Assembly: GCA_024278835.1 (NCBI GenBank)
Contig: JAJRSK010000045.1
Span: 3,444 to 67,443 of the forward strand
DNA length: 64,000 bases
Reading direction: 5' to 3'
DNA from: Campylobacterales bacterium
GTDB taxonomy: Bacteria; Campylobacterota; Campylobacteria; Campylobacterales; QNZT01
Shown here: piece after piece, positions 1 to 64,000 of the stretch
Numbering within the stretch: position 1 is the stretch's first letter
Layout of the letters: every line of letters begins with the position of its first letter
Translations under genes and position numbers: made by a program
The notes under the pieces: generated by a model
Seen by the model: the letters and a program-made list of their open reading frames with translations, nothing else
Told to the model about the DNA's origin: nothing
Databases searched by the model: none

Positions 1-1617
1 ATGTGCCAAGTCATCTCTCGTTTTGATTTTATTGTCCATAAAATCCCGAAGTAGGGCTAACAACATAGCTACGATAAGTCCTAAGAGTGCACTAGCACCC
101 AAGACCATTGCCTTATTTGGTTTGATAGGATTTTTCTCTACAATAGCACGATCCAATACTCTGTTACTTGAAACTGTTGATGCTTTATTGATAGACATTT
201 CAGCTTGTTTTTCTAGTAAAAATTGATATGTCTTTTCATTTACTTCATATTTTCGTGTTAAATCTGCTAACTCTCTCTCTTTTTCTGGCAATTTTAAAAG
301 TATTGTCTCTTTAGAGTAGAGTGTATCCTCTAATGATCTTTTCTTTTCACGAAGTGTATCATTGATACTTTCGATAGAACTTTCTAATGCCATCTTAATA
401 TCTTCTATTTTTTCATTTGACTTTTCTACTTCAGGATGGGCTTCTGTAAATGTGCCCAAAAGTGTAATCTTTTCAGATTTAGCTCTTTGAAAATCAGATA
501 AAAGTGTTTCAAGAACAGGATACTCTTTTGCTAAAGAAGAGACTGCACCATAGTTTCCTCTTTTAAACTCTTCATAAAGAGATTGGAAAGCACTCTCTTG
601 GATTTTGATATCAGATAACTGTGCTTTATAATCACTCAATTGTCTTAATGTGATATCAGATTCTGTTTCAATATTAATAAGGTTATTTTCTTCTTTATAG
701 TTTTCTAACTTTATAGCAGATTCTTGTAGTTTTTTACTAACTTCTTTTAACTGCTCATCTACAAATGTCAAAGCTTGTGATGCTTGTGAACTTTTTTTGG
801 TAACACTTTGACTAAGATAGATATCTACTAAGCTATCAAGAAAGTCTTTTGCACGTTGTGAAACATTATCTTGATAAATCATCTTAATAACTGAACCATT
901 TTTTGCAGTTGGAAAAACGCTTAAGTTTTTACTTATCTCACTTATCATACTATCTTTATCTTCAACATAAAAGGCATATTGACTGTTTTCAAAATCACCT
1001 TTTTTCTTGATAACCAATGAAAAATCAGGTGTATCTATTCTATCTGAGAATGTATGTTGACCACTATATGCAACAGTTTTAGATCTTTTGCCTAGCGAAG
1101 CTGCTATATTTTTTTTCAACATTGCTATAAGACCATCAGTTTCTGTATGAAGATTATAGTGATTATCATCGATAACGTCAATTATAAATTTTGTACCATA
1201 AAAATGTGAACTTTTGACTTTTAATTCAGATATTTCCAAAGGATTATCGAGATATAGTTCATTTTCTTTATAATTGGAACGCGCAAAGTAGTGTGTTTGA
1301 TAAGCAACTTTGTTGGCAGCCTGTTCTATCATATTTCTTGAGCGAATAATCTCAACTTGTGTATCTATTAAAGTAACATCATCACTAAGACCCTTACCAT
1401 TTATCATCATATTCATATCAAGTTTATCACTGCTCACTTCGATAGTAGAGTATGTTTCATATGTTGGCTGTGCAAAATAAGCATATACAAGACCACCCAA
1501 CACAGATAAAGCAACAATTAAAAAAGTTAAAAACTTATTCTTTCCAAAGACACCCAGTAGTCGCTTAAAGTCTTTATTGTAATCTTCATTAGATAAATTA
1601 TTTTGTGAAGTGTTCAT
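1..1617 (-). CDS. Polysaccharide co-polymerase (Wzz/Wzc-type chain-length determinant), C-terminal part cut by window edge
   Basis: Absent from the ORF track because there is no stop in the window. Hand check of the frame shows ATG at 1615-1617 and no stop codon down to base 1. N-terminus MNTSQNNLSNEDYNKDFKRLLGVFGKNKF, then TM helix LTFLIVALSVLGGLVYAYF and a PTYE motif. A long coiled-coil-rich region follows, with a second TM (MVLGASALLGLIVAMLLALL) near the edge. Adjacent to a Wza-like gene. Confidence 0.7.
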   Translation of the reverse strand, partial: MNTSQNNLSNEDYNKDFKRLLGVFGKNKFLTFLIVALSVLGGLVYAYFAQPTYETYSTIEVSSDKLDMNMMINGKGLSDDVTLIDTQVEIIRSRNMIEQAANKVAYQTHYFARSNYKENELYLDNPLEISELKVKSSHFYGTKFIIDVIDDNHYNLHTETDGLIAMLKKNIAASLGKRSKTVAYSGQHTFSDRIDTPDFSLVIKKKGDFENSQYAFYVEDKDSMISEISKNLSVFPTAKNGSVIKMIYQDNVSQRAKDFLDSLVDIYLSQSVTKKSSQASQALTFVDEQLKEVSKKLQESAIKLENYKEENNLINIETESDITLRQLSDYKAQLSDIKIQESAFQSLYEEFKRGNYGAVSSLAKEYPVLETLLSDFQRAKSEKITLLGTFTEAHPEVEKSNEKIEDIKMALESSIESINDTLREKKRSLEDTLYSKETILLKLPEKERELADLTRKYEVNEKTYQFLLEKQAEMSINKASTVSSNRVLDRAIVEKNPIKPNKAMVLGASALLGLIVAMLLALLRDFMDNKIKTRDDLAH

Positions 1618-1632
1618 TCTTTAATCCCTTTT

Positions 1633-2451
1633 TTATTGTTGATAATCAGTAAATGTATTAACATTGAATAGATGTGTATTGGTTAACTGCTTACCTGTAA
1701 ATAGAAGTGTTAGTATTCTACTAGCAATATCAACTCCCGGTAATGCTTCAGCAATCTCTATATTTCTTCTTTTAGACTCATTTGGTTCAACATACACAAC
1801 ATCATTTGGATAGAGTGTTAAACGATTTAATGAAAGTGCACTCAATCTCGTCAAATCAATTGTCTCTACCTCTGGTCTACTTCTTGTACCTCTAATAATT
1901 TTAATATTATTTCTAGAAGCAAACTCTGTTAAGTCACCTGTTGTTGCAAGTGCTTCTAAAAGGTTTGTAGTGTCTTCCACGATATCAACGCGGCCAGGAC
2001 GACGTACTTCACCCATGACAAATACCCTTTTATTCAAGATATCAACTGTCACGTGAGCATGTTTGATATATCTTGAATATTCACGTGTTAGCAGAGTTGC
2101 CACTTCACGTGAAGAGAGCCCCGACACGCGCACCACGCCAATAAGCGGTAAATTAACTGTTCCATCTTGCGATACAAGTACCCCTCTCTCTTGTCTAGGA
2201 TCTACTTGTGCTCTTACATCTCTTGTACTCAGTTCTGGATGATTAAAAACCAACACTGAAAGTCTGTTGTTTGGAATCACTTTAGACTCATATAGTTCGT
2301 TTGGCATTGCATCTCTGCTATCCATCACTGTTTGTACATTGTCTGTTGTTTGGTTAAAAAGTACATATTGATTATCTTTTGTACTACAGCCCGTTAAAAG
2401 CATAGTTGCTAAGACACTTGTTGTTACTGTTATATGTTTTAAATTCATCAT
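1633..2451 (-). CDS. Polysaccharide export outer-membrane lipoprotein (Wza/Poly_export-SLBB family)
   Basis: Lipoprotein signal MMNLKHITVTTSVLATMLLTGC. Core resembles Poly_export/SLBB proteins (LSVLVFNHPELS, VFVMGEVRRPGRV, YPNDVVYVEP). Cluster context. Confidence 0.8.
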   Translation of the reverse strand: MMNLKHITVTTSVLATMLLTGCSTKDNQYVLFNQTTDNVQTVMDSRDAMPNELYESKVIPNNRLSVLVFNHPELSTRDVRAQVDPRQERGVLVSQDGTVNLPLIGVVRVSGLSSREVATLLTREYSRYIKHAHVTVDILNKRVFVMGEVRRPGRVDIVEDTTNLLEALATTGDLTEFASRNNIKIIRGTRSRPEVETIDLTRLSALSLNRLTLYPNDVVYVEPNESKRRNIEIAEALPGVDIASRILTLLFTGKQLTNTHLFNVNTFTDYQQ

Positions 2452-2505
2452 TCACCCTTATATTTATTCAACACTTTTTCTCAATCTTTACTCATTATAG
2501 ATATT

Positions 2506-2547
2506 TTAACATTAGTTTAAAATTAAATGTTAATTTTTTTTAACATT
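2506..2547. promoter_or_regulatory. Three copies of TTAACATT/AATGTTAA (inverted, then direct) in the AT-rich spacer upstream of the Wza-like gene; candidate operator
   Basis: TTAACATT at about 2506-2513, AATGTTAA at about 2526-2533 and TTAACATT at about 2540-2547, 55-100 nt upstream of the ATG at 2451. Confidence 0.25.
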
Positions 2548-2730
2548 TAACCAAAATGTGTTACATATAGATAAAAAAATAGCTTAACCTAAGCAAATAT
2601 GAATTGCTTTACAATGAAGTACATCTATTATAATATGAAATATATTAACTTTTTATATATTTTAATATAATATATATCATTAAGGATTTACTATCTTTAT
2701 ATTCTTCTTATACCTTAAAGCAAAATCGAC

Positions 2731-3927
2731 TTAATTAGTTTTTTCTTTAATCACATTTACCAAATTACCCTCTGCTTCTTTACGCATCAATAAAATGATA
2801 ACATTGGATACCAATGCTAAGGAAATCCAAAAATCTTTATGGTGTAAGGAGGGGATAGTCATCCCCATCAGTACAATGGAAAGCGAAGCTAAATAGAGCC
2901 AAGAATAATCACTTCGCATGATTTCCAGAAACCTTGTTGTAAAAAGTGCCAAAATAAAAAGTGTAAATGTTAAAAAAGAAAAAATACCTGATTCAGCAAA
3001 CACTTTTATAAAATTATTATGAGATGGTTTTGCCTCTTCTGCTAGAAAGTCTTTCACATACCTTCCTGAAACATTTCTAAACTCTCCAAACCCGACACCC
3101 ATAAAAAAGTGATCACGAATCATCTCTCCTCCAGCGCGCCATACGATAAGCCTTTGCTCAAAAGTTCCGGTTTTTTGCGCTCTGCCTTTTAGTCCTTCAA
3201 CCGCAGTACTACTCATCATGACGCCTGCAGATATAACACCTGCCAAAATCATAGTGGCAATCAACCCTTTAGCTGAAAAGACATGTGTAACAATGTTTTT
3301 AAATCTAAAAATAAAGACAATAAGAAGCATAAGTGCCAAAAATATAAATGCTGATTTAGAACCAGCAAAAAGTAGTGTATAGGTAAAAATACCTAATGAA
3401 CCCAATAAAAAGAACCAATTTTTATTTTTTTGAAACAGATATACTGTCACAAACTGTATTACCAAAAGTTGTGCTGCAAAACTATTTGGATCCTCTGTAG
3501 CACCAGTTTTTCTAAAAGTATACATACCTAAGGTGTCTGAGAAGTAAGCCACCACAGAAGAGAGTATCATGATAGCCCAAAGCATATAGAGAATCTTATC
3601 CAATTCCTTAGCATAAGAAAAGTAAACAAATAGGGCAAAGATTGAAAACATTCTCGTCACACCCACCACCAGTGTCCCATCAAAGTATAAGAGATTAGAG
3701 ACCAATGTAACCACAGTCAAAACTAGCATAAAGATATAAAATATCCTCATTGGTCTACTTGTTTTGGAAGAAAACATCTCTATATAATCATATATATGGA
3801 GGAGAACAAATAGTGCTAAAACTACTTTGATAATATAATAACCTGTTAATTCTATGGATAATGTATCATTAAATGAGACAAACAATAGTAAAAATAGTGA
3901 AAAATCTTTTAGGTACTTAAACAGCAT
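2731..3927 (-). CDS. O-antigen polymerase/ligase-like membrane protein (Wzy_C family)
   Basis: 398 aa and about 10 TM helices. A large loop with RAGGEMIRDHFFMGVGFGEF and HNNFIKVFAESG is typical of the O-antigen ligase/polymerase family. Cluster context. Confidence 0.7.
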   Translation of the reverse strand: MLFKYLKDFSLFLLLFVSFNDTLSIELTGYYIIKVVLALFVLLHIYDYIEMFSSKTSRPMRIFYIFMLVLTVVTLVSNLLYFDGTLVVGVTRMFSIFALFVYFSYAKELDKILYMLWAIMILSSVVAYFSDTLGMYTFRKTGATEDPNSFAAQLLVIQFVTVYLFQKNKNWFFLLGSLGIFTYTLLFAGSKSAFIFLALMLLIVFIFRFKNIVTHVFSAKGLIATMILAGVISAGVMMSSTAVEGLKGRAQKTGTFEQRLIVWRAGGEMIRDHFFMGVGFGEFRNVSGRYVKDFLAEEAKPSHNNFIKVFAESGIFSFLTFTLFILALFTTRFLEIMRSDYSWLYLASLSIVLMGMTIPSLHHKDFWISLALVSNVIILLMRKEAEGNLVNVIKEKTN

Positions 3928-5200
3928 TTACTTCTCCTTTTTTCATCACTTTATATAAAACTTTTTGTGCAAAAATATATTCAACACCGACCATAACACC
4001 ATTCATCATGATAAATCCTATGATGGGATATTCTCCAAACATAAAATAAACTGATAAAAGTACCAATACTAATCTTATACTATTTAGTAAAAGTTCCAAA
4101 TTGTTAAAATTAAATGTTTTGGATAGTAGTGTAATCAAACTAAAATATGCAATCAACATATATGATAAAATCAATATAAAAACAAAGATAACCGATCGAT
4201 CAGAAAGATAAGCAGGCTTAATTAAAAATACCATATACGCCACTAAAAAGGAGGCAAGCAATGCTCCTAGAAAAAACTTCCATTTCACTTTTTGTATTTT
4301 ATCCACATATATCATGATAGCACCCATATCAGAGATATTAAATTTTGATATAAGGTAAGAACGAATCGACGTAATAAAAACCAAAACCAAACCAAAAAAA
4401 CTAAATGCATAACCAAGTTCTGCCATCAATACGGTCATCTTATGTTCCGTTACGTAGATGATAGGATAACGCCCTGCATAAACATAAAGGAAAGTAATGA
4501 GATACGTTATCGATGAAAAGAGTATAAATTGCTTCAGTCTCTTTATCATGATAGTGATATAACGCGTATCATGATACGCACTTTTAACAGCTTCTATCGT
4601 ATATCTTATATTCTCTTTCAATGAAAGTAAAAGCATAAATAAAAATGGCACGATAAAGAGATAAAGATAGATATGATTTAAGTCTATACTCTCTTCACTC
4701 ATGAAAATATATATCAAAAACCCTATTCTTATAAATAAGATAACAAAAGAATTTACGATAATAAATCGAATATTTTTCTTCGCCAAAAGGTTATTCTTAA
4801 AAAAGACCCACATTAACACGGACAGAGCAGACAAATAAATATACTCTTGTTTTATATCTATACTACCGATGCCAAAAGCTTTATCCAAGAGAGAACCTAC
4901 AGCACTATTTGCCAAAACGAGCATCATGATAAAGATTAAGAGTTGTAAAAAAGCGTTGATATACTTGGTTGTTTGATAGATTTGATTATGTCGTAAAAAG
5001 CTTGTTACTATGCCAAATTCAAAAACAAAAGAAAGTAACATGATGATATTAAACGCAGCAGAAAAATCTGCCATCGTCTCTAAATGAAGTTTATACGGTA
5101 TAAGTAGTGCGATAAGATAGGTAGAGAAGCTATAAATCAAACTTGAAAGAAAGTAGAGTGCCCCTTCATTCGTTGCAAGTTTTTTTAGCTTCTCCCTCAC
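3917..5200 (-). CDS. Polysaccharide flippase (Wzx / MOP superfamily)
   Basis: 427 aa and about 12 TM helices, very hydrophobic. Lies between the Wzy-like gene and the sugar-nucleotide genes. Confidence 0.65.
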   Translation of the reverse strand: MREKLKKLATNEGALYFLSSLIYSFSTYLIALLIPYKLHLETMADFSAAFNIIMLLSFVFEFGIVTSFLRHNQIYQTTKYINAFLQLLIFIMMLVLANSAVGSLLDKAFGIGSIDIKQEYIYLSALSVLMWVFFKNNLLAKKNIRFIIVNSFVILFIRIGFLIYIFMSEESIDLNHIYLYLFIVPFLFMLLLSLKENIRYTIEAVKSAYHDTRYITIMIKRLKQFILFSSITYLITFLYVYAGRYPIIYVTEHKMTVLMAELGYAFSFFGLVLVFITSIRSYLISKFNISDMGAIMIYVDKIQKVKWKFFLGALLASFLVAYMVFLIKPAYLSDRSVIFVFILILSYMLIAYFSLITLLSKTFNFNNLELLLNSIRLVLVLLSVYFMFGEYPIIGFIMMNGVMVGVEYIFAQKVLYKVMKKGEVNAV

Positions 5201-6421
5201 CTATCTCTTCTCTTTTCTTCTATCTTCTAATTTACAAAAACTAAGTTCAACTTTTGGTGCTTGCACATCAAGATCTAAAAATTCTTTATGAGCTACTAAA
5301 AATACTACGATATCAGCTGCAGCAACTGCTTCTTGATACTCAACCACATTCAAATCAGGATGAGATTTGATATTTGGTTCTACTGCTAATACTTCTAAAT
5401 CTTCTGCTTTCAATCTCTGTGCTATATAGAGTGCAGGTGATTCTCTCAAATCATCGATATCTGGTTTAAAAGCAAGACCCATACAAGCTACTTTTGCTTT
5501 TTTACCATTGGCTTTTTCAAACTCCAAAGCAGCATTTTTCACTTTTTCAATGACCCACTCAGTTTTATAGTCATTGACTTCTCGAGCAGTTTTAATGATT
5601 TTTGCATCACCTTTTGCCGCGTCGACGATAAACCAAGGATCAACGGCGATGCAGTGACCACCAACACCACATCCTGGTTGCAGGATATTGACACGAGGGT
5701 GTCTGTTTGCAAGGTCGATAAGTTCCCATACATCGATACCAAATTTTCCAGAAAGCATTGAGAGTTCATTGGCAAATGCAATATTCACATCTCTAAAACT
5801 ATTTTCTGTTAATTTTGCCATCTCTGCTGTTCTAGCATCTGTTTCAAGTACTGCTCCTGTCACAAAATGTCTATAGAATTCTGCAGTCAGTCTTGTAGCA
5901 ACTTCCGTCGTACCACCTACGATTCTATCGTTAGTCACAAGTTCATGCATTATTTTTCCAGGAAGCACGCGCTCAGGACAATGTGCAAAATGAATATGTG
6001 TTGTATCCACACCCTCATCTTTAAGTGTTTGTTCCATGATATCCGTCGTGCCTACCGGTGAAGTAGACTCTAAGATAACGATATTGCCCTCTTTTACAAA
6101 CGGTGCTAAACCTTTCGTCGCTGAGACGATATAGTCGATATTTGGTACATGGTTATCTTTAAATGGCGTTGGTACCGCTACGATAAATACATCTGCTTCT
6201 GCAGCTACTGTACTCGCTACCAACTTACCAGAATTGACCGCTGACTGTACAAAAGTATCCAAATCAGGCTCAACGATATGAATCTTACCTTGATTGATGA
6301 TATCAACCGTCTCTTGTACCACATCCACACCATGTACCTGATACCCTCTATTGGCCAACAATGACGCTGTCGGCAAACCAATATATCCTAAACCTATAAC
6401 ACAGATTTTTTTAATTTCCAT
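5201..6421 (-). CDS. wecC: UDP-N-acetyl-D-mannosamine dehydrogenase (UDP-glucose/GDP-mannose dehydrogenase family)
   Basis: N-terminal Rossmann motif KICVIGLGYIGLPTA and catalytic region GCGVGGHCIAVDPWF. Immediately downstream of wecB. Confidence 0.8.
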   Translation of the reverse strand: MEIKKICVIGLGYIGLPTASLLANRGYQVHGVDVVQETVDIINQGKIHIVEPDLDTFVQSAVNSGKLVASTVAAEADVFIVAVPTPFKDNHVPNIDYIVSATKGLAPFVKEGNIVILESTSPVGTTDIMEQTLKDEGVDTTHIHFAHCPERVLPGKIMHELVTNDRIVGGTTEVATRLTAEFYRHFVTGAVLETDARTAEMAKLTENSFRDVNIAFANELSMLSGKFGIDVWELIDLANRHPRVNILQPGCGVGGHCIAVDPWFIVDAAKGDAKIIKTAREVNDYKTEWVIEKVKNAALEFEKANGKKAKVACMGLAFKPDIDDLRESPALYIAQRLKAEDLEVLAVEPNIKSHPDLNVVEYQEAVAAADIVVFLVAHKEFLDLDVQAPKVELSFCKLEDRRKEKR

Positions 6422-6423
6422 CT

Positions 6424-7557
6424 CTACTTCCCTTTTAAATATGAAACTATACGTTCACACGCTTTACCATCCCCATACGGGTTGTGTGATTTTGACATTA
6501 CTTTATAGGCTTCTGCATCATCTAAAAGTATTTTACACTCCGAGATAATCTTCTCTTTATCTGTGCCTACTAGCTTCACGGTTCCTGCGGCTAATGCTTC
6601 AGGTCTCTCAGTCGTATCTCTCATGACAAGTACAGGTTTCCCAAGGCTTGGTGCCTCTTCTTGGATACCACCACTATCAGTTAAGATAAAGTGAGATTTG
6701 TGCATCAAGTAAACAAAAGGTTCATAGTCAAGAGGTGGGATCAAATAAACATTGTCCACATCTGAGAGAATTTCATTAACAGGCTTTTGCACATTTGGAT
6801 TGAGGTGTACTGGATAAACAATATCCACATCTGGATACTCTAAAGCCAATGCTTTTAACCCTTCACAAATATTTAAAAATCCCTGTCCAAAATTCTCTCT
6901 TCTGTGCCCCGTCACCAAAATCAATCTTTTGGCTTTATTGACACTATACCCTTTCTCTACGATAAACGCTTCTAAACTCTGATCGAGTGCTTTATCAGAC
7001 TCGATTTTTGAAACCACCGTTAGTAATGCATCAATCACAGTATTACCTGTAACGATTACATTGGCTACATCGACATTTTCTTTTAAAAGATTAGCTTCAC
7101 TCTCATCAGTTGGTGCAAAGTGGTAAGTTGCCAATCTTCCAGTGACTTGGCGATTTCCCTCTTCAGGCCAGGGAGAATAGACATTATGTGTTCTTAAACC
7201 CGATTCTACATGACCCACCGCTATCTTTTGATAATAAGCAGCTAGAGAGGTTGCTAAAGTTGTCGCTGTATCCCCATGCACAAGTACAACATCTGGTTTT
7301 GCTTCTTCAAAAATAGGCTTTAATCCCAAAAGGATATTAGCTGTCACATCATATAAATCTTGCCCCGGTTTCATAATATTTAAATCATATTCAGGAATAA
7401 TTTCAAAAAGATTTAGTACTTGATCTAACATCTCTCTATGTTGTGCTGTCACACAAACTATTGTTTCAAAATCTTTAGACTTTTGAAATGCCTTTACCAA
7501 AGGTGCCATTTTTATAGCTTCTGGACGCGTTCCAAAAACCAACATTACTTTTTTCAT
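6424..7557 (-). CDS. wecB: UDP-N-acetylglucosamine 2-epimerase (non-hydrolysing)
   Basis: [29 protein letters not shown] and [29 protein letters not shown] are hallmark motifs. I place the start at the internal ATG (7555-7557), which overlaps the galE TGA as ATGA. Confidence 0.9.
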
Positions 7558-8537
7558 TTTAATTTCTTCTCCCAATCTAAGGCTGTTTTACAGATGAGTT
7601 CTAAATCATCATATTTTGGATTCCAATCCATCACTTTTCTTATTTTAGAATTATCAGAAATCAAGATAGAAGGATCACCCGCACGGCGCTCTTTCACATC
7701 TGCTACAAAATCCACGCCAGATACTTTTCTCATAGTTTCTAGTACCTCTAGTACAGAATATCCATGTCCGTAACCACAGTTAAAAGTATTTGAGTCATTT
7801 CCATTATTTAAAAACTCTAACCCTTTTAAGTGTGCAGATGCCAAATCTTCTACATGGATATAATCTCTTATACACGTTCCATCTTCTGTATCATAATCAT
7901 CTCCAAAAACAAACATCTTATCACGCTTACCACAAGCCGTCTCTGCCGCTATCTTGATAAGGTGTGTTGCACCCTCTGTTGATTGACCAATTTTCCCATC
8001 ATTACTAGCCCCTGCTACATTAAAGTATCTAAAAACTACATATTTAAAATCAGGAAATGCAAACGCAGTATCTTTTAATACTGTCTCACTCATCAACTTT
8101 GAAGAACCATAAGGATTGATAGGTTTTGTTGGGCACTCTTCATTGACTGGGATAAATTCAGCATCTGGTTCACCATAGGTTGCTGCCGTAGAAGAGAAGA
8201 TAAATTTATTCACATTGTGTTTGATACAGCAGCGAATCACGTTGGCTGTATTTGCTGTATTGTTCATGTAGTACTTTAGTGGGTCGCTCACACTCTCAGG
8301 TACTACTAGTGATGCTGCAAAGTGAATCACCGCGTCAAAATTATTCTCTGCAAATATTTTATCAACCGCGTCATAGTCACTCAAATCAGCATTGATAAAA
8401 TTTCCGTATGTGATAGCATCTTCAAATCCTGTCACTAAGTTATCAACGATAGTGATAGTATGTCCACCTTCTTCACCCAACTGCTTCACCACATGACTTC
8501 CTATATAACCTGCGCCACCATTAACTAAAATATTCAT
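7554..8537 (-). CDS. galE: UDP-glucose (or UDP-GlcNAc) 4-epimerase, SDR family
   Basis: [15 protein letters not shown], catalytic YGSSK and RYFNVAGA. Confidence 0.85.
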
Positions 8538-8547
8538 CCATAACTCC

Positions 8548-9684
8548 CTATATTAATTTTTCTATTACATCGACCAATTTGGCACTTTGCATCTCTCTAA
8601 TGAAATTTTCTTTAACAATTTGTCTATTTTTCTGAGAAATTTCATACTTCTTCTCTTTCATTATCATGATAGCTTCTTTAACTAACTTTGGATTATTCGG
8701 TAAAATCGCTATTGCATTTTCAAGTCTGTCTACAAACTTCACTGCTTCACCAATCCCCCCATAAAGTATTGGCAACCCTGTTGAAGCATACTCATAAAGC
8801 TTTGAAGGCATTGCCGTTTTAAAATGTTCATCTAATTGAGCGTACAAAACACTACTTGTTTCATAAAATTTTAAAATCTCATCTCGATGTACTTTTCCAA
8901 AAAACTCAACATTTTTGATATTGTTTTTCTTGACATGTTCTCTAAGAGATTTATACTTTGTTCCTTCTCCTACGATATTCACTTTTACATCTGCCAAATC
9001 TTTTGCACCATCAACCAAAATCTGTACATTTTGCCCGACTGCAATATTGCCTATGTATGTAATAGTAAATGGGGTGTCATGGTCGATTTTAACTTGTGAA
9101 AGTTCTTCAAATTTTTGTAATTCTATCCCATTGGCTATCTGCTCTATATCTCGATTTTGTGTATATTTTTTGACCCACTCTTTTTCAAAGTTATTGGTTA
9201 CAGAAACATAATCATACGCATTGATTGAAGTTTGCATGAGTTTTGAAATCGCAGTTTTTAAAATGCGTTTAAATTTACTATTTCCCTCTATATATTCCCA
9301 TGTTATATCACGGATATCAATGATTTTTTTGCCCTTCCCCAATAAAGCTAACATTGGGATAATAAACATGAATGGAGAAGTAGCTATAGTGATGTCAGCA
9401 TTGAGCCTATTTGCACGACTCACCAGTTTTCGCGTAAAAAATATCTCCCATAATGCACGAGAGAAAAACTTTTCAGCATTGTAATCTCTTTGATTTACAT
9501 AATAGACATCTATATTTTCAGAAAAAGAGACTTTTTCTTTTGTTTGCGGCTTACCACGTTCAGTGATGCAAACGACATTGACTTTATAATTTTTTTCTAG
9601 CTCTTTTACATACGAGAGAACACGATTAGTTCCTGCTGTATTTTCAGGTAAAAAATGACTAGTTAAAAAATTGATTGTTTTCAT
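8548..9684 (-). CDS. Glycosyltransferase family 4 (GT-B)
   Basis: 378 aa. The C-terminal region PSKLYEYASTGLPILY matches the GT4 E-x7-E region. First gene of the cluster, downstream of a 298-nt AT-rich spacer. Confidence 0.8.
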   Translation of the reverse strand: MKTINFLTSHFLPENTAGTNRVLSYVKELEKNYKVNVVCITERGKPQTKEKVSFSENIDVYYVNQRDYNAEKFFSRALWEIFFTRKLVSRANRLNADITIATSPFMFIIPMLALLGKGKKIIDIRDITWEYIEGNSKFKRILKTAISKLMQTSINAYDYVSVTNNFEKEWVKKYTQNRDIEQIANGIELQKFEELSQVKIDHDTPFTITYIGNIAVGQNVQILVDGAKDLADVKVNIVGEGTKYKSLREHVKKNNIKNVEFFGKVHRDEILKFYETSSVLYAQLDEHFKTAMPSKLYEYASTGLPILYGGIGEAVKFVDRLENAIAILPNNPKLVKEAIMIMKEKKYEISQKNRQIVKENFIREMQSAKLVDVIEKLI

Positions 9685-9948
9685 AAAAAATATGCACCTT
9701 TAGTCTTAAAAGTAATAATTATATTACTTTTATATTTATTTCATCTTAAATTTAAAAATTATTCAAATATCTTATTTAATTAAATAATTTAACTAAATAA
9801 GTCTTAAAATTATATATATTTAATATATTCTATATTTCTAACTATTTAGTTCTATTTCTATATCGTCAATTTAAAAATAATTTTTACAGTTTTTTAAAAG
9901 TTTTTATAAAGTTATGAAGTATTTTTATGTATGGAAGCTTTAAAAAGG

Positions 9949-9977
9949 AATATAGGCAAAAAACTTTGCCTATATTA
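9949..9977 (-). terminator. Rho-independent terminator downstream of tkt
   Basis: Perfect 12-bp stem AATATAGGCAAA/TTTGCCTATATT with a 5-nt loop. On the minus strand it is followed by CCTTTTTAAAG. Confidence 0.6.
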
Positions 9978-9982
9978 TAAAA

Positions 9983-11965
9983 TTATAATGTGCAGTTGTT
10001 GATTTCTGTTTCGACGTAAGACTGACCTAACATGGTAAATACTCTTTCTTTGATTCCCTTGATAGTAAATCCAAACTCTTTAAAAAGTATATTTGCATCA
10101 CCACTCGCGCCAAAATGATTCATACCAAGTACATCATCAGCATAACGATACCACTCAATGCCAGAGGCTGCTTCTACAGCTAAGACTTTTGTATCCTTCT
10201 CTATGATACTATCATGATAGCTTTTATCTTGTTCATTAAAAAGTTCAAAACAAGGTACAGAAACAACATTGGCCGTGATTCCTGCCACTTCAAGATGACA
10301 AGCGGCTTGCAAACAAGGCATCACTTCACTGCCAGTAGCCATAAGTGTGACAGTTGCACCTTCACGTTTTTTTATCATGTATCCACCACGGCTAGCATCC
10401 CCTACATCAACTTTAGATTTAAGTGTTTTAAGTCCTTGTCGTGAAAGTACAAATCCACAAGGTGCATCAAGTTCTAGTGCCTTCTTCCAACAAGCAACAT
10501 TTTCTGTTGCATCTGCCGGTCTAAAAGTATAAAAGTTAGGAAGAGCTCGAAACTGTGTTAACTGTTCTATCGGCTGATGGGTTGGGCCATCCTCGCCTAC
10601 ACCGATACTATCATGTGTCCAAATGAAATAATGTTTTAAACGCATCAATGCTGCCAATCTCACAGCAGGTTTCATATAGTCAGAAAAGACGAAAAAAGTT
10701 GCTGAAAAGGGGATAAACAGGCCGTAAAGGCTCATCGCATTGGCAATTGCACCCATCGCATGTTCTCTGATTCCAAAGTGAATATTTTTACCATTTGGGA
10801 AATCACCCATATTTTTTAAAGTTGTTTTATTTGACGGTGCCAAGTCAGCTGAACCACCGATAAAACTAGGTAGTGCTTTCGCTAGTGCATTGAGTATCTG
10901 TCCGTTACTATCTCTAGTAGCAATTTTAGAACCTTCTTCAAAGAGTGGCCACTCTATACGAGAAAAGTCAGGATTTTGTAAAGCTTTTAATGTAGCATTT
11001 TGTTCTGCTAAGGGCGTATCAAGCAAAAGTTTATTCCATGCTCTCTCAGCAATGTCACCTTTTTCTATAGCTTGTCTAAATCTTGCTTCTACTTCAACAG
11101 GAACGATGAAGTTTTCATCAGGATTAAATCCTAATGCTTTTTTAGAAGCAGCTATCTCATCAGCACCTAATGGTGCACCATGTGTGACCGCTTTACCTTC
11201 GAGCGTCACAGCACCCTTACCAATCAATGTTTCAGCGATAATCAATGCTGGTTTACTCTGTCCCTCTTTTAATTCTGTGAGTACTTGGTCAATCTCTTTA
11301 TAATTATGGCCATCAATACGATAAACTCTCCACCCTTGTGCTTCAAAACGCTGTTTGATATTTTCTGAAATGGAGATGGCTGTAGACCCCTCAATAGTAA
11401 TCTTATTAGAGTCATATATCATGATAAGATTATCTAAGTTTTGATGCCCCGCTAAAGAACAAGCTTCATAAGAGATGCCCTCTTCCAAATCTCCATCACC
11501 ACAAAGACAGTATACTTTATGATCAATGATTTTAGCTGTTTCAGAGTTTAATAAATTCGCTGCATATTTTGAAGACATAGAAAAACCAACTGCATTTGCC
11601 ACACCTTGACCTAGAGGGCCAGTTGTTACTTCAATACCTGGTACATCATGATACTCTGGATGACCTGGCGTTTTACTCTCGTATTGTCTAAAATTTTTCA
11701 GATCCTCAAGTGATAAATCATACCCAGTCAAATAAAGATAAGAATAAATCAACGCTGAAGCATGTCCACCTGAGAAGACCAATCTATCTCTATTTAACCA
11801 TTTCGTATTTTTAGGATTGTGATTTAAGTGCTCTGTTAAAACAGTCACAATATCTGCCAAGCCCATAGGTGCACCAGGATGTCCTGAGTTCGCAGCTTGT
11901 ACCATATCTGCTGCTAAAAATCTTATTGTATTTGCCATGTGTGAAAGCAGTTGCTTATCTTGCAT
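9983..11965 (-). CDS. tkt: Transketolase
   Basis: 660 aa with SGHPGAPMGLADI and GDGDLEEGISYEA (TPP-binding). Confidence 0.95.
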   Translation of the reverse strand: MQDKQLLSHMANTIRFLAADMVQAANSGHPGAPMGLADIVTVLTEHLNHNPKNTKWLNRDRLVFSGGHASALIYSYLYLTGYDLSLEDLKNFRQYESKTPGHPEYHDVPGIEVTTGPLGQGVANAVGFSMSSKYAANLLNSETAKIIDHKVYCLCGDGDLEEGISYEACSLAGHQNLDNLIMIYDSNKITIEGSTAISISENIKQRFEAQGWRVYRIDGHNYKEIDQVLTELKEGQSKPALIIAETLIGKGAVTLEGKAVTHGAPLGADEIAASKKALGFNPDENFIVPVEVEARFRQAIEKGDIAERAWNKLLLDTPLAEQNATLKALQNPDFSRIEWPLFEEGSKIATRDSNGQILNALAKALPSFIGGSADLAPSNKTTLKNMGDFPNGKNIHFGIREHAMGAIANAMSLYGLFIPFSATFFVFSDYMKPAVRLAALMRLKHYFIWTHDSIGVGEDGPTHQPIEQLTQFRALPNFYTFRPADATENVACWKKALELDAPCGFVLSRQGLKTLKSKVDVGDASRGGYMIKKREGATVTLMATGSEVMPCLQAACHLEVAGITANVVSVPCFELFNEQDKSYHDSIIEKDTKVLAVEAASGIEWYRYADDVLGMNHFGASGDANILFKEFGFTIKGIKERVFTMLGQSYVETEINNCTL

Positions 11966-11977
11966 TTCATCTATTCC

Positions 11978-12835
11978 TTAGTTAAAATATTTCTCTATCA
12001 TGATAGTTAATCTATCTTTTAAATCGTCATCAAGTCCTGCAAAATCTTTATAGACTTCATCTATAAGTCTCTGCTTTTCTTTGTTTGCACCCTCTACGCC
12101 AAGTAAGTTTGTAAACGAATTTTTTGCATTATCATTACTCGTAGGTTTCCCCGCTTCTTGGGTAGTTTGTGTCGCGTCAATAATATCATCTTGCACTTGA
12201 AATAAAAGCCCTATTTTTAAACCTATTTCATAAAGTAAGTTCTCTTTTTCTTTAGGTAAATTAACGATAATTGCTCCCATTTTCAAAGAGGCAGCAATCA
12301 GTTTTGCTGTTTTATGGATATGCAAAAAAGTAAGTTCATCGATAGTAAGTTTTTTATCTTCGAAAAAACAATCTATCGCCTGTCCTAACACCATACCATC
12401 TCCACCAGAATTACGTGAAAATGTTTTAATCAAAGCAATCTTTACATCATCTCTAAGCGCAGCCGTAGCTAGCATGTAAAAGCTGTCTGTATTGAGTGCA
12501 TCTCCGACTAATGTAGCAGTGACTTCGCCATAGCTTTCATGTAGTGTTTCACATCCTCTTCTCATTGGAGCATCATCAAAAGTCGGTAAATCATCATGAA
12601 TAAGTGAATAAGTATGAAGCATTTCTATCGCCAGAGCCACACGTTGGCTACTTTGAACTAACTGTGGCTCATAACTATCTACAACATTGAGGAGTAAAAG
12701 TGGACGAAAGCGTTTTCCTCCTGCTTGAAACATTTGCTTCTGTGCTTTGTGAAAATGAGGATGAAAACTTTTTACAGTAGGAAGGTTAGTGTTTAAATAC
12801 GCTTCAAAATCATCTAATAATGTTTTGTTATTCAA
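11978..12835 (-). CDS. ispA: Farnesyl-diphosphate synthase (polyprenyl synthetase family)
   Basis: First and second Asp-rich motifs LIHDDLP and FQVQDDIID. Confidence 0.85.
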   Translation of the reverse strand: MNNKTLLDDFEAYLNTNLPTVKSFHPHFHKAQKQMFQAGGKRFRPLLLLNVVDSYEPQLVQSSQRVALAIEMLHTYSLIHDDLPTFDDAPMRRGCETLHESYGEVTATLVGDALNTDSFYMLATAALRDDVKIALIKTFSRNSGGDGMVLGQAIDCFFEDKKLTIDELTFLHIHKTAKLIAASLKMGAIIVNLPKEKENLLYEIGLKIGLLFQVQDDIIDATQTTQEAGKPTSNDNAKNSFTNLLGVEGANKEKQRLIDEVYKDFAGLDDDLKDRLTIMIEKYFN

Positions 12836-12844
12836 AAGTATCCT

Positions 12845-13165
12845 CTAACTTCCAAAACCTGGCATACCACCAAAACCACCCATCATTTTGGAAGTGGCCA
12901 GTTTTTTATCATCTTCAACCATTTTTAAAACATCATTAGTTGCAGAGATGAGTAATATCTGCAAAGAGTCTTTATCCTCAAGCAATGAATCATCTATTGT
13001 GATATCGATAATCTCGCCAGCACCACTAGCTGTTACTTTGACAAGACCACCACCACTTTTGGTCGTAAACTCTTTGTTAGCACTCTCTTCTTGCATTTTT
13101 TTTGCATCAGCTTGCACTTTTTCAAGCATTTCACCCATCTTAGAAAAATCCATTCCCTCAAACAT
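12845..13165 (-). CDS. ybaB: Nucleoid-associated protein YbaB/EbfC
   Basis: [25 protein letters not shown] core. The start is probably [11 protein letters not shown] (13165) rather than the track start at 13180. Confidence 0.85.
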
Positions 13166-13523
13166 GATCTTTTGTCCCATCTATATCATTTTTATCATTT
13201 AAAAGCACAATATGTGGTTTAAAAGTATCTGCTTCCTCCAAAGTCATACTGGCATAAGCGATGACAATCACACGATCCCCGATAGCCGCTTTACGTGCCG
13301 CTGCACCATTGAGACACATCTCACGCTTGCCACGCTCCCCTTCGATAACATAAGTAGAAAATCGCTCGCCATTATTGACATTAACGATATCCACCTTTTG
13401 TCCAATACGAAGAGCAGCCGCATCCATAAGATCCCTATCTATAGTGATAGAACCAACATAGTTAAGATTGGCATCTGTTATGGTAGCACGGTGAAGTTTA
13501 CTATAGAGCATGGTGATTGTCAT
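13158..13523 (-). CDS. panD: Aspartate 1-decarboxylase
   Basis: [25 protein letters not shown], including the GS self-cleavage site. Confidence 0.95.
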
Positions 13524-13527
13524 GGTA

Positions 13528-13902
13528 CTATTTTCCTGCCATTTTCATCATTTTAGCAGGTGTGATAGCCACATCCCAAAACTCTTCTGCAATGAGATAT
13601 TCAGCAACAGGTTTTTCACCGATGATATGCTCATCAATAATTCTATCAATCTTCTCTTTTGTGAGTTCAACATACATATGATGACCTGGTTCTACTAACA
13701 TAACTGGTCCTTGTTGACAACGATTTAGACAACCAGTTCTGATTGGTTGTACCGTAGCTATTAAACCTTTTTCCATCAACTTCATCCCCAAATGTTGAAA
13801 AAGATCTCTTGTATTGTCATTGACACAGCTTGGCTTTGGCATCCCTGGAGGCGCCGATTGTTCGCATTTAAATATATAAAATGCCGGTTGTGGTATTCCC
13901 AT
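13528..13902 (-). CDS. Thioredoxin-like [2Fe-2S] ferredoxin family protein
   Basis: 124 aa. [15 protein letters not shown] is typical of thioredoxin-like 2Fe-2S ferredoxins. Confidence 0.65.
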
Positions 13903-13931
13903 GATATTCCCCTATTTTTATTTTAATTACG

Positions 13932-13954
13932 TTTTAGGAGCAAAGCTCCTAAAA
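13932..13954. other. Perfect 10-bp hairpin TTTTAGGAGC-AAA-GCTCCTAAAA, about 30 nt upstream of the ferredoxin-like ORF
   Basis: Read directly. Shares the GGAGC-loop-GCTCC core with the hairpins upstream of infA and rpmJ. Confidence 0.5.
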
Positions 13955-14039
13955 CTAACGCTAACGCTAAGTTCTCTTCAGCAGAGGGCTCGCGTGCAGA
14001 TGAACCACACTTCGCTTGCCTACAACTTTGGATTTATAC

Positions 14040-14092
14040 ATTAGACTTCTTCTAAAACTATCGCTAATACATAGTTTTACAAGAAGTCTAAT
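14040..14092 (-). terminator. Long hairpin immediately downstream of murE (possible terminator or processing site)
   Basis: ATTAGACTTCTT...AAGAAGTCTAAT (12 bp perfect) plus inner AAAACTAT/ATAGTTTT. No clear U-run follows on the minus strand. Confidence 0.4.
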
Positions 14093-14121
14093 GGTTTTTA
14101 TATTATTAAAGGTGCCCTTAA

Positions 14122-15426
14122 TTATCTATTAAATTTCTCTTTTATGATTTCTCTGACAACCTCGCGGTCGTCAAAAACAATTTTTTTATCTTTAAATTCT
14201 TGATACTCTTCATCACCTTTACCAAGTATTAAAAGTGTCTCACCCTCTTGGAGTTCATCAATAGCAAAATATATCGCATCTTCTCTCAATGATGCAACTT
14301 TAACTTTCTCTTTTTGCTCTATTGCCTGATAAATATCATTGATAATATCCATCGGTTCTTCACTTCGAGGATTGTCTGTGGTAAGATAAATTTTTTTAGC
14401 GTAACGATTTGCCACACGTCCCATCATAGGACGTTTCTTTTTATCTCTATCCCCACCAGCACCAAATACCACTACGATATCTTTCTCTTTGAGTGAATCC
14501 ATCACTTTTTCCATACCATCTGGTGTATGTGCAAAATCTACTATTACTAAAGGTCTCTCACTCACTACTTCCATACGTCCTGAAACACCGGCAAAGTTAT
14601 CAACTACTGCACAGATTTTTTCTAGGGAATGCTCTGTTATCAACTTCACAGCAGCAATGGCAGCTATTAAATTGTAGACGTTAAAAAAGCCATAAAGCGG
14701 TGACTGAAAGTCGACTTGTTTATCAAAATGTCTCATGACTGCAGTCATACCATTATTTAATGAATAGGCAATGATATTAAACGTAGCTGGTGCATCAAGT
14801 GCATATGTGTAGGCATTTTTAATATTGAACTCTATTTTTTTGGCATCTTTGTTGATAAGTTTCTTGCAGTCATCTTGAAAGAATGACTCTTTTGTGCTTT
14901 TGTATTTTTCAAAGGTATCATGATAATCCAAATGATCTTGTGTAAGATTTGTAAATACCTTGAGTGCAAAATGTAGATTTTCTATTCTATTTTGAACGAT
15001 GGCATGAGAACTAACTTCCATGATAAAGTATTGACAGCCAGCCTCTTTTGCAAGAAGCAGATTGCACATTGTATCAAGTAACAATGGAGTCGTCAAACCT
15101 TTTGGAGCTACACGCTCCTCATTGATGTAAAATCCACGCGTACCTTGAAAGGCAACTTTTTCATCCAAGTCAAGTAGAAATGAGTACATAGCCGCAGCTG
15201 TCGTTGTTTTCCCATTGGTACCTGTAATACCTATGATTTGTATACCACTATAATCAAATAGGGCTTCTAGCTCCACGGGTGAGACAATCTTTGCCGCAGA
15301 ATTTTCTTTGGCATTATCTAGAAACTTTTTATTTTGCTGACAACAGAAAAAGGCTGTCTCTGGGTTACATTCTTTTGAGTTATCACTCAAATACTTATAC
15401 TCTTTTTGATTTAATTCTATTTTCAA
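14122..15426 (-). CDS. murE: UDP-N-acetylmuramoyl-L-alanyl-D-glutamate--2,6-diaminopimelate ligase
   Basis: Mur ligase P-loop GITGTNGKTTTA and the DNPR motif (TTDNPRSE) characteristic of meso-DAP-adding MurE. Confidence 0.9.
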   Translation of the reverse strand: MKIELNQKEYKYLSDNSKECNPETAFFCCQQNKKFLDNAKENSAAKIVSPVELEALFDYSGIQIIGITGTNGKTTTAAAMYSFLLDLDEKVAFQGTRGFYINEERVAPKGLTTPLLLDTMCNLLLAKEAGCQYFIMEVSSHAIVQNRIENLHFALKVFTNLTQDHLDYHDTFEKYKSTKESFFQDDCKKLINKDAKKIEFNIKNAYTYALDAPATFNIIAYSLNNGMTAVMRHFDKQVDFQSPLYGFFNVYNLIAAIAAVKLITEHSLEKICAVVDNFAGVSGRMEVVSERPLVIVDFAHTPDGMEKVMDSLKEKDIVVVFGAGGDRDKKKRPMMGRVANRYAKKIYLTTDNPRSEEPMDIINDIYQAIEQKEKVKVASLREDAIYFAIDELQEGETLLILGKGDEEYQEFKDKKIVFDDREVVREIIKEKFNR

Positions 15427-15432
15427 TTATTT

Positions 15433-15978
15433 TTAACTTTCTAATTCTCTAATTCTCTCTTGAAAAAATGCTTCATGAGGATAAAGTGACAAGGCACTCT
15501 CTAAATAGTTTAATGCAAGATTACTATAGTTATTTTCCAACAATAAGTTAACAAACTCCATAAAATCTTCTTTTTTATGAATAATGATACGTGTAGAAAA
15601 CATCAAATCTTCCAAGGCTCTTTGAAAACTTTCACGATCATCAACTAAATATAAAAAATCACTATACTCAATACCATCTTCATATGATACTTTATTTTTA
15701 ACTTCGTCGTTTACAAACAACTCAGCATCGTCACCATTTAATAATGTTTCAATGATATAATCAATCCCCTCAAGTCCTTCATTACGAGAGATTTCGTAAA
15801 GTTCAAATAAAGCCATTGCCTCTTCTTCCTTATCCATCGCCATATCAGAAAGTAAGGCACCTATCTTGGCATCCAAGTCATAGGGCTCATCCTTTAAGGC
15901 AAGTGAAAAATTTAATAGTGCTCTTTTATACTCGCGTTTAAAAAAACTATTTTTGGCTCTCTCTATAAATCTACTCAT
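15433..15978 (-). CDS. Hypothetical acidic helical (TPR-like) protein
   Basis: 181-aa ORF packed tightly between nfu and murE. No family recognised. Confidence 0.5.
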   Translation of the reverse strand: MSRFIERAKNSFFKREYKRALLNFSLALKDEPYDLDAKIGALLSDMAMDKEEEAMALFELYEISRNEGLEGIDYIIETLLNGDDAELFVNDEVKNKVSYEDGIEYSDFLYLVDDRESFQRALEDLMFSTRIIIHKKEDFMEFVNLLLENNYSNLALNYLESALSLYPHEAFFQERIRELES

Positions 15979-15980
15979 AA

Positions 15981-16268
15981 TTATGCCTGATTGGCAATCT
16001 CATCCATCATGTGTTCCATACCAACAGCAAGGTTTACCACTTCAATTTCTGGATGTATGTCCATTCTAAGCTGTCTTTCGACACCATACTTTAAAGTTTG
16101 ACCACTAGAACCACAACCAACACACGCCCCCTGTAACTGTACAAATACTTTGCCATTTTTTATGCCTAGAAGTTCCATACCACCACCATCAAGTGCAAGC
16201 ATAGGCTTCACCTTCTCTAATGATGCTTCAACAGCTGGCCTAAGTTCTTCGTCCGTAAATGGAATCAT
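15981..16268 (-). CDS. NifU-like Fe-S cluster assembly domain protein (Nfu type)
   Basis: 95 aa with the GACVGCGSSGQTLK CxxC motif of the NifU C-terminal domain. Confidence 0.8.
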   Translation of the reverse strand: MIPFTDEELRPAVEASLEKVKPMLALDGGGMELLGIKNGKVFVQLQGACVGCGSSGQTLKYGVERQLRMDIHPEIEVVNLAVGMEHMMDEIANQA

Positions 16269-16373
16269 AGATACCCCTATATATAATCTTAAGACAATTA
16301 TATCACAAAGAGATTAACATAGTTAAAAATAAAAAATTAATGTTGGATGTAAAAAAGAAAGTGTTTATAAAGG

Positions 16374-16405
16374 TATCATGATAGAAAATATATCCTATCA
16401 TGATA
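16374..16405. repeat. Two copies of the TATCATGATAG palindrome 12 nt apart, just downstream of rplQ
   Basis: GGTATCATGATAGAAAATATATCCTATCATGATAGATAC. The two copies can pair with each other (11-bp stem, 10-nt loop). Confidence 0.85.
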
Positions 16406-16412
16406 GATACAA

Positions 16413-16763
16413 TTAGACGAGTTCGATAATTGCCATTTCAGCCGCGTCACCACGTCTCATTCTTGTTTTGATTATTCTAGTGTAGCCACCAGTTCTCTCT
16501 TTGTATTTTGGTGCAATTTCTTCTACAAGTTTATTTGTAGTCTCTTTATCTTGCAAAACAGCAAAAATTGCTCTGTGGGCGTTAAAATCACCAACTCTTG
16601 CTTTTGTTATTAACTTCTCAAAAAAACTTTGAATTTCTTTTGCTTTTGGCAAAGTCGTTTCCATCTTTTCACTTTTTATCAAAGCGATTGATAAGTTTTT
16701 AAGCAAAGCTTTTCTATGGCTAGAAGTTCTACCTAACTTTCTATATCCGTGCTTATGTCTCAT
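16413..16763 (-). CDS. rplQ: 50S ribosomal protein L17
   Basis: [24 protein letters not shown]. Last gene of the alpha operon. Confidence 0.97.
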
Positions 16764-16765
16764 TA

Positions 16766-17779
16766 TTATGCCTCACTTGTTTCTATTTTTAACTCTTGGA
16801 TATTTGTATTTAATGCTTTATAAAAATCATCTTCAAATTTAAATCCAACAGGGAAACCTAATGCTTCCAATTTACTGGTAATCTCTTCAAAAGATTTCTT
16901 ACCAAGGTTCTTAAGTCCTTTAAGTTCTAGTTCACTCATCATTGACAATTCCGCTACATATTTTATACTAGCACGGTCAAGACAGTTAAAGCTTCTAGCA
17001 CTTAAACTCATCACGCTTACATCTTGTAATAGTTTCTGCATATCTGCAGAGTTTTCAAAATCATCTTCTGTTGTAGATATCTCGATATCCATCGCTTTTG
17101 AAAAAACAGCTATTTGACCATTTAACGCTTCAATTGACTCTTTAAACGCTTGCACAGGTGCAATTTGTCCATCTGTTTCAATTTCGAAAATGATTTTTTC
17201 AAACGTTGGATCATCTTCTACTAACATCTGCTCAATACTATATACTACTTTTCTAACTGGTGTGAAAAATGCATCAACTGGAATAAAATCCTCAGGTGCA
17301 TTATTTCTAAATTCTTCACTTGGAATATATCCAATCCCTTTTTCGATAATAAGAGAAAAGTTAAGTTCTGCATCTTCATTGATAGTTGCTAGATGATTGT
17401 CAGGTGTTACCACTTCAACATCATCATTATCCATATCAGAACCTTTTATCTCTTTGTGACCTTTAAAAGAGTAATTCACTTCAACTTTATTAGAGTTATC
17501 TTTGATTTTAAATCTAATATTTTTTAAATTTAAAATAAATAATGCAACATCTTCAAGCATACCTCTAATACTATCAAACTCATGCGTAACACCATCAATT
17601 TTAACAGCTGTTACAGCAAATCCAGCCGAACTTCCATAAAGAAGACGTCTTAATGGATGTGCAACCGTGATTGCAAATCCAGCTTGAAAAGGGTAGACAT
17701 TAATTTTAACGCTATTTTCACTAATCTTTTCTATCTCTATCTCATGTGGCATGTATAGTGATGTACTAATTTTTTTCAT
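16766..17779 (-). CDS. rpoA: DNA-directed RNA polymerase alpha subunit
   Basis: 337 aa, with the conserved NTD ([11 protein letters not shown]) and the CTD HhH ([20 protein letters not shown]). Confidence 0.97.
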
Positions 17780-17795
17780 ATTAAACCCTTAAGTT

Positions 17796-18422
17796 TTATT
17801 TTGAGTATAACTCGACAATCAATCTTTCTTCAACAGGTATAACAACCTCTTCACGCTCAGGAAGCCTAGTAAAGATACCATAACCTTTTTCAATCTCAAC
17901 ATCAACCCATGCAGCGATACCAGTTTGTGCTGTTAATTCACCAGCTCTAACGATTTGTGCATTACTTTTAGATTTTTCTTTAATCTCAATTTTTTGACCT
18001 GGTTTAACTCTGTATGAAGGAATATCTAATTTCTTTCCATCTACTAAGATATGACCATGAGTCACTAATTGTCTAGCAAAGTTTCTTGTTGTAGCAAATC
18101 CCATTCTATAAACAGCATTATCAAGACGACGCTCAAGAAGTGTTACAAGGTTTGCACCTGTATTTCCTTCCATATTGTTCGCATCTTTAAATAATCTTCT
18201 AAATTGCTTTTCAGAAACACCATACATGAACTTTGCTTTTTGCTTTTCTCTAAGTTGTAAACCATACTCAGAAATCTTCGTTCTTCTTTGACCGTGCTGT
18301 CCTGGTGGATAAGGTCTTTTATCTAAAGCACTCTTACCTGCTAATCTTCTTTCACCTTTAAGTGCTAAAGATACACCTAGTCTTCTCTCGATTTTTTCTA
18401 CTGGTCCTCTATATCTTGCCAT
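17796..18422 (-). CDS. rpsD: 30S ribosomal protein S4
   Basis: [19 protein letters not shown]. Confidence 0.97.
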
Positions 18423-18431
18423 TATCTACCC

Positions 18432-18824
18432 CTACACTCTTCTACGTTTTGGAGGTCTACAACCATTATGAGGTAATGGAGTAACATCTTTAAAGAATGT
18501 CACTTTTAAACCTTCGATTGCACCAACACTTTTTACTGCTGTTTCACGACCAGAACCAGGTCCTTGAACTTTAATACCAACTTCTTTGATACCATGTTCC
18601 ATCGCTTTAGCCATTGCGTCTTCTACTGCTTGTTGTGCTGCATATGGTGTAGATTTTTTACTACCTTTAAATCCTAATCCACCAGCTGAGCTCCATGCTA
18701 TTGTATTACCCATTTCATCTGTAACGGTAATCATTGTATTGTTAAATGTAGCCGCGATATGCACGATACCTTTAGCAATATTTTTTTTAGCAACTTTTTT
18801 TCTAGTAACTTTTCTTTTAGCCAT
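18432..18824 (-). CDS. rpsK: 30S ribosomal protein S11
   Basis: [18 protein letters not shown]...[16 protein letters not shown]. Confidence 0.97.
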
Positions 18825-18842
18825 TTATAATATCCTCTCAGC

Positions 18843-19205
18843 TTACGCAGCGCCGACAGTCTTTTTTCTTCCTTTTCTAGTTCTTGCGTTTGTTTTTGTT
18901 TTCTGACCTCTAACTGGAAGACCACGTCTATGTCTAAGACCTCTATAGATCCCTAAGTCCATAAGACCTTTGATGTCCATCGCAACTTTTTTACGAAGAT
19001 CACCTTCCACTTGATATGATGCTTGAATTTCTTTACGAATATTTGCAGCCTCATCTTCTGTTAGCTCATGTACTCTTTTATCATATGAGATACCGACAAC
19101 GTCTAAAATTTTTCTAGATGTTACAAGACCGATACCATAGATATATGTTAGTCCATACTCTATTCTCTTCTTTTTTGGTAAATCCACACCAGCAATTCTT
19201 GCCAT
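18843..19205 (-). CDS. rpsM: 30S ribosomal protein S13
   Basis: [26 protein letters not shown]. Confidence 0.97.
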
Positions 19206-19207
19206 GC

Positions 19208-19321
19208 TTATCCTTGTCTCTGTTTATGTTTAGGGTTTTTGCAGATTACTCTTACTGCACCTCTACGTTTGATAATTTTACAATTATCACACATTTTTTT
19301 TACCGATGGTCTGACTTTCAT
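19208..19321 (-). CDS. rpmJ: 50S ribosomal protein L36
   Basis: [37 protein letters not shown] (37 aa). The upstream extension of the track ORF to 19405 is non-coding leader. Confidence 0.95.
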
Positions 19322-19329
19322 TTTAATCC

Positions 19330-19396
19330 TTTTCTTTGAGACGAGCGAAGCTCCTCCCAAATTCATTGCATCTAAAGCTACGGCAGTAGCCGAGAA
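19330..19396 (-). repeat. Copy A of a conserved ~67-nt leader element (upstream of rpmJ)
   Basis: Hand alignment with 20009-20074 gives about 55 of 67 identical positions. Contains the CGGC-NACT-GCCG hairpin, the AATGAATTT box and the GAGC-TTC-GCTC hairpin. Confidence 0.75.
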
Positions 19397-19766
19397 AGCA
19401 TACACCCATTCTTTACAATTAAGTGAAATTCGGGTGTGAACGCCTAAAATGCCACAATTATCTTCTTCTTTGAATGAGGCAAAGCCACATTCAAATTTGT
19501 CTCAACTAAAGTCATCACTAATAGTAAAAACTTTTGTATCAAACACCTCTTAACAATGAATATCACATTTATCATAATAATAAATATCTATACAATGCTA
19601 GTCTAAAACTTTTTCTATTTTCCACTTAAAATAACGAACGAAATGGTTCATTGAAATACTCACAAACCAATAATTGAAAAAACAGTGGGCTTTTGTCAAT
19701 CATTCTTCTTATAGTCCCGTCATTCGAGCAATAGAGCGCGCATTGTAGCCTAGTAAAGGTTAAAGA

Positions 19767-19985
19767 TTACTTATATCTAAAAGTAATTCTGCCTTTATCT
19801 AAACTATAAGGTGTCAACTCTACTTTTACTTTGTCACCAAGCATTATCTTGATGTAGTGCATACGCATTTTTCCTGCAATATGACAAAGTATTTTATGTC
19901 CATTTTCAAGTTCAACTTGAAATGTTGCATTGGGTAATGCTTCTATCACTTTTCCATCAATTTCGATTACATCATCTTTTGCCAT
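19767..19985 (-). CDS. infA: Translation initiation factor IF-1
   Basis: [47 protein letters not shown]. Confidence 0.97.
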
Positions 19986-20008
19986 TTATTTTCCTTTTCA
20001 TTTATTTG

Positions 20009-20074
20009 TTTTCTTTAAAAGGAGCAGAGCCCCTCTTAAATTCATTGTACTAAAGCTCCGGCAGTCGCCGAGAA
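20009..20074 (-). repeat. Copy B of the conserved ~67-nt leader element (upstream of infA)
   Basis: See copy A. Its 3' hairpin GGGGC-TCT-GCTCC is followed by TTTT on the minus strand, so it is terminator- or attenuator-like. Confidence 0.75.
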
Positions 20075-20230
20075 GCTTCTTGATTTATTTATCTTCTGTA
20101 TAAGGAGAAAAACAAGCAAATATAATCACCCTTGGACGGTGTTTCCTTGAAAGTCCCTTTTACATTTATCACTACGACTAACGTCGAGAATTTATCATAT
20201 TATCTTTACAGTTATCACTATCATGATAGC

Positions 20231-20989
20231 TTAGACAAGTGACAGAATCTCTGCTTTATTATTTACAATCGCGACAGTATGCTCATAGTGACTACCTTTC
20301 AAACCATCTACCGAAGTCACTGACCACTTATCATCTAAAATCTTCGCTGTTGGAAGTTTTTGACAAATCATTGGTTCCAAACAAAATACCATACCATTTT
20401 TAATTTTTGGTCCTTGTTTAGGATTTGGTCCGTCTAGATAATTTGGTATTTCTGGTTCTTCATGCGGTTTACGACCGATACCATGCCCACAAAAACCGTG
20501 CAATGGTACATAACCACGCTCAGTAATAAACAGTTCAATCTCATAGCTCAGTTCTTTAAAACGCATACCAGTTTTGATGATGTCAATCGCATGATATAGT
20601 GTATCTTTTGCACAAGCGATCAGTGCTTCATCTTCTTGCGAAATCTTACCAATAGGCATCGTTACCGCAGCATCACCGTACCAACCATCTTTTTAAACAC
20701 CAATATCTAGACCAAGGATATCACCTTCTTTAACAATAGTTTCATCAGGTATACCATGGATAATGATTTCATTTACAGAAGTACAAACTCCTGCTGGAAA
20801 TCCATATAGACCTTTAAAAGCAGGCCTTGCATCCAAAGAAGCGATAAATTCTTCGCCCATTTGATTGATATGTGCTAATGTCATACCAGGTCGAACATAG
20901 GTTTCAAGATGATGGAGAGTTTTTGCTACATAAGAGTTAGAAACCCTCAACATTTCAATGTCAGAGGGCTTCTTAATAGAAATTCCCAT
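20231..20989 (-). pseudogene. map: Methionine aminopeptidase type I, interrupted by one in-frame TAA
   Basis: Track ORFs 20693-20989 and 20231-20659 are in the same frame (offset 462 nt). They are separated by TAA at 20693-20695 plus 11 sense codons, KDGWYGDAAVT, which belong to the conserved MetAP core. Confidence 0.85.
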
Positions 20990-20993
20990 AGAT

Positions 20994-22253
20994 TTATAAT
21001 CCTATGGAATTAAGTGTGTTATATTTATTCATATAAACTTGTGCTTCAATCTTTCTCATAGTGTCAAGAGCCACTTGTACAACAATTAGAACAGCAACAC
21101 CACCAAAATAAAATGGTACACCCATCGCTTTTATTAAAATAAAAGGCAATGTTGAGATAAGACCTAGATAAATAGCACCACCAAAAGTAAGGCGAGATGC
21201 TACTTCATTGATAAACGCAGCAGTACTTGCACCTGGTCTCACACCAGGGATAAAACCACCCTGTTTTTTCAAGTTTTCAGAGATGTCTTTAGCATTAAAT
21301 ACAATAGACGCATAAAAGAATGCAAAGAAAACAACACCTAAAAACATGAGTACATTAAAGAGATAACCACCCGGACTTAACGCATCAGAAATTGCTAAAA
21401 CAGTAGGATTTGTACTCCCCTGCAAGAGTGTTGCTGGCATCATCAAAATAGCAGAAGCAAAAATCGCTGGAATAACACCAGAAAGGTTCACTTTGATAGG
21501 AATATAATTCATTACTCTTTTATTTTGATTATCCATCATTGTTTTTCTTGAATACGATATAGGAACTCTTCTTTCCCCTAACTCTACATAGATAATCACA
21601 CCTATTGTTAATAAAACAACAGCGAACATACCTAAAACAGATAAGAAGTTTAAATCACCTGTATTTACAAGACTGATAGTTCCAGCGATTGCTTTAGGAA
21701 TACCTGAAACGATACCTGCAAAAATGATAAGGGAAATACCATTACCAATACCACGTTGTGTAATTTGTTCACCAATCCACATAAGTAACATCGTCCCCGT
21801 TAACATAGAAACAGCTGCAATCGGTATAAAAGTACCCATATCTATCATGATAGCACTTTGACCACCTGAGGACATATTTTGAAGTCCCATAGAGACACCA
21901 ACAGCCTGAACAAGCGTGATAACAACAGTAGCGTAACGAATGATTTGCATATATTTCACCATACCATCACGCTCTTTTTTCATTTGTGCGAGATTTGGGA
22001 AAGTAGCTGCGAGAAGTTCCATGATAATTGAAGCAGTGATATAAGGCATAATACCTAGTGAAATGATACTGAGTCTGGAAATAGCATTACCAGAAAACAT
22101 ATTAACCATACCCAATGCATTGTTAGAGTTTGAATCAAAAAAAGACTTAATAACCTCCACATTTACACCAGGAACTGGCACATAGGACAAAATCCTATAT
22201 GCGAACAAGAAACCAAGTGTTATCAGTATCTTGTTGGTTAAATCTTTACTCAT
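20994..22253 (-). CDS. secY: Preprotein translocase subunit SecY
   Basis: 419 aa, 10 TM helices, operon position between rplO and map. Confidence 0.97.
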   Translation of the reverse strand: MSKDLTNKILITLGFLFAYRILSYVPVPGVNVEVIKSFFDSNSNNALGMVNMFSGNAISRLSIISLGIMPYITASIIMELLAATFPNLAQMKKERDGMVKYMQIIRYATVVITLVQAVGVSMGLQNMSSGGQSAIMIDMGTFIPIAAVSMLTGTMLLMWIGEQITQRGIGNGISLIIFAGIVSGIPKAIAGTISLVNTGDLNFLSVLGMFAVVLLTIGVIIYVELGERRVPISYSRKTMMDNQNKRVMNYIPIKVNLSGVIPAIFASAILMMPATLLQGSTNPTVLAISDALSPGGYLFNVLMFLGVVFFAFFYASIVFNAKDISENLKKQGGFIPGVRPGASTAAFINEVASRLTFGGAIYLGLISTLPFILIKAMGVPFYFGGVAVLIVVQVALDTMRKIEAQVYMNKYNTLNSIGL

Positions 22254-22654
22254 TATTCCATACCAGAATAGGTAATGTTATCATCTTTGATTTTAGATGC
22301 TAAAGCTTTTGCTCCTGCACCAATCAATTTTATTTTTGTAACAGAACCTTGTACTTTATGTACTGTTTTGATAGATTCTATCGTAATCTCTGCTAAGTCA
22401 GCAACTTTCGTTATCTTATCAACATTGATTGAATAAGGTTTAATTACACGTGATGTAAATCCAACCTTAGGTAATCTTCTTTGAAGTGGTTGTTGACCAC
22501 CTTCAAATCCTCTTTTTTGGCTGTACCCTGATCTACTCTTTTGACCGTTGTTACCACGGCTGGCAGTTTTACCCATACCAGAACCCTGACCACGACCTTT
22601 TCTTTTTCTATTTTTACTAGAGTTATCAGCTGGTGTTAAATTATGTAATGCCAT
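22253..22654 (-). CDS. rplO: 50S ribosomal protein L15
   Basis: [16 protein letters not shown] and operon position. Confidence 0.95.
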
Positions 22655-22664
22655 CTAATATCCT

Positions 22665-23114
22665 TTATGATTTTATCATAGTAAGTGCTTTTACAGTTGC
22701 TCTTACTACGTTTGCTGGATTGTTTGAACCAAGTGACTTAGTCAAAATATCTTGGATACCTGCAAGCTCAAGTACTGGTCTAGTTGCACCACCGGCAATC
22801 ACACCTGTACCTTCAGAAGCTGGTTTTAACAAGATACGACTTGCATTGAATTTCACTTCGATATCGTGTGCAATAGTTGAACCATGAAGATTTATTTGCA
22901 CCAAGTTTTTAAATGCATCATCAACTGCTTTTTTGATAGCATCAGGAACTTCTTTAGCCTTACCAGTACCATAACCGATAATACCTTCTTTGTTTCCTAC
23001 TACAATCAACGCAGTAAATCTAAATCTTCTACCACCTTTTACAACTTTTGTAACTCTTCCGATGTTAACAATAGCTTCTTCAAAGTCTTCTCTATTAATT
23101 TTATCCATGTTCAT
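22665..23114 (-). CDS. rpsE: 30S ribosomal protein S5
   Basis: [22 protein letters not shown]. Confidence 0.97.
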
Positions 23115-23117
23115 CAG

Positions 23118-23474
23118 TTACACCTCAATCCCGTTATTTCTTAAGCCGTCAGCAAATGCTGCAACTACACCATGATAATTGTTTGCACGTCTATCAAAAA
23201 CAATTTTTGTGATACCTGCTTTTTTAAGACTCTCTGCAAATGTTTTAGCTACAGTTTCAGCTGCTTCTTTACTTGCATTTTGTCCTAATTTTTTACCATC
23301 AACACTTGCCAATGTTACAGCATCTGTGTCATTGATAGCTTGTGCAGATATAAATCTATTTGATTTAAAAAGTGCTACTCTTGGTATCTCAGCTGTTCCG
23401 AAGATTTTAGCTCTAACTCTTCTAACTCTTCTTGCTTTTAAAGCATTTTTCTTTTTTAATAATTTTGTTCTCAT
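23118..23474 (-). CDS. rplR: 50S ribosomal protein L18
   Basis: RRVRAKIFGTAEIPRVALFKSNRFISAQ...YHGVVAAFADGLR. Confidence 0.97.
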   Translation of the reverse strand: MRTKLLKKKNALKARRVRRVRAKIFGTAEIPRVALFKSNRFISAQAINDTDAVTLASVDGKKLGQNASKEAAETVAKTFAESLKKAGITKIVFDRRANNYHGVVAAFADGLRNNGIEV

Positions 23475-23482
23475 GTCAGTCC

Positions 23483-24019
23483 CTATTTACCAGCTGTCTT
23501 ACCAGCTTTTCTGATGATATGCTCTTCAACATACTTAACACCCTTACCTTTATAAGGCTCTGGCGGTCTAAAGCTTCTAATCTCTGCTGCGATTTGTCCG
23601 ATAACTTGTTTGTCATCACCCGAGATAGTTACAATGTTTTTTTCAACTGCGATTTTCACATCTTTTGGAAATTCATAGTCAATTGGGTGTGAATGACCAA
23701 GGTTTAACACTAGTTTAGTTCCTTGTACAGCTGCTTTATAACCAACACCATTGATTTCAAGTTGTTTAGTATATCCATCAGTAAGACCAACGATAATATT
23801 TTGTGCTAATGCTCTAAACGTTCCCCAAAAAGCACGATCAGCTCTATCATCACCTTTTGGTGTGAAAACGATTGAATCGTTTTCAACACTTACATTTACA
23901 AAGTTTTTTGTATTTAGTTCTTTTGTTACATTACCTTTTTTGAAAGTAATGATAGAACCGTTAACATTTACTTCAATTCCTGATGGAATTGAAACAGGTT
24001 GTTTACCTATTCTTGACAT
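23483..24019 (-). CDS. rplF: 50S ribosomal protein L6
   Basis: [17 protein letters not shown]...[11 protein letters not shown]. Confidence 0.97.
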
Positions 24020-24072
24020 TTTTTTCCTTTTTTACTTGTCTACGAGTTACTCGAATGCCGTAAAAATATCTG

Positions 24073-24471
24073 CTACCAAATGCTACAGATTATTTCGCCG
24101 CCAACGCCATCTTTGTAAGCAATTTCATTACTCACGACGCCTTTTGAAGTACTAACAATGATAGTACCATAGCCATTTTTAAACTTTTTAATTTCGCTGT
24201 TAGGCTTATATACACGACGACCTGGTTTAGAAATCTTTTTAATCTCATTGATTACTTGATTACCTGCATCATCATATTTTAAAACCACTTTGATAAACTT
24301 CTTGTTTCCCTCTTCTTCGACTACATTAAAGCTATCAATATATCCTTTTTCTTGGATAATCTTAACAACTGATTCAACTAGTTTAGAGTGAAGCAATGTC
24401 GTTACTTCTAGTTTTCTCATAGAAGCATTTCTTATTCTTGTTAGCGCATCCGCTACTAAATCATTAACCAT
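24073..24471 (-). CDS. rpsH: 30S ribosomal protein S8
   Basis: [13 protein letters not shown]...GGEIICSIW. Confidence 0.97.
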
Positions 24472-24480
24472 GTTTTTCCC

Positions 24481-24666
24481 TTACCAGCTTGATTTCTTGA
24501 TTCCAGGTAATTTACCTTCGTTTGCCATTTTTCTAAAGCAAATTCTACAAATACCAAAATCTCTATATACTGAATGAGGTCTACCACAGATTTGACATCT
24601 TGTGTAGCCTCTCACTTTAAACTTAGGAGTTCTTGCCGCTTTCGCGATCATTGATTTCTTTGCCAT
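24481..24666 (-). CDS. rpsN: 30S ribosomal protein S14, type Z (zinc-binding)
   Basis: 61 aa with [22 protein letters not shown] (CxxC...CxxC). Confidence 0.97.
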
Positions 24667-25214
24667 TATTCACGTCCCTTTGCAAAAGGCATACCAAACA
24701 ATTCTAACAATTTAAAAGCTTCTTTATCATCTTCTGTTGTTGTTACAAATGTAAGATTCATACCATGTATTTTAATAATATCATCAAACTGTACTTCAGG
24801 GAAAACCAATTGCTCGTCTAATCCAAAGTTATAGTTTCCTCTACCATCAAATCCATTTCTTGATACACCTCTAAAATCTTTTACTCTTGGAAGCGTAACA
24901 GAAACAAGTTTATCTAAAAATGTGTACATATTTTCACCACGAAGTGTCACCATAACACCTACTGGAAAATCTTCTCTCAGCTTAAAACCAGCGATAGATT
25001 TTTTTGCTTTAGTCACAACTGCTTTTTGACCTGCAATTAATGAGATAGTGTCTACAACATTTTGTAGTACTTTTGTATCTTTAGCTTCTTCACTAGCTCC
25101 AACAGATATAGAGATTTTCTCTAACGCTGGGATTTGCATAGGATTTTTGATACCAAACTCATCTGTCAATGCTGCTTTAATAGTAGCATCATATTTTTCT
25201 TTTAATCTTGCCAT
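24666..25214 (-). CDS. rplE: 50S ribosomal protein L5
   Basis: MARLKEKYD...[17 protein letters not shown]. Confidence 0.97.
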
Positions 25215-25219
25215 CTCTA

Positions 25220-25453
25220 CTACCCTTCTACTTTTGCAACATTTGAGATATTTATAGGCATCTCTTTGTTCTCAAAACCACCTTGAGGGTTTTGCTCAGT
25301 TGGCTTGATAGCTTTTTTAACTGTTTTACAACCAGATACGATAACTTGAGACGTTTTAGGAAGTACTTGTAATACTTCTGCCTCTTTCCCTTTATCATCA
25401 CCAGCAATAATTTTTACAGTATCACCCTTTTTGATATTCAATTTAACTGCCAT
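25220..25453 (-). CDS. rplX: 50S ribosomal protein L24
   Basis: [24 protein letters not shown] motif. Confidence 0.95.
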
Positions 25454-25821
25454 TATAAAACCTCCGGTGCAAGTGAAACAATTTTCATAAAACCAGAATA
25501 TCTAACTTCACGACCTATCGGGCCAAAGATTCTTGTTCCAATTGGCTCTAATTTTGCATCAAGAATGACCGCTGCATTTTCATCAAAACGAATTAAAGAA
25601 CCATTTTCTCTTTGGATCTCTTTTCTCGTTCTAACAACAACCGCTTTAATCACTTGACCTTTTTTAACTTTTCCGTTTGGAATCGCTTTCTTAACAGATG
25701 CTACGATAACATCACCAACACTTGCATATCTTCTCTTAGAACCACCAAGAACTTTGATACACATGATTTCCTTCGCTCCACTATTGTCAGCTACAGCAAG
25801 TCTTGTAAAACCTTGAATCAT
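25453..25821 (-). CDS. rplN: 50S ribosomal protein L14
   Basis: [28 protein letters not shown]. Confidence 0.97.
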
Positions 25822-26075
25822 GCTCCAACTCCTCTAGCAGTAATCTCTTTCAATCTAAATGTTTTTGTTTTTGACATAGGTCTACACTCAATCGCGATAA
25901 CTGTATCTCCAACATTCACATCATTCGACTCATCATGTACTAAATATTTTTTAAATCTTTTTACAATTTTGTGGTATCTAGGATGTATTACTTTTCTCTC
26001 AACTAAAACTGTAATAGTTTTCTCGCCAGCTCTTTTAACAACTGTACCTTTGATTTCTCTTTTTAAAGCCATCAT
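25818..26075 (-). CDS. rpsQ: 30S ribosomal protein S17
   Basis: [40 protein letters not shown]. Confidence 0.97.
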
Positions 26076-26275
26076 TACGCCTTATTGTTAGCTGTAGTCA
26101 ATGCTGTTTGAATTCTAGCAATGTCTTTTCTAACTTCTTTAATTTCATTTGGGTTGCTTAATTGCATTGTTCTAAGCTTAGCTCTAAGCTTGAAAAGCAA
26201 TAACTTCTTCTCTTTTAACAACTCGTTTAACGCTTTTGCGTCTTTGTCTTGTATATCAATAAATTTCATTTTCAT
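26075..26275 (-). CDS. rpmC: 50S ribosomal protein L29
   Basis: Helical 66-aa protein ([18 protein letters not shown]) in the conserved slot. The start overlaps the rplP 3' end, so the exact start is uncertain. Confidence 0.9.
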
Positions 26276-26681
26276 TCTCTCGAGTTATGATTTTTGTTTT
26301 AAATGGCAATTTATGCTTAGCTAAAGTTAACGCTTCTCTTGCTAACTCATCACTTACACCAGCCATTTCAAATATTATTCTTCCTGGTTTGATATTCATG
26401 ACCCATCTATCAACTGCACCTTTACCTTTACCCATTCTGGTTTCGAGGGGTTTAGCTGTTAAAGGTTTATCAGGGAATACACGAATCCAAGATTTTGCTT
26501 GTCTTTTTACATGTCTGGTCATCGCGATACGTGCCGCTTCGATTTGACGTGAATCAATTCTTCCAGCTTCAGTTGCTTTAAGTGCGATTTCACCAAAGGC
26601 GATAGAGTTACCTCTATAAGATTTACCTCTATTTCTACCCTTCATCATCTTTCTAAATTTTGTTCTTTTTGGCATCAACAT
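26256..26681 (-). CDS. rplP: 50S ribosomal protein L16
   Basis: [19 protein letters not shown]. Confidence 0.97.
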
Positions 26682-26683
26682 GA

Positions 26684-27373
26684 TTATTCACCTCTTCTAT
26701 TATTTCTAGGTTTTTTATCATCTCTTTTATCAGCTGGAATACCTTTAGCAAGTACCTCACCTTTAAAGATCCATACTTTGATACCTATGATTCCATAAGT
26801 AGTATGTGCTTCTGCAAAACCGTAGTCAATTCTAGCTCTAAGTGTATGTAAAGGCACACGTCCTTCAAGATACCACTCAGTTCTAGCCATTTCTGCACCA
26901 CCAAGACGACCTGCAACAGAAACTTTAATTCCTTTTGCACCACTCTTCATTGCACCTTGAATAACTTTTTTCATAGCACGTCTGAAAGCAACCCTTCTCT
27001 CTAACTGCGTAGCTACATTTTCCGCAGCTAGTTGAGCAGAAGTTTGAGGTTTTCTCTCTTCTTGAATGTTTACATTTACTTCTTTACCAACAAGTTTGAA
27101 AAGCTTTTTTCTCAGTTTTTCAATGTCAGCACCTTTTTTACCGATGATAATTCCAGGTCTTGCTGAAACGATAGTGACACGAAGCTTCTTAGCAGTTCTC
27201 TCAATGATTATTTGAGCGACACCTGCATAATAAAGTTCTTTTTTAACAAAAGTTCTGATTTTGTGATCTTCACCAATGTTTTGTACTGTATTTTCAGAAG
27301 ATGGATACCATCTAGAATCCCAGTTTCTATTGAGCCCTAATCTTAGCCCTATAGGATTTACTTTTTGACCCAT
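26684..27373 (-). CDS. rpsC: 30S ribosomal protein S3
   Basis: [23 protein letters not shown]. Confidence 0.97.
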
Positions 27374-27375
27374 GG

Positions 27376-27738
27376 TTATGCATCCTTCTTAGTAGTTTTT
27401 TTTGTTGCTTTTTCATCTTTAACTGCTGGTCCAACTTCTACCATAATGTGTGATGTTGGCTTTAAAATTCTAGATGCACTACCTCTAGCTCTAGGTCTAA
27501 ATCTCTTAAGAACTGGACCCTTATCTACTCTACAAGAAAGTATTTCAACTTCTTCTGGCTCAAAATCACCATTTGCTACCGCAGATGCAATAACTTTTGA
27601 GATGATACCAGCTGCTTTATTTGGAGCAAACTCCAATGAAGCAAGTGCGTACTCAGCATTCATACCTTGTACTTCTCTAGCAATCAATCTAGCTTTGTTC
27701 GGTGAAAGTCTGATAAATTTTAGTGTTGCTTTACTCAT
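27376..27738 (-). CDS. rplV: 50S ribosomal protein L22
   Basis: [18 protein letters not shown]...[18 protein letters not shown]. Confidence 0.97.
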
Positions 27739-27739
27739 C

Positions 27740-28018
27740 TTAACCTACCTTCTTTTGAACAGAGCCCTTATGACCCTTAAAGGTTCTTGTTGGTGCAAAT
27801 TCACCAAACTTATAACCAACATGATTTTCTGTTACATACACAGGGATAAAGTTTCTACCATTATGTACGTTAAAAGTCAATCCTATCATATCAGGAAGAA
27901 TCATGCTTCTTCTTGACCATGTTTTGATTGGCTTCTTATCTCCACTCTCTTTTGCTTTTAACACTTTTTTAATTAAGTGATCATCAACAAATGGACCTTT
28001 TTTTAGACTTCTAGCCAT
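27740..28018 (-). CDS. rpsS: 30S ribosomal protein S19
   Basis: [15 protein letters not shown]...[16 protein letters not shown]. Confidence 0.97.
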
Positions 28019-28852
28019 CTATCTTCTCCCTTTTTTTCTTGAGATTATAAGTTTATCACTAGCTTTTTTCTTTCTAGTTTTATAACCTTTAGTAGGCATA
28101 CCCCATGGACTGACTGGATGTCTAGAACCATTTGTTTTACCTTCACCACCACCATGTGGGTGATCGATTGGGTTCATCGCAGAACCACGTGTTTGAGGAC
28201 GTTTACCCATATGTCTCATACGACCTGCTTTACCAAGTACAATATTTGCCCAATCTTCTGAACCAACAGTTCCGATTGTTGCCATACACTCAGAAAGTAC
28301 TTGTCTCATCTCACCTGATGGTAATCTAAGTACTACATATCTCTCTGCTTTACCCATAAGTTGTGCATAACCACCAGCTGAACGTGCGATTTGAGCACCT
28401 TTACCTGGTTTCATCTCAACATTGTGGATGATAGTACCAACAGGGATATTTTTCATACGCATTGCATTACCAGGCTTGATATCAAGACCAGACTCAGCTG
28501 CCATGATTTTATCACCTACTTTGATACCTGAAGGTTGAATAATATATCTCTTTTCACCATCTATATAAGTAACAAGCGCAATTCTACAGTTTCTATACGG
28601 ATCGTACTCGATAGCTGATACTGTTGCTTCGATGTTAAACTTGTTTCTTTTAAAATCAATAATTCTATATGTTTTCTTTGCACCTGCTTGTCTGTGACGA
28701 GAAGTGATTCTACCGTGATGATTTCTACCCGCACTTCTTGGAAGTTTTTTAAGTAGACTAGGAACGCTTGCTTTAGCAGTGATATCGCTAGAGTCAAGAC
28801 CTGTCATATATCTTCGTGAAGGCGTGTAAGGTTTGTATGATTTAATTGCCAT
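28019..28852 (-). CDS. rplB: 50S ribosomal protein L2
   Basis: [14 protein letters not shown]...[14 protein letters not shown]. Confidence 0.97.
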
Positions 28853-28853
28853 G

Positions 28854-29135
28854 TTATACCTCTAAACTTTCTATATTTGCACCTTCAGGAAGTGTGACAT
28901 AAAACTTTTTATAGCTGTCTCTTTTTCCCTTGATACCTTTAAAACTTTTAGCTTTTCCTTCTTGTCTTAAAGAGTTCACTTTAAGTGGAATAAAACCAAA
29001 ATACTCTCTTAACACTTCTTTAAGACCATTTTTTGTCATTCTGTTACTTGTTTGAATCACAACAACACCGTCTTCTTGAAGACCTAAACTCTTCTCAGTA
29101 TAAAGAATCGCTTTAATATCTGTAATATCTGCCAT
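28854..29135 (-). CDS. rplW: 50S ribosomal protein L23
   Basis: 93 aa in the conserved slot between rplD and rplB. Confidence 0.93.
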
Positions 29136-29136
29136 C

Positions 29137-29751
29137 TTAGTCCTCTTTTGTTAGTGCTTCAAAAACACTTTTTTCTATCACAATAGCATCAAATGCTGCT
29201 GCTGTATAACCGTTTAATTCATTTGACTCAATCAAATAACTATTTGATACATTTCTAAAAGCATAAAATGTTTTTTCGTCAACCAATTCTTTAACTACCA
29301 ATGCATCTCTAGCATCTATATTGTTCACATATGCTGCAGCATCTTTTGTCTTACCAGACTCAATAGCAACAGAATCAACTACAAATAACTTACCATTATC
29401 TGCTTTTTCTTGAATAGCAAATTGTAAAGCTAATTTCTTTTGCTTTTTATTTACTTTTTGATTATAGTTTCTATTTGCTTTTGGACCATGTGCAACTCCA
29501 CCACCAACCCATAATGGACTTCTGATAGAACCAGCACGTGCACGACCGCCACCTTTTTGAGCAAATGGTTTTTTACCACCACCACGAACATCAGATCTAG
29601 TCTTTGTATGTGCTGTATTTGCTCTTAAAGCTGCTTGATAGGACTTTACATACAAGTATAAGTTATGAGAATCAATCTCACTATAACTTTCTGGTAATGC
29701 AATTTCACCGTTAGCTTTTAATTTATCATCTAATACAATTGCTTTACTCAT
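29137..29751 (-). CDS. rplD: 50S ribosomal protein L4
   Basis: [35 protein letters not shown]. Confidence 0.97.
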
Positions 29752-30326
29752 TTTACAATCCTTATCGTTCCATATGCACCGTTTGCACCAGCAACGCCAC
29801 CCTTAAGTGCGATAATACCAGTTTCTGCGTCATAGGATACAATTTCATTTTTAGCTGTTTTTTGATCAACACCATAGTGACCTGGCATTTTCTTACCACG
29901 TTGAACACGACCTGGCCATTCAGCATTACCAATAGAACCTACACGTCTGTGAAATCTAGAACCGTGTGCTCCTGGACCACCGTGGAAGTTATGTCTTTTC
30001 ATAACACCAGCAAAACCACGACCTTTAGAAATAAAAGTTGTTTTTACAATAGTTGCATCTGATAAAGGAGCAGTGTCTAAATCACCAGCTTCTGCATTTG
30101 CAACATCTAATGTCATAAATTTGTTAAATTCAGGTGTTAAGTTATACTTTTTTTGTTGTCCAACAATCGCTTGATTCGTTTTCTTACCTTTTGGGTAAGC
30201 AACGATAGCTCTTTTGTTTTCATCAACTTCACAAACTTTAGCTTCAATAACTCTTACAAGTGTTACTGCTACTGCAGGAACTGTAATCGTTCTTGTCATT
30301 CCAATTTTTTCTACAATATATTCCAT
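29748..30326 (-). CDS. rplC: 50S ribosomal protein L3
   Basis: Starts at [13 protein letters not shown]. The 13 N-terminal residues in the track ORF would overlap rpsJ and are rejected. Confidence 0.95.
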
Positions 30327-30336
30327 CATAAACTCC

Positions 30337-30648
30337 CTATTTACCCATCGCTCTAACTTCAACATTTACTTCTGGAGCAAGGTCAAGTTTCATTAATGAA
30401 TCAACAGTGTCAGTTGTCGCTGAAACGATGTCGATTAAACGACCATGCATTCTCATCTCGAACTGTTCACGAGCATCTTTATTAACGTGCGGTGATTTTA
30501 GTACAGTATATTTTTTGATTTTTGTAGGCATTGGGATTGGCCCTCTAATCTCAGCTCCTGTTCGTTTAACTGCATCAACGATAGCAGCAACAGAACGGTC
30601 TAAAACCCTGTGATCATAAGCTTTGAGCTTAAGTCTAATTTTTTCCAT
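30337..30648 (-). CDS. rpsJ: 30S ribosomal protein S10
   Basis: [19 protein letters not shown]...[12 protein letters not shown]. Confidence 0.97.
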
Positions 30649-30700
30649 TTTTTTCCTTAAAAGAACTCGTCAGACGAACTGACAAAAAATTTGAACGCTA

Positions 30701-30729
30701 AATATACAAAAAAATGAAGTTAAAGTCAA
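30701..30729 (-). promoter_or_regulatory. Sigma-70-type promoter of the S10 operon
   Basis: Minus strand reads TTGACT (30724-30729), a 17-nt spacer and TATATT (30701-30706), about 50 nt upstream of the rpsJ ATG. A GTCAG-N5-CTGAC hairpin lies in the leader. Confidence 0.55.
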
Positions 30730-30761
30730 GAGTTTTAGGGGTTTTAGGGGAAAATAATCTT

Positions 30762-30792
30762 TTATTTGTTCCTTTTAATAAGGAACAAATAA
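30762..30792 (-). terminator. Hairpin terminator downstream of the pssA-like gene
   Basis: Perfect 13-bp stem TTATTTGTTCCTT/AAGGAACAAATAA with a 5-nt loop and A/T-rich flanks. Confidence 0.5.
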
Positions 30793-30844
30793 AAACTAAA
30801 AGTGAATATATTGAAATATTCTAAATACTTAATTTTATAAATGA

Positions 30845-31396
30845 TTAAGGATGCGGAATCCTCACTTTAGAATTTAGTAAGTAGGCTATCATGATAACCA
30901 AACCTAGTATGATATAAATGTTACTAACCACCCCATAACTATGTAGCAGATAAAGTATCCATAGAAGTATAGCCCCAAGTGGTGTGGGAACTCCTACAAA
31001 ATACTTGGCGACTTCGCCCTCTTCGCTTTGGATATTAAACTCAATGAGACGGCGCAAACCTGAAATGATATAGTAGATAAAGATCATACCCGCTACCAAT
31101 GTCTCAAATCCCTCAGCTTTTTGCAAAGAGTAAAATAGCAAAAAGGCTGGCATCACTACAAAAGAGATAAAGTCCGCAAATGAATCTATCTGTATCCCAA
31201 ACTCACAAGAGAGGTTATATTTACGCGCTAACTTACCATCTATAATGTCAAAAGCTCCCCCAATCCACGCTAAGATAATTGCTGTAAAATAATCACCCTG
31301 CTGAATAAAGTACATCGCAACCAAACCAGCGGTGATGTTAGCAAATGTAACAAGATTTGCTATATTAAAATGAGAAGTTTTATCGTATAAGAACAT
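30845..31396 (-). CDS. CDP-alcohol phosphatidyltransferase (phosphatidylserine synthase-like)
   Basis: D-G-x2-A-R-x8-G-x3-D-x3-D motif present: DIIDGKLARKYNLSCEFGIQIDSFAD. Multi-TM. Confidence 0.8.
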   Translation of the reverse strand: MFLYDKTSHFNIANLVTFANITAGLVAMYFIQQGDYFTAIILAWIGGAFDIIDGKLARKYNLSCEFGIQIDSFADFISFVVMPAFLLFYSLQKAEGFETLVAGMIFIYYIISGLRRLIEFNIQSEEGEVAKYFVGVPTPLGAILLWILYLLHSYGVVSNIYIILGLVIMIAYLLNSKVRIPHP

Positions 31397-31485
31397 GAAT
31401 TTCCTTGATTGTATATGTTAGTGATTATATCAAATCTAAAATAAACTCTGCTACACTATCATGATAATCTCAAAAGGTATCTATC

Positions 31486-32559
31486 ATGATAAAACAATTT
31501 ACAAAAGAGTATCCTCTTTTTATATCAATCGTGGCACTGGCCATATTTATGCCCTTGGAACATACTATAGCACACACACAAATTGGTAACATCCTTGGCT
31601 TTCTTATCATCTTTGCTGTTATTATCTACTCTTCACTCAATGTTGCCCATCACGCTGAAGTCCTTGCACATAAGTACGGTGAGCCTTATGGCACATTAAT
31701 CCTCACATCGTCTGCTGTTATCGTAGAGATACTCATCATCGTTATCATGATGAGTATCTCTGACAATCCTACATTGGCGCGAGATACGATATACGCTGCT
31801 GTTATGTTAGATATCAATGGACTTCTTGGAATTGCCGCTATTATTGGAGGTATTAAGCACGGTGAACAAGCTTACAATGTGGACTCAACTAACTCTTATA
31901 TGTCAATGATTTTGGTTTCTATCGGTATCGCAATGGTTCTACCCCACTTCATCGCGGCAGATAAACTAGATATGTATATGAACTTTACTATCGTAATGTT
32001 TATCCTGCTTTATGTTATCTTCACACGAATTCAACTCAAAGAACATCGATACTTTTTTGAGTACAACAATGGCAATGAGCAAACACACAATGCAGAGGAC
32101 AAAACAGAAATCAACGGACTCTATCATGCACTTATCTTAGCGATTTCTATCGTATTTATCGGCCTATTGGCAGAAGTTTTAGCTGTATTTATGTCAAACA
32201 ATCTTGAAACACTTGGACTTCCTTTAGCACTTGGTGCATTTTCAGTAGCACTCATCTCTGCTTCACCAGAGCTCATAACTGCTATCCGTGCCGCACAAAA
32301 CAACAATATGCAAACGGTGGTAAACATCGCTATAGGTGCTAGTTTAGCCACTGTCTTACTGACGATACCAGCGATATTAATCGTCGGAAAAATGATGGGT
32401 ATGCCCATAGGCTTAGCTATCACACCGATACAAGGCTTAATGTTAGGACTGACCATCTTAGCAGGTATCATTCACTTTAGTGACGGTGAAACAAATATGC
32501 TAGAAGGCTTTGTACACTTGGTTCTTTTTATAGTCTTTTTCTTCTTGATGTTTGTGTAG
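31486..32559 (+). CDS. Cation/proton antiporter, CaCA (ChaA-like) family
   Basis: 357 aa and about 10-11 TM helices with two internal repeats. Family call from overall architecture and from motifs such as SASPELITAIRAA. Confidence 0.6.
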   Translation: MIKQFTKEYPLFISIVALAIFMPLEHTIAHTQIGNILGFLIIFAVIIYSSLNVAHHAEVLAHKYGEPYGTLILTSSAVIVEILIIVIMMSISDNPTLARDTIYAAVMLDINGLLGIAAIIGGIKHGEQAYNVDSTNSYMSMILVSIGIAMVLPHFIAADKLDMYMNFTIVMFILLYVIFTRIQLKEHRYFFEYNNGNEQTHNAEDKTEINGLYHALILAISIVFIGLLAEVLAVFMSNNLETLGLPLALGAFSVALISASPELITAIRAAQNNNMQTVVNIAIGASLATVLLTIPAILIVGKMMGMPIGLAITPIQGLMLGLTILAGIIHFSDGETNMLEGFVHLVLFIVFFFLMFV

Positions 32560-32565
32560 GCTATC

Positions 32566-32835
32566 ATGATAATCACCATAGAAAATCAAACACTCGATAC
32601 CGACGATATAACACAGCTTTATCCAGCCGCTATGATTAAAACAGGTTACAATTATGAAGTGACACAGATAAGTTTAGAATGGATTGATATGCAAGAAGGT
32701 AACACAGATGTCACCGTGGTAAATTATGCGATATTTATACACACAAGAGACAGGTCTGTGACACATTTTCCCTATCAGACAAGAACTGCTTTGCAAGAAG
32801 CAATGGACGCACTAGCAAAGCAGATAAACGGCTGA
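32566..32835 (+). CDS. Hypothetical protein (89 aa)
   Basis: ORF starts 6 nt after the antiporter stop. Its ATG is embedded in a palindrome copy. No family recognised. Confidence 0.45.
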   Translation: MIITIENQTLDTDDITQLYPAAMIKTGYNYEVTQISLEWIDMQEGNTDVTVVNYAIFIHTRDRSVTHFPYQTRTALQEAMDALAKQING

Positions 32836-32841
32836 TTTACC

Positions 32842-33696
32842 CTAAAACTTTTTCATATAAGTGTGACAATACGGTGTTTTATTGTGCTTTTTGTAATAGT
32901 CTTGATGATAATCCTCAGCCTTATAAAAAGGGTGTTCTGAGGCTTTTATCAGCTTCGTTGCTGACTTCACGCCCGTAGTCGCTAAGATAGCTATCAACTT
33001 CTCAATCGTCTCTTTTTCCTCTTCGTCGTTATAAAACACAGCCGAAAGATATTGAGGTCCGATATCTGGTCCTTGCCCATTTGTTTGGGCTGATTCGTGC
33101 GTCTCAAAAAAGAGTTTGGCAAGTACTTCATAACTTACTTTACTTGGATCATACGTAACCTCCACTACTTCAAGATGCCCCGTTGTACCTGTACAAATAT
33201 CTTGATAAGTTGGATTTTCTGTGTGCCCTCCCATGTAGCCAGAATCCGCTGCAATAACACCCGCCATCTTGGCAAAGTGATACTCTACTCCCCAAAAACA
33301 GCCTGCTGCAAAATATGCCTTTTTAGAGTTCTCTTTCGTAGCAGGTGTAAACTCCATAGAGATAGAGTTCACACAGTGACGCGTACTCTTAGGGGTGATT
33401 TGCTCCCCACGAAAGACATGCCCTAGATGTCCACCACAATTGGCACAAACTATCTCTACACGCATCCCATCTGCGTCAGGAATCTCTTTGACTTTGCCCT
33501 CTATTGCATCATCAAAACTAGGCCAACCTGAACCAGAATCAAACTTATCTGATGAACGAAAGAGCTCTTCTCCACACTGCTTGCAGGTATAAACACCCTT
33601 CTCATAAAACTTATCATACTGACCCGTATAAGGCATCTCTGTGCCTTTATTTAAAATCACCCTTGATTCTTCCGGATTTAACTTATTATATGCCAT
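32842..33696 (-). CDS. msrBA: Bifunctional peptide methionine sulfoxide reductase MsrB-MsrA
   Basis: N-terminal SelR/MsrB (CKQCGEELF, CANCGGHLGHVF, RHCVNS) fused to MsrA (AYFAAGCFWGVEYHF). Confidence 0.92.
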   Translation of the reverse strand: MAYNKLNPEESRVILNKGTEMPYTGQYDKFYEKGVYTCKQCGEELFRSSDKFDSGSGWPSFDDAIEGKVKEIPDADGMRVEIVCANCGGHLGHVFRGEQITPKSTRHCVNSISMEFTPATKENSKKAYFAAGCFWGVEYHFAKMAGVIAADSGYMGGHTENPTYQDICTGTTGHLEVVEVTYDPSKVSYEVLAKLFFETHESAQTNGQGPDIGPQYLSAVFYNDEEEKETIEKLIAILATTGVKSATKLIKASEHPFYKAEDYHQDYYKKHNKTPYCHTYMKKF

Positions 33697-33770
33697 TTTT
33701 TCTCCTCCCCATTTAAGGTTATAAACACTCCTAAAAGTGTTATTATCAAAATTAAAACATACTTTTTCAT
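33678..33770 (-). CDS. Small hydrophobic ORF (30 aa, signal-peptide/TM-like) overlapping the msrBA start
   Basis: My translation is MKKYVLILIITLLGVFITLNGEEKKWHIIS, preceded by AAGGA plus 6 nt. It is out of frame with msrBA by one base at an A6 tract. Too short for the ORF track. Confidence 0.4.
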   Translation of the reverse strand: MKKYVLILIITLLGVFITLNGEEKKWHIIS

Positions 33771-33906
33771 AATTTATCCTTTGACGTCTATCATGATAGC
33801 CAATCTTCTATCTATATAGATATGTAGTGAGAGACGGTTTTATTCATATTCTTCTTTACTTTATACATCATATATGCTACAATCCCAAAAATTTTAGGAG
33901 TTAACC

Positions 33907-34290
33907 ATGAAACAAACTATTTTTAAAGAGAAGTATCCCATTTTTTCTTATGACTTAGCCAAGAGCGAAACAGAGAAAAAAAGTGTAGATGATATCATTG
34001 CCTACTACAAAGAAAAGATAGACGCACACCCTATTGCTACCTATATCGCTACTTTTGATCACTACGCGCACACAACGTCAATCAAAGGCGTTATTAACCC
34101 AGAGATTAAAGATGTCAAAAATATTATCTTCTGTTTTGGCGCTGAGATTCCAAATTCTAAAGTTGCTGCAGTGAGACCTCGTTCTATCGGTGTTTGTGAT
34201 ATGGGTGATACATTTGTTATAGATTTTATGGAAGCACCAAATGACAAGGCAAATGATTTTATGGAAAATTGGACAAAAGCCTTATCTTAA
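33907..34290 (+). CDS. Hypothetical protein (127 aa)
   Basis: ORF with SD (TAGGAG, 6 nt upstream). No family recognised. Confidence 0.5.
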   Translation: MKQTIFKEKYPIFSYDLAKSETEKKSVDDIIAYYKEKIDAHPIATYIATFDHYAHTTSIKGVINPEIKDVKNIIFCFGAEIPNSKVAAVRPRSIGVCDMGDTFVIDFMEAPNDKANDFMENWTKALS

Positions 34291-34299
34291 GCATATTCT

Positions 34300-34316
34300 C
34301 GCGCAAATAACGCGCG
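34300..34316 (+). terminator. Short GC hairpin followed by a T-rich tract after the 127-aa ORF
   Basis: CGCGC-aaataac-GCGCG followed by TAATTTATTTAT. Confidence 0.35.
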
Positions 34317-34341
34317 TAATTTATTTATACTCTAAAAGCTT

Positions 34342-34395
34342 AAACCTTTTGTGATATTTGTCGATTATACACGCATAATATCACACAAAAGGTTT
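34342..34395 (+). promoter_or_regulatory. Long inverted repeat in the HDOD-gene leader that sequesters the SD (fourU-like)
   Basis: AAACCTTTTGTGATAT, a 20-nt loop, then ATATCAC(AC)AAAAGGTTT. The 3' arm contains the AAGG SD, 6-9 nt before the ATG at 34401. Confidence 0.45.
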
Positions 34396-34400
34396 CTACT

Positions 34401-35225
34401 ATGACAAAAGAAATGATACTTGAAAAAGTAAAAGCATTCCCTCCACTTGATGATACAGTTGCTAAGGTTATGGCTATTTGTAACGACGAAAATGGCTCAG
34501 TTGGTGAGTTAGCAAAAGTTGTACAATCAGATCCTATGACAATGGCAAATATCCTTAAAGCTGCAAATAGTCCACTTTATGGTTTCAGTAGAGAGATAAA
34601 ATCTGTTTCACAAGCAGTTTCTATCTTTGGCATGGATACTGTAAAAGGATTTGCATTTTCTTCATTTTTACAGAAAAAACTAGACTTAAACTTGATGCCC
34701 TATGGTGTCAAAGCTGAAAAGTTTACGATGCTTACAGAGAAACAAAATGCATTTGCTGTGAAATGGTTCCAGAAAAAAAGAACTATGTTAGATACTTTAG
34801 CACTTACTTCATTTTTAATGGAGATGGGAAAAATTGTACTAGCAAATATCGTCGTTGAACATGGAAAAGCTGATGAGTTTCAAGCACATGTGGCACAAAC
34901 AACATCACTTCTTGAGCTAGAAGCATTAGAAAAGCAAGTATTTGGTATCTCTAACGAAGAAGTAACGGCTATCATCTTTAAAGAGTGGAACTTTGATGAT
35001 ACCATGTGTGATGCTATCAAATATCTTAACCACCCAGAAGAAGCTAGTGAAGAGGCAAGAGCTTATGCAGAAGCCTTACAAGTAATCAAAACACTGACAT
35101 CTACAAAAGATTTTGATTTAGAAAAACAAATCCAAGAAGCGACAGAATTAGCTGAAAAATATGGTCATGAAGTTGAAAAATTTCATGAAACACTCGCTAT
35201 GCATATGGAAGCAATGCCTGCCTAA
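34401..35225 (+). CDS. HDOD domain-containing signalling protein
   Basis: LPPLDDTVAKVMAICNDENGSVGELAKVVQSDPMTMANILKAANSPLYGFSREIKSVSQAVSIFGMDTVKGFA is a typical HDOD N-terminal region. Confidence 0.8.
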   Translation: MTKEMILEKVKAFPPLDDTVAKVMAICNDENGSVGELAKVVQSDPMTMANILKAANSPLYGFSREIKSVSQAVSIFGMDTVKGFAFSSFLQKKLDLNLMPYGVKAEKFTMLTEKQNAFAVKWFQKKRTMLDTLALTSFLMEMGKIVLANIVVEHGKADEFQAHVAQTTSLLELEALEKQVFGISNEEVTAIIFKEWNFDDTMCDAIKYLNHPEEASEEARAYAEALQVIKTLTSTKDFDLEKQIQEATELAEKYGHEVEKFHETLAMHMEAMPA

Positions 35226-35264
35226 AAAAAGCTTATCATGATAGAATCTTTAAAAAGGACTATC

Positions 35265-35552
35265 ATGATTATCACTAAAAATGTTATTTTTGTTGCTAAA
35301 GATGCCACAATCAACGAATTAAAATCCCTACTTACTGCAATGGTAAAACCTTCACAAGCTGAAAAAGGTTGCCTACTCTATGAAATCTATCAAAAAAAAG
35401 AACAAGCAAATACCTTTGTTGTCATAGAAACTTGGGAAAATGATGAAGCACTAGAGGGTCACAAAAAGTCAGCGCACTATGCACACTACAAAGCAAACTT
35501 TGAGCCATTTTGTGCTGATAAATCCTCAGATGAACTGATATCGTTGATTTAA
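35265..35552 (+). CDS. Antibiotic-biosynthesis-monooxygenase (ABM) family protein (putative quinol monooxygenase)
   Basis: FVVIETWENDEALEGHKKSAHY is the ABM signature. I prefer the ATG at 35265 (SD AAGGA 5 nt upstream) over the track start at 35238. Confidence 0.75.
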   Translation: MIITKNVIFVAKDATINELKSLLTAMVKPSQAEKGCLLYEIYQKKEQANTFVVIETWENDEALEGHKKSAHYAHYKANFEPFCADKSSDELISLI

Positions 35553-35582
35553 TCGAATCTTCTCAATCATTGGTTGAGAAGA

Positions 35583-36011
35583 TTAATCCCAAAAAAACTT
35601 TATCCATTCTTTGGCTTCATGACATGTGAAGTCAGGCGTGTATATCGCCTTTTTTTTATAAAATAAAACAGCACTTTTATAAGAGTTTTTAGGAAACTTC
35701 TCTTTTAACACATTAAGTATCGCCACCATACTCTCCCCACTATCAACAATATCATCTACAATCAAGACACGCTTCCCCTCACCTAATTCTGGGATATTAA
35801 AGATATCAATCGTCTCTAGTTTTTTTGTATCATCATAGTGGATGGAATTTAGCGTAAAAAGTGCGCGTATATCCATGCGATTTGCCATGAAATGTCCTAG
35901 TGTCACACCCCCTCTAGCCACAGCTAGTATGATGTCAGGATTGTATGGTTTTGTATGCTTTATTAACGTACTAACATCATCATTAAAGCTATCATAGTTG
36001 TAATGGTACAT
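35583..36011 (-). CDS. Phosphoribosyltransferase family protein (purine PRT-like)
   Basis: PRPP-binding loop VLIVDDIVDSGESM. Confidence 0.75.
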   Translation of the reverse strand: MYHYNYDSFNDDVSTLIKHTKPYNPDIILAVARGGVTLGHFMANRMDIRALFTLNSIHYDDTKKLETIDIFNIPELGEGKRVLIVDDIVDSGESMVAILNVLKEKFPKNSYKSAVLFYKKKAIYTPDFTCHEAKEWIKFFWD

Positions 36012-36074
36012 TTGTTTCCTATTTTTCTTAAAATTGTAGTATAATAAGTGTTAAAATTTATTAGGGGATAAAGA

Positions 36075-36461
36075 TTGCAGTATAATAACGAAGAATTACA
36101 AGGGATGTTAGAGAGTAAACAGATGAGTTCGGATGCCTTAGAGTCTCTTTTAAAAGCCAGAGAAGAGGGAATCGTAAACTTTACATTAGTAGATATCAGA
36201 GAAGTGTATGAGTTTGAAAGTGCTAGTATAGATGGTACAGACTTACTACTACCAACTTCCGTCATTCAGGGTCACTTAGACAAGCTTGAAGCACTGAAAG
36301 ATGAGCCCATTATTTTGTACTGTAGAACGGGCAATAGAACAGGTCAAGTGATGGCAGCGCTAGAGCGTATGGGATATGAGAAGATTGTCCACCTTAGCCG
36401 TGGCATCCTCTCCTTTTCTGGAGCAACATCACACAAGGCAGAGATACCTAACACGCTTTAG
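36075..36461 (+). CDS. Rhodanese-like sulfurtransferase domain protein
   Basis: Active-site loop ILYCRTGNRTGQ. Confidence 0.8.
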   Translation: MQYNNEELQGMLESKQMSSDALESLLKAREEGIVNFTLVDIREVYEFESASIDGTDLLLPTSVIQGHLDKLEALKDEPIILYCRTGNRTGQVMAALERMGYEKIVHLSRGILSFSGATSHKAEIPNTL

Positions 36462-36648
36462 TACTTTGTCCATAGATGGGAGTAAAATCCCATCTATCAT
36501 GATGAAAAAAACCCTATGAGAGCACAGATGCCGCCTGTATGCAACATGATATCTGCTATATCAACAAAGGAAGAGAAGATCAAAGGTGCAATGATGCTTT
36601 ATATGCACAACGGTACTGAGTACCTTCAAAAGGGCGAGAAATGTATCG

Positions 36649-37668
36649 TTAAATAACTCTGCGTTTCAGACTGGATGAAAGCTTGACCAACACATCATAC
36701 GAAATCGTATCATGATAGTGTGCAAGGGCTTTGGCATCCGAAAAAATAGATACTTTTTCACAGGCTCCCTCTACAGAGATATTATCCATCGACACACGAC
36801 CGATGATTTTATATCCCTCCCCAGTTTTCAAATCATCCTCACCTCTATAGCGAAAAAGTCCATCTCCATAGCCAATGTCATAGGTCGAAACTTCTCCACC
36901 ACAAGAGAGTTCACCAATCCCGCCATAACCGATTCGTTCACCCTCTTTTACCACTCTAGTCACTATCTTTTCTGCCCATAGTTTTAAAACGGGTTTTAGG
37001 TTAAAAGTACCAAATGCAGTATGAAACTCTTCATATCCATATGTGGCGATACCACATCGTGCGAAGTCATCATGATATGTCCCTAGTCGAAGCAAGGTAG
37101 CAGAATTCGCAGCATGAAAAAGAGGTCTTTTAAAGCCATGTTTTTCTACCAAGAGAAGACTCTTTTTTTGAATTTCTTTCCAAACTTGCATCTGCCAAAA
37201 AAGTTCTGTTGAGAGTTCATCCGCTGAGCGAAAGTGTGTCATGACCCCTTCTAAAATAAGCCCTTTTTCTTCTATCATGATAAAGGCTTTCTCTAGTTCC
37301 TCTATCATGATACCATTGCGGTGCATACCTGAGTCTATCTTTAGGTGGATTTTTGCCCCTTTAGGAGCCTTTGAAAGTGTCATTAAAGCATTGATAACCA
37401 AAGAAAATTCACTTGTTGCTTCTTGCATATCTGGAGCCAGTATCAAAATAAAATCAAATAATATTTTTATCTCTTCTGCTTCCTTGTGATTTTTCACAAT
37501 AGCTTTAGAGATACCAAACTCAGATGCAAGTAGTGCTGTCTCTACAAGCCCATGTCCATAGGCATTGTCTTTCAAAACAACCGCCAGTTTCTCCTTGGAG
37601 CCTAGCTTAGTTGTTAAAAGTTGTAAGTTATGAAAATAGTTTTTCCGACTTAATTCTATATATGCCAT
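36649..37668 (-). CDS. alr: Alanine racemase
   Basis: PLP-lysine motif AVVLKDNAYGHG. 339 aa. Confidence 0.88.
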   Translation of the reverse strand: MAYIELSRKNYFHNLQLLTTKLGSKEKLAVVLKDNAYGHGLVETALLASEFGISKAIVKNHKEAEEIKILFDFILILAPDMQEATSEFSLVINALMTLSKAPKGAKIHLKIDSGMHRNGIMIEELEKAFIMIEEKGLILEGVMTHFRSADELSTELFWQMQVWKEIQKKSLLLVEKHGFKRPLFHAANSATLLRLGTYHDDFARCGIATYGYEEFHTAFGTFNLKPVLKLWAEKIVTRVVKEGERIGYGGIGELSCGGEVSTYDIGYGDGLFRYRGEDDLKTGEGYKIIGRVSMDNISVEGACEKVSIFSDAKALAHYHDTISYDVLVKLSSSLKRRVI

Positions 37669-37901
37669 TAGCTAGGGTGTATATCACGCGCTTCCATCAA
37701 CAAGCCTCTGATTTTTCGTGCCTGATAATCAAGCTTAAAAAAGTTTTTGTAGACATCTTCAGCGTCAATAGTACTATTTTGAGAAAAATCAAACTGCCCA
37801 TTTTTGTCTTTAGGAATACTCACATCCAAAAGTGCATAAAACTCACTTCTGATTACTTCTAGTTTTCGCATCTCTTTTTTTACATCATCAATTGTTGTCA
37901 T
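37668..37901 (-). CDS. Hypothetical protein (77 aa)
   Basis: ORF tightly coupled between the SulP gene and alr (its stop overlaps the alr start). Confidence 0.45.
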   Translation of the reverse strand: MTTIDDVKKEMRKLEVIRSEFYALLDVSIPKDKNGQFDFSQNSTIDAEDVYKNFFKLDYQARKIRGLLMEARDIHPS

Positions 37902-37916
37902 TACATTCCTTTTTAT

Positions 37917-39497
37917 TTATATATTTGCAGCGACTTTATAGGTTGGATCATCTTCTTCATAGACACAGTATGGTCCCGCTGCTTTAAGTAAAACTTTACA
38001 ATCTTTACTCAGGTGACGAAGTAATAATTTCCGTCCTGATTTTTCATACTTTTTGGTGATATTATCCACCGCTTCTACACCCGAAGAATCCATCACTCGT
38101 GTATTTTTAAAATCTATCACAATATTTTTGGGATCATTTTCTATATCAAACTGCTCTGAAAAAGAAGTCACTGAACCAAAAAATAGTGGGCCATCTAACT
38201 CATATACCTTAGAACCATCTGCCTCTATATGGGTATGAGAAAAGATTTTAGCATGTTTCCAAGCAAAAACCAATGCCGAGATGATGATTCCAGCGATGAC
38301 CGCAATCGCCAAGTCAAACATCACCGTAACGATAGTCACCAGCACCAAAACAAAGGCATCGCTTCGTGGCATACGGGAGATGCGAGAGAGTGAAGAAAAT
38401 TCAAATGTTCCGATACTCACCATAAACATAATACCCACCAAAACCGCCACAGGGATGATAGAGATAAGCCCTGAAAGTGCCACAACAAAAAGTATCAAAA
38501 GTACCGCCGCAGTAAACGAAGAAATCCGTCCCAATCCACCCGAAGTAAAGTTGATGATACTCTGCCCAATCATCGCACACCCCGCCATACCACCAAAGAG
38601 TCCCGTACAGACATTTCCCGTACCCTGCGCGATACACTCTTTGTTGCCATTACCACGCTCTCCTCCCATCTCATCCAAAACAGAGAGTGTTAAGAGTGAC
38701 TCGATGAGCCCAACAAGTGCCACCAAAATCGCATATGGTAAGATAATCATCAAACTATCCCATGACAAAAGCGACCAATCAGGCATCACAAAGTGTGGAA
38801 ATGAACCCTTGATATCTGCCAAATCGCCTACTGTTTTGGTATCAATACCAGCAAAATAGGCTATCATCGTCAACAGCACAATCGCCACCAAACCAGCAGG
38901 TACTGCCTTGGTAAAGCGTGGTAAAAAGTGCATAATCGCCATGGTAATTACCACAAAGATATACATCATATAATTTTCAGAAAACGAGTGTGAAATCTTT
39001 TCACTCCATGAAGTGAGTTGATCATAATCAGAGGATTTAAAAAACTTAAACTGCGCCATCGCGATGACAATCGCCAAACCATTGACAAATCCATACATCG
39101 CAGGTTGTGGCACAAGACGGATAAATTTACCCATCTTGAAAAACCCTATCGTTATCTGAATCAGCCCCGCCACAACCGTCGTAAAGAGGATATAGTGGAG
39201 TATCATGATAGAGAGTGCTTCACCAGAGAGTTCAGGATGAAGTTTCGCGACTGCCAAGCCAAGCCCTACAAATACGACTGCCACCGCCCCAGTCGCTCCT
39301 GAAATCATCCCCGGTTTTCCGCCAAGAAGTGAAGTCACAAGCCCCAAGATAAATGCTGCATAAAGCCCCACTAGAGGACTGACCCCTGCGATAAAACTAA
39401 AGGCTATCGCTTCTGGAACGAGTGCTACTGCGACTACGATACCTGAGAGGACACCATTTTTGATATTGAATTTTTCATAATTTTGTAAATTAAACAA
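37917..39497 (-). CDS. SulP family anion permease with C-terminal STAS domain
   Basis: 526 aa. Multi-TM core plus a STAS-like tail (YELDGPLFFGSVTSF...VIDFKNTRVMDSSGVEAV). Confidence 0.9.
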   Translation of the reverse strand: MFNLQNYEKFNIKNGVLSGIVVAVALVPEAIAFSFIAGVSPLVGLYAAFILGLVTSLLGGKPGMISGATGAVAVVFVGLGLAVAKLHPELSGEALSIMILHYILFTTVVAGLIQITIGFFKMGKFIRLVPQPAMYGFVNGLAIVIAMAQFKFFKSSDYDQLTSWSEKISHSFSENYMMYIFVVITMAIMHFLPRFTKAVPAGLVAIVLLTMIAYFAGIDTKTVGDLADIKGSFPHFVMPDWSLLSWDSLMIILPYAILVALVGLIESLLTLSVLDEMGGERGNGNKECIAQGTGNVCTGLFGGMAGCAMIGQSIINFTSGGLGRISSFTAAVLLILFVVALSGLISIIPVAVLVGIMFMVSIGTFEFSSLSRISRMPRSDAFVLVLVTIVTVMFDLAIAVIAGIIISALVFAWKHAKIFSHTHIEADGSKVYELDGPLFFGSVTSFSEQFDIENDPKNIVIDFKNTRVMDSSGVEAVDNITKKYEKSGRKLLLRHLSKDCKVLLKAAGPYCVYEEDDPTYKVAANI

Positions 39498-39562
39498 AGA
39501 TTTTTTCCTAAACTATAAGATTTCGCGATTATACATAAATAACATTTAGATAGAATTAAAGT

Positions 39563-40630
39563 ATGAATTTATTAGAAGTGCTCTATGCCACAGAGTTTAA
39601 AAAGCCGACTTTTTATCCCAGAAAGTTCTCTATCACCCACAAAAAAACCCTCATTTTAGGACCTAAAAAATCGGGTAAAAGTACTATCATATTTGACTAT
39701 CTCTCACAATGCAAAAAAGGAACTTTCCTCTATATAGATTTTAATGATTTACGCGTTACACAAGTTATCATCTTTGGACTGCCTAGCTTTTTAAAGAAAA
39801 ACGACATTCAACTGCTAGTACTAGAAAACTTCGACTTTTCATTCAAGATTCCAGATTGCCCTGAGGTCATCGTCACAACACATACCGCTCAAACACTAGA
39901 AGGATTTACTTGCCAAACCCTCTACCCCCTTGACTTTGAAGAGTTTATCGCCTTTGAAAAACGCCAAATAGATGTAGAAATTATCTTTAATGATTATGCC
40001 GATTTAGGCACCTACCCTGCTGTCGTCACCTCAGCCAAAGAGAACTTTGTCAAATACTTTCAAGACCATATCCGCCTCCTATGTGATAGCCCCTTAGAGT
40101 TTACTATCCTTAAAAATTACGCACTTATGCAAGGAGTTAGCGTCTCATCCTATGCGCTTTTTAATGAGATTAAACTCTTTCATAAAGTCTCAAAAGATAA
40201 GTTTTACGCTATCACAAAAAAACTCCAAGAAGAAAATATACTCTTTTTAGTCGAAAAATATGGCACCCCAAAGGCAGATAAAAAAGTTTTTATGATTGAT
40301 TTTGCTATGAAAAGTGTTTTAACATTTGAGAAAGATTTTATCACCCGATTTGCCAATATCATCTTTTTGGAGCTGATGAAAAATGAGATAGAAGTTTACT
40401 TTACGGATTTTCTTGACTTTTATATCCCTAAAGAGAACAAAGCTATCATTCCGATGCCTTTTCTACCTCCCTCGATGATACTATCCAAACTCTCACGCCT
40501 AGAAAAAGACCTCATCAAATATGATATAAAAAAGATAGAAATCATCACTCTTGAAGGCGAAGAGGAGACCTATCATGGTAGTATCCCCGTAGAGATACTA
40601 CCATTTTGGTCTTGGGCATTGCAACGCTAG
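39563..40630 (+). CDS. P-loop ATPase (AAA-superfamily-like, uncharacterised)
   Basis: Walker A ILGPKKSGKST. 355 aa. No finer family assignable by eye. Confidence 0.55.
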   Translation: MNLLEVLYATEFKKPTFYPRKFSITHKKTLILGPKKSGKSTIIFDYLSQCKKGTFLYIDFNDLRVTQVIIFGLPSFLKKNDIQLLVLENFDFSFKIPDCPEVIVTTHTAQTLEGFTCQTLYPLDFEEFIAFEKRQIDVEIIFNDYADLGTYPAVVTSAKENFVKYFQDHIRLLCDSPLEFTILKNYALMQGVSVSSYALFNEIKLFHKVSKDKFYAITKKLQEENILFLVEKYGTPKADKKVFMIDFAMKSVLTFEKDFITRFANIIFLELMKNEIEVYFTDFLDFYIPKENKAIIPMPFLPPSMILSKLSRLEKDLIKYDIKKIEIITLEGEEETYHGSIPVEILPFWSWALQR

Positions 40631-40631
40631 G

Positions 40632-41129
40632 TTACTTTTTTTTGGGTATCGTTATCTCTAAGACACCATTTTTATAGTTACTCTTTAACTTGTCCATATC
40701 AGCATCATTTGGCATAGAGAGCATACGCATATAACTCCCTACAAAACGCTCCTTCTTGAGAAACTCTTTACCTTTTTCTTCTTTTGCTTTCGTACTTTTT
40801 GCCTCAATTTTTAACATCCCTTTTTCTGTAGTGACCTTAATCTGATTTTCATCACTACCAGGGATATTTGCCCTTAACTGGTAGGCATCACCCACATCCT
40901 TCAAATCAACTGCAGGCGTGGATGCAAAAGAGGAGTCAAACTTACTAAAAAGATCTTCACTTAGCATCCTCTTATGAAATCTTTCAAAGATAGCATCCAT
41001 CTCTTGTTGCATCTTTTTCATCTCTTCAAAAGGGTTATAAGGCTGTACATCTCTCTTTTCAGTCGCCTGCAATGAGGCGATAGAAAGTGAACATACTAAC
41101 AAAAAAGTTCCTAATATTTTTCTCATCAT
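40632..41129 (-). CDS. Hsp20/alpha-crystallin family protein with N-terminal signal peptide
   Basis: Signal MMRKILGTFLLVCSLSIASLQA. Alpha-crystallin domain from AVDLKDVGDAYQLRANIPG to NGVLEITIPKK. Confidence 0.8.
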   Translation of the reverse strand: MMRKILGTFLLVCSLSIASLQATEKRDVQPYNPFEEMKKMQQEMDAIFERFHKRMLSEDLFSKFDSSFASTPAVDLKDVGDAYQLRANIPGSDENQIKVTTEKGMLKIEAKSTKAKEEKGKEFLKKERFVGSYMRMLSMPNDADMDKLKSNYKNGVLEITIPKKK

Positions 41130-41136
41130 ACCCTCC

Positions 41137-41562
41137 TTATTTCACTGTAATTGCTTTTGGTTTGAGGCGCTCTTCTTTCTCCAAGTCAACGACCAAGCGC
41201 CCATCATGATAAGAGGCACTTATCTTCTCCGTATCGATACCATCAGGTACAGAGAAACTCCTCTCAAATCTTCCATAAGAGCTCTCTAAGAGATAATAAT
41301 CCTCTCTTTTGACCTCTTTTTTCATCTCTCTCACTCCAGTTACCGTCAGGATATTATCATCAATCTTCACGCTAATATTCTCCTTTTTCACACCGGGCAA
41401 GTCCACCTCGATATGAAAATCCCCACTCTTCTTCTTGGCCAAGTTCGCAAAAGGCAAGTGACTAGCTACATTGCTCAATACCTCTTTACCTTTTTCATAT
41501 CCCTTCTCCAAACTCTCCTCAATCTCATGTCCTAACTCTTTTGCTTTTTCAATAACTTCCAT
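41137..41562 (-). CDS. Hsp20/alpha-crystallin family small heat-shock protein
   Basis: FHIEVDLPGVKKENISVKIDDNILTVTG...GRFERSFSVPDGID...YHDGRLVVDL. Confidence 0.88.
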   Translation of the reverse strand: MEVIEKAKELGHEIEESLEKGYEKGKEVLSNVASHLPFANLAKKKSGDFHIEVDLPGVKKENISVKIDDNILTVTGVREMKKEVKREDYYLLESSYGRFERSFSVPDGIDTEKISASYHDGRLVVDLEKEERLKPKAITVK

Positions 41563-41572
41563 CTTTCACCTC

Positions 41573-42019
41573 CTATTTAATCTCTATTTTTTTAGGTTTA
41601 TTCTCTTTTTTCTCTAGTTTCGGTATTACTACTTCCAAAACCCCATCTTGGCTCTCTGCGTGAATATTCTCCACATCTACATCTTCAGGGAGCGAAAAAG
41701 AACGGGAGAATTTTCCATAACTACTCTCAATCCTATAATAATCCTCTTGCTTCATCTCATTTTGCACCTTTCTCTCTCCGGAGATAGTGACAACATTGTC
41801 CTTGACATCCACAGAGATATCCTCTTTCTTCATCCCCGGCAAATCAAGCTCCACATGATAGGCAAACTCGCCTTCCCTCGTGTTGACAGCTGGTTCAAAG
41901 TCAGTTAAACTTACCGGTTCTTTTCCCTGCACGAAGCTATCCAGTAAAGAGTTAAAATTACCAAATCCTCTTCTAAATTCTTGTAAATCCCTCGCTGGGT
42001 TATATCGTGTAACATACAT
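41573..42019 (-). CDS. Hsp20/alpha-crystallin family small heat-shock protein
   Basis: FAYHVELDLPGMKKEDISVDVKDNVVTISGER...GKFSRSFSLPEDVD...DGVLEVVIPK. Confidence 0.9.
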   Translation of the reverse strand: MYVTRYNPARDLQEFRRGFGNFNSLLDSFVQGKEPVSLTDFEPAVNTREGEFAYHVELDLPGMKKEDISVDVKDNVVTISGERKVQNEMKQEDYYRIESSYGKFSRSFSLPEDVDVENIHAESQDGVLEVVIPKLEKKENKPKKIEIK

Positions 42020-42127
42020 GTTAAACTCCTTATTATTTTATTTGTCTCCTTGACGCTAGGTAAAGCCCACCGCCAACTTATATCACTAAAACACAATGCC
42101 AAGGCACCGTCTTTTGATGATGTAAGT

Positions 42128-42649
42128 TTAGTCTATATCGCTAAACTTTTCTGCCCCTTTAGTAGCACTTTTTTCTAAAGTTTGATTATTTTTATGAAAA
42201 AAGCTGAGTGACACTATCATGATAGAGATAGCTATTATCAGATACACCGCATAAAGGATATCTTTATAATCCACCAACGCTATCTTAAACACCGTCATCA
42301 ATGCTTCAATGGAGAGTGCGATGATGATGGATATAAGAAACTTTTCCAAAAGTTTATGACTGCCTGTCTCATGTAGAAACTGTTCTCTATAAATCACCTC
42401 ATGTTCAAGGAGATTTTTTGCCAAGTCAAAGATAGCCAAGCCCAATGTTAAAGCAATAGTAGATTTAAAAATCAATTGAAAGATACTGATACCTTCATCT
42501 GCACTATGATTCACAAAATTATAAAATGCGTAAAAGATAAGTATAAGCGAAAATAGGCTCAAGCCGTATCCAATCAAGGCATAAATAGACTTTGTCATAA
42601 TAAGAAAAAACTTTTCTTCTCTTTTTTTAACTTCTTTTATAGTGCTCAT
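42128..42649 (-). CDS. Hypothetical 4-TM membrane protein
   Basis: The start is moved to MSTIKEV (GGAGG SD 5 nt upstream). Hydrophobic helices throughout. Confidence 0.5.
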   Translation of the reverse strand: MSTIKEVKKREEKFFLIMTKSIYALIGYGLSLFSLILIFYAFYNFVNHSADEGISIFQLIFKSTIALTLGLAIFDLAKNLLEHEVIYREQFLHETGSHKLLEKFLISIIIALSIEALMTVFKIALVDYKDILYAVYLIIAISIMIVSLSFFHKNNQTLEKSATKGAEKFSDID

Positions 42650-42698
42650 TTTACCTCCCAGATACAACATAGGAGGAAAATACCCCCTCTATAGACTT

Positions 42699-43583
42699 TT
42701 ATTTTTTCAGATTTGTAATCTTTTCTTTTATTTTTTCAAACCATCCTTTGCCACTCTTGCTACCTGATGATTTTTCTTTGATGATATCAATCTGATCATA
42801 TATAGACTGATACGCTCTTTGCGTACCATAGCCTAAAAGTTCTGCCATCTCTAGTTGATAGGATGCCTCTTCTAAAAGTGATGATAACTTCTTATTTTCC
42901 TTCTCATCTCTCTTTTCATTGCTAGTTAGCTTCTCCGCCTCTTTTAACAACAATGTTGCCCTCAAAATTGGTAACGGGATGATTTCTTCACTAACAACCA
43001 AAGAACTTAATGTCGCTTTTAAAAGTGTTTTTGCCTCTTCAATTTTCCCCTCATCCAACATCGGAGCGATAACTTTGATACTAGCTGGATATGTTGCCAA
43101 TGGTATGGAAGTCGTCGTGATAACAATCTCACTCGCTAGATTTTTTAACAAATGTCTTGCTTTTTGCACTTCACCATTTTTAAGTGCTTTATTGGCATCA
43201 AAAAGTATACTTTTTACTAACTCTTTACTCACAATGACATCAAACTCTTTTTGTGTTATCGCTACTGGTAGTAGTTCCAATGAAGGGTCTCTAGCCACAA
43301 TCATATCGAGCTTACCCGTCACCTTCGCCAATATATCTATCGCCGCTTTTGTTTTATTTTCATCCAAGGACTTTAGTGCCAAGTTAGTATTTTTCAAACT
43401 TTCTAATGCTTCTTGTAGGAGTGCTTTCTTTTTTGCTTGTACTGTATCATACGTGTTACTATCCACCTTAGCCTGCACAGACTTTAACTCTTTTGACCGC
43501 TCCAACTTGATAACATCTGCTTGCAAAGATCCAAGTGCTAAACTCATACCTAAAAGTAGTGATAATCCTAATTTTCTATTCAT
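42699..43583 (-). CDS. Secreted helical-repeat protein, YfdX-like
   Basis: The start is moved to MNRKLGLSLLLGMSLALGSLQA (signal peptide, SD GGAGAG). Repetitive A/L/K-rich helical units resemble YfdX-family periplasmic proteins. The family call is from memory only. Confidence 0.45.
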   Translation of the reverse strand: MNRKLGLSLLLGMSLALGSLQADVIKLERSKELKSVQAKVDSNTYDTVQAKKKALLQEALESLKNTNLALKSLDENKTKAAIDILAKVTGKLDMIVARDPSLELLPVAITQKEFDVIVSKELVKSILFDANKALKNGEVQKARHLLKNLASEIVITTTSIPLATYPASIKVIAPMLDEGKIEEAKTLLKATLSSLVVSEEIIPLPILRATLLLKEAEKLTSNEKRDEKENKKLSSLLEEASYQLEMAELLGYGTQRAYQSIYDQIDIIKEKSSGSKSGKGWFEKIKEKITNLKK

Positions 43584-43676
43584 GTTTCTCTCCCATAAAT
43601 TTATATTTTTTACAGGAGGAATTTTAATAGATATAGTGTGACTTGTCAGCCACCTTAGTAGCACTTTTGAAGAAAA

Positions 43677-44336
43677 TTATAAAGGTAGATTATCTAAAAG
43701 TTTTTGGGTGTCTTTTATCTCGATATTTTTACGTTTTACTTCGATGATACCATCTTTTTTGAGTTGTTGGATATGACGATTGAGTACTTTACGCACCGTA
43801 CCGATAAGCGCAGCAAGTTCTTCATGAGGGAGATTATGGATGAGATTTAACTTAGAAGGGTTGTCTGGATTGATATTTTTAGTGATGAGTTTTAACAATC
43901 TACTAGGCGTGTCGTAAAATGAAAGGTCAAGCGCTAGTTCTTCCATGTCTCTGAGTTGCTGTGAGATGTAGGGAAAAAGAATTTTATTGAAGTTTGCATC
44001 TTCTTGCATCCACTTCTTGACAACATCAATGGGAAAGACAATCACTCTCACATCATCAAGTGCATGCAAAAGATTTTCATGAACCTTGCCATCCAAGAGT
44101 GTTACAACATCATACATGTCACCAGAGGAGAGTATCTTCAATGTCTGCTCTTTAGCATCACTTAGATTTATCTGTGAGACTTTTATTCTGCCTTCAAGCA
44201 CAAAAAAGAACTTTTTTTGCAACTCTTCAGGACTAAAAAGCATCTCTCCTTTTGAAAAGTCTTTAGCTTTACCATACTTTTCTACATCTTGATGGAACTT
44301 ACTTTCTACTATCTCGATAGGAACCATACCCGCCAC
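43677..44336 (-). CDS. Crp/Fnr family transcriptional regulator
   Basis: N-terminal cNMP-binding beta-barrel (FFFVLEGRIKVSQ) and a C-terminal HTH (HEELAALIGTVRKVLNRHIQQLKKDGII). No N-terminal Cys cluster, so it is not a classical FNR. Confidence 0.8.
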   Translation of the reverse strand: MAGMVPIEIVESKFHQDVEKYGKAKDFSKGEMLFSPEELQKKFFFVLEGRIKVSQINLSDAKEQTLKILSSGDMYDVVTLLDGKVHENLLHALDDVRVIVFPIDVVKKWMQEDANFNKILFPYISQQLRDMEELALDLSFYDTPSRLLKLITKNINPDNPSKLNLIHNLPHEELAALIGTVRKVLNRHIQQLKKDGIIEVKRKNIEIKDTQKLLDNLPL

Positions 44337-44390
44337 ACCAACTCCTCATATATGATGGGACTATTCTAGCATAGATTTGATGTTATATCA

Positions 44391-45407
44391 TCAACGAATC
44401 ATCTCATGTAGTAATATCTCGAGGTTAAATATCTGCACACCACTACTACCATTCGCTACAAATAAAATCCCATCTTTTTTTATCAAAGAGAGTCCAGAAG
44501 TATTATCACCTAGGTTTTTACTGCTTATCATGATAGGATTTGTTACATCAGAAATATCGTATAGTTGTAATCCATCCAAGCCGTGTGCTACAAGTAGTTT
44601 AGTATCATTATCTACCAACACAACATCTTGAATTGCTTTGTCTTTTAAAAGAAATTTTCGCTCACTCTGCACTGGGTTACTCACCTCTTCCCCTATCAAA
44701 CCACAGGCACTTACACGATATTGCATCGTCTCATCACCTGAGAGGATAGAAATAGACTTTTCTATTTTATCGATGACTTCAAGTTCAACAGGGTGACTCA
44801 AATCAGAGATATCCAAGAGATGAAATTTACCCTCAGCATCTTCCACATAAAGCGTCATCTCATCATCTGAAAGTATCACATTGTGTGCATCTATCGTCTC
44901 GATGGTAGAGAGTAAATCAGAAGAGATTTTATCATCAAACCCGATAGAGATGATTTCCACGCCATGATTTTTCTCTGCCACAAAGATGATACCATCTGTA
45001 GAAACAGTCAATGCACTGGCGGTACCTTCCGTAGAAACGGTGCCTAGCGTAGCACTCTTTTCTTGTTTTATCACCTCTATCATGATAGTTTCACTATCGT
45101 TTACACCATTCTCAGCATATACATTGTAGGTATAACTCCCTACATCTTTGATAGACAATGTCACTTCTAAAGAACCACTATCAGGGAATTCCCCTACTTC
45201 TTGACCATTGATAAACACCTTAGAACCACTCTCCCCTAGTAATGTAACAGTTGTAAAGTCTTCATCTGTAACGATAGTATTTGTCTCTGTATTGAGAGAG
45301 GCTGCTTTGACTGCTATCTCCTCTTGCTTGGGTGGTGTACTTCTATCCCCACAACCTATCATGATAAGTGCGATTGTAAGTGATGAGGCTAAAATAACTT
45401 TGCGCAT
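44391..45407 (-). CDS. Lipoprotein with LVIVD-like beta-propeller repeats
   Basis: Lipobox LIMIGCG. Repeats of the type LYVEDAEGKFHLLDISDLSHP, LLVAHGLDGLQLYDISDVTNP and ILFVANGSSGVQIFNLE. Confidence 0.5.
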   Translation of the reverse strand: MRKVILASSLTIALIMIGCGDRSTPPKQEEIAVKAASLNTETNTIVTDEDFTTVTLLGESGSKVFINGQEVGEFPDSGSLEVTLSIKDVGSYTYNVYAENGVNDSETIMIEVIKQEKSATLGTVSTEGTASALTVSTDGIIFVAEKNHGVEIISIGFDDKISSDLLSTIETIDAHNVILSDDEMTLYVEDAEGKFHLLDISDLSHPVELEVIDKIEKSISILSGDETMQYRVSACGLIGEEVSNPVQSERKFLLKDKAIQDVVLVDNDTKLLVAHGLDGLQLYDISDVTNPIMISSKNLGDNTSGLSLIKKDGILFVANGSSGVQIFNLEILLHEMIR

Positions 45408-45466
45408 AATAACTCCTTGTATGGTAAAATCGGTTTTTATGAAAATAACTTTATTTGGGAGTGGCT

Positions 45467-46015
45467 ATGTTATGTGGTATAGATGAAGCAGGAAGAGGAT
45501 GTTTAGCGGGACCTCTCGTGGTGGCTGGTGTTATCATGATAGAAAAGATAGAAGGCTTAAACGACTCAAAACAACTCAGCGAAAAAAAACGTGAAACCCT
45601 TTATGAAGAAATCATCCAAAAAACTTCTTACGAAATCATCTTCACAGACAATGATGCTATCGATGAGATAGGACTCTCCAAAGCGATAAAAAATTCTATC
45701 ATTATGATAATGGAAAAACTCTCCCCCACCCACACTATTATGGACGGCAACACCACCTTTGGCGTGGCACATGTAGAGGCTATCATCAAGGCAGACGCCA
45801 GCGTACCTGAAGTCTCAGCTGCTAGTATCTTAGCCAAGGTGAGTCGAGACAGGTACATCGTGGAACAAGATGCACATTTTCCTGAATATGGCTTTGCTAA
45901 ACATAAGGGGTATGGGACAAAACATCATGTGGCGATGATAGCCAAGTATGGGCATTGTCCACTACATAGGAAGAGTTTTAAGGTAAAGAGCTTGGAGTGC
46001 CCTACGCTTTTTTAA
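45467..46015 (+). CDS. rnhB: Ribonuclease HII
   Basis: MLCGIDEAGRGCLAGPLVVAG. The start at 45467 has a GGGAG SD 5 nt upstream; the track start at 45455 is less likely. Confidence 0.92.
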   Translation: MLCGIDEAGRGCLAGPLVVAGVIMIEKIEGLNDSKQLSEKKRETLYEEIIQKTSYEIIFTDNDAIDEIGLSKAIKNSIIMIMEKLSPTHTIMDGNTTFGVAHVEAIIKADASVPEVSAASILAKVSRDRYIVEQDAHFPEYGFAKHKGYGTKHHVAMIAKYGHCPLHRKSFKVKSLECPTLF

Positions 46016-46060
46016 ACCTATAAAGCTATAATATCTCTAATATTTAAGGAGTTAGACCCC

Positions 46061-47083
46061 ATGCAAAGAAAAAAGATATACAACCCAAATTCGACCGAAA
46101 CAGTCAGTGATAGACAGATATTTGGTGGTTCTCCAACGGGGATATTTGAACTCAATAAAATCAAATACCAATGGGCGTATAATCTCTGGGATATGATGCT
46201 TAACAACACATGGTTTCCAAAAGAAGTTGATATGACCACGGATGTACGTGACTACAAACAACTCACAGACTCAGAGAAAAATGCGTATGACAAAGCACTT
46301 TCTCAGCTTATCTTTATGGATTCACTCCAGACAAACAACTTGATTGACAATGTCAATCCCTATATTACTTCTCCAGAAATCAACCTTATCTTGGTGCGTC
46401 AAGCTTTTGAAGAGGCGTTACACTCTCAAAGTTATGCAGTGATGGTAGATAGTATCTCGCAAAACAGCGATGAGATATATGACATGTGGCGTCAAGATGC
46501 CAAACTCAAACACAAAAATGACCATATTGCTTCTGTATATGACTCACTTGCTACGGGGAACCCTAGTGATACTGATATGCTCAAAGCAATGTTTGCCAAC
46601 CAAATCTTAGAGGGGATTTACTTTTATAGTGGATTTACTTTTTTCTATACCCTTGCACGTAGCGGCAAGATGCTAGGGTCCGCACAGATGATTCGTTTTA
46701 TCCAACGTGATGAAGTCACGCACCTTATCCTCTTTCAAAACATGATAAACACCACGCGAAAAGAGCGCCCTGAACTTTTTACACCAGAACTCATTGAAGA
46801 AGTTTATCAAATGTTTAGAGACGCAGTAGAGTTAGAAATCGCTTGGGGTAAACATATCACAGAGGGGCATATCCTAGGGCTTACTGATGATATCATCGAA
46901 GATTATATCCAGTACCTAGCAGATAGAAGACTCAAAGCCGTGGGACTAAAGAAGATATATAACAAAGAACACCCAATCAAATGGGTTGATAACTTCTCAA
47001 ACTTCAACGACCAAAAAACAAACTTTTTTGAAGGAAATGTCACCAACTATTCCAAAGGAAGTCTTGATTTAGATGACTTCTAG
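46061..47083 (+). CDS. nrdB: Ribonucleotide-diphosphate reductase beta subunit (class I)
   Basis: Di-iron ligand motifs ([17 protein letters not shown]) and a C-terminal acidic tail ending LDLDDF. Confidence 0.95.
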
Positions 47084-47801
47084 AGAACTTGTAGCACTGC
47101 AATTTAATTATCATGATGCCACTTATCATGATAATCTCTCTACGCTTCTCACACTCATCAAACAGAGTGATGAAAATGCTATCGTCCTTGCACCTGAACT
47201 TTGTCTGACTAACTTCTCTTTTGACAAGATGGAGCAAGCCGCTACTTTTGGACAAGAAGCATTAAAAGAGATTTTACCCCTCAGTAAAAACCGTGTGATT
47301 GCCTTCTCTATGACTGAAAAACGAGAGGGGAAGTTTTACAATACCGCCAAAATTCTCTTTGGAGAAAAAGTCCTCCACTCACAAGATAAAGTAAACCTTT
47401 TTAAGTTTGGGCAAGAACATGACTACTTTGAAGCAGGAAGTGAAGAAAAAGTTAAAATAATTGAAATAGACGGGCTTAAATTTGCGATTTTAATCTGTTT
47501 TGAGATAAGATTCACGCAATTATGGGATTTGATTCGTGGTGCTGATGTTATCATGATACCCGCTCTTTGGGGAAAGCTTAGAAAGTCTCAGTTTGAGTCG
47601 ATAACAACAACCATGGCTATCATCAACCAAGCCTTTGTGATTGTTGCTGACTCTTCACAAGAAGATATGGCAAGTTCTTCAGGGATTATCACCCCGTTTG
47701 GTAAAACTTTACGTGATGATGAAAAGGAGTTTATCTCTCTTCAAGCTGACCTAAAAGAGATAAAAAAAATGAGACGATATATGGACATAGGACTATCATG
47801 A
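47073..47801 (+). CDS. Carbon-nitrogen hydrolase (nitrilase superfamily) protein
   Basis: Catalytic Cys context [11 protein letters not shown] and upstream APELCLT (Glu). Confidence 0.8.
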
Positions 47802-48457
47802 TACGAAAACATCTGAAAAACAACAGCTTACACCTGCATAAGTCAGAACAATTAGCCCAAGAGATAAACAGAGTTTTTCCACTCTCACCTCTCGTTATCG
47901 AAGCTATCGGGAAGACTGAACGAGAACTTTTTGTACCACAAGGATTCAAACACCACGCATACAAACTAGATGCCCTACCTCTTTCAGCAAACCAGTGGAT
48001 AAGTTCTCCCTTAACCGTCGCAAAAATGACAGAAGCACTCTCTCCAGAAGGGGCTGATTCTGTTCTTGAGATAGGTTGCGGATCTGGTTATCAAGCGGCC
48101 GTTTTAAGCCAACTCTTTCGTCGTGTTTTTACGATAGAACGTATTGAGAAACTGCTTATCGAAGCCAAAGGAAGATTTTCACAACTCAAACTAAACAACA
48201 TCAACACACGTTTTGATGATGGTAACAAAGGTTGGAAATCCTACGCACCCTATGATAGAATCCTCTTTTCAGCCTCCGCGCCAAAGCCACCGATGCACCT
48301 TTTTGAGCAACTCAAAGAGGGTGGGATTTTAGTCACACCTATCACCCACGGCAGCAAACAAATCATCACAAGATTTATCAAAAAAGGTGGACAAATCACA
48401 CAAGAACAGTTAGATGAGTGTCTTTTTGTGCCTGTGCTTGAAGGTGTACAAAAGTAA
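47798..48457 (+). CDS. pcm: Protein-L-isoaspartate O-methyltransferase
   Basis: SAM motif VLEIGCGSGYQAAVL, plus ISSPLTVAKM. Confidence 0.9.
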   Translation: MIRKHLKNNSLHLHKSEQLAQEINRVFPLSPLVIEAIGKTERELFVPQGFKHHAYKLDALPLSANQWISSPLTVAKMTEALSPEGADSVLEIGCGSGYQAAVLSQLFRRVFTIERIEKLLIEAKGRFSQLKLNNINTRFDDGNKGWKSYAPYDRILFSASAPKPPMHLFEQLKEGGILVTPITHGSKQIITRFIKKGGQITQEQLDECLFVPVLEGVQK

Positions 48458-48458
48458 A

Positions 48459-48803
48459 CTAGTTAGCATCATGACAATGATGTTCTATACCCTCTTTGTA
48501 CCCTTCTAGTACCTCTTTAGCACGAATCCCCTTTTGATAAATCTTTAAAATTTCCCTGGTAAAGTTGATAGGATACTCCGTAAAATGCCCACAATCTTCT
48601 TTATAATATCGCTCTAATGTAACATACATCTCTTCTAAGATTTCAGGATCTTCTTTTTTTAGCCTATTCAAATCTTCTTGGGCTTGTAAAAGTGTCTGGT
48701 CATTAAACTCTCCACGATCATCTATCGTTTTTCTTAATTCCACATACTCTTTAAGACTTTTTCTATTTCTAATAAAATCTGCAAATATTTCAATCAATAT
48801 CAT
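48459..48803 (-). CDS. Hypothetical protein (114 aa)
   Basis: ORF with its start ATG inside a palindrome copy. No family recognised. Confidence 0.45.
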   Translation of the reverse strand: MILIEIFADFIRNRKSLKEYVELRKTIDDRGEFNDQTLLQAQEDLNRLKKEDPEILEEMYVTLERYYKEDCGHFTEYPINFTREILKIYQKGIRAKEVLEGYKEGIEHHCHDAN

Positions 48804-48857
48804 GATAACTCCTTATTTTTATAAAGAAGTATGAAGCCCCACAAAGAGGCTTCATAC

Positions 48858-50801
48858 TTAAAGTACACAAGTTTGAATCTTTTGTACGATACTAGGGTCT
48901 TCTAACGTAGAAATATCTTGGGTTATTGGCTCACCTTTGGCGATGGATCTTAGTATCCTACGCATAATCTTACCAGATCTAGTTTTTGGAAGATCCGGCA
49001 CAAACTTGATATCATCACACTTAGCGATAGCACCAATCTCTGCTAAAATGACTTTGTTAATCTCTTGCACCATCTCCATCTCTTCAACCATCGTATCTTC
49101 TGATTTTAACACGACATAGGCAAAGATACCCTCACCTTTGATTTCATGAGGCTTACCAACGACTGCTACTGCCGCCACACCTGCATGTTTCTTGATAGCT
49201 GCTTCTACTTCTGCCGTACCCATTCTATGCCCTGAAACGTTAATGACATCATCCGTACGCCCTGTGATAGTGATGTATCCATCTTCATCTATCATCGCAC
49301 CATCTCCGGTAAAATAAACTGGCTCACCATCTTTTTTACAATCTCCAAAATAAGACTTCACAAATCTATCAGGGTCACCCCAAATCGTTCGTATCATACT
49401 TGGCCAAGGCTTGGTAATACACATAAAGCCTTTTTCCCCTACTGGTGTTGCTGTGCCATCCTCTTCAATCACTTCAGCCATGATACCAGGTAGTGGGAAT
49501 GTTGCACAACCTGGCTTGATAGGTGTCGCAGCAGGAAGTGGAGAAATCATATGTCCACCCGTCTCTGTTTGCCAGTAAGTATCTACAATAGCACATTTAC
49601 TACCACCAATCGCCTCGTAGTACCATTTCCACGCGGCAGGATCGATAGGTTCACCCACAGTTCCTAGTGTTCTTAAGCTGCTAAGGTCATATTTTCCTGG
49701 TTCATCTTCACCCATCTTATGCAATAGTCTGATAGCTGTAGGCGCGGTATAAAACTGATTGATTTGATATTCTTCAACCATTCTCCAACAACGACCTGCA
49801 TCTGGAAAAGTTGGCACACCCTCAAACATCACCGTCGTCGCACCCATCGCGAGAGGTCCATACACGATATACGTATGCCCAGTAATCCAACCAACATCTG
49901 CCGTACACCAGTAAGTATCATTTTCTCTCACATCAAATACCCACTCCATCGTCATCTGGGCCCAAAGAATATACCCTGTAGAACTATGTTGTACCCCTTT
50001 TGGTTTACCTGTACTACCTGAAGTATAGAGTAAAAAGAGTGGATCTTCGCTATCCATCGGCTCCGCTTCACACTTACTTGATTCATTTTTCACAAGCTCG
50101 TTGTAGCTGTAGTCTCTTCCTTCTACCCAAGTGATGTCTTCACCATTTCGCTCCACGATACAGACATTTTTCACACATTCACATCCTGATTCTAGTGCTT
50201 TATCTACCACAGGTTTCAACATATAAGGTTTCCCTTTTCTATATGCACCATCTGCTGTTACGACAAGTTTTGCCTCAGCATCGATGATTCTATCTCTTAA
50301 AGCTTCTGCTGAAAATCCACCAAAGACGATAGAATGAATCGCTCCTATTTTGGCACAGGCTAGCATCGTTACTGCTGCCTCTGGAATCATAGGCATATAA
50401 AGGACAACCCTATCACCTTTTTTGATATCAAATTGATTTTTAAACATATTGGCTGTTTGATTTACTTTGTAACTGAGTTCTCGATAAGTGATAACTTGTT
50501 GGTCGCCATTATCCCCTTCAAAGATAATGGCTGCTTTGTTTTTTCTCGTAGCCAAGTGTCTATCCACACACTGGTGTGCAACATTCATCTTACCATCAAT
50601 AAACCACTTGTAAAATGGCGCTGCACTCTCATCTAAAACTTGCGTAAATGGTGAAAACCAATCAATCTTTTCATTGGCATAATCACCCCAAAACCCTTCA
50701 TAATCCTCATTTGACTTATTCATCAAAGCGTAGTATTCATCCATACTTTTTATACGTGCATCTTTTGAATGTGCTGCATTTGGTTGAAATATCTGTTTCA
50801 T
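48858..50801 (-). CDS. acs: Acetyl-CoA synthetase (AMP-forming)
   Basis: 647 aa with [20 protein letters not shown] and the C-terminal [14 protein letters not shown]. Confidence 0.97.
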
Positions 50802-50844
50802 TATCGTCTCCTTATTTTATTGTATTGATATTGACAAAATTAAA

Positions 50845-51456
50845 TTATCTTTTTTGGGGATAACTTAACTTTATAAAAATCATCGCTGTCATAACCGCAT
50901 CATTGAGCGCATCATGTTTAGCCATAAACGGTAAATTCAAATCTTCCATAATCGTGTTAAAACGCAAGTCTATATGCCCTTGTGGAATACGCTGAATCTT
51001 CTTATCATGATAGATAGCTGAAACTTCATATTGTTTGTTTGGCAAGTTTATACCGATACGGGGCTTGATGTATTTGTTCACCATCGCCATATCAAACTCC
51101 AGATAATACCCCACCAAAGGAGATGACCCGATAAAGGCTAAAAAATCTTTTATTACATCATCGATATCTTCCCCATGCGCCAAATCACAAGTTCTAATTT
51201 GATGGATTTGGATACTTGTTGCGTCTAATTTTTTTTCTGGCTTGACAAAGCGTTCAAACTTTTGACTCATCAAAATCTTATTCTCTTTAATCTTCACAGC
51301 ACCGATAGAGATGATATCATCTACTTTTGGATCTAGCCCCGTCGTTTCACAGTCAAAACAGACATACTCACCTGCAATAGGTGCATCAAAAAGATAAGCA
51401 TAGGCTTCATCTTTTAAGTTTTTCCTCGCAAAATGTCTTTTTATCTTCTCAAACAT
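50845..51456 (-). CDS. DEDDh 3'-5' exonuclease (DnaQ/epsilon-like)
   Basis: ExoI FDCETTGLDP and ExoIII HDALNDAVMTA. Confidence 0.85.
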   Translation of the reverse strand: MFEKIKRHFARKNLKDEAYAYLFDAPIAGEYVCFDCETTGLDPKVDDIISIGAVKIKENKILMSQKFERFVKPEKKLDATSIQIHQIRTCDLAHGEDIDDVIKDFLAFIGSSPLVGYYLEFDMAMVNKYIKPRIGINLPNKQYEVSAIYHDKKIQRIPQGHIDLRFNTIMEDLNLPFMAKHDALNDAVMTAMIFIKLSYPQKR

Positions 51457-51462
51457 CTCAGG

Positions 51463-53361
51463 CTACCCCAACATGTTCAATTTATAGTGAAAAGTAAGAA
51501 ACTTTTTAAATTGGTTAACGATTTTAAAACTATCTTTCAGTAAATCTTTCTCTAATTTGGTAAGTTTTGTAGGTTTGATATAGTTATCTGGCGTACTATT
51601 CTTATCGATTTTTTCAAGATTATACTTCAGACGAAGAGAGAGTAAAAAAGTATATGACTCTATCAAATCACCTGCCAATTCTCTATCTATCACCCCTAAA
51701 TCATTGAGTTTTTTCAACCTTTCAATGGTATTTGTCACTGTTATATGGTGTTCAAGACTTAAGCTTCTCACCCCATGTACGATAGGAAAAATAGCACCTT
51801 TTTTGATATCAAGTTCTTCTTTGTGTCCTTCTTTACTCAGTACAAAACCTGAAAAGACACTTAATGGCGTCTCAAAACTGAGTACAGCTTTTGAAAAATG
51901 AGCATAAAACGCCCCTGAATTTTCTATCTTCTTAAGAAGATAGTTTTTGAGATTTTCTAACAAGCGTTTATCCCCAGCAACAACCAAAGCATCAAAAAAG
52001 ATAGCAATATTCATAAAATTATCACCACTCTTATTGTCAATCCATGAAAAAATCACCTTTTTAAAATCACTCTCTTTATGTACCCACACAGGATTACTTA
52101 TCATGATATTTCCAGGGCATGGAGGATAACCAAAACTTACAAGTTTCTCTGTAAATGCTTTGGTAAATTCTGCAAGTTCCACATCAGCAATGCTACAATC
52201 ATCACTTAAGATAAGAGCATTGTCTTGATCTGTTTTTAAAATCTGCTCTTGTCTGCCTTCACTTCCCATCACGATAAGTGCAGAGTGTTCTAACAAAGAT
52301 TTAGGTGCCGTTAACTCAAAAAGTTTTTTAAAGACCTTTTCATTTAACTGACTTAAAAGTTTCGAGATATAACGCACTTTTACCCCCTTGGCATAAAGGG
52401 ATTTGGTGATGCGTATGAGGTTTGTACTTGCACTTTGCAAGGCTTCGACACTCTCTGCTCTTTCTATCTCATTGGATATCGAATAGGTATGTGAAGCGAA
52501 AAAACTTACCAAAGATATCTGATCCAAGATACCCACGACCTGCGCTTTTTCATCCTCTACCACCAATCTTTTGATACCATGCTTTGTCATCTCAAGTTGG
52601 GCGTTAAATAAAAACTCATTCTTGTTGACCACTATCAAATCAAACTTTGCTAACCTTTCTATCGGTGCATCAAAAGACATCTTTTTCAAGATAAATTTTT
52701 CACGAAAATCCACATCCGTCACTATGCCTAAAGCCTCTCCTTTTTGCACCAAAAGAGAGTTTGCTTTTTGTTCTTTTTGATACTGCACCGCTTCAAAGAT
52801 AGACATAGTCGCATCCACAATAACTGGCGCTTGGATATAAGCATCTTTTACACGGGCAACCATAAAGTTTGCTAACTCTTTATTTTTCTTATTGACTTGA
52901 TTGGTATTTAGTTTTTGTGCAAGAGTTTGAAAAAAATACTGTTCAAAGTTCTCATCTTCATGTAAAACTTTCAAAAATATTTCTCTTGGTAAGAGATAAC
53001 AAATAGTCTCTTGGGCTGTTATAAAAAGGTGTTTGACACGATTTTCAATCAAAGAGATAGGATCAAAAAGTTCATGGTGACCATACACAGAAATCACCTC
53101 ATCATCCTCTTTTTCATGCACTGTACCTTTGATGATAAAGTAGAGATATTCTGCCTGTGAACCTTTGGATAAAAGTGTTTCATCTTCTGTAAAATAGACA
53201 ATGTCTAAATTTTCACATACAAACTTTAGATTATTATGACTCAATGTATCAAAGGGCGCTATCCCTTTGATAAAAGATTCTTGTTCAAGTAAACTCAAAC
53301 TATCACCCTTATTTACTATTTTTTTATGTGGATGCAAACAGGGGATAATCCTTGCTTGCAA
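51463..53361 (-). CDS. Multidomain signalling protein: cNMP-binding + CBS pair + DUF294-type nucleotidyltransferase
   Basis: N-terminal cNMP barrel (YLYFIIKGTVHE), CBS region, and a GSEGRQEQILKTDQDNALI nucleotidyltransferase motif (GS...DxD). Confidence 0.75.
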   Translation of the reverse strand: MQARIIPCLHPHKKIVNKGDSLSLLEQESFIKGIAPFDTLSHNNLKFVCENLDIVYFTEDETLLSKGSQAEYLYFIIKGTVHEKEDDEVISVYGHHELFDPISLIENRVKHLFITAQETICYLLPREIFLKVLHEDENFEQYFFQTLAQKLNTNQVNKKNKELANFMVARVKDAYIQAPVIVDATMSIFEAVQYQKEQKANSLLVQKGEALGIVTDVDFREKFILKKMSFDAPIERLAKFDLIVVNKNEFLFNAQLEMTKHGIKRLVVEDEKAQVVGILDQISLVSFFASHTYSISNEIERAESVEALQSASTNLIRITKSLYAKGVKVRYISKLLSQLNEKVFKKLFELTAPKSLLEHSALIVMGSEGRQEQILKTDQDNALILSDDCSIADVELAEFTKAFTEKLVSFGYPPCPGNIMISNPVWVHKESDFKKVIFSWIDNKSGDNFMNIAIFFDALVVAGDKRLLENLKNYLLKKIENSGAFYAHFSKAVLSFETPLSVFSGFVLSKEGHKEELDIKKGAIFPIVHGVRSLSLEHHITVTNTIERLKKLNDLGVIDRELAGDLIESYTFLLSLRLKYNLEKIDKNSTPDNYIKPTKLTKLEKDLLKDSFKIVNQFKKFLTFHYKLNMLG

Positions 53362-53370
53362 ACGCCGTCT

Positions 53371-55023
53371 CTAGTGCTCAGATGCACCCTCTGCACCGAT
53401 ACCAGTTTGTGCTCTGATATTTTGTGCTTCAAAAGCATCTCTCTCTTTTTGTGCTTGTTCACTATTATCTGTAATTGAAAAGAACCAAATACCGACAAAG
53501 GCTACTGTCACAGAAAAGAGTGCTGGATATTTATAAGGAAAGATTGCTTCTGCATTTCCTAAAATCTGTACCCATACAATCGGACCTAAAATAACAAGTA
53601 AAATCGCTGTTGCAAGTCCTAATGTTCCACCTATGACCGCACCTCGTGTAGTGAGCTTTTTCCAATAGATAGACAGAAAAAGGATAGGGAAGTTAGCCGA
53701 TGCTGCGATAGCAAATGCCAAACCAACCATAAACGCGATATTTTGCTTCTCAAATAAGATACCCAAGATGATAGCGATGATACCTAATACAACTGTTGCT
53801 ATCTTGGACACACGCATCTCTTTTTGCTCATCCACTTTGCCCACAGCGAAAGCGTTGGCATATAAATCATGAGAAATCGCAGAAGCACCAGCCAATGTAA
53901 GACCAGAAACAACCGCTAAGATTGTCGCAAATGCCACCGCTGAGATAAATCCAAGGAACAAATCACCACCAACCGCGTGAGAAAGATGAATCGCAGCCAT
54001 GTTGTTACCACCAAATAGTGTCCCTTTAGCCACATCCAAATACTCTGGATTTTGTGAAACAAGAACGATAGCACCAAAACCGATGATAAACGTAAGGATA
54101 TAAAAATACCCGATAAAGCCCGTTGCAAAGAATACTGATTTTCTAGCTTCTTTCGCATCTGCCACTGTAAAGAAACGCATCAAGATATGAGGAAGACCCG
54201 CCGTACCAAACATCAAAGCAATACCTAGTGAAATAGCCGATATAGGATCAGAGACCAATCCACCTGGGCTCATGATAGCGATACCACTTTTATGTACTTC
54301 TGTTGCTCCTTTAAAGAGTGCTTCAAAAGAGAATCCAAAGTGACTCATCACCGCAATTGCCATGAACGTCGCACCAGAGAGTAAAAGTACTGCTTTGATG
54401 ATTTGTACCCATGTTGTTGCAAGCATACCACCAAAGGTCACATAGGCAATCATCAGTAAACCAACCAAGATAACAGCCGCTTCATAAGGGAGACCAAAAA
54501 GCACTTGAATCAGCTTTCCAGAACCAACCATCTGTGCAATAAGATACAAAATAACCGTAGCAATTGAACCAAATGCCGCTAAGATTCTAATAGGCTTTTG
54601 TCTGAGGCGATATGAGGCTACATCGGCAAAAGTATACTTACCCAGGTTTCTCAATTGCTCTGCAATCATAAATAGTATGATAGGCCAGCCAACTAAAAAT
54701 CCGATAGAGTAGATAAGTCCATCATACCCTTTAAGATAAACCAATCCAGAAATACCCAAGAATGACGCCGCTGACATATAATCACCCGCTATTGCCATAC
54801 CATTTTGAAGTCCTGTGATACCACCACCAGCCGTATAAAAATCCTTGGCTGTTTTTGTTCTTTTTGCTGCCCAGTAAGTGATACCTAGTGTCGCGCCTAC
54901 AAAGATTAAAAACATGATTACCGCAGGAACATTTAAATCTCTCTGACCTGATACTCCAGCATCACCACCCGTTGCAAATAGTGATACACTTAAAAGCGTT
55001 AATAATACGATAACTTTTTTCAT
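53371..55023 (-). CDS. actP: Cation/acetate symporter (SSS family)
   Basis: 550 aa and about 13-14 TM helices. Signature of sodium:solute symporters. Preceded by a DUF485 gene with 4-nt overlap, as in yjcH-actP operons. Confidence 0.88.
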
Positions 55024-55337
55024 GCTCCTATCTCCTCTTTTAATTCTTCTTTGACTTTATTGGTTAAATCATCAAATTCACCATTAGCCCGTCTTGTATA
55101 AAGCCCTGCCATGATAAAGGAAAAGAAAATGATAAATATTCCTACAGGAATCCCTATCGTCATCACACCACCCATACTCGTACCTAAAACCTGAGGTGCA
55201 AATGCAATCGTCAAAATAAAGGCGTAATAAACTACCAACATGGCGATTGTCATCTTCCACGCATAGGCACTTCTCGTCTTAACCAACTCTTTATAAGAGG
55301 GGTTATTTTTAATCTTTTCTACAAGATTCTTATCCAT
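55020..55337 (-). CDS. DUF485 (YjcH-like) small inner-membrane protein
   Basis: 105 aa, two TM helices. Conserved partner of actP. Confidence 0.8.
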
Positions 55338-55346
55338 TGTTTCTCC

Positions 55347-56681
55347 TTAAAAATTATAATTTGCTATCACTCTATACTCGTTCCAGTCTAATCCTGGTGC
55401 AAAATCTGTTGGATAATTTGCTCTGAGTCTTAAGTGTAAGTTTTTTACTGCTGCTGGATTATACTTGATATCAAATCCACTCTCTTTTGCTGTCCAAGCA
55501 TTACCTGCTTTATAAGTGTTGTTCGCCCCAATGTCAAATGATATATGATAGATTGATGCTTTTAAGTCCACCCCTAAAGCTTTTTTAAAGTTGTATGTTC
55601 CCGCCACCTTTACGGTATCCGTATCAGCAAAAAACATATGTCTTGTTACCATACCCTGCGTAAATGCTGGTATGCCACCCCATGGTGTGATGATACCACC
55701 ATGGGCTTGTGCATCGACATTTGAATCTGTTGTAGAGTAAGCCACATAGCCACTAAGTGCACCAAATCCAGCCCCTAGTTTCACACCGATAAAATTGCTA
55801 TCCACATCACCCGCTAGTTTATCTCCGATATCACTTTCATTGATGTACTGTGCAGAAGCCTTAAGCTTTAACGCATCACTCACTTTAAATGAATAATCAC
55901 CTTGTAGGTATATTGCGTTTAAAATATCATGTGCCACGTAGTCCCAAGCTTGTAATTTCAAGCCTTCTATACCACTATAGATAGCTGCTACAGCAGTCAC
56001 ACCAGGAGTATCTACCCCTGCGCCTAGTGCTATTTCACCCATCTCTCTAAATTCACCATTTGTGCCTAGCTTATATCCCAGACCATAACCACTTTGTAAA
56101 GAGAGTTGACCCGCAGCACCATAAACATTTCCAAAAGTTCCTACAGACTCTCTCACAACATGTGCTGCTATCAATGTGGTATCGACGATATCAGTATTGA
56201 CCAGTACTGCTGCTTCAAAAAGGTTTGGAAGCATTCTTGCATCATCTGCTGCTGCTAGTGGTGTATTTAACTTTTGACGACCAATTGTTATCGTCGTATT
56301 GGTAAGACCTGTTTCACAAAAACAGTATTTTAAGTACGCTTCACCAAGCATAGAATAAGAGGAAAATCCATCCCCATACAGTGAAGGATCATAGTTTGCT
56401 GAAGTTCTTTCTCCATCATGGATATTGATACCATTGGTCGTATAAAACTTCAATCCAAAACTTAAGCCATGTAACGAATCTGTCTCTATACCCAGAGATC
56501 CGCCAATGGCTAGTGAATTACGATTGTTTTCAATAGCCCCACTATACGTTCTATCGATGTAAAAAGTTCTGATTTGCCCTGTTGTTTTAGCATTTTTAAA
56601 TGCTTCCTCTAAGTTATCTGCTGCCTGCATATTTAGCGTGGCTAAAAGTGCTACTGATAACGCTAGACCTAATTTCCTCAT
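55347..56681 (-). CDS. Outer-membrane porin, OprD-like family
   Basis: Signal peptide MRKLGLALSVALLATLNMQA, N-terminal AFKNAKTTGQIRTFYIDR, and beta-strand periodicity ending in NYNF. Confidence 0.72.
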   Translation of the reverse strand: MRKLGLALSVALLATLNMQAADNLEEAFKNAKTTGQIRTFYIDRTYSGAIENNRNSLAIGGSLGIETDSLHGLSFGLKFYTTNGINIHDGERTSANYDPSLYGDGFSSYSMLGEAYLKYCFCETGLTNTTITIGRQKLNTPLAAADDARMLPNLFEAAVLVNTDIVDTTLIAAHVVRESVGTFGNVYGAAGQLSLQSGYGLGYKLGTNGEFREMGEIALGAGVDTPGVTAVAAIYSGIEGLKLQAWDYVAHDILNAIYLQGDYSFKVSDALKLKASAQYINESDIGDKLAGDVDSNFIGVKLGAGFGALSGYVAYSTTDSNVDAQAHGGIITPWGGIPAFTQGMVTRHMFFADTDTVKVAGTYNFKKALGVDLKASIYHISFDIGANNTYKAGNAWTAKESGFDIKYNPAAVKNLHLRLRANYPTDFAPGLDWNEYRVIANYNF

Positions 56682-56796
56682 ATTTTAACTCCTTTTAAAT
56701 AAGATTAATTACCGTAAGAAATTTTAATAAGGCAGCGTAGCATTAGCATAGCAATTAAGAAAAACTTATAATAGTGCTATGATTTTAGAGAGAAGG

Positions 56797-56813
56797 TGTT
56801 ACTTTATGTAACA
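56797..56813. promoter_or_regulatory. Inverted repeat TGTTAC-N5-GTAACA between the response-regulator gene and the porin gene
   Basis: Read directly. About 116 nt upstream of the porin ATG and about 33 nt after the regulator stop. Confidence 0.2.
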
Positions 56814-56845
56814 TAATAGGTAAAAATTATTTTATTTATTTACTT

Positions 56846-57514
56846 TTATACTTTTATAAATCTTTCAACTTTATAGCCAACACCCTTGATATTTTCTATA
56901 AAGTCTTCTTTTAGCGAACGCCTCAGACGGCTTATCTCTGCTCTGATAGTCGCATTATCCACCGGTTCATGATTCCATACATAGCTTCTAAACTTATCAA
57001 AGCTCAAAACCATACCGATATTTTGGCATAACAACTCTAGTATCAAAATCTGCTTTTTAGTCAACATCTGTACCTTATCATGATAGTAAAGTGCTGATTC
57101 TGATTTTGCATAACTATAGTGGGCACTTAGCAACACATGTTGTCTATGCTGTCTCTCTATAAACTGTGCGATATTGTTGAGTCTGAGTCCTAGTTCTTTG
57201 AGATGAAAAGGCTTTTTAAGATAGTCACTCGCACCCAAGTCAAATGCCTTGGAGATATCTTCGATATCCACTAAGGCTGAGATAAAAATAGTGGGTGTCA
57301 AAATCTCTGACTCTCGTAAATATGCCAAAAGCTCAAAGCCATCTATATGCGGTACATTGATATCTAAAATCAAGATGTCATATAATGTTTCTTGCAAAGA
57401 TTCCAATGCCTTATCACCCCTAGAAAAACTTTTCACCGTATGACCTAAAGAGAGTAGATACTCTTCGATGGCACTCTGCAACATCAACTCATCTTCAAGT
57501 AATAAGATTTTCAT
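56846..57514 (-). CDS. OmpR-family response regulator
   Basis: Starts MKILLLEDELML. Receiver domain (DILILDINVPHIDG) and winged-helix output (GVGYKVE). The track extension to 57568 is rejected. Confidence 0.88.
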   Translation of the reverse strand: MKILLLEDELMLQSAIEEYLLSLGHTVKSFSRGDKALESLQETLYDILILDINVPHIDGFELLAYLRESEILTPTIFISALVDIEDISKAFDLGASDYLKKPFHLKELGLRLNNIAQFIERQHRQHVLLSAHYSYAKSESALYYHDKVQMLTKKQILILELLCQNIGMVLSFDKFRSYVWNHEPVDNATIRAEISRLRRSLKEDFIENIKGVGYKVERFIKV

Positions 57515-59108
57515 GATACTCCTTAAAATAGTATTGAAAACTATTTTGATTGTTAGCAGACTGTACATCCACTTTCACCGCATGCTTATCACAAATCTCT
57601 TTGACGATATGCAACCCTATCCCAAAACCACCACGGGCACTTCCCTCTCTATAATAACGCTTAAAGAGTTGTTCTGGGTCTTTGATAGCAGTACCCACGC
57701 TTGTCACTTCAAGTAACAACATCTCTTTGTCTCTTTTTAGTGTGATAAAAACCTCACTCTCTGGCAAAGAATATTTTATCGCATTGGAGATATTATTGTC
57801 ACAGATTCTTTGTAGTTCCACTTCACTAAAAAATAGTTTGAGATTTGGCGTGATATCATGTTCTAACACTATTTTATTACCCAGAGCCACTTCATCAAAA
57901 AAATTTATTCTCTATTGTAAAAAAAGAGAAAAATCTATCATAACTTTTTTATACTCCACACGATCTTTTTTTGTCATATAACTTAAATCATTATAGATAT
58001 TTTGTATGATTTTTACCCCCGCTTCAATCTTTGTTAAATAAGAGTTTTTAGGATTATTCATATTGTACAAGTCAACATTTGTCATGATAATGCTAAGTGG
58101 TGTATTTATCTCATGCGTGGCATTTTTGATAAACTTATCTTGTGCTATCACCATTGACTCTGCAAACTCTTTTGCATCATTTAACTTTTTAGTTTTCTCT
58201 TTTACCTTTTGTGCTAGATTAGCATTAAGATCTTCAAGGGACTCTTTCTGCAAGGCAATCTCTTCTATCATGATATTGATATGTTCTGCTATCTGTTGAT
58301 ACTCTTCATAACGAATCTCACTAACATCCAACTTTTCATACTTAGAGGAGACAGATTTTAAAACATTTTCTATATAAGAGATATCATCACTCACCGTGTA
58401 CGCAAAATATTTATATATCACCATAGCGATAAAAAAAAGTATCGTCGAGAGGGTTAAGATGCCTAGGATAAACTTTGATACCTTTTGTTTATGTTCAAAT
58501 TTTTTCTTTTCAATCGTTGCATACATATCATCTAAATAAAACCCCGTACCAACCATCCAGCGCCAAGGCTTGTACGAGGCGGCATAAGAGATTTTTGGGG
58601 CTAGTTTGTTGATAAGTGGCTTATTCCAAACATACTTAACAAAGCCACCCCCTTTTTCTTTCGAAGCATCTATCAACTCATAAATCACTTCTTTCCCATT
58701 GGGGTCTTTGATATGCAGCATCTCTTTGCCAGCATTTTTTTTCAAGATAGGATCGGCGATATTGATACCATCAAAGGTATAGATAAAAACATATCCCGTG
58801 CCACCCCTCTCATCACGCATCTGCTCAATAGCATCCACAATTTCTGATTGCAACTCTTTAAGCGACTTATTTTTACCATCTTTTTTATGTTTGTAGGCTA
58901 TATAACGAAGAGCTCGATTGGTCTCATTGCGAATCAAATCTTTTTGCGTTTGAATATACTTTTTTTCTATCTGTACTATCTCATTTTGGTGCTCTTTATT
59001 TAGGTTGTAGATACTATAAACTAGCACCAAGATAGTGAGCAACGCCACCAAGAGGATACTGAGTCCACTGGCTTGATTGATGCTCTGTTTTTGAAAAATT
59101 TTTTTCAA
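57495..59108 (-). pseudogene. Sensor histidine kinase (TM-sCache-TM-HisKA-HATPase) interrupted by one in-frame TAG
   Basis: ORFs 57912-59108 and 57495-57890 share a frame. The junction reads IDFSLFLQ-TAG-RINFFDEVALGNKIV. The H-box ATHEINTPLSII lies upstream and the N/G boxes (NAIKYS, GGFGIGLHIV) downstream of the stop. Confidence 0.85.
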
Positions 59109-60677
59109 TTTTTATGGAGTTCCTGCACCATCAGTTGGGGTGTAACATTGCCACGAAACTCATTTTTAGAGACTGTACATACTATATCAACATAATCACC
59201 CTGCTCTGCTTTATCTACAAAATTAAAATAAATAGCTTCCACACTTTTTTGTTCACTTAGCAACGTCATTTTGAGGTGATTGGCATCCATTCCTAAAAGT
59301 CTATCTGCACTTACCAAAGCATTTTTGAGTAAAAATTGTGGTTGGGGATTTTTCTGACCATAAGGCTCATATTTTTCAAGAATATGTAATAAATCAAAGT
59401 CTATTGCCTCCGCATCTATCTCCCCCAAAACATCACTTTTTTCTATAAAATCTTCTTCAGGGATAGAGGCAGCTGCTGTTTCAAGATTTGCTCTAAAAGT
59501 TTCTAAATTTTCAGGGGCTATCGCCATACCTGCAGCACCTTGATGTCCACCATATCCGATAAGTAGCTCCTTTTGTGCTGCGATAAGTTCTAGGATATGG
59601 ATACTACCCACACTTCTCGCACTCCCTTTTGCCTTACCACCTTCTAGTGATAGGACAATGGCAGGTTTCTTAAATCGTCTAGTGAGTCTCGCCGCCACGA
59701 TACCAATAACACCTTCATGCCACTCTTCACCCCAAGTAACGATGATTTTAGCTTCTTCATTGTGCGTTAAAACAGCCTTGTTAAAAAGGTCAAGCTCTAT
59801 CTCTTTACGTCTATTGTTTAACCCCACGATATACTCAAGGTGCATAAGCGCCTCTTCTTCCCCTTTGGCTGAAAGCATCTCAAAAGCCAAAGTGGCATCT
59901 TCTATACGCCCTGCTGAGTTGATGATGGGAGCTAACAGAAAAGAGATATCATCACTCTTAAAAGCAGATTTTTTAAAGTAGCGTTTAATGACAGAGAAAA
60001 TGACTCTTTTTTCTTGATTTATCATCTTGAATCCCGCACGAACCATCGCACGATTCATCCCCTTTAGCTCCATCATATCTGCAACGATAGCGATAGCCAA
60101 AGGTCTAAATATTTTCCTAGGTTGTACTCTATGCCTAAAGTCTCTTTGAGTGTAGCCACCAGCTACCATGCCACCTGCGCCCCACATATCTCAGGATAGG
60201 GAAAAGGACAATCCTCTTGCTTGGGATTGACGATGGCATAAGCATCAGGGATAGTCTCCGGCACCGTATGATGATCGGTGATGATTAAATCAATACCTCT
60301 TTGTTTGCAAACCTCAGCAGCTTGCAGAGCAGAGATACCATTGTCCACCGTGATGATTACATCTGCGTCTATGCGTTCTAGTAACTTTTCATTGATACCA
60401 TAACCATCACGAAAACGGTTAGGTATGATGAGGGTGATAGGGATACCGATATCTGTAAAAAACTCACTCATGATAGTAGAAGAAACCACACCATCTACAT
60501 CATAGTCACCCACCACGGTGATTTTTTCGTTATTGTGGATGGCTATCTTGATACGATCTGCCGCTTTTTGGATATCTTTGAGTTGTGAAGGTTTAGGTAT
60601 ATCTTTCAGTGTCGTACAAGTGTCCTCTGCAAATCGAGAAGATAAAATCTCCTCGATTTTTTCGCAGTTTAACTTGG
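59105..60677 (-). pseudogene. recJ: Single-stranded-DNA exonuclease RecJ, disrupted (no canonical start, in-frame TAG, 1-nt deletion)
   Basis: DHH motifs are present (GDYDVDG, TVDNG, ITDHH). The reading frame runs ...ICGAQVAW-TAG-LVATLKETLGIEYNLGKYLDL, then shifts by one base in a T-run to LAIAIVADMMELKGMNR. The N-terminal [15 protein letters not shown] has no ATG/GTG/TTG upstream before it enters pyrG. Confidence 0.8.
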
Positions 60678-62321
<1,644 letters not shown>

Positions 62322-62514
62322 TTATTTTATTTATCGGGATTATAGTCCATTATGGCTAAAAAAGGCGTTAAATTATAAGAGCGTTACGTAAATCAAAATA
62401 GTTTCATCAAACTTTCAAAGTACTATTAATCAACTATTAATCTTTTATTTAATGTGATTAATCCTCATAGTTTATAATTTCGTATAAATAAACTTTAGTC
62501 ATAAGGAATAAACA

Positions 62515-63462
62515 ATGCAAGCAATCATACAAGCAATTAAACAAGAGGTTCAAAAAGTCATCGTCGGACATGAAAAACTCATCGATGCGCTACTTATAGG
62601 ACTCATCTCAGATGGGCATATCCTCGTCGAAGGTGTCCCAGGACTCGCCAAAACAACAGCTATTAATGCACTTTCTAACGCGCTTGGACTTGATTTTAAG
62701 CGTATACAATTTACCCCTGATTTACTACCTAGTGATATCACCGGAACGGAGATATATGATCAAAAAAATGGAGAATTTCGTGTGAGAAAAGGACCCGCTT
62801 TTACCAACCTATTACTTGCAGATGAAATCAACCGTGCCCCTGCCAAAGTCCAAGCAGCTCTTTTAGAAGTGATGCAGGAGGGACAAATTACTATCGGTGA
62901 AGAGACTTTTAAACTTGATAAACCTTTTTTAGTCTTAGCCACACAGAACCCTATTGAACAAGAGGGAGCCTATAAACTACCAGAAGCCCAACTAGATCGT
63001 TTCATGCTCAATGTCATTGTCAACTATAATACCCTAGATGAAGAGTTTGAGATAGTTAAGCGTGTGGCAGAGAAAAGCTTTGGTGTTATCACTAAAGTCG
63101 TAGATAAAGAAGCACTCAGTGCGCTCAAGGCCCAAGCAAAATCAGTACATGTGGATGATGCTCTCTTAAAATATATGCTAAACATCGTCTTTGCCACCCG
63201 TGATCCCAGAGCCTACAATGTCCAAGGTGTGAGTGACTACATCGAATATGGCGCAAGTCCTAGAGCTTCTATCAATCTCTACAAAGCAGTCAAAGCCCTA
63301 GCGGTACTTAAAAACAAGGACTATGTCACTCCTGTGGAAGTGGCAGAAGTGGTACATGATGTCCTGAGACATCGATTGATTTTAAACTACAAGGCGGAAG
63401 CGCAAGGTGTGAAGAGTGATGATGTGATTACCAAAATCATGCAAGCCCTTCCTACCCCATAA
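62515..63462 (+). CDS. MoxR-family AAA+ ATPase
   Basis: GHILVEGVPGLAKT Walker A, LLADEINRAPAK Walker B, 315 aa. Confidence 0.9.
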   Translation: MQAIIQAIKQEVQKVIVGHEKLIDALLIGLISDGHILVEGVPGLAKTTAINALSNALGLDFKRIQFTPDLLPSDITGTEIYDQKNGEFRVRKGPAFTNLLLADEINRAPAKVQAALLEVMQEGQITIGEETFKLDKPFLVLATQNPIEQEGAYKLPEAQLDRFMLNVIVNYNTLDEEFEIVKRVAEKSFGVITKVVDKEALSALKAQAKSVHVDDALLKYMLNIVFATRDPRAYNVQGVSDYIEYGASPRASINLYKAVKALAVLKNKDYVTPVEVAEVVHDVLRHRLILNYKAEAQGVKSDDVITKIMQALPTP

Positions 63463-63471
63463 GGCAAAACA

Positions 63472-64000
63472 ATGAGCAGCCAAGTTGCAAGAGAGATACT
63501 TGTCAAAACCAGACGAAAAGTCTTTAGCCAGAACCTCGGAAACAATGCTACTGCCTTTGTCGGTAATGGTGTAGATTTTTCGGAACTTCGTGAGTACCAT
63601 TTTGGTGATGATGTACGCAAAATCAACTGGAAAGCCACAGCAAGACAGATGCATCCCTATATCAATCTGTTTACAGAAGAGAGGGAGTTAAATGTCGTTG
63701 TTTGTTTCATGGTCGGTGGTAGTATCTACTTTGGATTTCAGCGTATCAAGCAAGAGGTGATGAGTGAAGTGTTAGCACTACTTGGCTATTCGGTACTGAA
63801 AAATAGTGATAGATTGAGTACGCTCTTTTTTTCTGATAAAGAAGAATATTTTAGAAAACCAACGAAAAATATCTCCGCACTCAATGAAATCATACCTGAG
63901 GCTCTAGAGCTAGAAAGTTTGGGAAAAAAGGTAGACTACCAAACCTTTTCTGACCATATCTTACATCGGGTGAAGCAAAAGTCTATCCTCTTTATCATCG
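63472..64000 (+). CDS. DUF58-family protein (MoxR partner), 3' end cut by window edge
   Basis: My translation from the ATG at 63472 is MSSQVAREILVKTRRKVF...GVDFSELREYHFGDDVRKINWKATAR, the typical DUF58 motif. Open to the end of the window. Confidence 0.75.
   Translation, partial: MSSQVAREILVKTRRKVFSQNLGNNATAFVGNGVDFSELREYHFGDDVRKINWKATARQMHPYINLFTEERELNVVVCFMVGGSIYFGFQRIKQEVMSEVLALLGYSVLKNSDRLSTLFFSDKEEYFRKPTKNISALNEIIPEALELESLGKKVDYQTFSDHILHRVKQKSILFII

Follow-up and report, generated by a model that had tools for sequence, protein, structure and literature searches.

A dispersed two-hairpin repeat ending in a ribosome-binding site precedes infA, rpmJ and unrelated genes in a Campylobacterales genome

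The two similar structured elements that lie upstream of infA and rpmJ in this Campylobacterales genome are two of about fifty copies of a folded repeat, and for that reason they are not a switch dedicated to these genes. We consider it probable that the repeat is a small, non-autonomous, dispersed MITE/REP-like element with a ribosome-binding-site end, which we call the leader repeat and group broadly with REP, MITE, Correia, RPE and BOX elements, and we infer from its sequence that it has an RNA function. A first-pass annotation of the 64,000-nt window (the whole stretch of DNA analyzed here) had pointed to two look-alike copies on the minus strand, and they lie where it placed them: 55 of 67 aligned positions match between strings of 66 and 67 nt, both copies hold the two hairpins and the AATGAATTT box, and their common 25-mer pattern matches twice in the window against 0.00 times in 100 shuffles. 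Measured from the HMM end, the distance from copy to start codon is 17 nt at infA and 1 nt at rpmJ. Two further pieces had been overlooked, a degenerate third copy and a remnant that consists of hairpin 1 alone (Table 1), and the weaker similarity noted further upstream of the copies (GGGACTATAAGAAGAA) turned out to be part of another element, the single-copy conserved rpmJ leader described below. The proposal of a cis-regulatory RNA dedicated to IF-1 and L36 gives way to the presence of 47-50 copies at ~41 loci in unrelated intergenic regions, and the fallback suggestion of a small repeated element was right. Spread over dozens of unrelated intergenic sites, which the annotation had itself named as a refutation, is what we found.

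Table 1. Copies of the leader repeat and neighboring features (positions in the window).
Feature	Position	Strand	Basis
Full leader-repeat copy, variant v1, 5' of infA	19998..20077	-	covariance model R1, 76 bits
Full v1-like copy directly 5' of rpmJ	19319..19399	-	R1, 70.1 bits
Degenerate third copy, infA-rpmJ spacer	19453..19534	-	R1, 50.7 bits; nhmmer E = 1.6e-7
Remnant of a further copy, hairpin 1 alone (UUCUCGACGUUAGUCGUAG)	20172..20190 (about)	-	read from sequence
Further copy, v3-like, decayed, 5' of Hsp20-like gene	42034..42114	-	R1, 43.4 bits
infA (IF-1, 72 aa), downstream of first copy	19767..19985	-	ORF list
rpmJ (L36, 37 aa), downstream of second copy	19208..19321	-	ORF list
Conserved single-copy rpmJ leader, separate from the repeat	19615..19747	-	alignments A4 and A5, 18-19 genomes

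The infA copy consists of hairpin 1 (CGGC-GACU-GCCG), the AGCUUUAG box, ACAAUGAAUU, hairpin 2 (12 bp, with the apex GCUCUGC) and AAAGAAAACAAAUAAAU, and is followed by AAAGGA, the infA ribosome-binding site, and the ATG, both of which stay unpaired in the predicted fold; the infA product is 72-99% identical to those of relatives. At rpmJ, the tail of the copy, AAAGAAAAGGAUUAAA-AUG, appears to be the present-day ribosome-binding site, and relatives outside the genus carry TAGGAG-N6-ATG at this start instead of the repeat. The orthologous copies at the rpmJ site of genomes G001 and G002 have near-identical boxes and tails, and their hairpin-2 stems are wholly different yet still complementary. 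The third copy retains an intact hairpin 2 and a decayed hairpin 1, and the remnant appears to sit just past a decayed old infA ribosome-binding site and ATG (AAAGAUAAUAUGAUAAA), which were judged by eye against the empty junction of G002, ...AAAGGATTTAG-ATGGCAAAA. The ORF that follows the decayed v3-like copy starts with MYVTRYNPARDL..., 18 nt downstream.

In the 2.5-Mb genome, nhmmer finds 50 copies and the covariance model R1 finds 47-49, grouped into ~41 loci. Nearly all copies are sense-oriented, and most end 0-25 nt 5' of start codons: for 35 of the 50, a gene on the same strand starts within 40 nt, nine others precede a further copy in a tandem array, and the remaining six are located before 16S rRNA, inside RNase P RNA, 3' of a gene where two genes converge, or where the context is unclear. 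The downstream genes are unrelated (rplL, rplK, rpoZ, sucC, flgC, fliS, hspR, ruvB, nfo, pheA, glyQ, amtB and others), and where an upstream ORF could be identified it is mostly co-directional (41 of 48 copies). One copy lies within helix P12 of RNase P RNA and another in the 16S rRNA leader, with a good promoter ~140 nt upstream of it; in G005, one copy is antisense between two tRNA genes. A promoter reading of the box was rejected, as the hexamer TACAAT occurs in three copies only and the others have TGCAAT or GCGCGT. Separately, the palindrome TATCATGATA, iterated genome-wide, is enriched within 60 nt upstream of repeats (11 of 41 loci against about 5% expected); it has 1549 copies, mostly within ORFs, and was for that reason discarded as a promoter of the repeat copies.

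The repeat unit is ~75-85 nt long. It begins with (U)UCU and hairpin 1 (4-7 bp, variable in sequence), continues with AGCUUYAG and a 6-11-nt box that ends in GAAUU, then forms hairpin 2 (12 bp, with a variable stem and a conserved GC-UUU-GC apex), and closes with AAG and an A-rich tail that contains a Shine-Dalgarno sequence in most copies. In variant v3 the tail has GGAG 7-8 nt from the ATG (four copies, by eye), and an extra Shine-Dalgarno-like word (GAGAGGAA) lies upstream. Hairpin 2 is paired at 96.6% against 72% in shuffles (0/500), is almost always exactly 12 bp long, and shows compensatory changes at nine of its 12 pairs; in hairpin 1, one pair varies as CG/UA/AU and another as CG/GC/AU. 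Among the 1284 stem cells, G·U pairs outnumber A·C by 122 to 14, implying that the fold is kept on the transcribed strand, and the predicted folds of the copies leave the ribosome-binding site and the ATG single-stranded. The unpaired motifs (GCUUYAG, GAAUU and AAG) and the GCUUUGC apex hardly vary between genera and families, in contrast to the freely changing stems, and the median identity among dispersed copies is 68%, with a few pairs at 91-95%. By mutual information, an AGGAA box goes with a GGAGA tail and an AUGAA box with a GAAGA or GAAAA tail. We found no consistent Watson-Crick register and no fixed direct-repeat offset that would make this association a base pair or a duplication flanking hairpin 2, and we read it as a set of subfamily markers, although the hairpin-1 types re-assort freely (types A and B with box variants v1-v3). 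The repeat differs from a generic REP in being nearly always sense at start codons, in its covarying stems and in its large excess of G·U over A·C, and these features make an RNA-level effect on the downstream gene likely.

To see the repeat against its empty sites, we compared this genome (G000) with its relatives. Between map and infA, the spacer measures 245 nt in this genome and 227 nt in G001, and the junction without the repeat is 37 nt in the congener G002 and 6-34 nt in most other relatives; by this comparison, the infA copy is a lineage-specific insertion. Both G000 and G002 have the repeat at ruvB, where G001, G003 and G012 show an empty site (TACTAATGGAGCG), and at nfo only G000 has it. 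The tip of RNase P RNA helix P12 contains a copy in G000 and G001 and a degenerate one in G012 (by eye), and none in G002 and others. For the 16S leader, where the comparison leaves out the close relatives because their MAGs are without assembled rRNA, G000 has a copy, G101 from another family has an element-like sequence at the same place (by eye; nhmmer E = 0.07), and G046, of the same genus as G101, is without the repeat. In G002 the rplL copy has lost hairpin 2. The repeat is therefore insertion-polymorphic between close relatives, and it is sometimes tandemly amplified. Short duplications appear to flank it at five sites, all judged by eye: ATGAAA stands on both sides at nfo and ATGG(A)G at ruvB, where the duplication is clearest, and a similar duplication of the ATG region is seen at map-infA and two 16S sites. 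The length of the target duplication is only roughly defined, at 5-9 bp, because the left copies have decayed.

These sites suggest how the leader repeat may spread and persist. It would insert, in a transposition-like or recombination-like manner, at or just inside start codons, and the copies would survive because the duplication regenerates the start codon, because the 3' end of the repeat provides a correctly spaced ribosome-binding site, and because hairpin 2 holds this site unpaired. At infA, a tight and probably translationally coupled junction with map would have become a 245-nt spacer with independent initiation, and at rpmJ the old TAGGAG site would have decayed while the repeat tail took over. 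A stabilizing or processing role of the hairpins is possible. No mobilizing enzyme was identified, and two candidate sources of mobility were set aside. A Y1 (RAYT-like) gene of 258 aa does not co-occur with the repeat, and a RAYT was rejected as the mobilizer on these grounds: the protein is present in the element-free genomes G006, G008, G013, G027 and G029 and was not found in the carriers G001 (25 copies; 82% complete), G005, G010 and G014. The resident IS200-type element, the sole IS examined, has only an 11-mer (CTTTAGTGCAA) in common with the v1 box, and its hairpins differ; it was dismissed as a parent. Clear terminal inverted repeats are absent, as the ends UUCUC... and ...GAGACAAUAA have at most 4-5 complementary bases, and the inverted repeats of the unit are its internal hairpins.

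Among the 151 Campylobacterales genomes, 27 carry the repeat, in seven of 25 families and with a patchy distribution, and several of the carriers are complete genomes (G061, G101 and G161, for example); in the same family as our genome it occurs in 12 of 24 genomes, with 1-25 copies each. It is found in MAGs labeled Sulfurospirillum, Sulfurovum, Sulfurimonas and Arcobacter, and was absent from all chance pattern matches outside Campylobacterota (80 loci scored). The same genes are preceded by copies in different genera (rimO, glyQ, a permease, a rubrerythrin-like gene and sucC), and these same-gene copies show compensatory stem changes. A search of window positions 18000-22000 against Rfam 15 (cmscan, E ≤ 10) returned two chance snoRNA hits only, and the loci with the copy upstream of rplL (C70) and copy C16 gave no hit at the gathering score. 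In the literature on repeats of Campylobacterota, Sulfurovum and Sulfurimonas, on MITEs of Epsilonproteobacteria and on rpmJ leaders, we found no description of the leader repeat and nothing that bears on the rpmJ leader.

That the elements are a dedicated attenuator, processing site or protein-binding leader controlling IF-1 and L36 synthesis is hardly credible. The idea rests on two similar structured copies within an operon whose other junctions are short, and is countered by the ~50 copies before unrelated genes, by the absence of the infA copy from most relatives, and by the fact that the conserved single-copy structured RNA of the spacer is a different sequence. An attenuator in particular is unsupported, since a U-tract is missing and terminator prediction between 19150 and 20300 gave no such site; the U4 that the first-pass annotation took for a tail after the infA hairpin lies in the 3' arm of the stem, and hairpin 2 is followed by AAAGAAAAC. 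Equally far-fetched is a boxA/boxB-like Nus-factor antitermination signal, in which a variable hairpin precedes GCUUUAG..CAAU in the manner of GCUCUUUAACAAU. Copies do occur in the rRNA leader and before ribosomal-protein genes, and GCUUUAG..CAAU loosely resembles the E. coli boxA consensus. However, the CAAU part is missing from variants v2 and v3, the copies are located at 0-25 nt from a start codon or within RNase P RNA, and the rRNA leader has a boxA-like word of its own, AAUCUCUGAAAAC, upstream of the repeat, which by eye corresponds to AAUCUUUGAAAUC and GAUCUUUGACAACC in rRNA leaders that lack the repeat in other genomes and recurs in those of G046, G061, G161 and G027; because of this separate word the boxA reading was rejected. 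We also regard as very unlikely a coupling through a leader cistron, in which the old left start codon opens a frame that runs through the repeat and stops at or over the real start, where ribosomes re-initiate. The frame from the left ATG does span single copies, with a TGA that overlaps the ATG at nfo, a TAA directly before the ATG at ruvB and a stop 3 nt before it at rimO, but open box-to-start frames show no enrichment (21 of 34 copies, with 16.9 ± 2.8 in the shuffles), the frames vary between copies, the peptide is not conserved, and such a frame would be of no use to the copies within RNase P RNA or ahead of 16S rRNA.

A doubtful reading, which is not mutually exclusive with the leader-repeat reading, is that of an RNA module between cistrons that the host selects across its genome, with mobility as a secondary matter. 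One trans-acting factor, either an RNA-binding protein or an RNase (for example RNase Y, J, III or P), would recognize the box and the hairpin-2 apex and cut or bind there, and the downstream cistron would gain a hairpin-protected 5' end and an expression uncoupled from the upstream gene. The near-invariance of the unpaired motifs and of the GC-UUU-GC apex across genera and families, with stems left free, and the retention of copies at one gene in more than one genus, their stems altered in a compensatory way, fit such a one-factor module equally well; the strand-specific tolerance of G·U points to selection at the RNA level, and the nearly constant 12-bp length of hairpin 2, the preference for positions between co-directional genes and the copy in the 16S leader also speak for it. 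On the other hand, congeners differ in the presence of the repeat at infA, ruvB, nfo and rnpB, 18 of the 25 families have none, the rplL copy of G002 lacks hairpin 2, no candidate factor was found, and some contexts make no sense for a module of this kind (the tip of P12 in RNase P RNA, the 3' side of a gene where two genes converge, and the antisense copy between the tRNA genes of G005). We hold it to be improbable, too, that the repeat is a mobile leader that homes to start codons, is aimed at ATG-R sites, brings its own ribosome-binding site, and was later domesticated as a common intercistronic expression module for a single dedicated factor that binds or processes RNA. In that scheme the start codon would be regenerated, the factor would recognize the invariant box and the GC-UUU-GC apex, and the 16S rRNA 5' end (AAUGGAG) and the RNase P RNA P12 loop (CAUGAAAG, at the empty site) would be look-alikes of the ATG-R target.

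Returning to the leader repeat as a dispersed element of probable MITE/REP type, we compared it with known systems. REP/BIME elements and REPINs of Enterobacteria and Pseudomonas are likewise short, high-copy, hairpin-forming and co-transcribed with their flanking genes, with compensatory stem changes and some tandem copies. In contrast, REPs are found mainly 3' of genes, in either orientation, and are accompanied by RAYT (Y1) transposases, whereas the repeat is sense at start codons, has a ribosome-binding site at its end and shows no co-occurrence with the Y1 gene that we examined. The Correia elements of Neisseria (CREE/NEMIS) share the MITE-like insertion near gene starts, the co-transcription and, as far as the sites compared suggest, the target duplication, and alter the expression of neighboring genes, but they are 100-155 bp long, have 26-bp terminal inverted repeats and a TA target and occur in either orientation; the leader repeat is without clear terminal repeats, its apparent duplication takes in the ATG at these sites, and its tail holds a Shine-Dalgarno sequence. 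Rickettsia palindromic elements are also structured and tolerated inside functional genes including those for stable RNAs, tmRNA in their case and P12 of RNase P RNA in that of the leader repeat, but they enter coding sequences in frame and are translated as segments of the peptide, while the leader repeat stays outside, at the 5' edge. The BOX elements of Streptococcus pneumoniae resemble the repeat in their modular make-up, tandem sub-units, location near gene 5' ends and stable RNA fold; however, they are unrelated in sequence, do not contain the ribosome-binding site of the gene and are not locked to the start codon. A stable hairpin directly 5' of an unpaired Shine-Dalgarno sequence is also the design of the ompA and aprE leader hairpins, the cryIIIA STAB-SD and the synthetic RiboJ hairpin, and the host phylum depends on RNase J and RNase Y. 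These 5' stabilizers and insulators are single-gene leaders, whereas the repeat is dispersed and its stabilizing effect is putative.

Small dispersed repeats are usually seen as junk behind genes, whereas the leader repeat sits at gene starts and closes with a ribosome-binding site. It makes long, structured spacers out of gene junctions that were tightly coupled, and can even occupy a helix tip of RNase P RNA and the 16S rRNA leader. If the targeting of start codons is true, it would be a natural 'portable translation-initiation cassette' and a neglected force that shapes operon junctions in Campylobacterales of vents and sediments. In annotation, the repeat calls for caution before look-alike leaders are named gene-specific riboswitches or attenuators, and the copies of the repeat should be kept distinct from the neighboring rpmJ leader.

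The rpmJ leader is a pseudoknotted RNA of ~112 nt in the infA-rpmJ spacer. The conserved region has a -10 box, TACAAT (19742-19747), and an invariant GAAGA; hairpin A (19704-19669) carries CCAC in its loop, hairpin B spans 19668-19645, and GUGG (19625-19622) pairs with the CCAC of the hairpin-A loop to form the pseudoknot. Its 24 pairs are 95.8% paired against 86.9% in shuffles (0/500), with compensatory changes at 14 pairs. The leader has no Rfam match by cmscan, and model R2, built for it, finds exactly one match per genome in 69 of the 151 genomes, located just after infA in the five that were cross-checked (G008, G011, G026, G027 and G035). Compared with ribosomal-protein autoregulatory leaders such as the S4-binding alpha-operon pseudoknot of E. 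coli (RF00140), the repeat fails every defining feature, while the rpmJ leader is single-copy, syntenic and pseudoknotted and stands ahead of rpmJ-rpsM-rpsK-rpsD-rpoA. The rpmJ leader is likelier than the repeat to be a ribosomal-protein regulator, and it looks like a new one.

The minus-strand gene order at the locus is secY, map, infA, rpmJ, rpsM, rpsK, rpsD, rpoA. The two similar stretches that the first-pass annotation had described upstream of infA and rpmJ are both present and match at 55 of 67 aligned positions; a 25-nt pattern shared by the two occurs nowhere else in the 64-kb window and never in 100 shuffles. To place them in the genome, we searched the whole assembly (2.5 Mb, 77 contigs) with blastn, an iterated nhmmer profile and a covariance model of this ~80-nt leader repeat (R1), and found 47-50 copies at about 41 loci. 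The annotation's alternative of a small repeated element is thus borne out, and the dozens of copies at unrelated genes run contrary to a gene-specific reading. Of the 50 copies in the nhmmer set, 35 lie no more than 40 nt from a gene start on the same strand, nine are upstream members of arrays, one each is located just before the 16S rRNA 5' end, within RNase P RNA and 3' of a gene in a convergent pair, and three have unclear contexts. The downstream genes are unrelated (rplL, rplK, rpoZ, infA, rpmJ, sucC, flgC, fliS, hspR, hsp20, ruvB, nfo, pheA, glyQ, amtB, rimO-like, exbD and others). Tandem arrays contain four units upstream of flgC, three upstream of hspR, and two upstream of rpmJ and at two other genes. 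Because the upstream ORF is co-directional in 41 of the 48 copies that have an identifiable one, most copies occupy intercistronic gaps. The dispersed copies of this genome share a median identity of 68%, with a few pairs at 91-95%.

Features of the leader repeat, the rpmJ leader and an IS200-type element (window positions unless a contig of the source genome, G000, is named)
Feature	Position	Strand	Details
Repeat copy upstream of infA	19998-20077	minus	covariance model, 76 bits
Repeat copy upstream of rpmJ	19319-19399	minus	covariance model, 70 bits
Degenerate third repeat copy	19453-19534		covariance model
Fourth repeat copy, upstream of Hsp20-like gene	42034-42114		covariance model
Repeat remnant	about 20172-20190		hairpin 1 only
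Possible decayed repeat copy	13916-13988	minus	weak model match, 21 bits, E = 0.17
rpmJ leader, between infA and rpmJ	19615-19747	minus	pseudoknotted, ~112 nt, with own -10 box
rpmJ leader -10 box	19742-19747	minus	TACAAT
rpmJ leader adjacent hairpins	19704-19669 and 19668-19645	minus
rpmJ leader pseudoknot	19625-19622 (GUGG)	minus	loop CCAC with downstream GUGG
RNase P RNA gene with repeat copy	G000:C37:36369-36778		410 nt, outside window
IS200-type element	G000:C40:5869-6443, start of C41, several contig ends		tnpA only, ~575 nt

The unit reads (U)UCU, hairpin 1, AGCUUYAG, a variable box with a GAAUU end, hairpin 2, AAG and an A-rich tail. Hairpin 1 is of type A (UCGCC-AAA-GGCGA) or type B (ACGAUGC-GAA-GCAUUGU), and its central pairs covary (one is CG in 40 copies, UA in 23 and AU in 19, another CG in 41, GC in 22 and AU in 14). 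Hairpin 2 has 12 bp and an almost invariant GC-UUU-GC apex; in the 42 best copies its pairing is 96.6%, compared with 72% in column shuffles (reached in 0 of 500) and ≤61% in slid controls, with compensatory changes in nine of the 12 pairs. Over 108 distinct copies from the source genome, its relatives and metagenome-assembled genome (MAG) loci, the stem cells comprise 1115 Watson-Crick, 122 G·U and 14 A·C combinations, and G·U so far above A·C implies that the fold of both hairpins is kept on the sense strand, as expected of RNA. Covariation, which the first-pass annotation had proposed to look for, is therefore present; the Rfam scan proposed with it returned no family resembling the repeat in Rfam 15 (window positions 18000-22000 and the loci of the rplL-upstream C70 and the C16 copies), and we found no description of it in Rfam or in the papers searched. 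Three variants differ in box and tail: v1 (GCAAUGAAUU and AAGAAAAC), v2 (GCGYGUGAAUU and AAGAUGAC) and v3 (GAGAGGAAUU and AAGGAGAC). The GGAG of v3 is located 7-8 nt upstream of the ATG in four copies inspected by eye, and v1 and v2 have an AGGA(G) word about 20 nt further on. Hairpin-1 types re-assort with the variants and the boxes correlate with the tails; since no consistent base-pairing or direct-repeat scheme fits this correlation, we treat v1-v3 as subfamilies. Minimum-energy folding formed hairpin 2 in all seven leaders folded and left the ribosome-binding site and start codon unpaired in most of them, including infA and nfo, with the start region partly paired in ruvB and rplL.

Comparison with relatives revealed filled and empty sites. 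Among 30 relatives, most have a map-infA spacer of 6-37 nt (the congener G002, at 37 nt, lacks the element). The spacer is 245 nt long in G000 and 227 nt long in the congener G001, where it contains two tandem copies; G026, of another family, has its own copy there. The infA-rpmJ spacer, about 165 nt in the majority of relatives, reaches 382-445 nt in this genus (three genomes), where 220-280 nt with one or two copies separate the decayed old ribosome-binding site from the ATG of rpmJ. At the rpmJ-proximal site, the three orthologous copies are near-identical in box and tail, and their hairpin-2 stems are wholly different with complementarity retained. The ruvB site is empty in G001, G003 and G012, which have the ancestral panB-stop/ruvB-start overlap TACTAATGGAGCG, and filled by 150-170 extra bases in G000 and G002; nfo is filled in G000 only, and the rplL copy has lost hairpin 2 in G002. 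In most relatives the gene for RNase P RNA measures 320-343 nt; a copy at the tip of helix P12 lengthens it to 410 nt in G000 and 429 nt in G001. By eye, G012 shows a degenerate copy at this tip; G002 has none. A P12 extension in G027, of another family, has just the GGGGCUUUGCUCC hairpin apex. Directly upstream of the mature 16S rRNA 5' end, G000 has a copy, and G101, of another family, has an element-like sequence (by eye; nhmmer E = 0.07) that its congener G046 lacks. The patterns conflict across loci, G000 joining G001 at some and G002 at others, implying that gains, losses or recombination must be frequent.

All filled and empty junctions were compared by eye. Bases around the ATG are present on both sides of the insert: nfo has TAATGAAAAT on the left and AATATGAAATAT on the right (ancestral TAAATGAAG), ruvB has CTGATGG(T/A)(G/T)GC and AAATGGAGCG (ancestral CTAATGGAGCG), map-infA has AAAGATAATATGATAAA on the left compared with the empty AAAGGATTTAGATGGCAAAA, and both 16S sites show the same two-sided pattern. 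This doubling resembles a target duplication, about 5-9 bp long, by which the start codon would be regenerated. There are also hints of sequence-directed targeting, because the repeat recurs next to the 16S AAUGGAG, where translation cannot select, and because the empty P12 loop of G002 holds a CAUGAAAG word. The palindrome TATCATGATA, which occurs 1549 times genome-wide (e.g. at about 20218-20229, immediately 3' of the map stop codon), lies ≤60 nt upstream of 11 of the 41 repeat loci vs about 5% expected from its density between genes, frequently at the left boundary of the insert. Codon 99 of the map gene itself is an in-frame TAA (20693-20695, minus strand), where nine relatives encode Glu. 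The assembly has no other methionine aminopeptidase gene, and the TAA may reflect an error of assembly or consensus calling, a variant within the population or a true disruption of this essential gene.

R1 detected the repeat in 12 of the 24 genomes of the same taxonomic family (1-25 copies each) and, across the order, in 27 of 151 near-complete genomes belonging to seven of 25 families, with none in the other 18. A pattern scan of named genomes gave at least 120 loci, 80 of which were scored with R1. It confirmed 47 copies, all in Campylobacterota MAGs (labelled Sulfurospirillum, Sulfurovum, Sulfurimonas, Arcobacter, Sulfurovaceae or 'Campylobacteraceae'), and the non-Campylobacterota matches among the scored loci are due to chance. 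Variant v3 predominates in these copies, which precede gcvH, guaB, rpmA, atpA, groEL, proB (in a Sulfurospirillum MAG), parB, metK, purH, sucC and many other genes. Several genera have copies at the same gene (rimO, glyQ, a permease, a rubrerythrin-like gene, sucC), and the stems of such copies show compensatory changes between genera.

The leader repeat is thus a high-copy, insertion-polymorphic, tandem-prone element with two hairpins, located at start codons and carrying a ribosome-binding site in its tail. The first-pass annotation had favoured a cis-regulatory RNA dedicated to infA and rpmJ, which the copy number and the empty sites refute, and its suggestion that the infA copy is an attenuator is refuted by the lack of a U-tract. 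Translational coupling through mini-ORFs in the repeat is visible in single copies, but is not enriched overall (21 of 34 copies vs 16.9 ± 2.8 in shuffles). A role as a boxA signal fails because the G000 rRNA leader has a separate boxA-like word, common to element-free leaders. This word, AAUCUCUGAAAAC, accompanies a TGnTATAAT promoter about 225 nt before the 16S rRNA in the operon on contig G000:C25 and by eye resembles AAUCUUUGAAAUC and GAUCUUUGACAACC of other Campylobacterales rRNA leaders. A link to the IS200-type element rests on one 11-mer, CTTTAGTGCAA, common to the left-end hairpin of that element and the v1 box; a RAYT link was rejected because the 258-aa Y1 gene examined does not co-occur with the repeat. 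The IS200-type element is present in several copies, which break the assembly at contig ends.

We class the leader repeat with the known small structured dispersed repeats, from which it is distinguished by its start-codon placement, the ribosome-binding site in its tail and the fact that RNase P RNA and the 16S leader tolerate it. It may spread by a transposition-like or recombination-like route, and copies would be retained because each insertion leaves an ATG in place through the duplication and brings a Shine-Dalgarno sequence in its tail, insulated by hairpin 2. At infA, a coupled junction would have become an independent initiation region, and at rpmJ the old TAGGAG would have given way to the repeat's tail. 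It is also plausible that the element serves the host as a processing site or 5' stabiliser, in view of its invariant unpaired motifs, the constant length (12 bp) of its hairpin-2 stem and its bias towards G·U.

The infA-rpmJ spacer also contains a separate RNA, the rpmJ leader, within the first about 150 nt 3' of infA that are conserved in relatives. It has an invariant GAAGA, and across 18 genomes its 24 pairs are 95.8% paired vs 86.9% in shuffles (0 of 500), with compensatory changes in 14 pairs, two of them in the pseudoknot. Its model matches 69 of 151 genomes, exactly once in each, and these represent 14 of the order's 25 families; in all five genomes cross-checked (G008, G011, G026, G027, G035), the match directly follows infA. 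It has no Rfam match, and we found no paper on it. From its position ahead of rpmJ-rpsM-rpsK-rpsD-rpoA, and by analogy with the E. coli alpha operon, we consider it a candidate S4-type ribosomal-protein leader of these genes.

Follow-up and report, generated by a model that had tools for sequence, protein, structure and literature searches.

The C-terminal I/V-x-I/V anchoring motif is typical of small heat shock proteins (sHSPs), but not universal in the family. In plants, the signal sequence of the ER sHSPs directs these proteins into a secretory, ATP-poor compartment. At class-II CRP/FNR promoters, and in the NssR system of Campylobacter jejuni, a regulator dimer recognizes a palindrome with a 4-bp centre, located near -41.5 and overlapping the -35 element. 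The tLST/LHR is a contiguous, laterally transferred island that carries shsp20, clpK/clpG, shsp, yfdX1, yfdX2 and hdeD, together with trx, kefB, PsiE-like, HtpX-like and degP genes; its sHSPs are described as cytoplasmic (PMC8290217). A review of periplasmic chaperones treats sHSPs as cytoplasmic only (PMC8144458), and the literature searched contained no periplasmic counterpart of the plant ER sHSPs in bacteria.

The locus described here comes from a vent-type Campylobacterales bacterium and lies within a window of 64,000 nt, the whole stretch of DNA that was analysed. The six co-oriented genes of the original prediction are all present as open reading frames on the minus strand, in the order crp, yfdX, 4-TM, hspA, hspB, hspC (Table 1). 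With a probability of about 0.65, the overall arrangement would be a two-promoter chromosomal proteostasis locus, driven by a Crp/Fnr-type regulator and including an exported periplasmic holdase, HspC.

Table 1. Genes and predicted elements of the locus (positions in the window).
Feature	Position	Strand	Evidence or detail
Crp/Fnr-family regulator, 219 aa	43677..44336	-	Pfam cNMP_binding and HTH_Crp_2
Operator copy 1, TGCTACTAAGGTGGCT	43648..43663	-	Between crp stop and yfdX; PWM 18.6 bits
Predicted -10 hexamer TAAAAT, yfdX promoter	43621..43626	-	Promoter scan; conserved 21-nt spacing from operator
YfdX-family protein, predicted to be secreted, 294 aa	42699..43583	-	Pfam YfdX 119.1 bits
YfdX signal peptide	43518-43583	-	N-terminus MNRKLGLSLLLGMSLALGSLQA, followed by D
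4-TM protein, 173 aa	42128..42649	-	Corresponds to C-terminal membrane domain of ~285-aa "PglG-like" proteins
Operator copy 2, TGCTACTAAAGGGGCA	42152..42167	-	In last 4-TM codons, 5' of hspA; PWM 26.5 bits
HAIR-like repeat TTTAGC-N7-ACTAAA, candidate HspR box	42127..42145	-	Overlaps -10 via 42127-42132
Predicted -10 hexamer TAAACT, hspA promoter	42125..42130	-	21 nt from operator
HspA, cytoplasmic sHSP, 148 aa	41573..42019	-	Pfam HSP20 102.2 bits; C-terminal I-E-I
HspB, cytoplasmic sHSP, 141 aa	41137..41562	-	Pfam HSP20 84.1 bits; C-terminal I-T-V
HspC, sHSP	40632..41129	-	Pfam HSP20 72.6 bits; Sec-type signal, no C-terminal I-x-I extension
HspC predicted signal peptide, residues 1-22	41064-41129	-	n-h-c sequence features

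The start of yfdX is most likely the ATG at 43583, which is accompanied by an RBS-like GGGAGAG and replaces the frame end at 43664, and that of the 4-TM gene the ATG at 42649, preceded by a GGGAGG RBS. With these revised starts the crp-yfdX and yfdX-4-TM gaps are 93 and 49 nt, followed by 108 nt before hspA, 10 nt between hspA and hspB and 7 nt between hspB and hspC. Junctions of mostly 7-30 nt had been described: this holds for the two within the sHSP genes, and the 108-nt leader stands, whereas the two upstream gaps are wider. One predicted promoter is located in each of the 93-nt and 108-nt gaps, and a single plain operon gives way to two putative transcription units, beginning before yfdX (P1) and before hspA (P2). 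Across relatives, the conserved unit consists of crp and hspA-hspB-hspC, and yfdX and the 4-TM gene behave as variable cassettes. The hspA-hspB-hspC triad occurs in 17 MAG loci, with crp in the fetched flank of at least 10; yfdX is missing from the two closest relatives and the 4-TM gene from another.

The regulator combines an N-terminal cNMP-type domain (PF00027, 47.2 bits) with a C-terminal HTH domain (PF13545, 47.6 bits), and its residues 23-213 align with Crp/Fnr proteins in the PDB, e.g., 3h3u and NtcA (2xgx). It contains no cysteines, and is therefore neither an Fe-S FNR nor an oxygen-sensing FNR. Within the order, 62 of 151 sampled genomes have an orthologue (E ≤ 1e-30), which often adjoins sHSP genes. 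A 16-bp palindrome, TGCTAC-N4-GTRGCA, precedes both yfdX and hspA, 21-22 nt 5' of the -10 hexamer; the 4-TM stop codon falls within the hexamer upstream of hspA. At 37 of 38 palindrome sites a TANNNT hexamer is found 21-22 nt further 3' (background 5%), and this spacing corresponds to the geometry of class-II Crp/Fnr activators, the palindrome lying at about -41.5 from a start deduced from sequence.

The adjacent regulator apparently turns the locus on: its dimer would bind the palindrome centred ~41.5 bp upstream of the predicted transcription start and activate P1 (yfdX and the 4-TM gene) as well as P2 (hspA-hspB-hspC). We infer the identity of the binding protein, activation rather than repression, and induction by stress. 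As at class-II CRP/FNR promoters and in the NssR system, a Crp/Fnr-family protein is combined with a 4-bp-centred palindrome at ~-41.5; unlike in those systems, the half-site is TGCTAC, Fe-S cysteines are lacking, and the predicted targets are chaperone and envelope-stress genes. The predicted palindrome regulon is one that extends well past the locus. In this genome the genes with the same palindrome in front of them include dnaK, clpB and an HdeD-like gene, and a PWM trained on other genomes only places the dnaK (27.9 bits), hspA, HdeD-like (22.7 bits) and clpB (20.5 bits) sites within its top six, the hspA copy being the second best genome-wide. The operator is conserved 5' of hspA in 13 loci, and in relatives the palindrome is located before dnaK, clpB, hspA, YfdX genes and a PglG-like gene.

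A second layer of control is suggested by a cbpA-hspR operon in the genome (HspR equivalog NF047375, 113.1 bits; cut-off 105); HrcA was not found in the genome. No HAIR element had been seen in the leader at 42020-42127, but a HAIR-like 6-N7-6 repeat is located just beyond that range (Table 1), and relatives carry TTGAGT- or ATGAGT-N7-ACTAAA at the same offset. Repeats of this type resembling TTGAGT-N7-ACTCAA occur at hspA, dnaK/grpE and groES promoters. HAIR-like boxes are present in 16 of 43 operator promoters (background 1.6%), all but two of them hspA or dnaK promoters, at which HAIR-related boxes are enriched ten-fold or more; across the whole genome, however, the simple form of the pattern showed no enrichment, with 14 matches vs 44 for its control. 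The cbpA-hspR operon and the HAIR-like repeats at chaperone promoters recall HspR/HAIR systems, whereas, unlike in canonical HAIR, the right half-site of the candidate box (ACTAAA) doubles as the -10 hexamer. Due to the position of the box over the P2 -10, HspR probably represses P2 until stress, and control is probably dual. Of the earlier proposal that Crp acts rather than HrcA or HspR, the Crp part is retained through the conserved palindrome and its class-II spacing; the exclusion of HspR is not.

By sequence, HspA and HspB form a canonical pair of cytoplasmic sHSPs, each ending in an I-x-I/V tail. They are sisters in the tree (support 99/95), each is ~45-50% identical to the orthologues of the other in tblastn cross-matches, and all three sHSPs exceed the PF00011 cut-off of 20.8 bits. 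The tandem arrangement, the α-crystallin domain and the tails are shared with two-sHSP systems of the IbpA/IbpB type, and HspC has the α-crystallin domain and the N-terminal motif in common with them. HspC differs in its Sec signal and in the lack of a C-terminal anchoring tail, and control of the locus differs as well, apparently relying on a Crp/Fnr-type activator and HspR instead of sigma-32.

The HspC start codon follows an AGGAGG RBS, and the N-terminus (MMRKILGTFLLVCSLSIASLQA) has a positive n-region, an h-region of 14-15 residues and Ala at -1, parsing into MMRK, ILGTFLLVCSLSIA and SLQA before T. The n-region, h-region, -1 and -3 features of a Sec signal are all present, as judged by a hydropathy heuristic; Leu at -3 is permitted under the (-3,-1) rule but suboptimal. 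About 45 orthologues of 158-175 aa have K/R-rich starts followed by 12-15 hydrophobic residues, with Ala at -1; their mature part (NPFEE..KMQQEMD..ACD) is conserved, in contrast to a freely varying signal region. Kyte-Doolittle 12-residue means are 1.8-3.6 in the orthologues vs at most 1.5 in three cytoplasmic-type controls. By motif criteria HspC is neither a lipoprotein nor a Tat substrate: it has no lipobox ([LVI][ASTVI][GAS]C), its Cys coming after Val and missing in orthologues, and no twin-arginine motif in its N-terminus. In a tree computed without N-termini, HspC belongs to a clade of 43 rows (support 100/95), of which 39 have a hydrophobic N-terminus (signal or membrane anchor). An annotation artefact was rejected on the basis of this clade, of the signal-like N-terminus kept by the orthologues and of the I-x-I anchor missing from all of them, and the Sec-type signal originally read on the distal Hsp20 is borne out across a conserved family.

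The AF2 model of HspC shows the α-crystallin fold, with 10-residue block-mean pLDDT values of 73-93 over residues 74-163. Its top Foldseek matches (probability 1.00) are 3gla/3gt6 (Xanthomonas HspA), 5j7n and 1gme, and the β-sandwich is like those of solved bacterial and plant sHSP structures. Like HspC itself, every aligned orthologue terminates in ...GVLEITIPKKK, ~8 residues past GVL, without an I/V-x-I/V anchor. Of the 150 nearest cluster representatives, 103 possess a hydrophobic N-terminus; in these the median length past GVL is 8-10 residues, and an IXI-like motif is seen in 27 of 102. Where the N-terminus is not hydrophobic, the median is 20 residues and the motif is seen in 35 of 46.

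We infer that HspC is exported and cleaved after Ala22: the precursor would pass unfolded through Sec and be cut between SLQA and TE. The mature protein is apparently a periplasmic holdase, which would bind unfolding envelope proteins without ATP. Since the I-x-I tail is absent, it probably assembles into dimers, or into oligomers that the N-terminal region holds together, and not into tail-tied shells. The N-terminal signal toward an ATP-poor secretory compartment is predicted to be shared with the plant ER sHSPs; these have an independent, eukaryotic origin, however, and keep a C-terminal tail and a retention signal. We know of no ATP-dependent periplasmic partner that could release sHSP clients. 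Like Spy, HdeA/B and Skp (PMC8144458), HspC is proposed to be a stress-induced holdase in an ATP-free compartment, but its fold is unrelated to theirs.

HspC might instead remain uncleaved, a signal-anchor that keeps the α-crystallin domain attached to the inner membrane on its periplasmic side. Many close relatives of 190-240 aa in the same clade, one of them encoded in this genome on contig C61, do resemble true anchors: their N-terminal helices are longer and more hydrophobic, a Q/E-G-Y motif comes next, and an A-x-A site is lacking. An anchored HspC is nevertheless unlikely, as its h-region is short and Ala occupies -1 in 26 of 27 aligned orthologues, ahead of a variable polar linker, the pattern of a cleaved Sec signal. 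Membrane association without export is known for certain bacterial sHSPs, e.g., Lo18 of Oenococcus and Hsp17 of Synechocystis. On this precedent the N-terminus of HspC could be no export signal at all, and the protein cytoplasmic and membrane-associated like lipid-stabilizing sHSPs. This is very improbable: proteins of the Lo18/Hsp17 type lack an n-h-c signal, whereas the HspC segment is fixed in position, starts with a positive charge, varies in sequence and ends with Ala at -1, and the loss of the I-x-I tail tracks the N-terminal segment, which fits a change of compartment. It is also doubtful that HspC, once exported, is dedicated to a single envelope complex, as its specific assembly factor or a structural adaptor, rather than being a general holdase. 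The missing tail, which builds the polydisperse oligomers of general sHSP chaperones, and several orthologues that stand alone, apart from chaperone genes, would suit such a role. However, in the 17 loci HspC is predicted to share its transcript or its regulation with two canonical sHSPs, the operator of its locus also precedes dnaK and clpB, HspC retains the N-terminal motif conserved in sHSPs, and human HSPB6, a tail-less sHSP, is still an active holdase.

With regard to the palindrome, another regulator could be the one that binds it, the Crp gene being merely a frequent neighbour or a member of the regulon. The link between regulator and site is indeed not one-to-one, since genomes of family f10 have near-consensus to near-perfect palindromes and no Crp orthologue at E ≤ 1e-30, and family f4 has the orthologue and few sites; HspR, moreover, is encoded and controls overlapping gene sets in the phylum. 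Binding by a different protein is still judged improbable. In at least 16 of the sampled genomes, which belong to five families, the palindrome directly adjoins the stop codon of crp, the second crp paralogue of this genome is likewise flanked by sites, and the 5-N4-5-type symmetry and -41.5 position are traits of Crp/Fnr activators. HspR would be accounted for by the separate HAIR-like box, and the f10 sites examined lie mostly away from gene starts.

Within the favoured two-promoter arrangement, the secreted YfdX and the 4-TM protein would have accessory roles in the envelope as members of this regulon. The YfdX gene, the only one in the genome, encodes a signal peptide and a domain well above the PF10938 cut-off of 26.6 bits, the score in Table 1 having been obtained on the 42699-43664 frame. 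YfdX genes are found downstream of the same operator in six further genomes (G069, G053, G017, G125, G138 and G038). A dedicated module of YfdX and exported sHSP, as first envisaged, is unsupported, since YfdX is near HspC in only 4 of ~25 fetched Campylobacterota loci. The 4-TM protein is 76% identical to residues 136-282 of P0055 over 147 aligned residues, and its AF2 model consists of four long helices; Pfam and NCBIfam profile searches returned no family, and a PDB fold search with the model no match. Its gene adjoins Crp genes at four other loci (L018, L122, L124 and L125), but absence from one relative's locus speaks against a fixed partner of the exported sHSP.

The flanks are syntenic with those of relatives, with RNase HII, RNR beta and LVIVD on one side and AAA_14 and SulP on the other, and the local G+C content (0.34-0.40) is within the range of the flanks (0.35-0.45). 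The "stress island" of the original prediction is accordingly syntenic chromosomal DNA and not mobile. Assignment to the tLST/LHR was also rejected, as the locus, set between syntenic flanks, has just sHSPs and one yfdX of the island's genes, its 4-TM gene being unrelated; clpK, trx, kefB and degP are lacking, and the membrane protein is not HdeD. The resemblance of the locus to tLST/LHR is one of content only. Unlike in that mobile island, the genes of the palindrome regulon are scattered and joined only by the common operator; like it, the regulon has sHSPs, a ClpB-type disaggregase, a secreted YfdX, HdeD-family and other membrane proteins, a Kef-type transporter and, in one relative, a cardiolipin-synthase-like gene (named from its N-terminal sequence only) beside an operator site.

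The locus is made up of crp, yfdX, a gene for a four-transmembrane (4-TM) protein and three hsp20 genes (hspA, hspB and hspC). Pfam matches assign three of the ORFs to HSP20 (72.6, 84.1 and 102.2 bits) and one to YfdX (119 bits), and the regulator ORF carries cNMP_binding and HTH_Crp_2 domains. On reading of the sequence, the yfdX start was shifted to an ATG that gives the signal peptide MNRKLGLSLLLGMSLALGSLQA, and the 4-TM start was shifted to an ATG preceded by GGGAGG. With these corrections the intergenic gaps are 93, 49, 108, 10 and 7 nt; of the junctions in the original prediction (mostly 7-30 nt, about 108 nt before hspA), the last three stand and the first two are longer. The region had also been called a stress island. 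However, its G+C content resembles that of the flanks and the two closest relatives share the flanking genes (RNase HII, RNR beta and the LVIVD lipoprotein to one side, the AAA_14 protein and SulP to the other), so the locus is a stable chromosomal region and no island.

Coordinates and operator scores of the features discussed (window positions unless another contig or locus is named)
Feature	Position	Strand	Score (bits)	Remark
Six-gene locus	40632-44336	minus		six ORFs, all in the same orientation
hspC	40632-41129	minus		signal-bearing sHSP
yfdX, corrected start	43583	minus
4-TM gene, corrected start	42649	minus
Operator at yfdX	43648-43663	minus	18.6	between crp and yfdX
Operator at hspA	42152-42167	minus	26.5	within the last 4-TM codons, upstream of hspA
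HAIR-like repeat TTTAGC-N7-ACTAAA	42127-42145	minus		overlaps the hspA -10
YfdX D-E-N-K-T motif	43330-43345 region
LVIVD-repeat lipoprotein gene	44391-45407	minus		lipobox IGC; directly upstream of crp, same strand
Perfect 18-bp palindrome TTGATGATATAACATCAA	44377-44394	minus		overlaps the LVIVD lipoprotein gene stop codon
TG-extended -10 (TAGAAT)	44363-44368			before crp
Operator at dnaK, own genome			27.9	perfect site between grpE and dnaK
Operator at HdeD-family gene, own genome			22.7
Operator at clpB, own genome			20.5
Two operators around second crp paralogue, own genome	contig C33 (L096 1-8000)		18.7 each	identical variants TGCTACTTAGGTGGCA
Operator-like site, own genome	C33:17464-17479		20.0	TATCAT hexamer 21 nt downstream
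Fourth sHSP gene, own genome	contig C61 (L004 1012-1779)	plus
Short frame in closest relative	L122 4430-4495			between crp and 4-TM gene

HspC is a protein of 165 residues with the N-terminus MMRKILGTFLLVCSLSIASLQA/TEKR (slash, predicted cleavage), and an AGGAGG located after the hspB stop directly precedes its start. A lipoprotein or Tat reading of the signal was rejected, as it includes neither a lipobox nor a twin arginine. When 5.8 billion proteins were searched, 47 relatives turned up, of which about 41 are close and measure 158-175 aa. Over the first ~22 columns of the alignment only M, K/R, hydrophobicity and A at -1 are kept, and from NPFEE onwards the sequences are well conserved, with 24 invariant columns; a free-varying start joined to a conserved mature part reads as the evolutionary pattern of cleaved signal peptides. 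Orthologues read straight from MAG DNA show the same features, and this recurrence speaks for the Sec-type signal originally predicted. In keeping with the alpha-crystallin domain then described as normal, the AF2 model has a confident sandwich that structurally matches Xanthomonas HspA and wheat HSP16.9; ahead of it come an N-terminal helix modelled with low confidence, a disordered linker and a helical N-terminal region. In sHSPs, the I-x-I tail ties dimers into shells. HspC and all its orthologues end ~8 residues past the GVL motif and thus lack this tail; HspA (IEI) and HspB (ITV) retain a tail of this type.

An exhaustive scan covered 1.84 billion cluster representatives, of which the 150 nearest to HspC were analysed; 103 possess a strongly hydrophobic N-terminus. 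In these the segment resembles a signal or forms a longer anchor with a Q/E-G-Y motif after it. Representatives with a hydrophobic N-terminus have short tails (median 8-10 residues, IXI-like motif in 27/102), and the remaining ones show a median tail of 20 residues and the motif in 35/46. In an sHSP tree restricted to the last 135 residues, HspC belongs to a clade of 43 rows (support 100/95), 39 with a hydrophobic N-terminus, the other four being two short fragment-like sequences and two that score just below the cut-off. Elsewhere on the tree HspA and HspB form a sister pair, which rules out HspC as a recent duplicate of either one; HspC is an old, separate lineage. By locus titles, the signal- or anchor-bearing relatives are chiefly from Campylobacterota, and other hosts are Desulfocapsa, Hydrogenedentota, Verrucomicrobiota, Omnitrophota and one gammaproteobacterial MAG. 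Strong HspC matches are present in ~17 of 151 sampled genomes of the order, mostly in two families.

The same genome encodes a fourth, membrane-anchored sHSP of ~255 aa, in which the N-terminal anchor MNKNAILGIGFVLLAIIGYQGYLL leads through a long coiled linker to an alpha-crystallin domain without a tail, the architecture of many 190-240-aa relatives in other phyla. A gene called thioredoxin-like by sequence alone lies directly after it. A separate family of signal-peptide sHSPs (214-255 aa) is found in Sulfurovum MAGs (loci L034, L050, L052, L059, L070, L072 and L073), with the sequence MFSKKISLFILP...LQA/NDPFFNDPFGDD and C-termini that read ...PHTSSH/Q-V/I in 5/7, ...NNSMI in L050 and ...KSSMI in L059.

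Alignment of the upstream hspA regions of 13 loci revealed a 16-bp palindrome, TGCTACTAAAGTGGCA, here termed the operator. At 37/38 operator sites a TANNNT hexamer is situated 21-22 nt downstream (background 5%), a spacing that would place the operator centre at about -41.5, the class-II CRP/FNR activator position. A weight matrix trained solely on other genomes, when applied to the own genome, recovered the sites scored in the table; the groES promoter has no Crp-type operator. The site also precedes genes elsewhere in the order, by 51-64 nt in the case of dnaK, clpB, three YfdX genes and a PglG-like gene and by ~80 nt in that of hspA and another YfdX gene, counted to the start codon. In at least 16 genomes the operator sits right against the stop codon of crp, and the Crp orthologue occurs in 62 of the 151 sampled genomes.

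The regulator is not FNR, since the protein contains no cysteine. The palindrome invites a sigma-54 reading (TGGCA...), which was rejected because no TTGC is correctly spaced and the repeat is symmetric. The ~98-nt leader of hspA gave no support for an RNA thermometer: the fold of 42005-42118 has z = -1.3, and sequestration of the SD is not clear. Campylobacterota are known for the repressors HspR and HrcA. No hrcA was found in the own genome (99.99% complete), nor is there one before grpE, and a cbpA-hspR operon is present. The HAIR-like repeat at hspA, where the original prediction had seen no HAIR element, has counterparts at the same offset in relatives (TTGAGT/ATGAGT-N7-ACTAAA). Such boxes occur in 16/43 operator promoters versus 1.6% in the background, all but two of them at hspA or dnaK, and related boxes precede grpE and groES. 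A simple genome-wide count of the pattern gives no enrichment over control, and it is informative only by its placement at the hspA, dnaK, grpE and groES promoters. From the operator, the repeat over the -10 and the presence of hspR, we read the hspA promoter as one that the Crp-type protein and HspR probably activate and repress, respectively, and the yfdX promoter as bearing the activator site only. Crp-type control had been proposed as a possibility in place of HrcA/HspR; the operators at yfdX and hspA support a Crp-type activator, but with hspR and the HAIR-like box present control is probably dual. The transmissible stress-tolerance locus or heat-resistance locus (tLST/LHR) is a heat-resistance island found in food-borne Enterobacteriaceae and believed to have come from the environment. 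It resembles the operator regulon in gene content, but the island membership test placed the window locus outside it, and tLST membership was rejected.

The order hspA-hspB-hspC is retained in 17 MAG loci, with crp inside the fetched flank in at least 10. The yfdX and 4-TM genes are variable, the window carrying both: relatives at 85% and 70% identity display crp-4TM-hspABC, locus L006 crp-yfdX-hspABC, and locus L018 hspABC-yfdX-4TM and then crp in opposite orientation, and in a Puniceicoccaceae MAG an anchored sHSP precedes a YfdX gene. This variability argues against the once proposed dedicated module of YfdX and an exported sHSP. In the closest relative (85%), a short frame after crp, MDEKLGLSLHKLEKTWG and a stop, resembles the yfdX start (MNRKLGLSLLLG...), suggesting that this lineage has lost yfdX by deletion and that the window, with six genes, keeps the older order. 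Campylobacterota use the bacterial N-glycosylation sequon D/E-x-N-x-S/T; the secreted YfdX contains one motif that fits it (...SLDENKTKA...), and the adjoining gene is PglG-like.

The 4-TM protein has no match in Pfam or NCBIfam even at E=10 and its fold none in the PDB (best E 0.26); the AF2 model consists of four long helices. HdeD was rejected as its identity, and PsiE gave no match in the Pfam scan. The protein corresponds to the C-terminal membrane domain of ~285-aa proteins named "PglG" in some sources, the name being that of source annotations. Short forms adjoin Crp genes in several arrangements. Similarity to these "PglG-like" proteins is the only identity link that holds; PglG has no known function (PMC11389370).

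Most likely, stress would lead the Crp-type activator to turn on both promoters, with HspR repression lifted; we infer HspC export and cleavage, its activity as a chaperone, which protein binds the DNA, and induction. HspA and HspB would hold cytoplasmic clients for DnaK and ClpB, members of the same regulon, HspC would be exported by Sec, cleaved and then hold unfolding periplasmic proteins, and YfdX and the membrane proteins would serve the envelope. More broadly, at slightly less than even odds (about 0.45), HspC would stand for a large class of extracytoplasmic sHSPs, so far undescribed, that act as ATP-independent periplasmic holdases and are placed in Campylobacterales in a positive Crp/Fnr-type regulon with dnaK, clpB, YfdX and HdeD-like genes, the Crp-linked (PglG-like) 4-TM protein perhaps feeding an envelope signal into it. 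Its members would be Sec-exported or membrane-anchored alpha-crystallin proteins that shed the I-x-I tail, hosted by Campylobacterota and, by locus titles, Desulfobacterota, Verrucomicrobiota, Hydrogenedentota, Omnitrophota and a gammaproteobacterial MAG.

Bacterial sHSPs are regarded as cytoplasmic. Reviews of periplasmic stress chaperones name Spy, HdeA/B, Skp, SurA and DegP and no alpha-crystallin protein. Neither a bacterial periplasmic sHSP (full-text literature search and periplasmic chaperone review) nor a Crp-controlled hsp20 in Campylobacterota (full-text literature) was found, both weak negatives with few subscription journals covered. A conserved clade of signal-bearing, tail-less sHSPs would be a new member of envelope quality control, and a natural experiment in sHSP function when the I-x-I tail is absent and neither DnaK nor ClpB is at hand to take over clients. 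The common palindrome links HspC with dnaK, clpB, YfdX and HdeD-like genes, so that YfdX and the PglG-like membrane proteins, which have no assigned function, gain a stress context open to testing, and the regulon suggests that heat-shock genes in Campylobacterota are under positive control of the Crp/Fnr type.

The synteny of the LVIVD lipoprotein gene and crp recurs in L006, L122 and L124, and no operator was seen before the lipoprotein gene. The 18-bp palindrome lies 8 nt upstream of the -10 before crp, and may be an autoregulatory site or the site of a second regulator. On contig C33, around the second Crp/Fnr paralogue (46% identical), one of the two operator variants precedes an EI24/CysZ-like membrane gene, a UspA-like gene and then crp2, and the other is followed by a fusion of a cation/H+ antiporter with a P-type ATPase. 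The nearby HdeD-family gene has an operator to itself and is broken into two overlapping ORFs by a frameshift or a sequencing error. The additional operator-like site on C33 precedes a gene starting MSRKIMDANEAVARIAHK, which looks like a 2-oxoacid:ferredoxin oxidoreductase alpha subunit; the site may bring a metabolic gene into the regulon or match by chance.

Follow-up and report, generated by a model that had tools for sequence, protein, structure and literature searches.

What a sensor-bearing nucleotidyltransferase and a DnaQ-like exonuclease are doing between the genes for an acetate symporter and acetyl-CoA synthetase is the question raised by a gene cluster of a Campylobacterales bacterium, which lies within the 64,000-nucleotide stretch of DNA analyzed here (the window). 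The cluster had been described previously from its letters and open reading frames (the sequence-only reading), and the pair was suggested to write and erase a nucleotide modification or signal tied to acetate or energy status.

The carboxylate operon and its regulators

Family and domain profile matches for all eight genes bear out the gene order, coordinates, and domain calls of the sequence-only reading, with every gene on the minus strand. In the direction of transcription, the genes for an sCache_2 sensor histidine kinase (57495 to 59108) and an OmpR-type response regulator (56846 to 57568; Response_reg and Trans_reg_C) are followed by a 164-nt spacer (56682 to 56845), the sole long intergenic gap of the cluster. 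Next come an OprD-like outer-membrane porin (444 aa, 55347 to 56681; PF03573, E = 1e-18), a DUF485/YjcH small membrane protein (105 aa, 55020 to 55337; PF04341, 110 bits), and the SSF-family cation/acetate (monocarboxylate) symporter ActP (550 aa, 53371 to 55023; NF006903, 956 bits against a cut-off of 750), with actP and the DUF485 gene overlapping by 4 nt. The pair itself consists of a 611-aa protein (51463 to 53298) with a CNB-like domain, a CBS pair, a DUF294 nucleotidyltransferase domain and a four-helix DUF294_C domain (Pfam cNMP_binding, CBS, DUF294, and DUF294_C), and a 203-aa DEDDh (DnaQ-like) 3'-5' exonuclease of the PRK09145 family (50845 to 51456; NF006601/PRK09145, 281 bits against a cut-off of 189; RNase_T), whose gene starts 6 nt past the DUF294 stop codon. 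The 647-aa acetate–CoA ligase gene acs (48858 to 50801) is last (TIGR02188, 975 bits against a cut-off of 725; ACAS_N, AMP-binding, and AMP-binding_C).

The region is an ordinary Campylobacterales operon for scavenging monocarboxylates (acetate, pyruvate, and propionate), in which genes for the porin, for the symporter YjcH/ActP, and for Acs stand under the Cache-kinase/OmpR-type two-component system. The putative operon begins with the porin gene, whose position is kept in relatives (L005, L008, L039, L046-L048, and L057), and ends with acs. The 164-nt spacer is probably its promoter/operator region; a consensus promoter scan of the spacer scored no better than shuffled sequence, and there are no Rfam matches within it and no conserved RNA element within the cluster.

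Two of the earlier calls require correction. First, the domain content of the DUF294 protein stands, but its length of 632 aa is only that of the longest frame (51463 to 53361). Close relatives begin MSLLEQ, which here corresponds to a TTG at 53298 with AAGGGTGA before it; from these starts and this ribosome-binding site the true start is most likely TTG 53298, giving 611 aa. Residues 1 to 21 of the 632-aa frame are disordered in the AlphaFold2 (AF2) model. Second, the adjacent kinase does have the sCache_2 sensor that was described, but its gene is broken in this genome. An in-frame TAG at 57912 to 57914, where a close relative (with a DUF294 protein 85% identical to that of the window) reads GAG, leaves sCache_2 and HisKA in one ORF (57912 to 59108) and HATPase_c in the following one (57495 to 57890), whereas the kinases of relatives are unbroken at 531 to 532 aa. 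The response regulator ORF is 240 aa here, compared with 222 aa in relatives.

The pair and its partners across genomes

The neighborhood of the pair was analyzed in 702 genomes, comprising 301 from Campylobacterota (58 with the pair and 243 without) and 401 from Pseudomonadota. All 67 PRK09145 exonuclease genes of the Campylobacterota (58/301 genomes) immediately follow a DUF294_C match, at a median distance of 24 bp, and none of the 301 genomes has a PRK09145-family exonuclease without DUF294. In the Pseudomonadota 24 of 25 exonuclease copies adjoin DUF294 and the remaining copy is at a contig end, and in a paralogous PRK09146-like lineage the exonuclease follows a DUF294 gene in 24/24 cases. 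The pairing of DUF294 and exonuclease is obligate.

In distant bacteria, too, the pair is conserved and linked with acs or actP, and this includes the Vibrio case that the sequence-only reading named: at locus L088 of the Pseudomonadota sample the order DUF294-exonuclease-acs is the same, and the DUF294 protein is ~91% identical to proteins labelled Vibrio europaeus. The proposed tie to acetate genes holds to this extent, but the pair is linked to an SSF symporter rather than to Acs. An ActP-type or ActP-related VC_2705-like SSF symporter is present within 5 to 6 kb in 50 of the 58 pair-carrying Campylobacterota genomes, whereas acs is nearby in only 30 and wholly absent from 13; ActP scores above its cut-off in 53/58 genomes with the pair and in 47/243 without. 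Arcobacteraceae-like genomes have two pairs flanking two actP copies and lack acs, and a second type of module has the order DUF4212, VC_2705-type SSF, DUF294, exonuclease. There are also orphan pairs with no symporter nearby (for example, L155).

The pair had been thought to lack an assigned function; no biochemical function has been assigned in the literature, but the pair itself is published. [quoted passage not shown] The window thus adds a further member to a widespread and already described two-gene module of a GlnD/GlnE-like nucleotidyltransferase and a DnaQ-like exonuclease. The acetate-related role expected of it is not reflected in published mutants: P. putida PP_0354 and PP_0353 deletions have no acetate phenotype, and moderate ones on pyruvate or propionate. 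Loss of the exonuclease (ΔPP_0353) impairs growth on pyruvate, as do ΔactP-I and ΔyjcH, whereas loss of the transferase (ΔPP_0354) does not, but gives poorer growth on propionate. Propionate co-induces PA3232-PA3235 ~16-fold. In both Shewanella amazonensis and Pseudomonas stutzeri, the RNase-T-domain gene is cofit with a DUF4212/SSF symporter.

Domain folds and a possible nucleotidylation cycle

The GlnD-like nucleotidyltransferase motif GS...DxD reported earlier is present (G366, S367, D378, and D380, plus D457), and GS...DxD...D is invariant in 34 homologues with 26 to 49% identity to the window protein. The described cyclic-nucleotide-binding domain matches Pfam cNMP_binding but has neither the Glu nor the Arg with which CRP contacts cAMP, which makes cNMP sensing doubtful. 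In an AF2 model of the protein (pLDDT 83), the catalytic half has as its best structural match the DrrA AMPylase (6yx5_B; E = 3.7e-9, target-normalised TM 0.68 over 350 columns), and it also matches GlnE folds (3k7d and 1v4a). Because a sequence profile of this half gave no match to solved structures, the link to GlnE and DrrA rests on fold and one weak Pfam cross-match, in which the E. coli GlnD uridylyltransferase domain passes the cut-off of the DUF294 model. The exonuclease has all of its DEDDh residues intact (D35, E37, D122, H181, and D186), and its AF2 model (pLDDT 90) predicts a standard DnaQ-type fold, with the DnaQ domain 8h2f as top match (target-normalised TM 0.84).

Our preferred explanation, to which we give slightly less than an even chance, is that the two proteins regulate the co-encoded symporter, one as a nucleotidylation writer gated by sensors and the other as an eraser that works by hydrolysis. 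The DUF294 protein, with a catalytic part of the GlnD/GlnE/DrrA type gated by the CBS pair and the degenerate CNB-fold domain, would nucleotidylate part of the uptake system with AMP or UMP and so down-regulate carboxylate uptake; the likeliest target would be the SSF symporter or its small subunit. The DEDDh "exonuclease" would hydrolyse that phosphodiester, freeing 5'-NMP and restoring activity, such that the pair would be a split GlnD analogue with transferase and removing enzyme as separate proteins. Gene content, strict pairing, symporter synteny, intact catalytic residues, and fold relationships are the observations behind this proposal, together with regulon membership and mutant phenotypes taken from papers; we infer the identity of the target, the sign of the regulation, and the de-nucleotidylase activity. 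The pyruvate defect of ΔPP_0353, absent from ΔPP_0354, is the pattern expected of a negative writer and a positive eraser, although the propionate defect of ΔPP_0354 is not predicted by a simple negative-writer model. Comparison of pair-linked with pair-less genomes revealed no pair-specific Tyr, Ser, or Thr site in ActP/DUF485. We know of no DEDDh enzyme that removes protein-linked nucleotides, and this counts against the eraser. We also counted against a writer and eraser the orphan pairs, the degenerate catalytic residues of the exonuclease in one relative (L040), and the DNA-proofreading character of the nearest structures.

The proofreading structures favor a nucleic-acid substrate, and each of the nearest structural relatives of the exonuclease (DnaQ domains, Pol III epsilon, the PolC exonuclease, DinG, RNase T, and ExoI) works on the 3' ends of nucleic acids. 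A possible but unlikely alternative is RNA tailing, in which the DUF294 enzyme adds untemplated nucleotides to the 3' end of a symporter mRNA, small RNA, or tRNA and the exonuclease trims them, the two together setting symporter-operon expression post-transcriptionally. Poly(A) polymerases and CCA-adding enzymes belong to the Pol-beta-type transferase superfamily, and the P. putida authors speculated on mRNA degradation. However, among its best 50 fold matches the catalytic half finds protein AMPylases (DrrA and GlnE) and no RNA-specific transferases, the cluster lacks a conserved RNA element (see above), and orphan pairs distant from symporter genes would require a trans-acting RNA target.

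We consider it rather improbable that the DUF294 enzyme makes a small linear or cyclic oligonucleotide upon occupancy of its CBS and CNB sensors, and that the DEDDh enzyme degrades this second messenger, which gates carboxylate uptake. The catalytic-half fold is nearer to GlnE/DrrA than to cGAS/DncV-type enzymes, and the conserved neighborhood offers no evident receptor candidate. Strict pairing of a synthase with a hydrolase, and sensor domains upstream of the transferase domain, are as a messenger system would have them; oligoribonuclease (Orn) degrades pGpG, and Orn is one of the DEDDh enzymes that have specialised in dinucleotides, but the exonuclease here is nearer to proofreading-type enzymes.

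Direct modification of acetyl-CoA synthetase, as the sequence-only reading framed it and comparable to reversible lysine acetylation of Acs, is more doubtful still. Mycobacteria provide a precedent in a cNMP-gated Acs modifier, and acs is directly downstream of the exonuclease in the window, in the 30 of 58 genomes noted above, and in Vibrio-type loci (L088-L092, L094, and L095). [quoted passage not shown] Finally, that the exonuclease is a DnaQ paralogue for DNA repair or proofreading in a functionally meaningless operon position is very improbable: many databases label it "DNA polymerase III epsilon-like" and its fold matches DNA exonucleases, but it falls far short of epsilon-subunit models (TIGR01406, 56.7 bits, cut-off 222.7), none of the 702 genomes has it without a DUF294 gene (one Pseudomonadota copy being at a contig end), and it belongs to an acetate-responsive regulon in Pseudomonas.

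Relationship to known systems

The closest known counterpart is PP_0354/PP_0353, which shares with the window a protein with cNMP-like, CBS-pair, and DUF294 nucleotidyltransferase domains and, next in the operon, an RNase_T-type exonuclease, within an acetate/short-chain-fatty-acid uptake gene set that includes actP, yjcH, and acs; P. aeruginosa-like loci (L106, L107, and L109) have the order DUF485, actP, DUF294, exonuclease. In P. putida the pair is a separate two-gene operon, whereas in the window it is inside a single porin-yjcH-actP-pair-acs operon. The window regulator is an sCache_2 kinase with an OmpR-type regulator, in contrast to the SLC5/STAC kinase CrbS, and it differs from the Pseudomonas systems in the nonsense codon of its kinase and in its Campylobacterales host. 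The same module logic (small membrane subunit, SSF symporter, DUF294 protein, and DEDDh exonuclease) recurs in clusters of DUF4212, VC_2705 symporter, DUF294, and PRK09146-type exonuclease (Sama_1522-1525, Psest_0346-0349; L112 and L168), although symporter, small subunit, and exonuclease are of other subfamilies and the reported substrates are lactate and D-alanine, not acetate.

With Pol III epsilon and the PolC proofreading domain the window exonuclease shares DEDDh motifs and fold. It differs from epsilon in scoring below the epsilon-model cut-off, in its length (203 aa, shorter than the matched 243-aa epsilon chain, presumably without the polymerase-binding tail), and in being encoded beside a nucleotidyltransferase rather than a polymerase. 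The DrrA/SidM AMPylation domain of Legionella is the top structural match to the catalytic half of the DUF294 protein, but at 15% sequence identity this is a likeness of fold only; the secreted effector DrrA/SidM acts on a GTPase of the host, and a PP2C-like enzyme serves as its eraser. GlnD and GlnE resemble the DUF294 protein in layout, with a Pol-beta-type transferase domain (G-S...D-x-D) and a helical substrate-binding domain after it, and the logic that we propose for the pair is similar, with ligand sensing controlling nucleotidylation and a hydrolytic activity for removal. In place of ACT domains, the window protein has a CBS pair plus a CNB-like domain as its sensors, and removal would fall to a separate DEDDh protein rather than to an HD domain, as in GlnD, or to a second transferase domain, as in GlnE.

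Organization of the acetate cluster and apparent lesions at its regulatory end

The minus-strand gene order proposed in the sequence-only reading was upheld by ORF listing and family scans. A gene for a sCache_2/HisKA kinase (57912-59108 for the ORF up to its stop) is followed by those for an OmpR-type regulator (56846-57568) and an OprD-like porin (55347-56681), then by DUF485/yjcH (55020-55337; PF04341, 110 bits) and actP (53371-55023; NF006903, 956 bits, cut-off 750), the gene for the DUF294 protein (longest ORF, 51463-53361, with cNMP_binding, CBS, DUF294, and DUF294_C matches), that for a DEDDh exonuclease of the PRK09145 family (50845-51456; NF006601, 281 bits, cut-off 189), and acs (48858-50801; TIGR02188, 975 bits, cut-off 725). 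The ActP/YjcH/Acs scavenging module is present, with ActP and Acs above curated cut-offs and DUF485 upstream of actP, and the DUF294-exonuclease pair sits between actP and acs. DUF485 and actP overlap by 4 nt, the exonuclease start lies 6 nt beyond the DUF294 stop on the same strand, and the exonuclease gene and acs are 43 nt apart. The cluster has a single long gap, of 164 nt, ahead of the porin gene, and the genes from porin to acs therefore probably form one operon. Scans for promoters and terminators gave no signal over shuffled background, and Rfam (E <= 0.1) matched no RNA family across 48000-60800. Directly downstream of acs is a 114-aa ORF (48459-48803, minus strand) with no family match, the position of which is kept in a relative (L006, 4641-4985). 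Outside the window, its genome (G000; 77 contigs totalling 2.5 Mb) carries another full-length acs (contig C65:56475-58343; TIGR02188, 957 bits). The nearest homologues of the DUF294 protein, at 72-85% identity, occur in genomes of uncultured Campylobacterales or 'Epsilonproteobacteria', and those of Arcobacteraceae are about 55% identical to it.

The kinase gene (57495-59108, minus strand) is cut between HisKA and HATPase_c by a single in-frame TAG at 57912-57914, and the HATPase_c domain is the next ORF, past the stop. A relative with an 85% identical DUF294 protein has GAG (Glu) where the window has TAG, and a single G-to-T change therefore made the stop. The kinases are intact in the related loci L003 and L005. 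Judging from the sequence, the operon's regulatory kinase may be inactive in the window genome. A domain scan found no SSF domain in this kinase, only sCache_2, HisKA, and the post-stop HATPase_c. Immediately beyond, recJ (59105-60678, minus strand) has no ATG, GTG, or TTG for its conserved N-terminus, and it carries an in-frame amber TAG after ...ICGAQVAW and a frameshift about 20 codons further on; at the equivalent place in the closest relative, L005, recJ is intact and encodes 470 aa. The window recJ thus looks like a pseudogene. The cluster of the relative L003, whose DUF294 protein is 76% identical to that of the window, includes further genes (3624-5726 and 14517-17714): one for a double-Cache chemoreceptor, placed between those of the kinase and the regulator, and pta-ackA, which comes immediately after acs.

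Conservation and genomic neighbors of the pair

We evaluated how widely the pair is kept in evenly drawn samples of 301 Campylobacterota and 401 Pseudomonadota genomes. DUF294_C occurs in 58 of the 301 Campylobacterota, and the PRK09145 exonuclease scores above its cut-off in the identical 58. All 67 exonuclease matches in this phylum lie 11 to 148 bp (median, 24 bp) downstream of DUF294_C on the same strand, and DUF294_C stands without the exonuclease in 2 of 69 matches. DUF294_C is commoner than the PRK09145 exonuclease in Pseudomonadota, being present in 123 of the 401 genomes, and all 24 genomes with the exonuclease also have DUF294_C; 24 of 25 exonuclease copies adjoin DUF294, and the 25th lies where a 5.4-kb contig ends. 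Likewise, in 62 of the genomes with DUF294_C, every one of the 24 matches to a paralogous, PRK09146-like exonuclease directly follows DUF294_C. We therefore regard the two genes as an obligate module that exists in several paralogous lineages; one genome (G407) has four pairs, the maximum per sampled genome. A candidate DUF294-exonuclease fusion in genome G621 (locus L098; frames of 868-873 aa) was rejected, because the two genes do not share a reading frame and high G+C produces such long frames as an artefact. In Competibacteraceae, argS follows DUF294 and there is no exonuclease alongside. The Competibacter genome G303 encodes, divergently from DUF485-actP, a 767-aa protein in which a C-terminal RNase_T is the sole recognised domain (L113, 6273-8576), and its DUF294 gene is at a separate DUF485-actP locus lacking an exonuclease.

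The linkage to acs and actP proposed from the window is borne out by the neighborhoods. Of the 58 Campylobacterota genomes with the pair, 43 have an ActP-type symporter within 5 kb and 17 have another SSF symporter within 6 kb, such that some SSF gene is nearby (5-6 kb) in 50; acs is within 5 kb in 30 and is absent in 13. ActP exceeds its cut-off in 53 of these 58 genomes and in 47 of the 243 pair-less ones, and E. coli, a control genome, is a further case of ActP without the pair; ActP therefore does not require the pair. Nine of the 25 Pseudomonadota pairs adjoin acs, seven of them in the DUF294-exonuclease-acs order of the window, nine adjoin DUF485-actP, and three are near another SSF gene. 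The statement in the sequence-only reading that Vibrio has the pair next to acs/actP proved sound, as locus L088 reads DUF294-exonuclease-acs and encodes a DUF294 protein that shares about 91% identity with V. europaeus-labelled proteins. A second type of module (L112, L168) consists of DUF4212, a VC_2705-type SSF symporter, DUF294, and the PRK09146-like exonuclease. Arcobacteraceae-type loci (L011, L013, L015, L018, and similar) are arranged in tandem as [DUF294-exonuclease][DUF485-actP][DUF485-actP][DUF294-exonuclease] with no acs, the two pairs being about 40% identical to each other, and acs is missing altogether from 12 of 15 sampled Arcobacteraceae-like genomes (family f7). One pair per transporter fails as a universal rule, since several paralogous pairs in Vibrio-like genomes (for example, L155) lie more than about 5 kb from any symporter.

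The two proteins and their published genetics

The DUF294 protein had been described as 632 aa long, with a cyclic-nucleotide-binding domain, a CBS pair, and a GlnD-like nucleotidyltransferase. The domain content holds, with the CNB-like domain, CBS pair, DUF294, and DUF294_C all above Pfam cut-offs, whereas the start most likely does not: close relatives begin MSLLEQ, corresponding to a TTG at 53298 (preceded in the window by AAGGGTGA) and a protein of 611 aa, and the model shows the first 21 residues of the long ORF as disordered. The catalytic G-S-x(10)-D-x-D motif and third acid (G366, S367, D378, D380, and D457) do not vary among 34 homologues with 26-49% identity to the window protein. 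An AF2 model has a pLDDT of 83 and a pTM of only 0.57, the latter reflecting an uncertain arrangement of the domains. When this model was searched with Foldseek, the N-terminal half matched CNB and CBS structures and the catalytic half matched the DrrA AMPylation domain (6yx5_B; E 3.7e-9, target-normalised TM 0.68, 350 columns) and both GlnE halves (3k7d, 0.46-0.47; 1v4a, 0.44), comprising the transferase and the helical substrate-binding domain of the GlnE/DrrA fold. At the sequence level the tie of the catalytic half to GlnD/GlnE/DrrA appears thin: residues 43-125 of E. coli GlnD, in its uridylyltransferase domain, score 26.3 bits on PF03445 (cut-off 21), a catalytic-half profile found nothing among PDB sequences at E <= 10, and sequence searches of the DUF294 protein against solved structures matched only the CNB and CBS domains. 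In a MAFFT alignment of the CNB-like domain with CRP, the columns of the phosphate-cassette residues E72 and R82 have Glu in 0 and Arg in 7 of 70 sequences, with P and H in the window protein; since the cAMP-contacting Glu and Arg of CRP are missing, sensing of a cyclic nucleotide is doubtful.

The exonuclease keeps the Exo I/II/III residues D35, E37, D122, H181, and D186 (D-x-E, D, H-x4-D), which at least 90% of 27 family members share, and has a family-specific N-terminal LKD..Y..LFD motif. Its AF2 model (pLDDT 90) has an RNase-H-like fold (8h2f, target-normalised TM 0.84, rmsd 2.3), and the structures nearest to it are those of DnaQ domains, the exonucleases of PolC and DinG, and Pol III epsilon. 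In one Proteobacteria MAG (L040, 9830-10387), the partner exonuclease has DCAATS for DCETTG, no H-x4-D, and a 14-residue deletion, and it still follows an intact DUF294 gene beside DUF485-actP; its sequence suggests either a decaying or a non-catalytic partner.

The pair is in print as PP_0354/PP_0353 of P. putida, PA3233/PA3232 of P. aeruginosa, and Pflu5625 of P. fluorescens, and its genes rank with the strongest targets of the acetate-responsive MxtR/ErdR (CrbS/CrbR) system (PMC5715377, PMC9927547, bioRxiv 10.64898/2026.09.07.749794). The sequence-only reading proposed deletions with growth tests on acetate, and here it is partly contradicted, as the published mutants grow unaffected on acetate. 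Loss of the exonuclease (ΔPP_0353) impairs growth on pyruvate, as do ΔactP-I and ΔyjcH; loss of the transferase (ΔPP_0354) is silent on pyruvate, and both pair deletions lower growth on propionate, which induces PA3232-PA3235 about 16-fold. Price et al. found an RNase-T-domain gene cofit with a DUF4212/SSF symporter in two species and raised the possibility that expression of the symporter depends on it, and Sepulveda and Lupas have already proposed nucleotidylation-based regulation. In agreement with the earlier statement that the pair has no assigned function, the literature that we found assigns it no biochemical function.

A possible split switch, its rivals, and comparison with known systems

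The best-supported reading, to which we give slightly less than an even chance, is that of a split GlnD-like switch acting on the co-encoded symporter system. A sensor-gated transferase of the GlnD/GlnE/DrrA type would write a nucleotide mark and a separate hydrolase, the DEDDh exonuclease, would take it off, with the output acting on the symporter system. Such removal would be chemically compatible with the enzyme class: the DEDDh enzyme would, we infer, free 5'-NMP from a phosphodiester with a ribose 3'-O or a protein hydroxyl as the leaving group, although we know of no precedent for the latter. The published mutants behave as expected if the writer is negative and the eraser positive, because exonuclease loss mimics transporter loss and transferase loss is silent on pyruvate. 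Counting against a split switch are the transferase mutant's propionate defect, orphan pairs such as L155, the resemblance of the exonuclease to DNA or RNA enzymes, and the lack of a target site in comparisons of the transporter subunits: there is no pair-specific Tyr, Ser, or Thr site in ActP (65 pair-linked versus 40 pair-less) or DUF485 (56 versus 33), and the discriminating columns are conservative substitutions that follow phylogeny. A more specific version is decidedly tentative, and we would sooner doubt it than accept it: that the switch is a reversible nucleotidylation system that tags the SSF symporter or its YjcH/DUF4212 subunit and shuts uptake, that the DEDDh enzyme is the first known protein de-nucleotidylase, and that this is a post-translational layer on monocarboxylate uptake across Campylobacterota and Pseudomonadota, and probably Actinomycetota and Deinococcota.

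Among the rivals, tailing of RNA 3' ends by the transferase with trimming by the exonuclease survives best; it is unlikely, but the likeness to DNA or RNA enzymes that weakens the split switch keeps it in view. A role for the pair as a small-nucleotide signal system is less likely again. Direct modification of Acs seems improbable: some pairs directly precede acs, but acs is missing from part of the pair-carrying genomes and a symporter is near in most, and the pair's link to SSF carboxylate symporters is therefore stronger than its link to Acs. Unrelated DNA metabolism we consider very improbable, as the exonuclease, for all its epsilon-like fold, scores far under the epsilon-subunit models (TIGR01406, 56.7 bits, cut-off 222.7; NF004316, 60.6, cut-off 196).

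Were the writer/eraser model of a split switch true, it would represent a new kind of control on acetate, pyruvate, and propionate uptake and a new activity for the DEDDh exonuclease superfamily. The pair ranks among the more widespread 'known unknowns' linked to short-chain fatty-acid uptake, and to this the window instance contributes little, the module being already in print as an uncharacterised regulon member. The window pair is a typical member of this published module. It differs from the published cases in lying within what is probably a single porin-to-acs operon and in accompanying an apparently dead kinase, and the regulator is of the Cache/OmpR type rather than the SLC5 symporter-like and STAC kinase of CrbS/CrbR.
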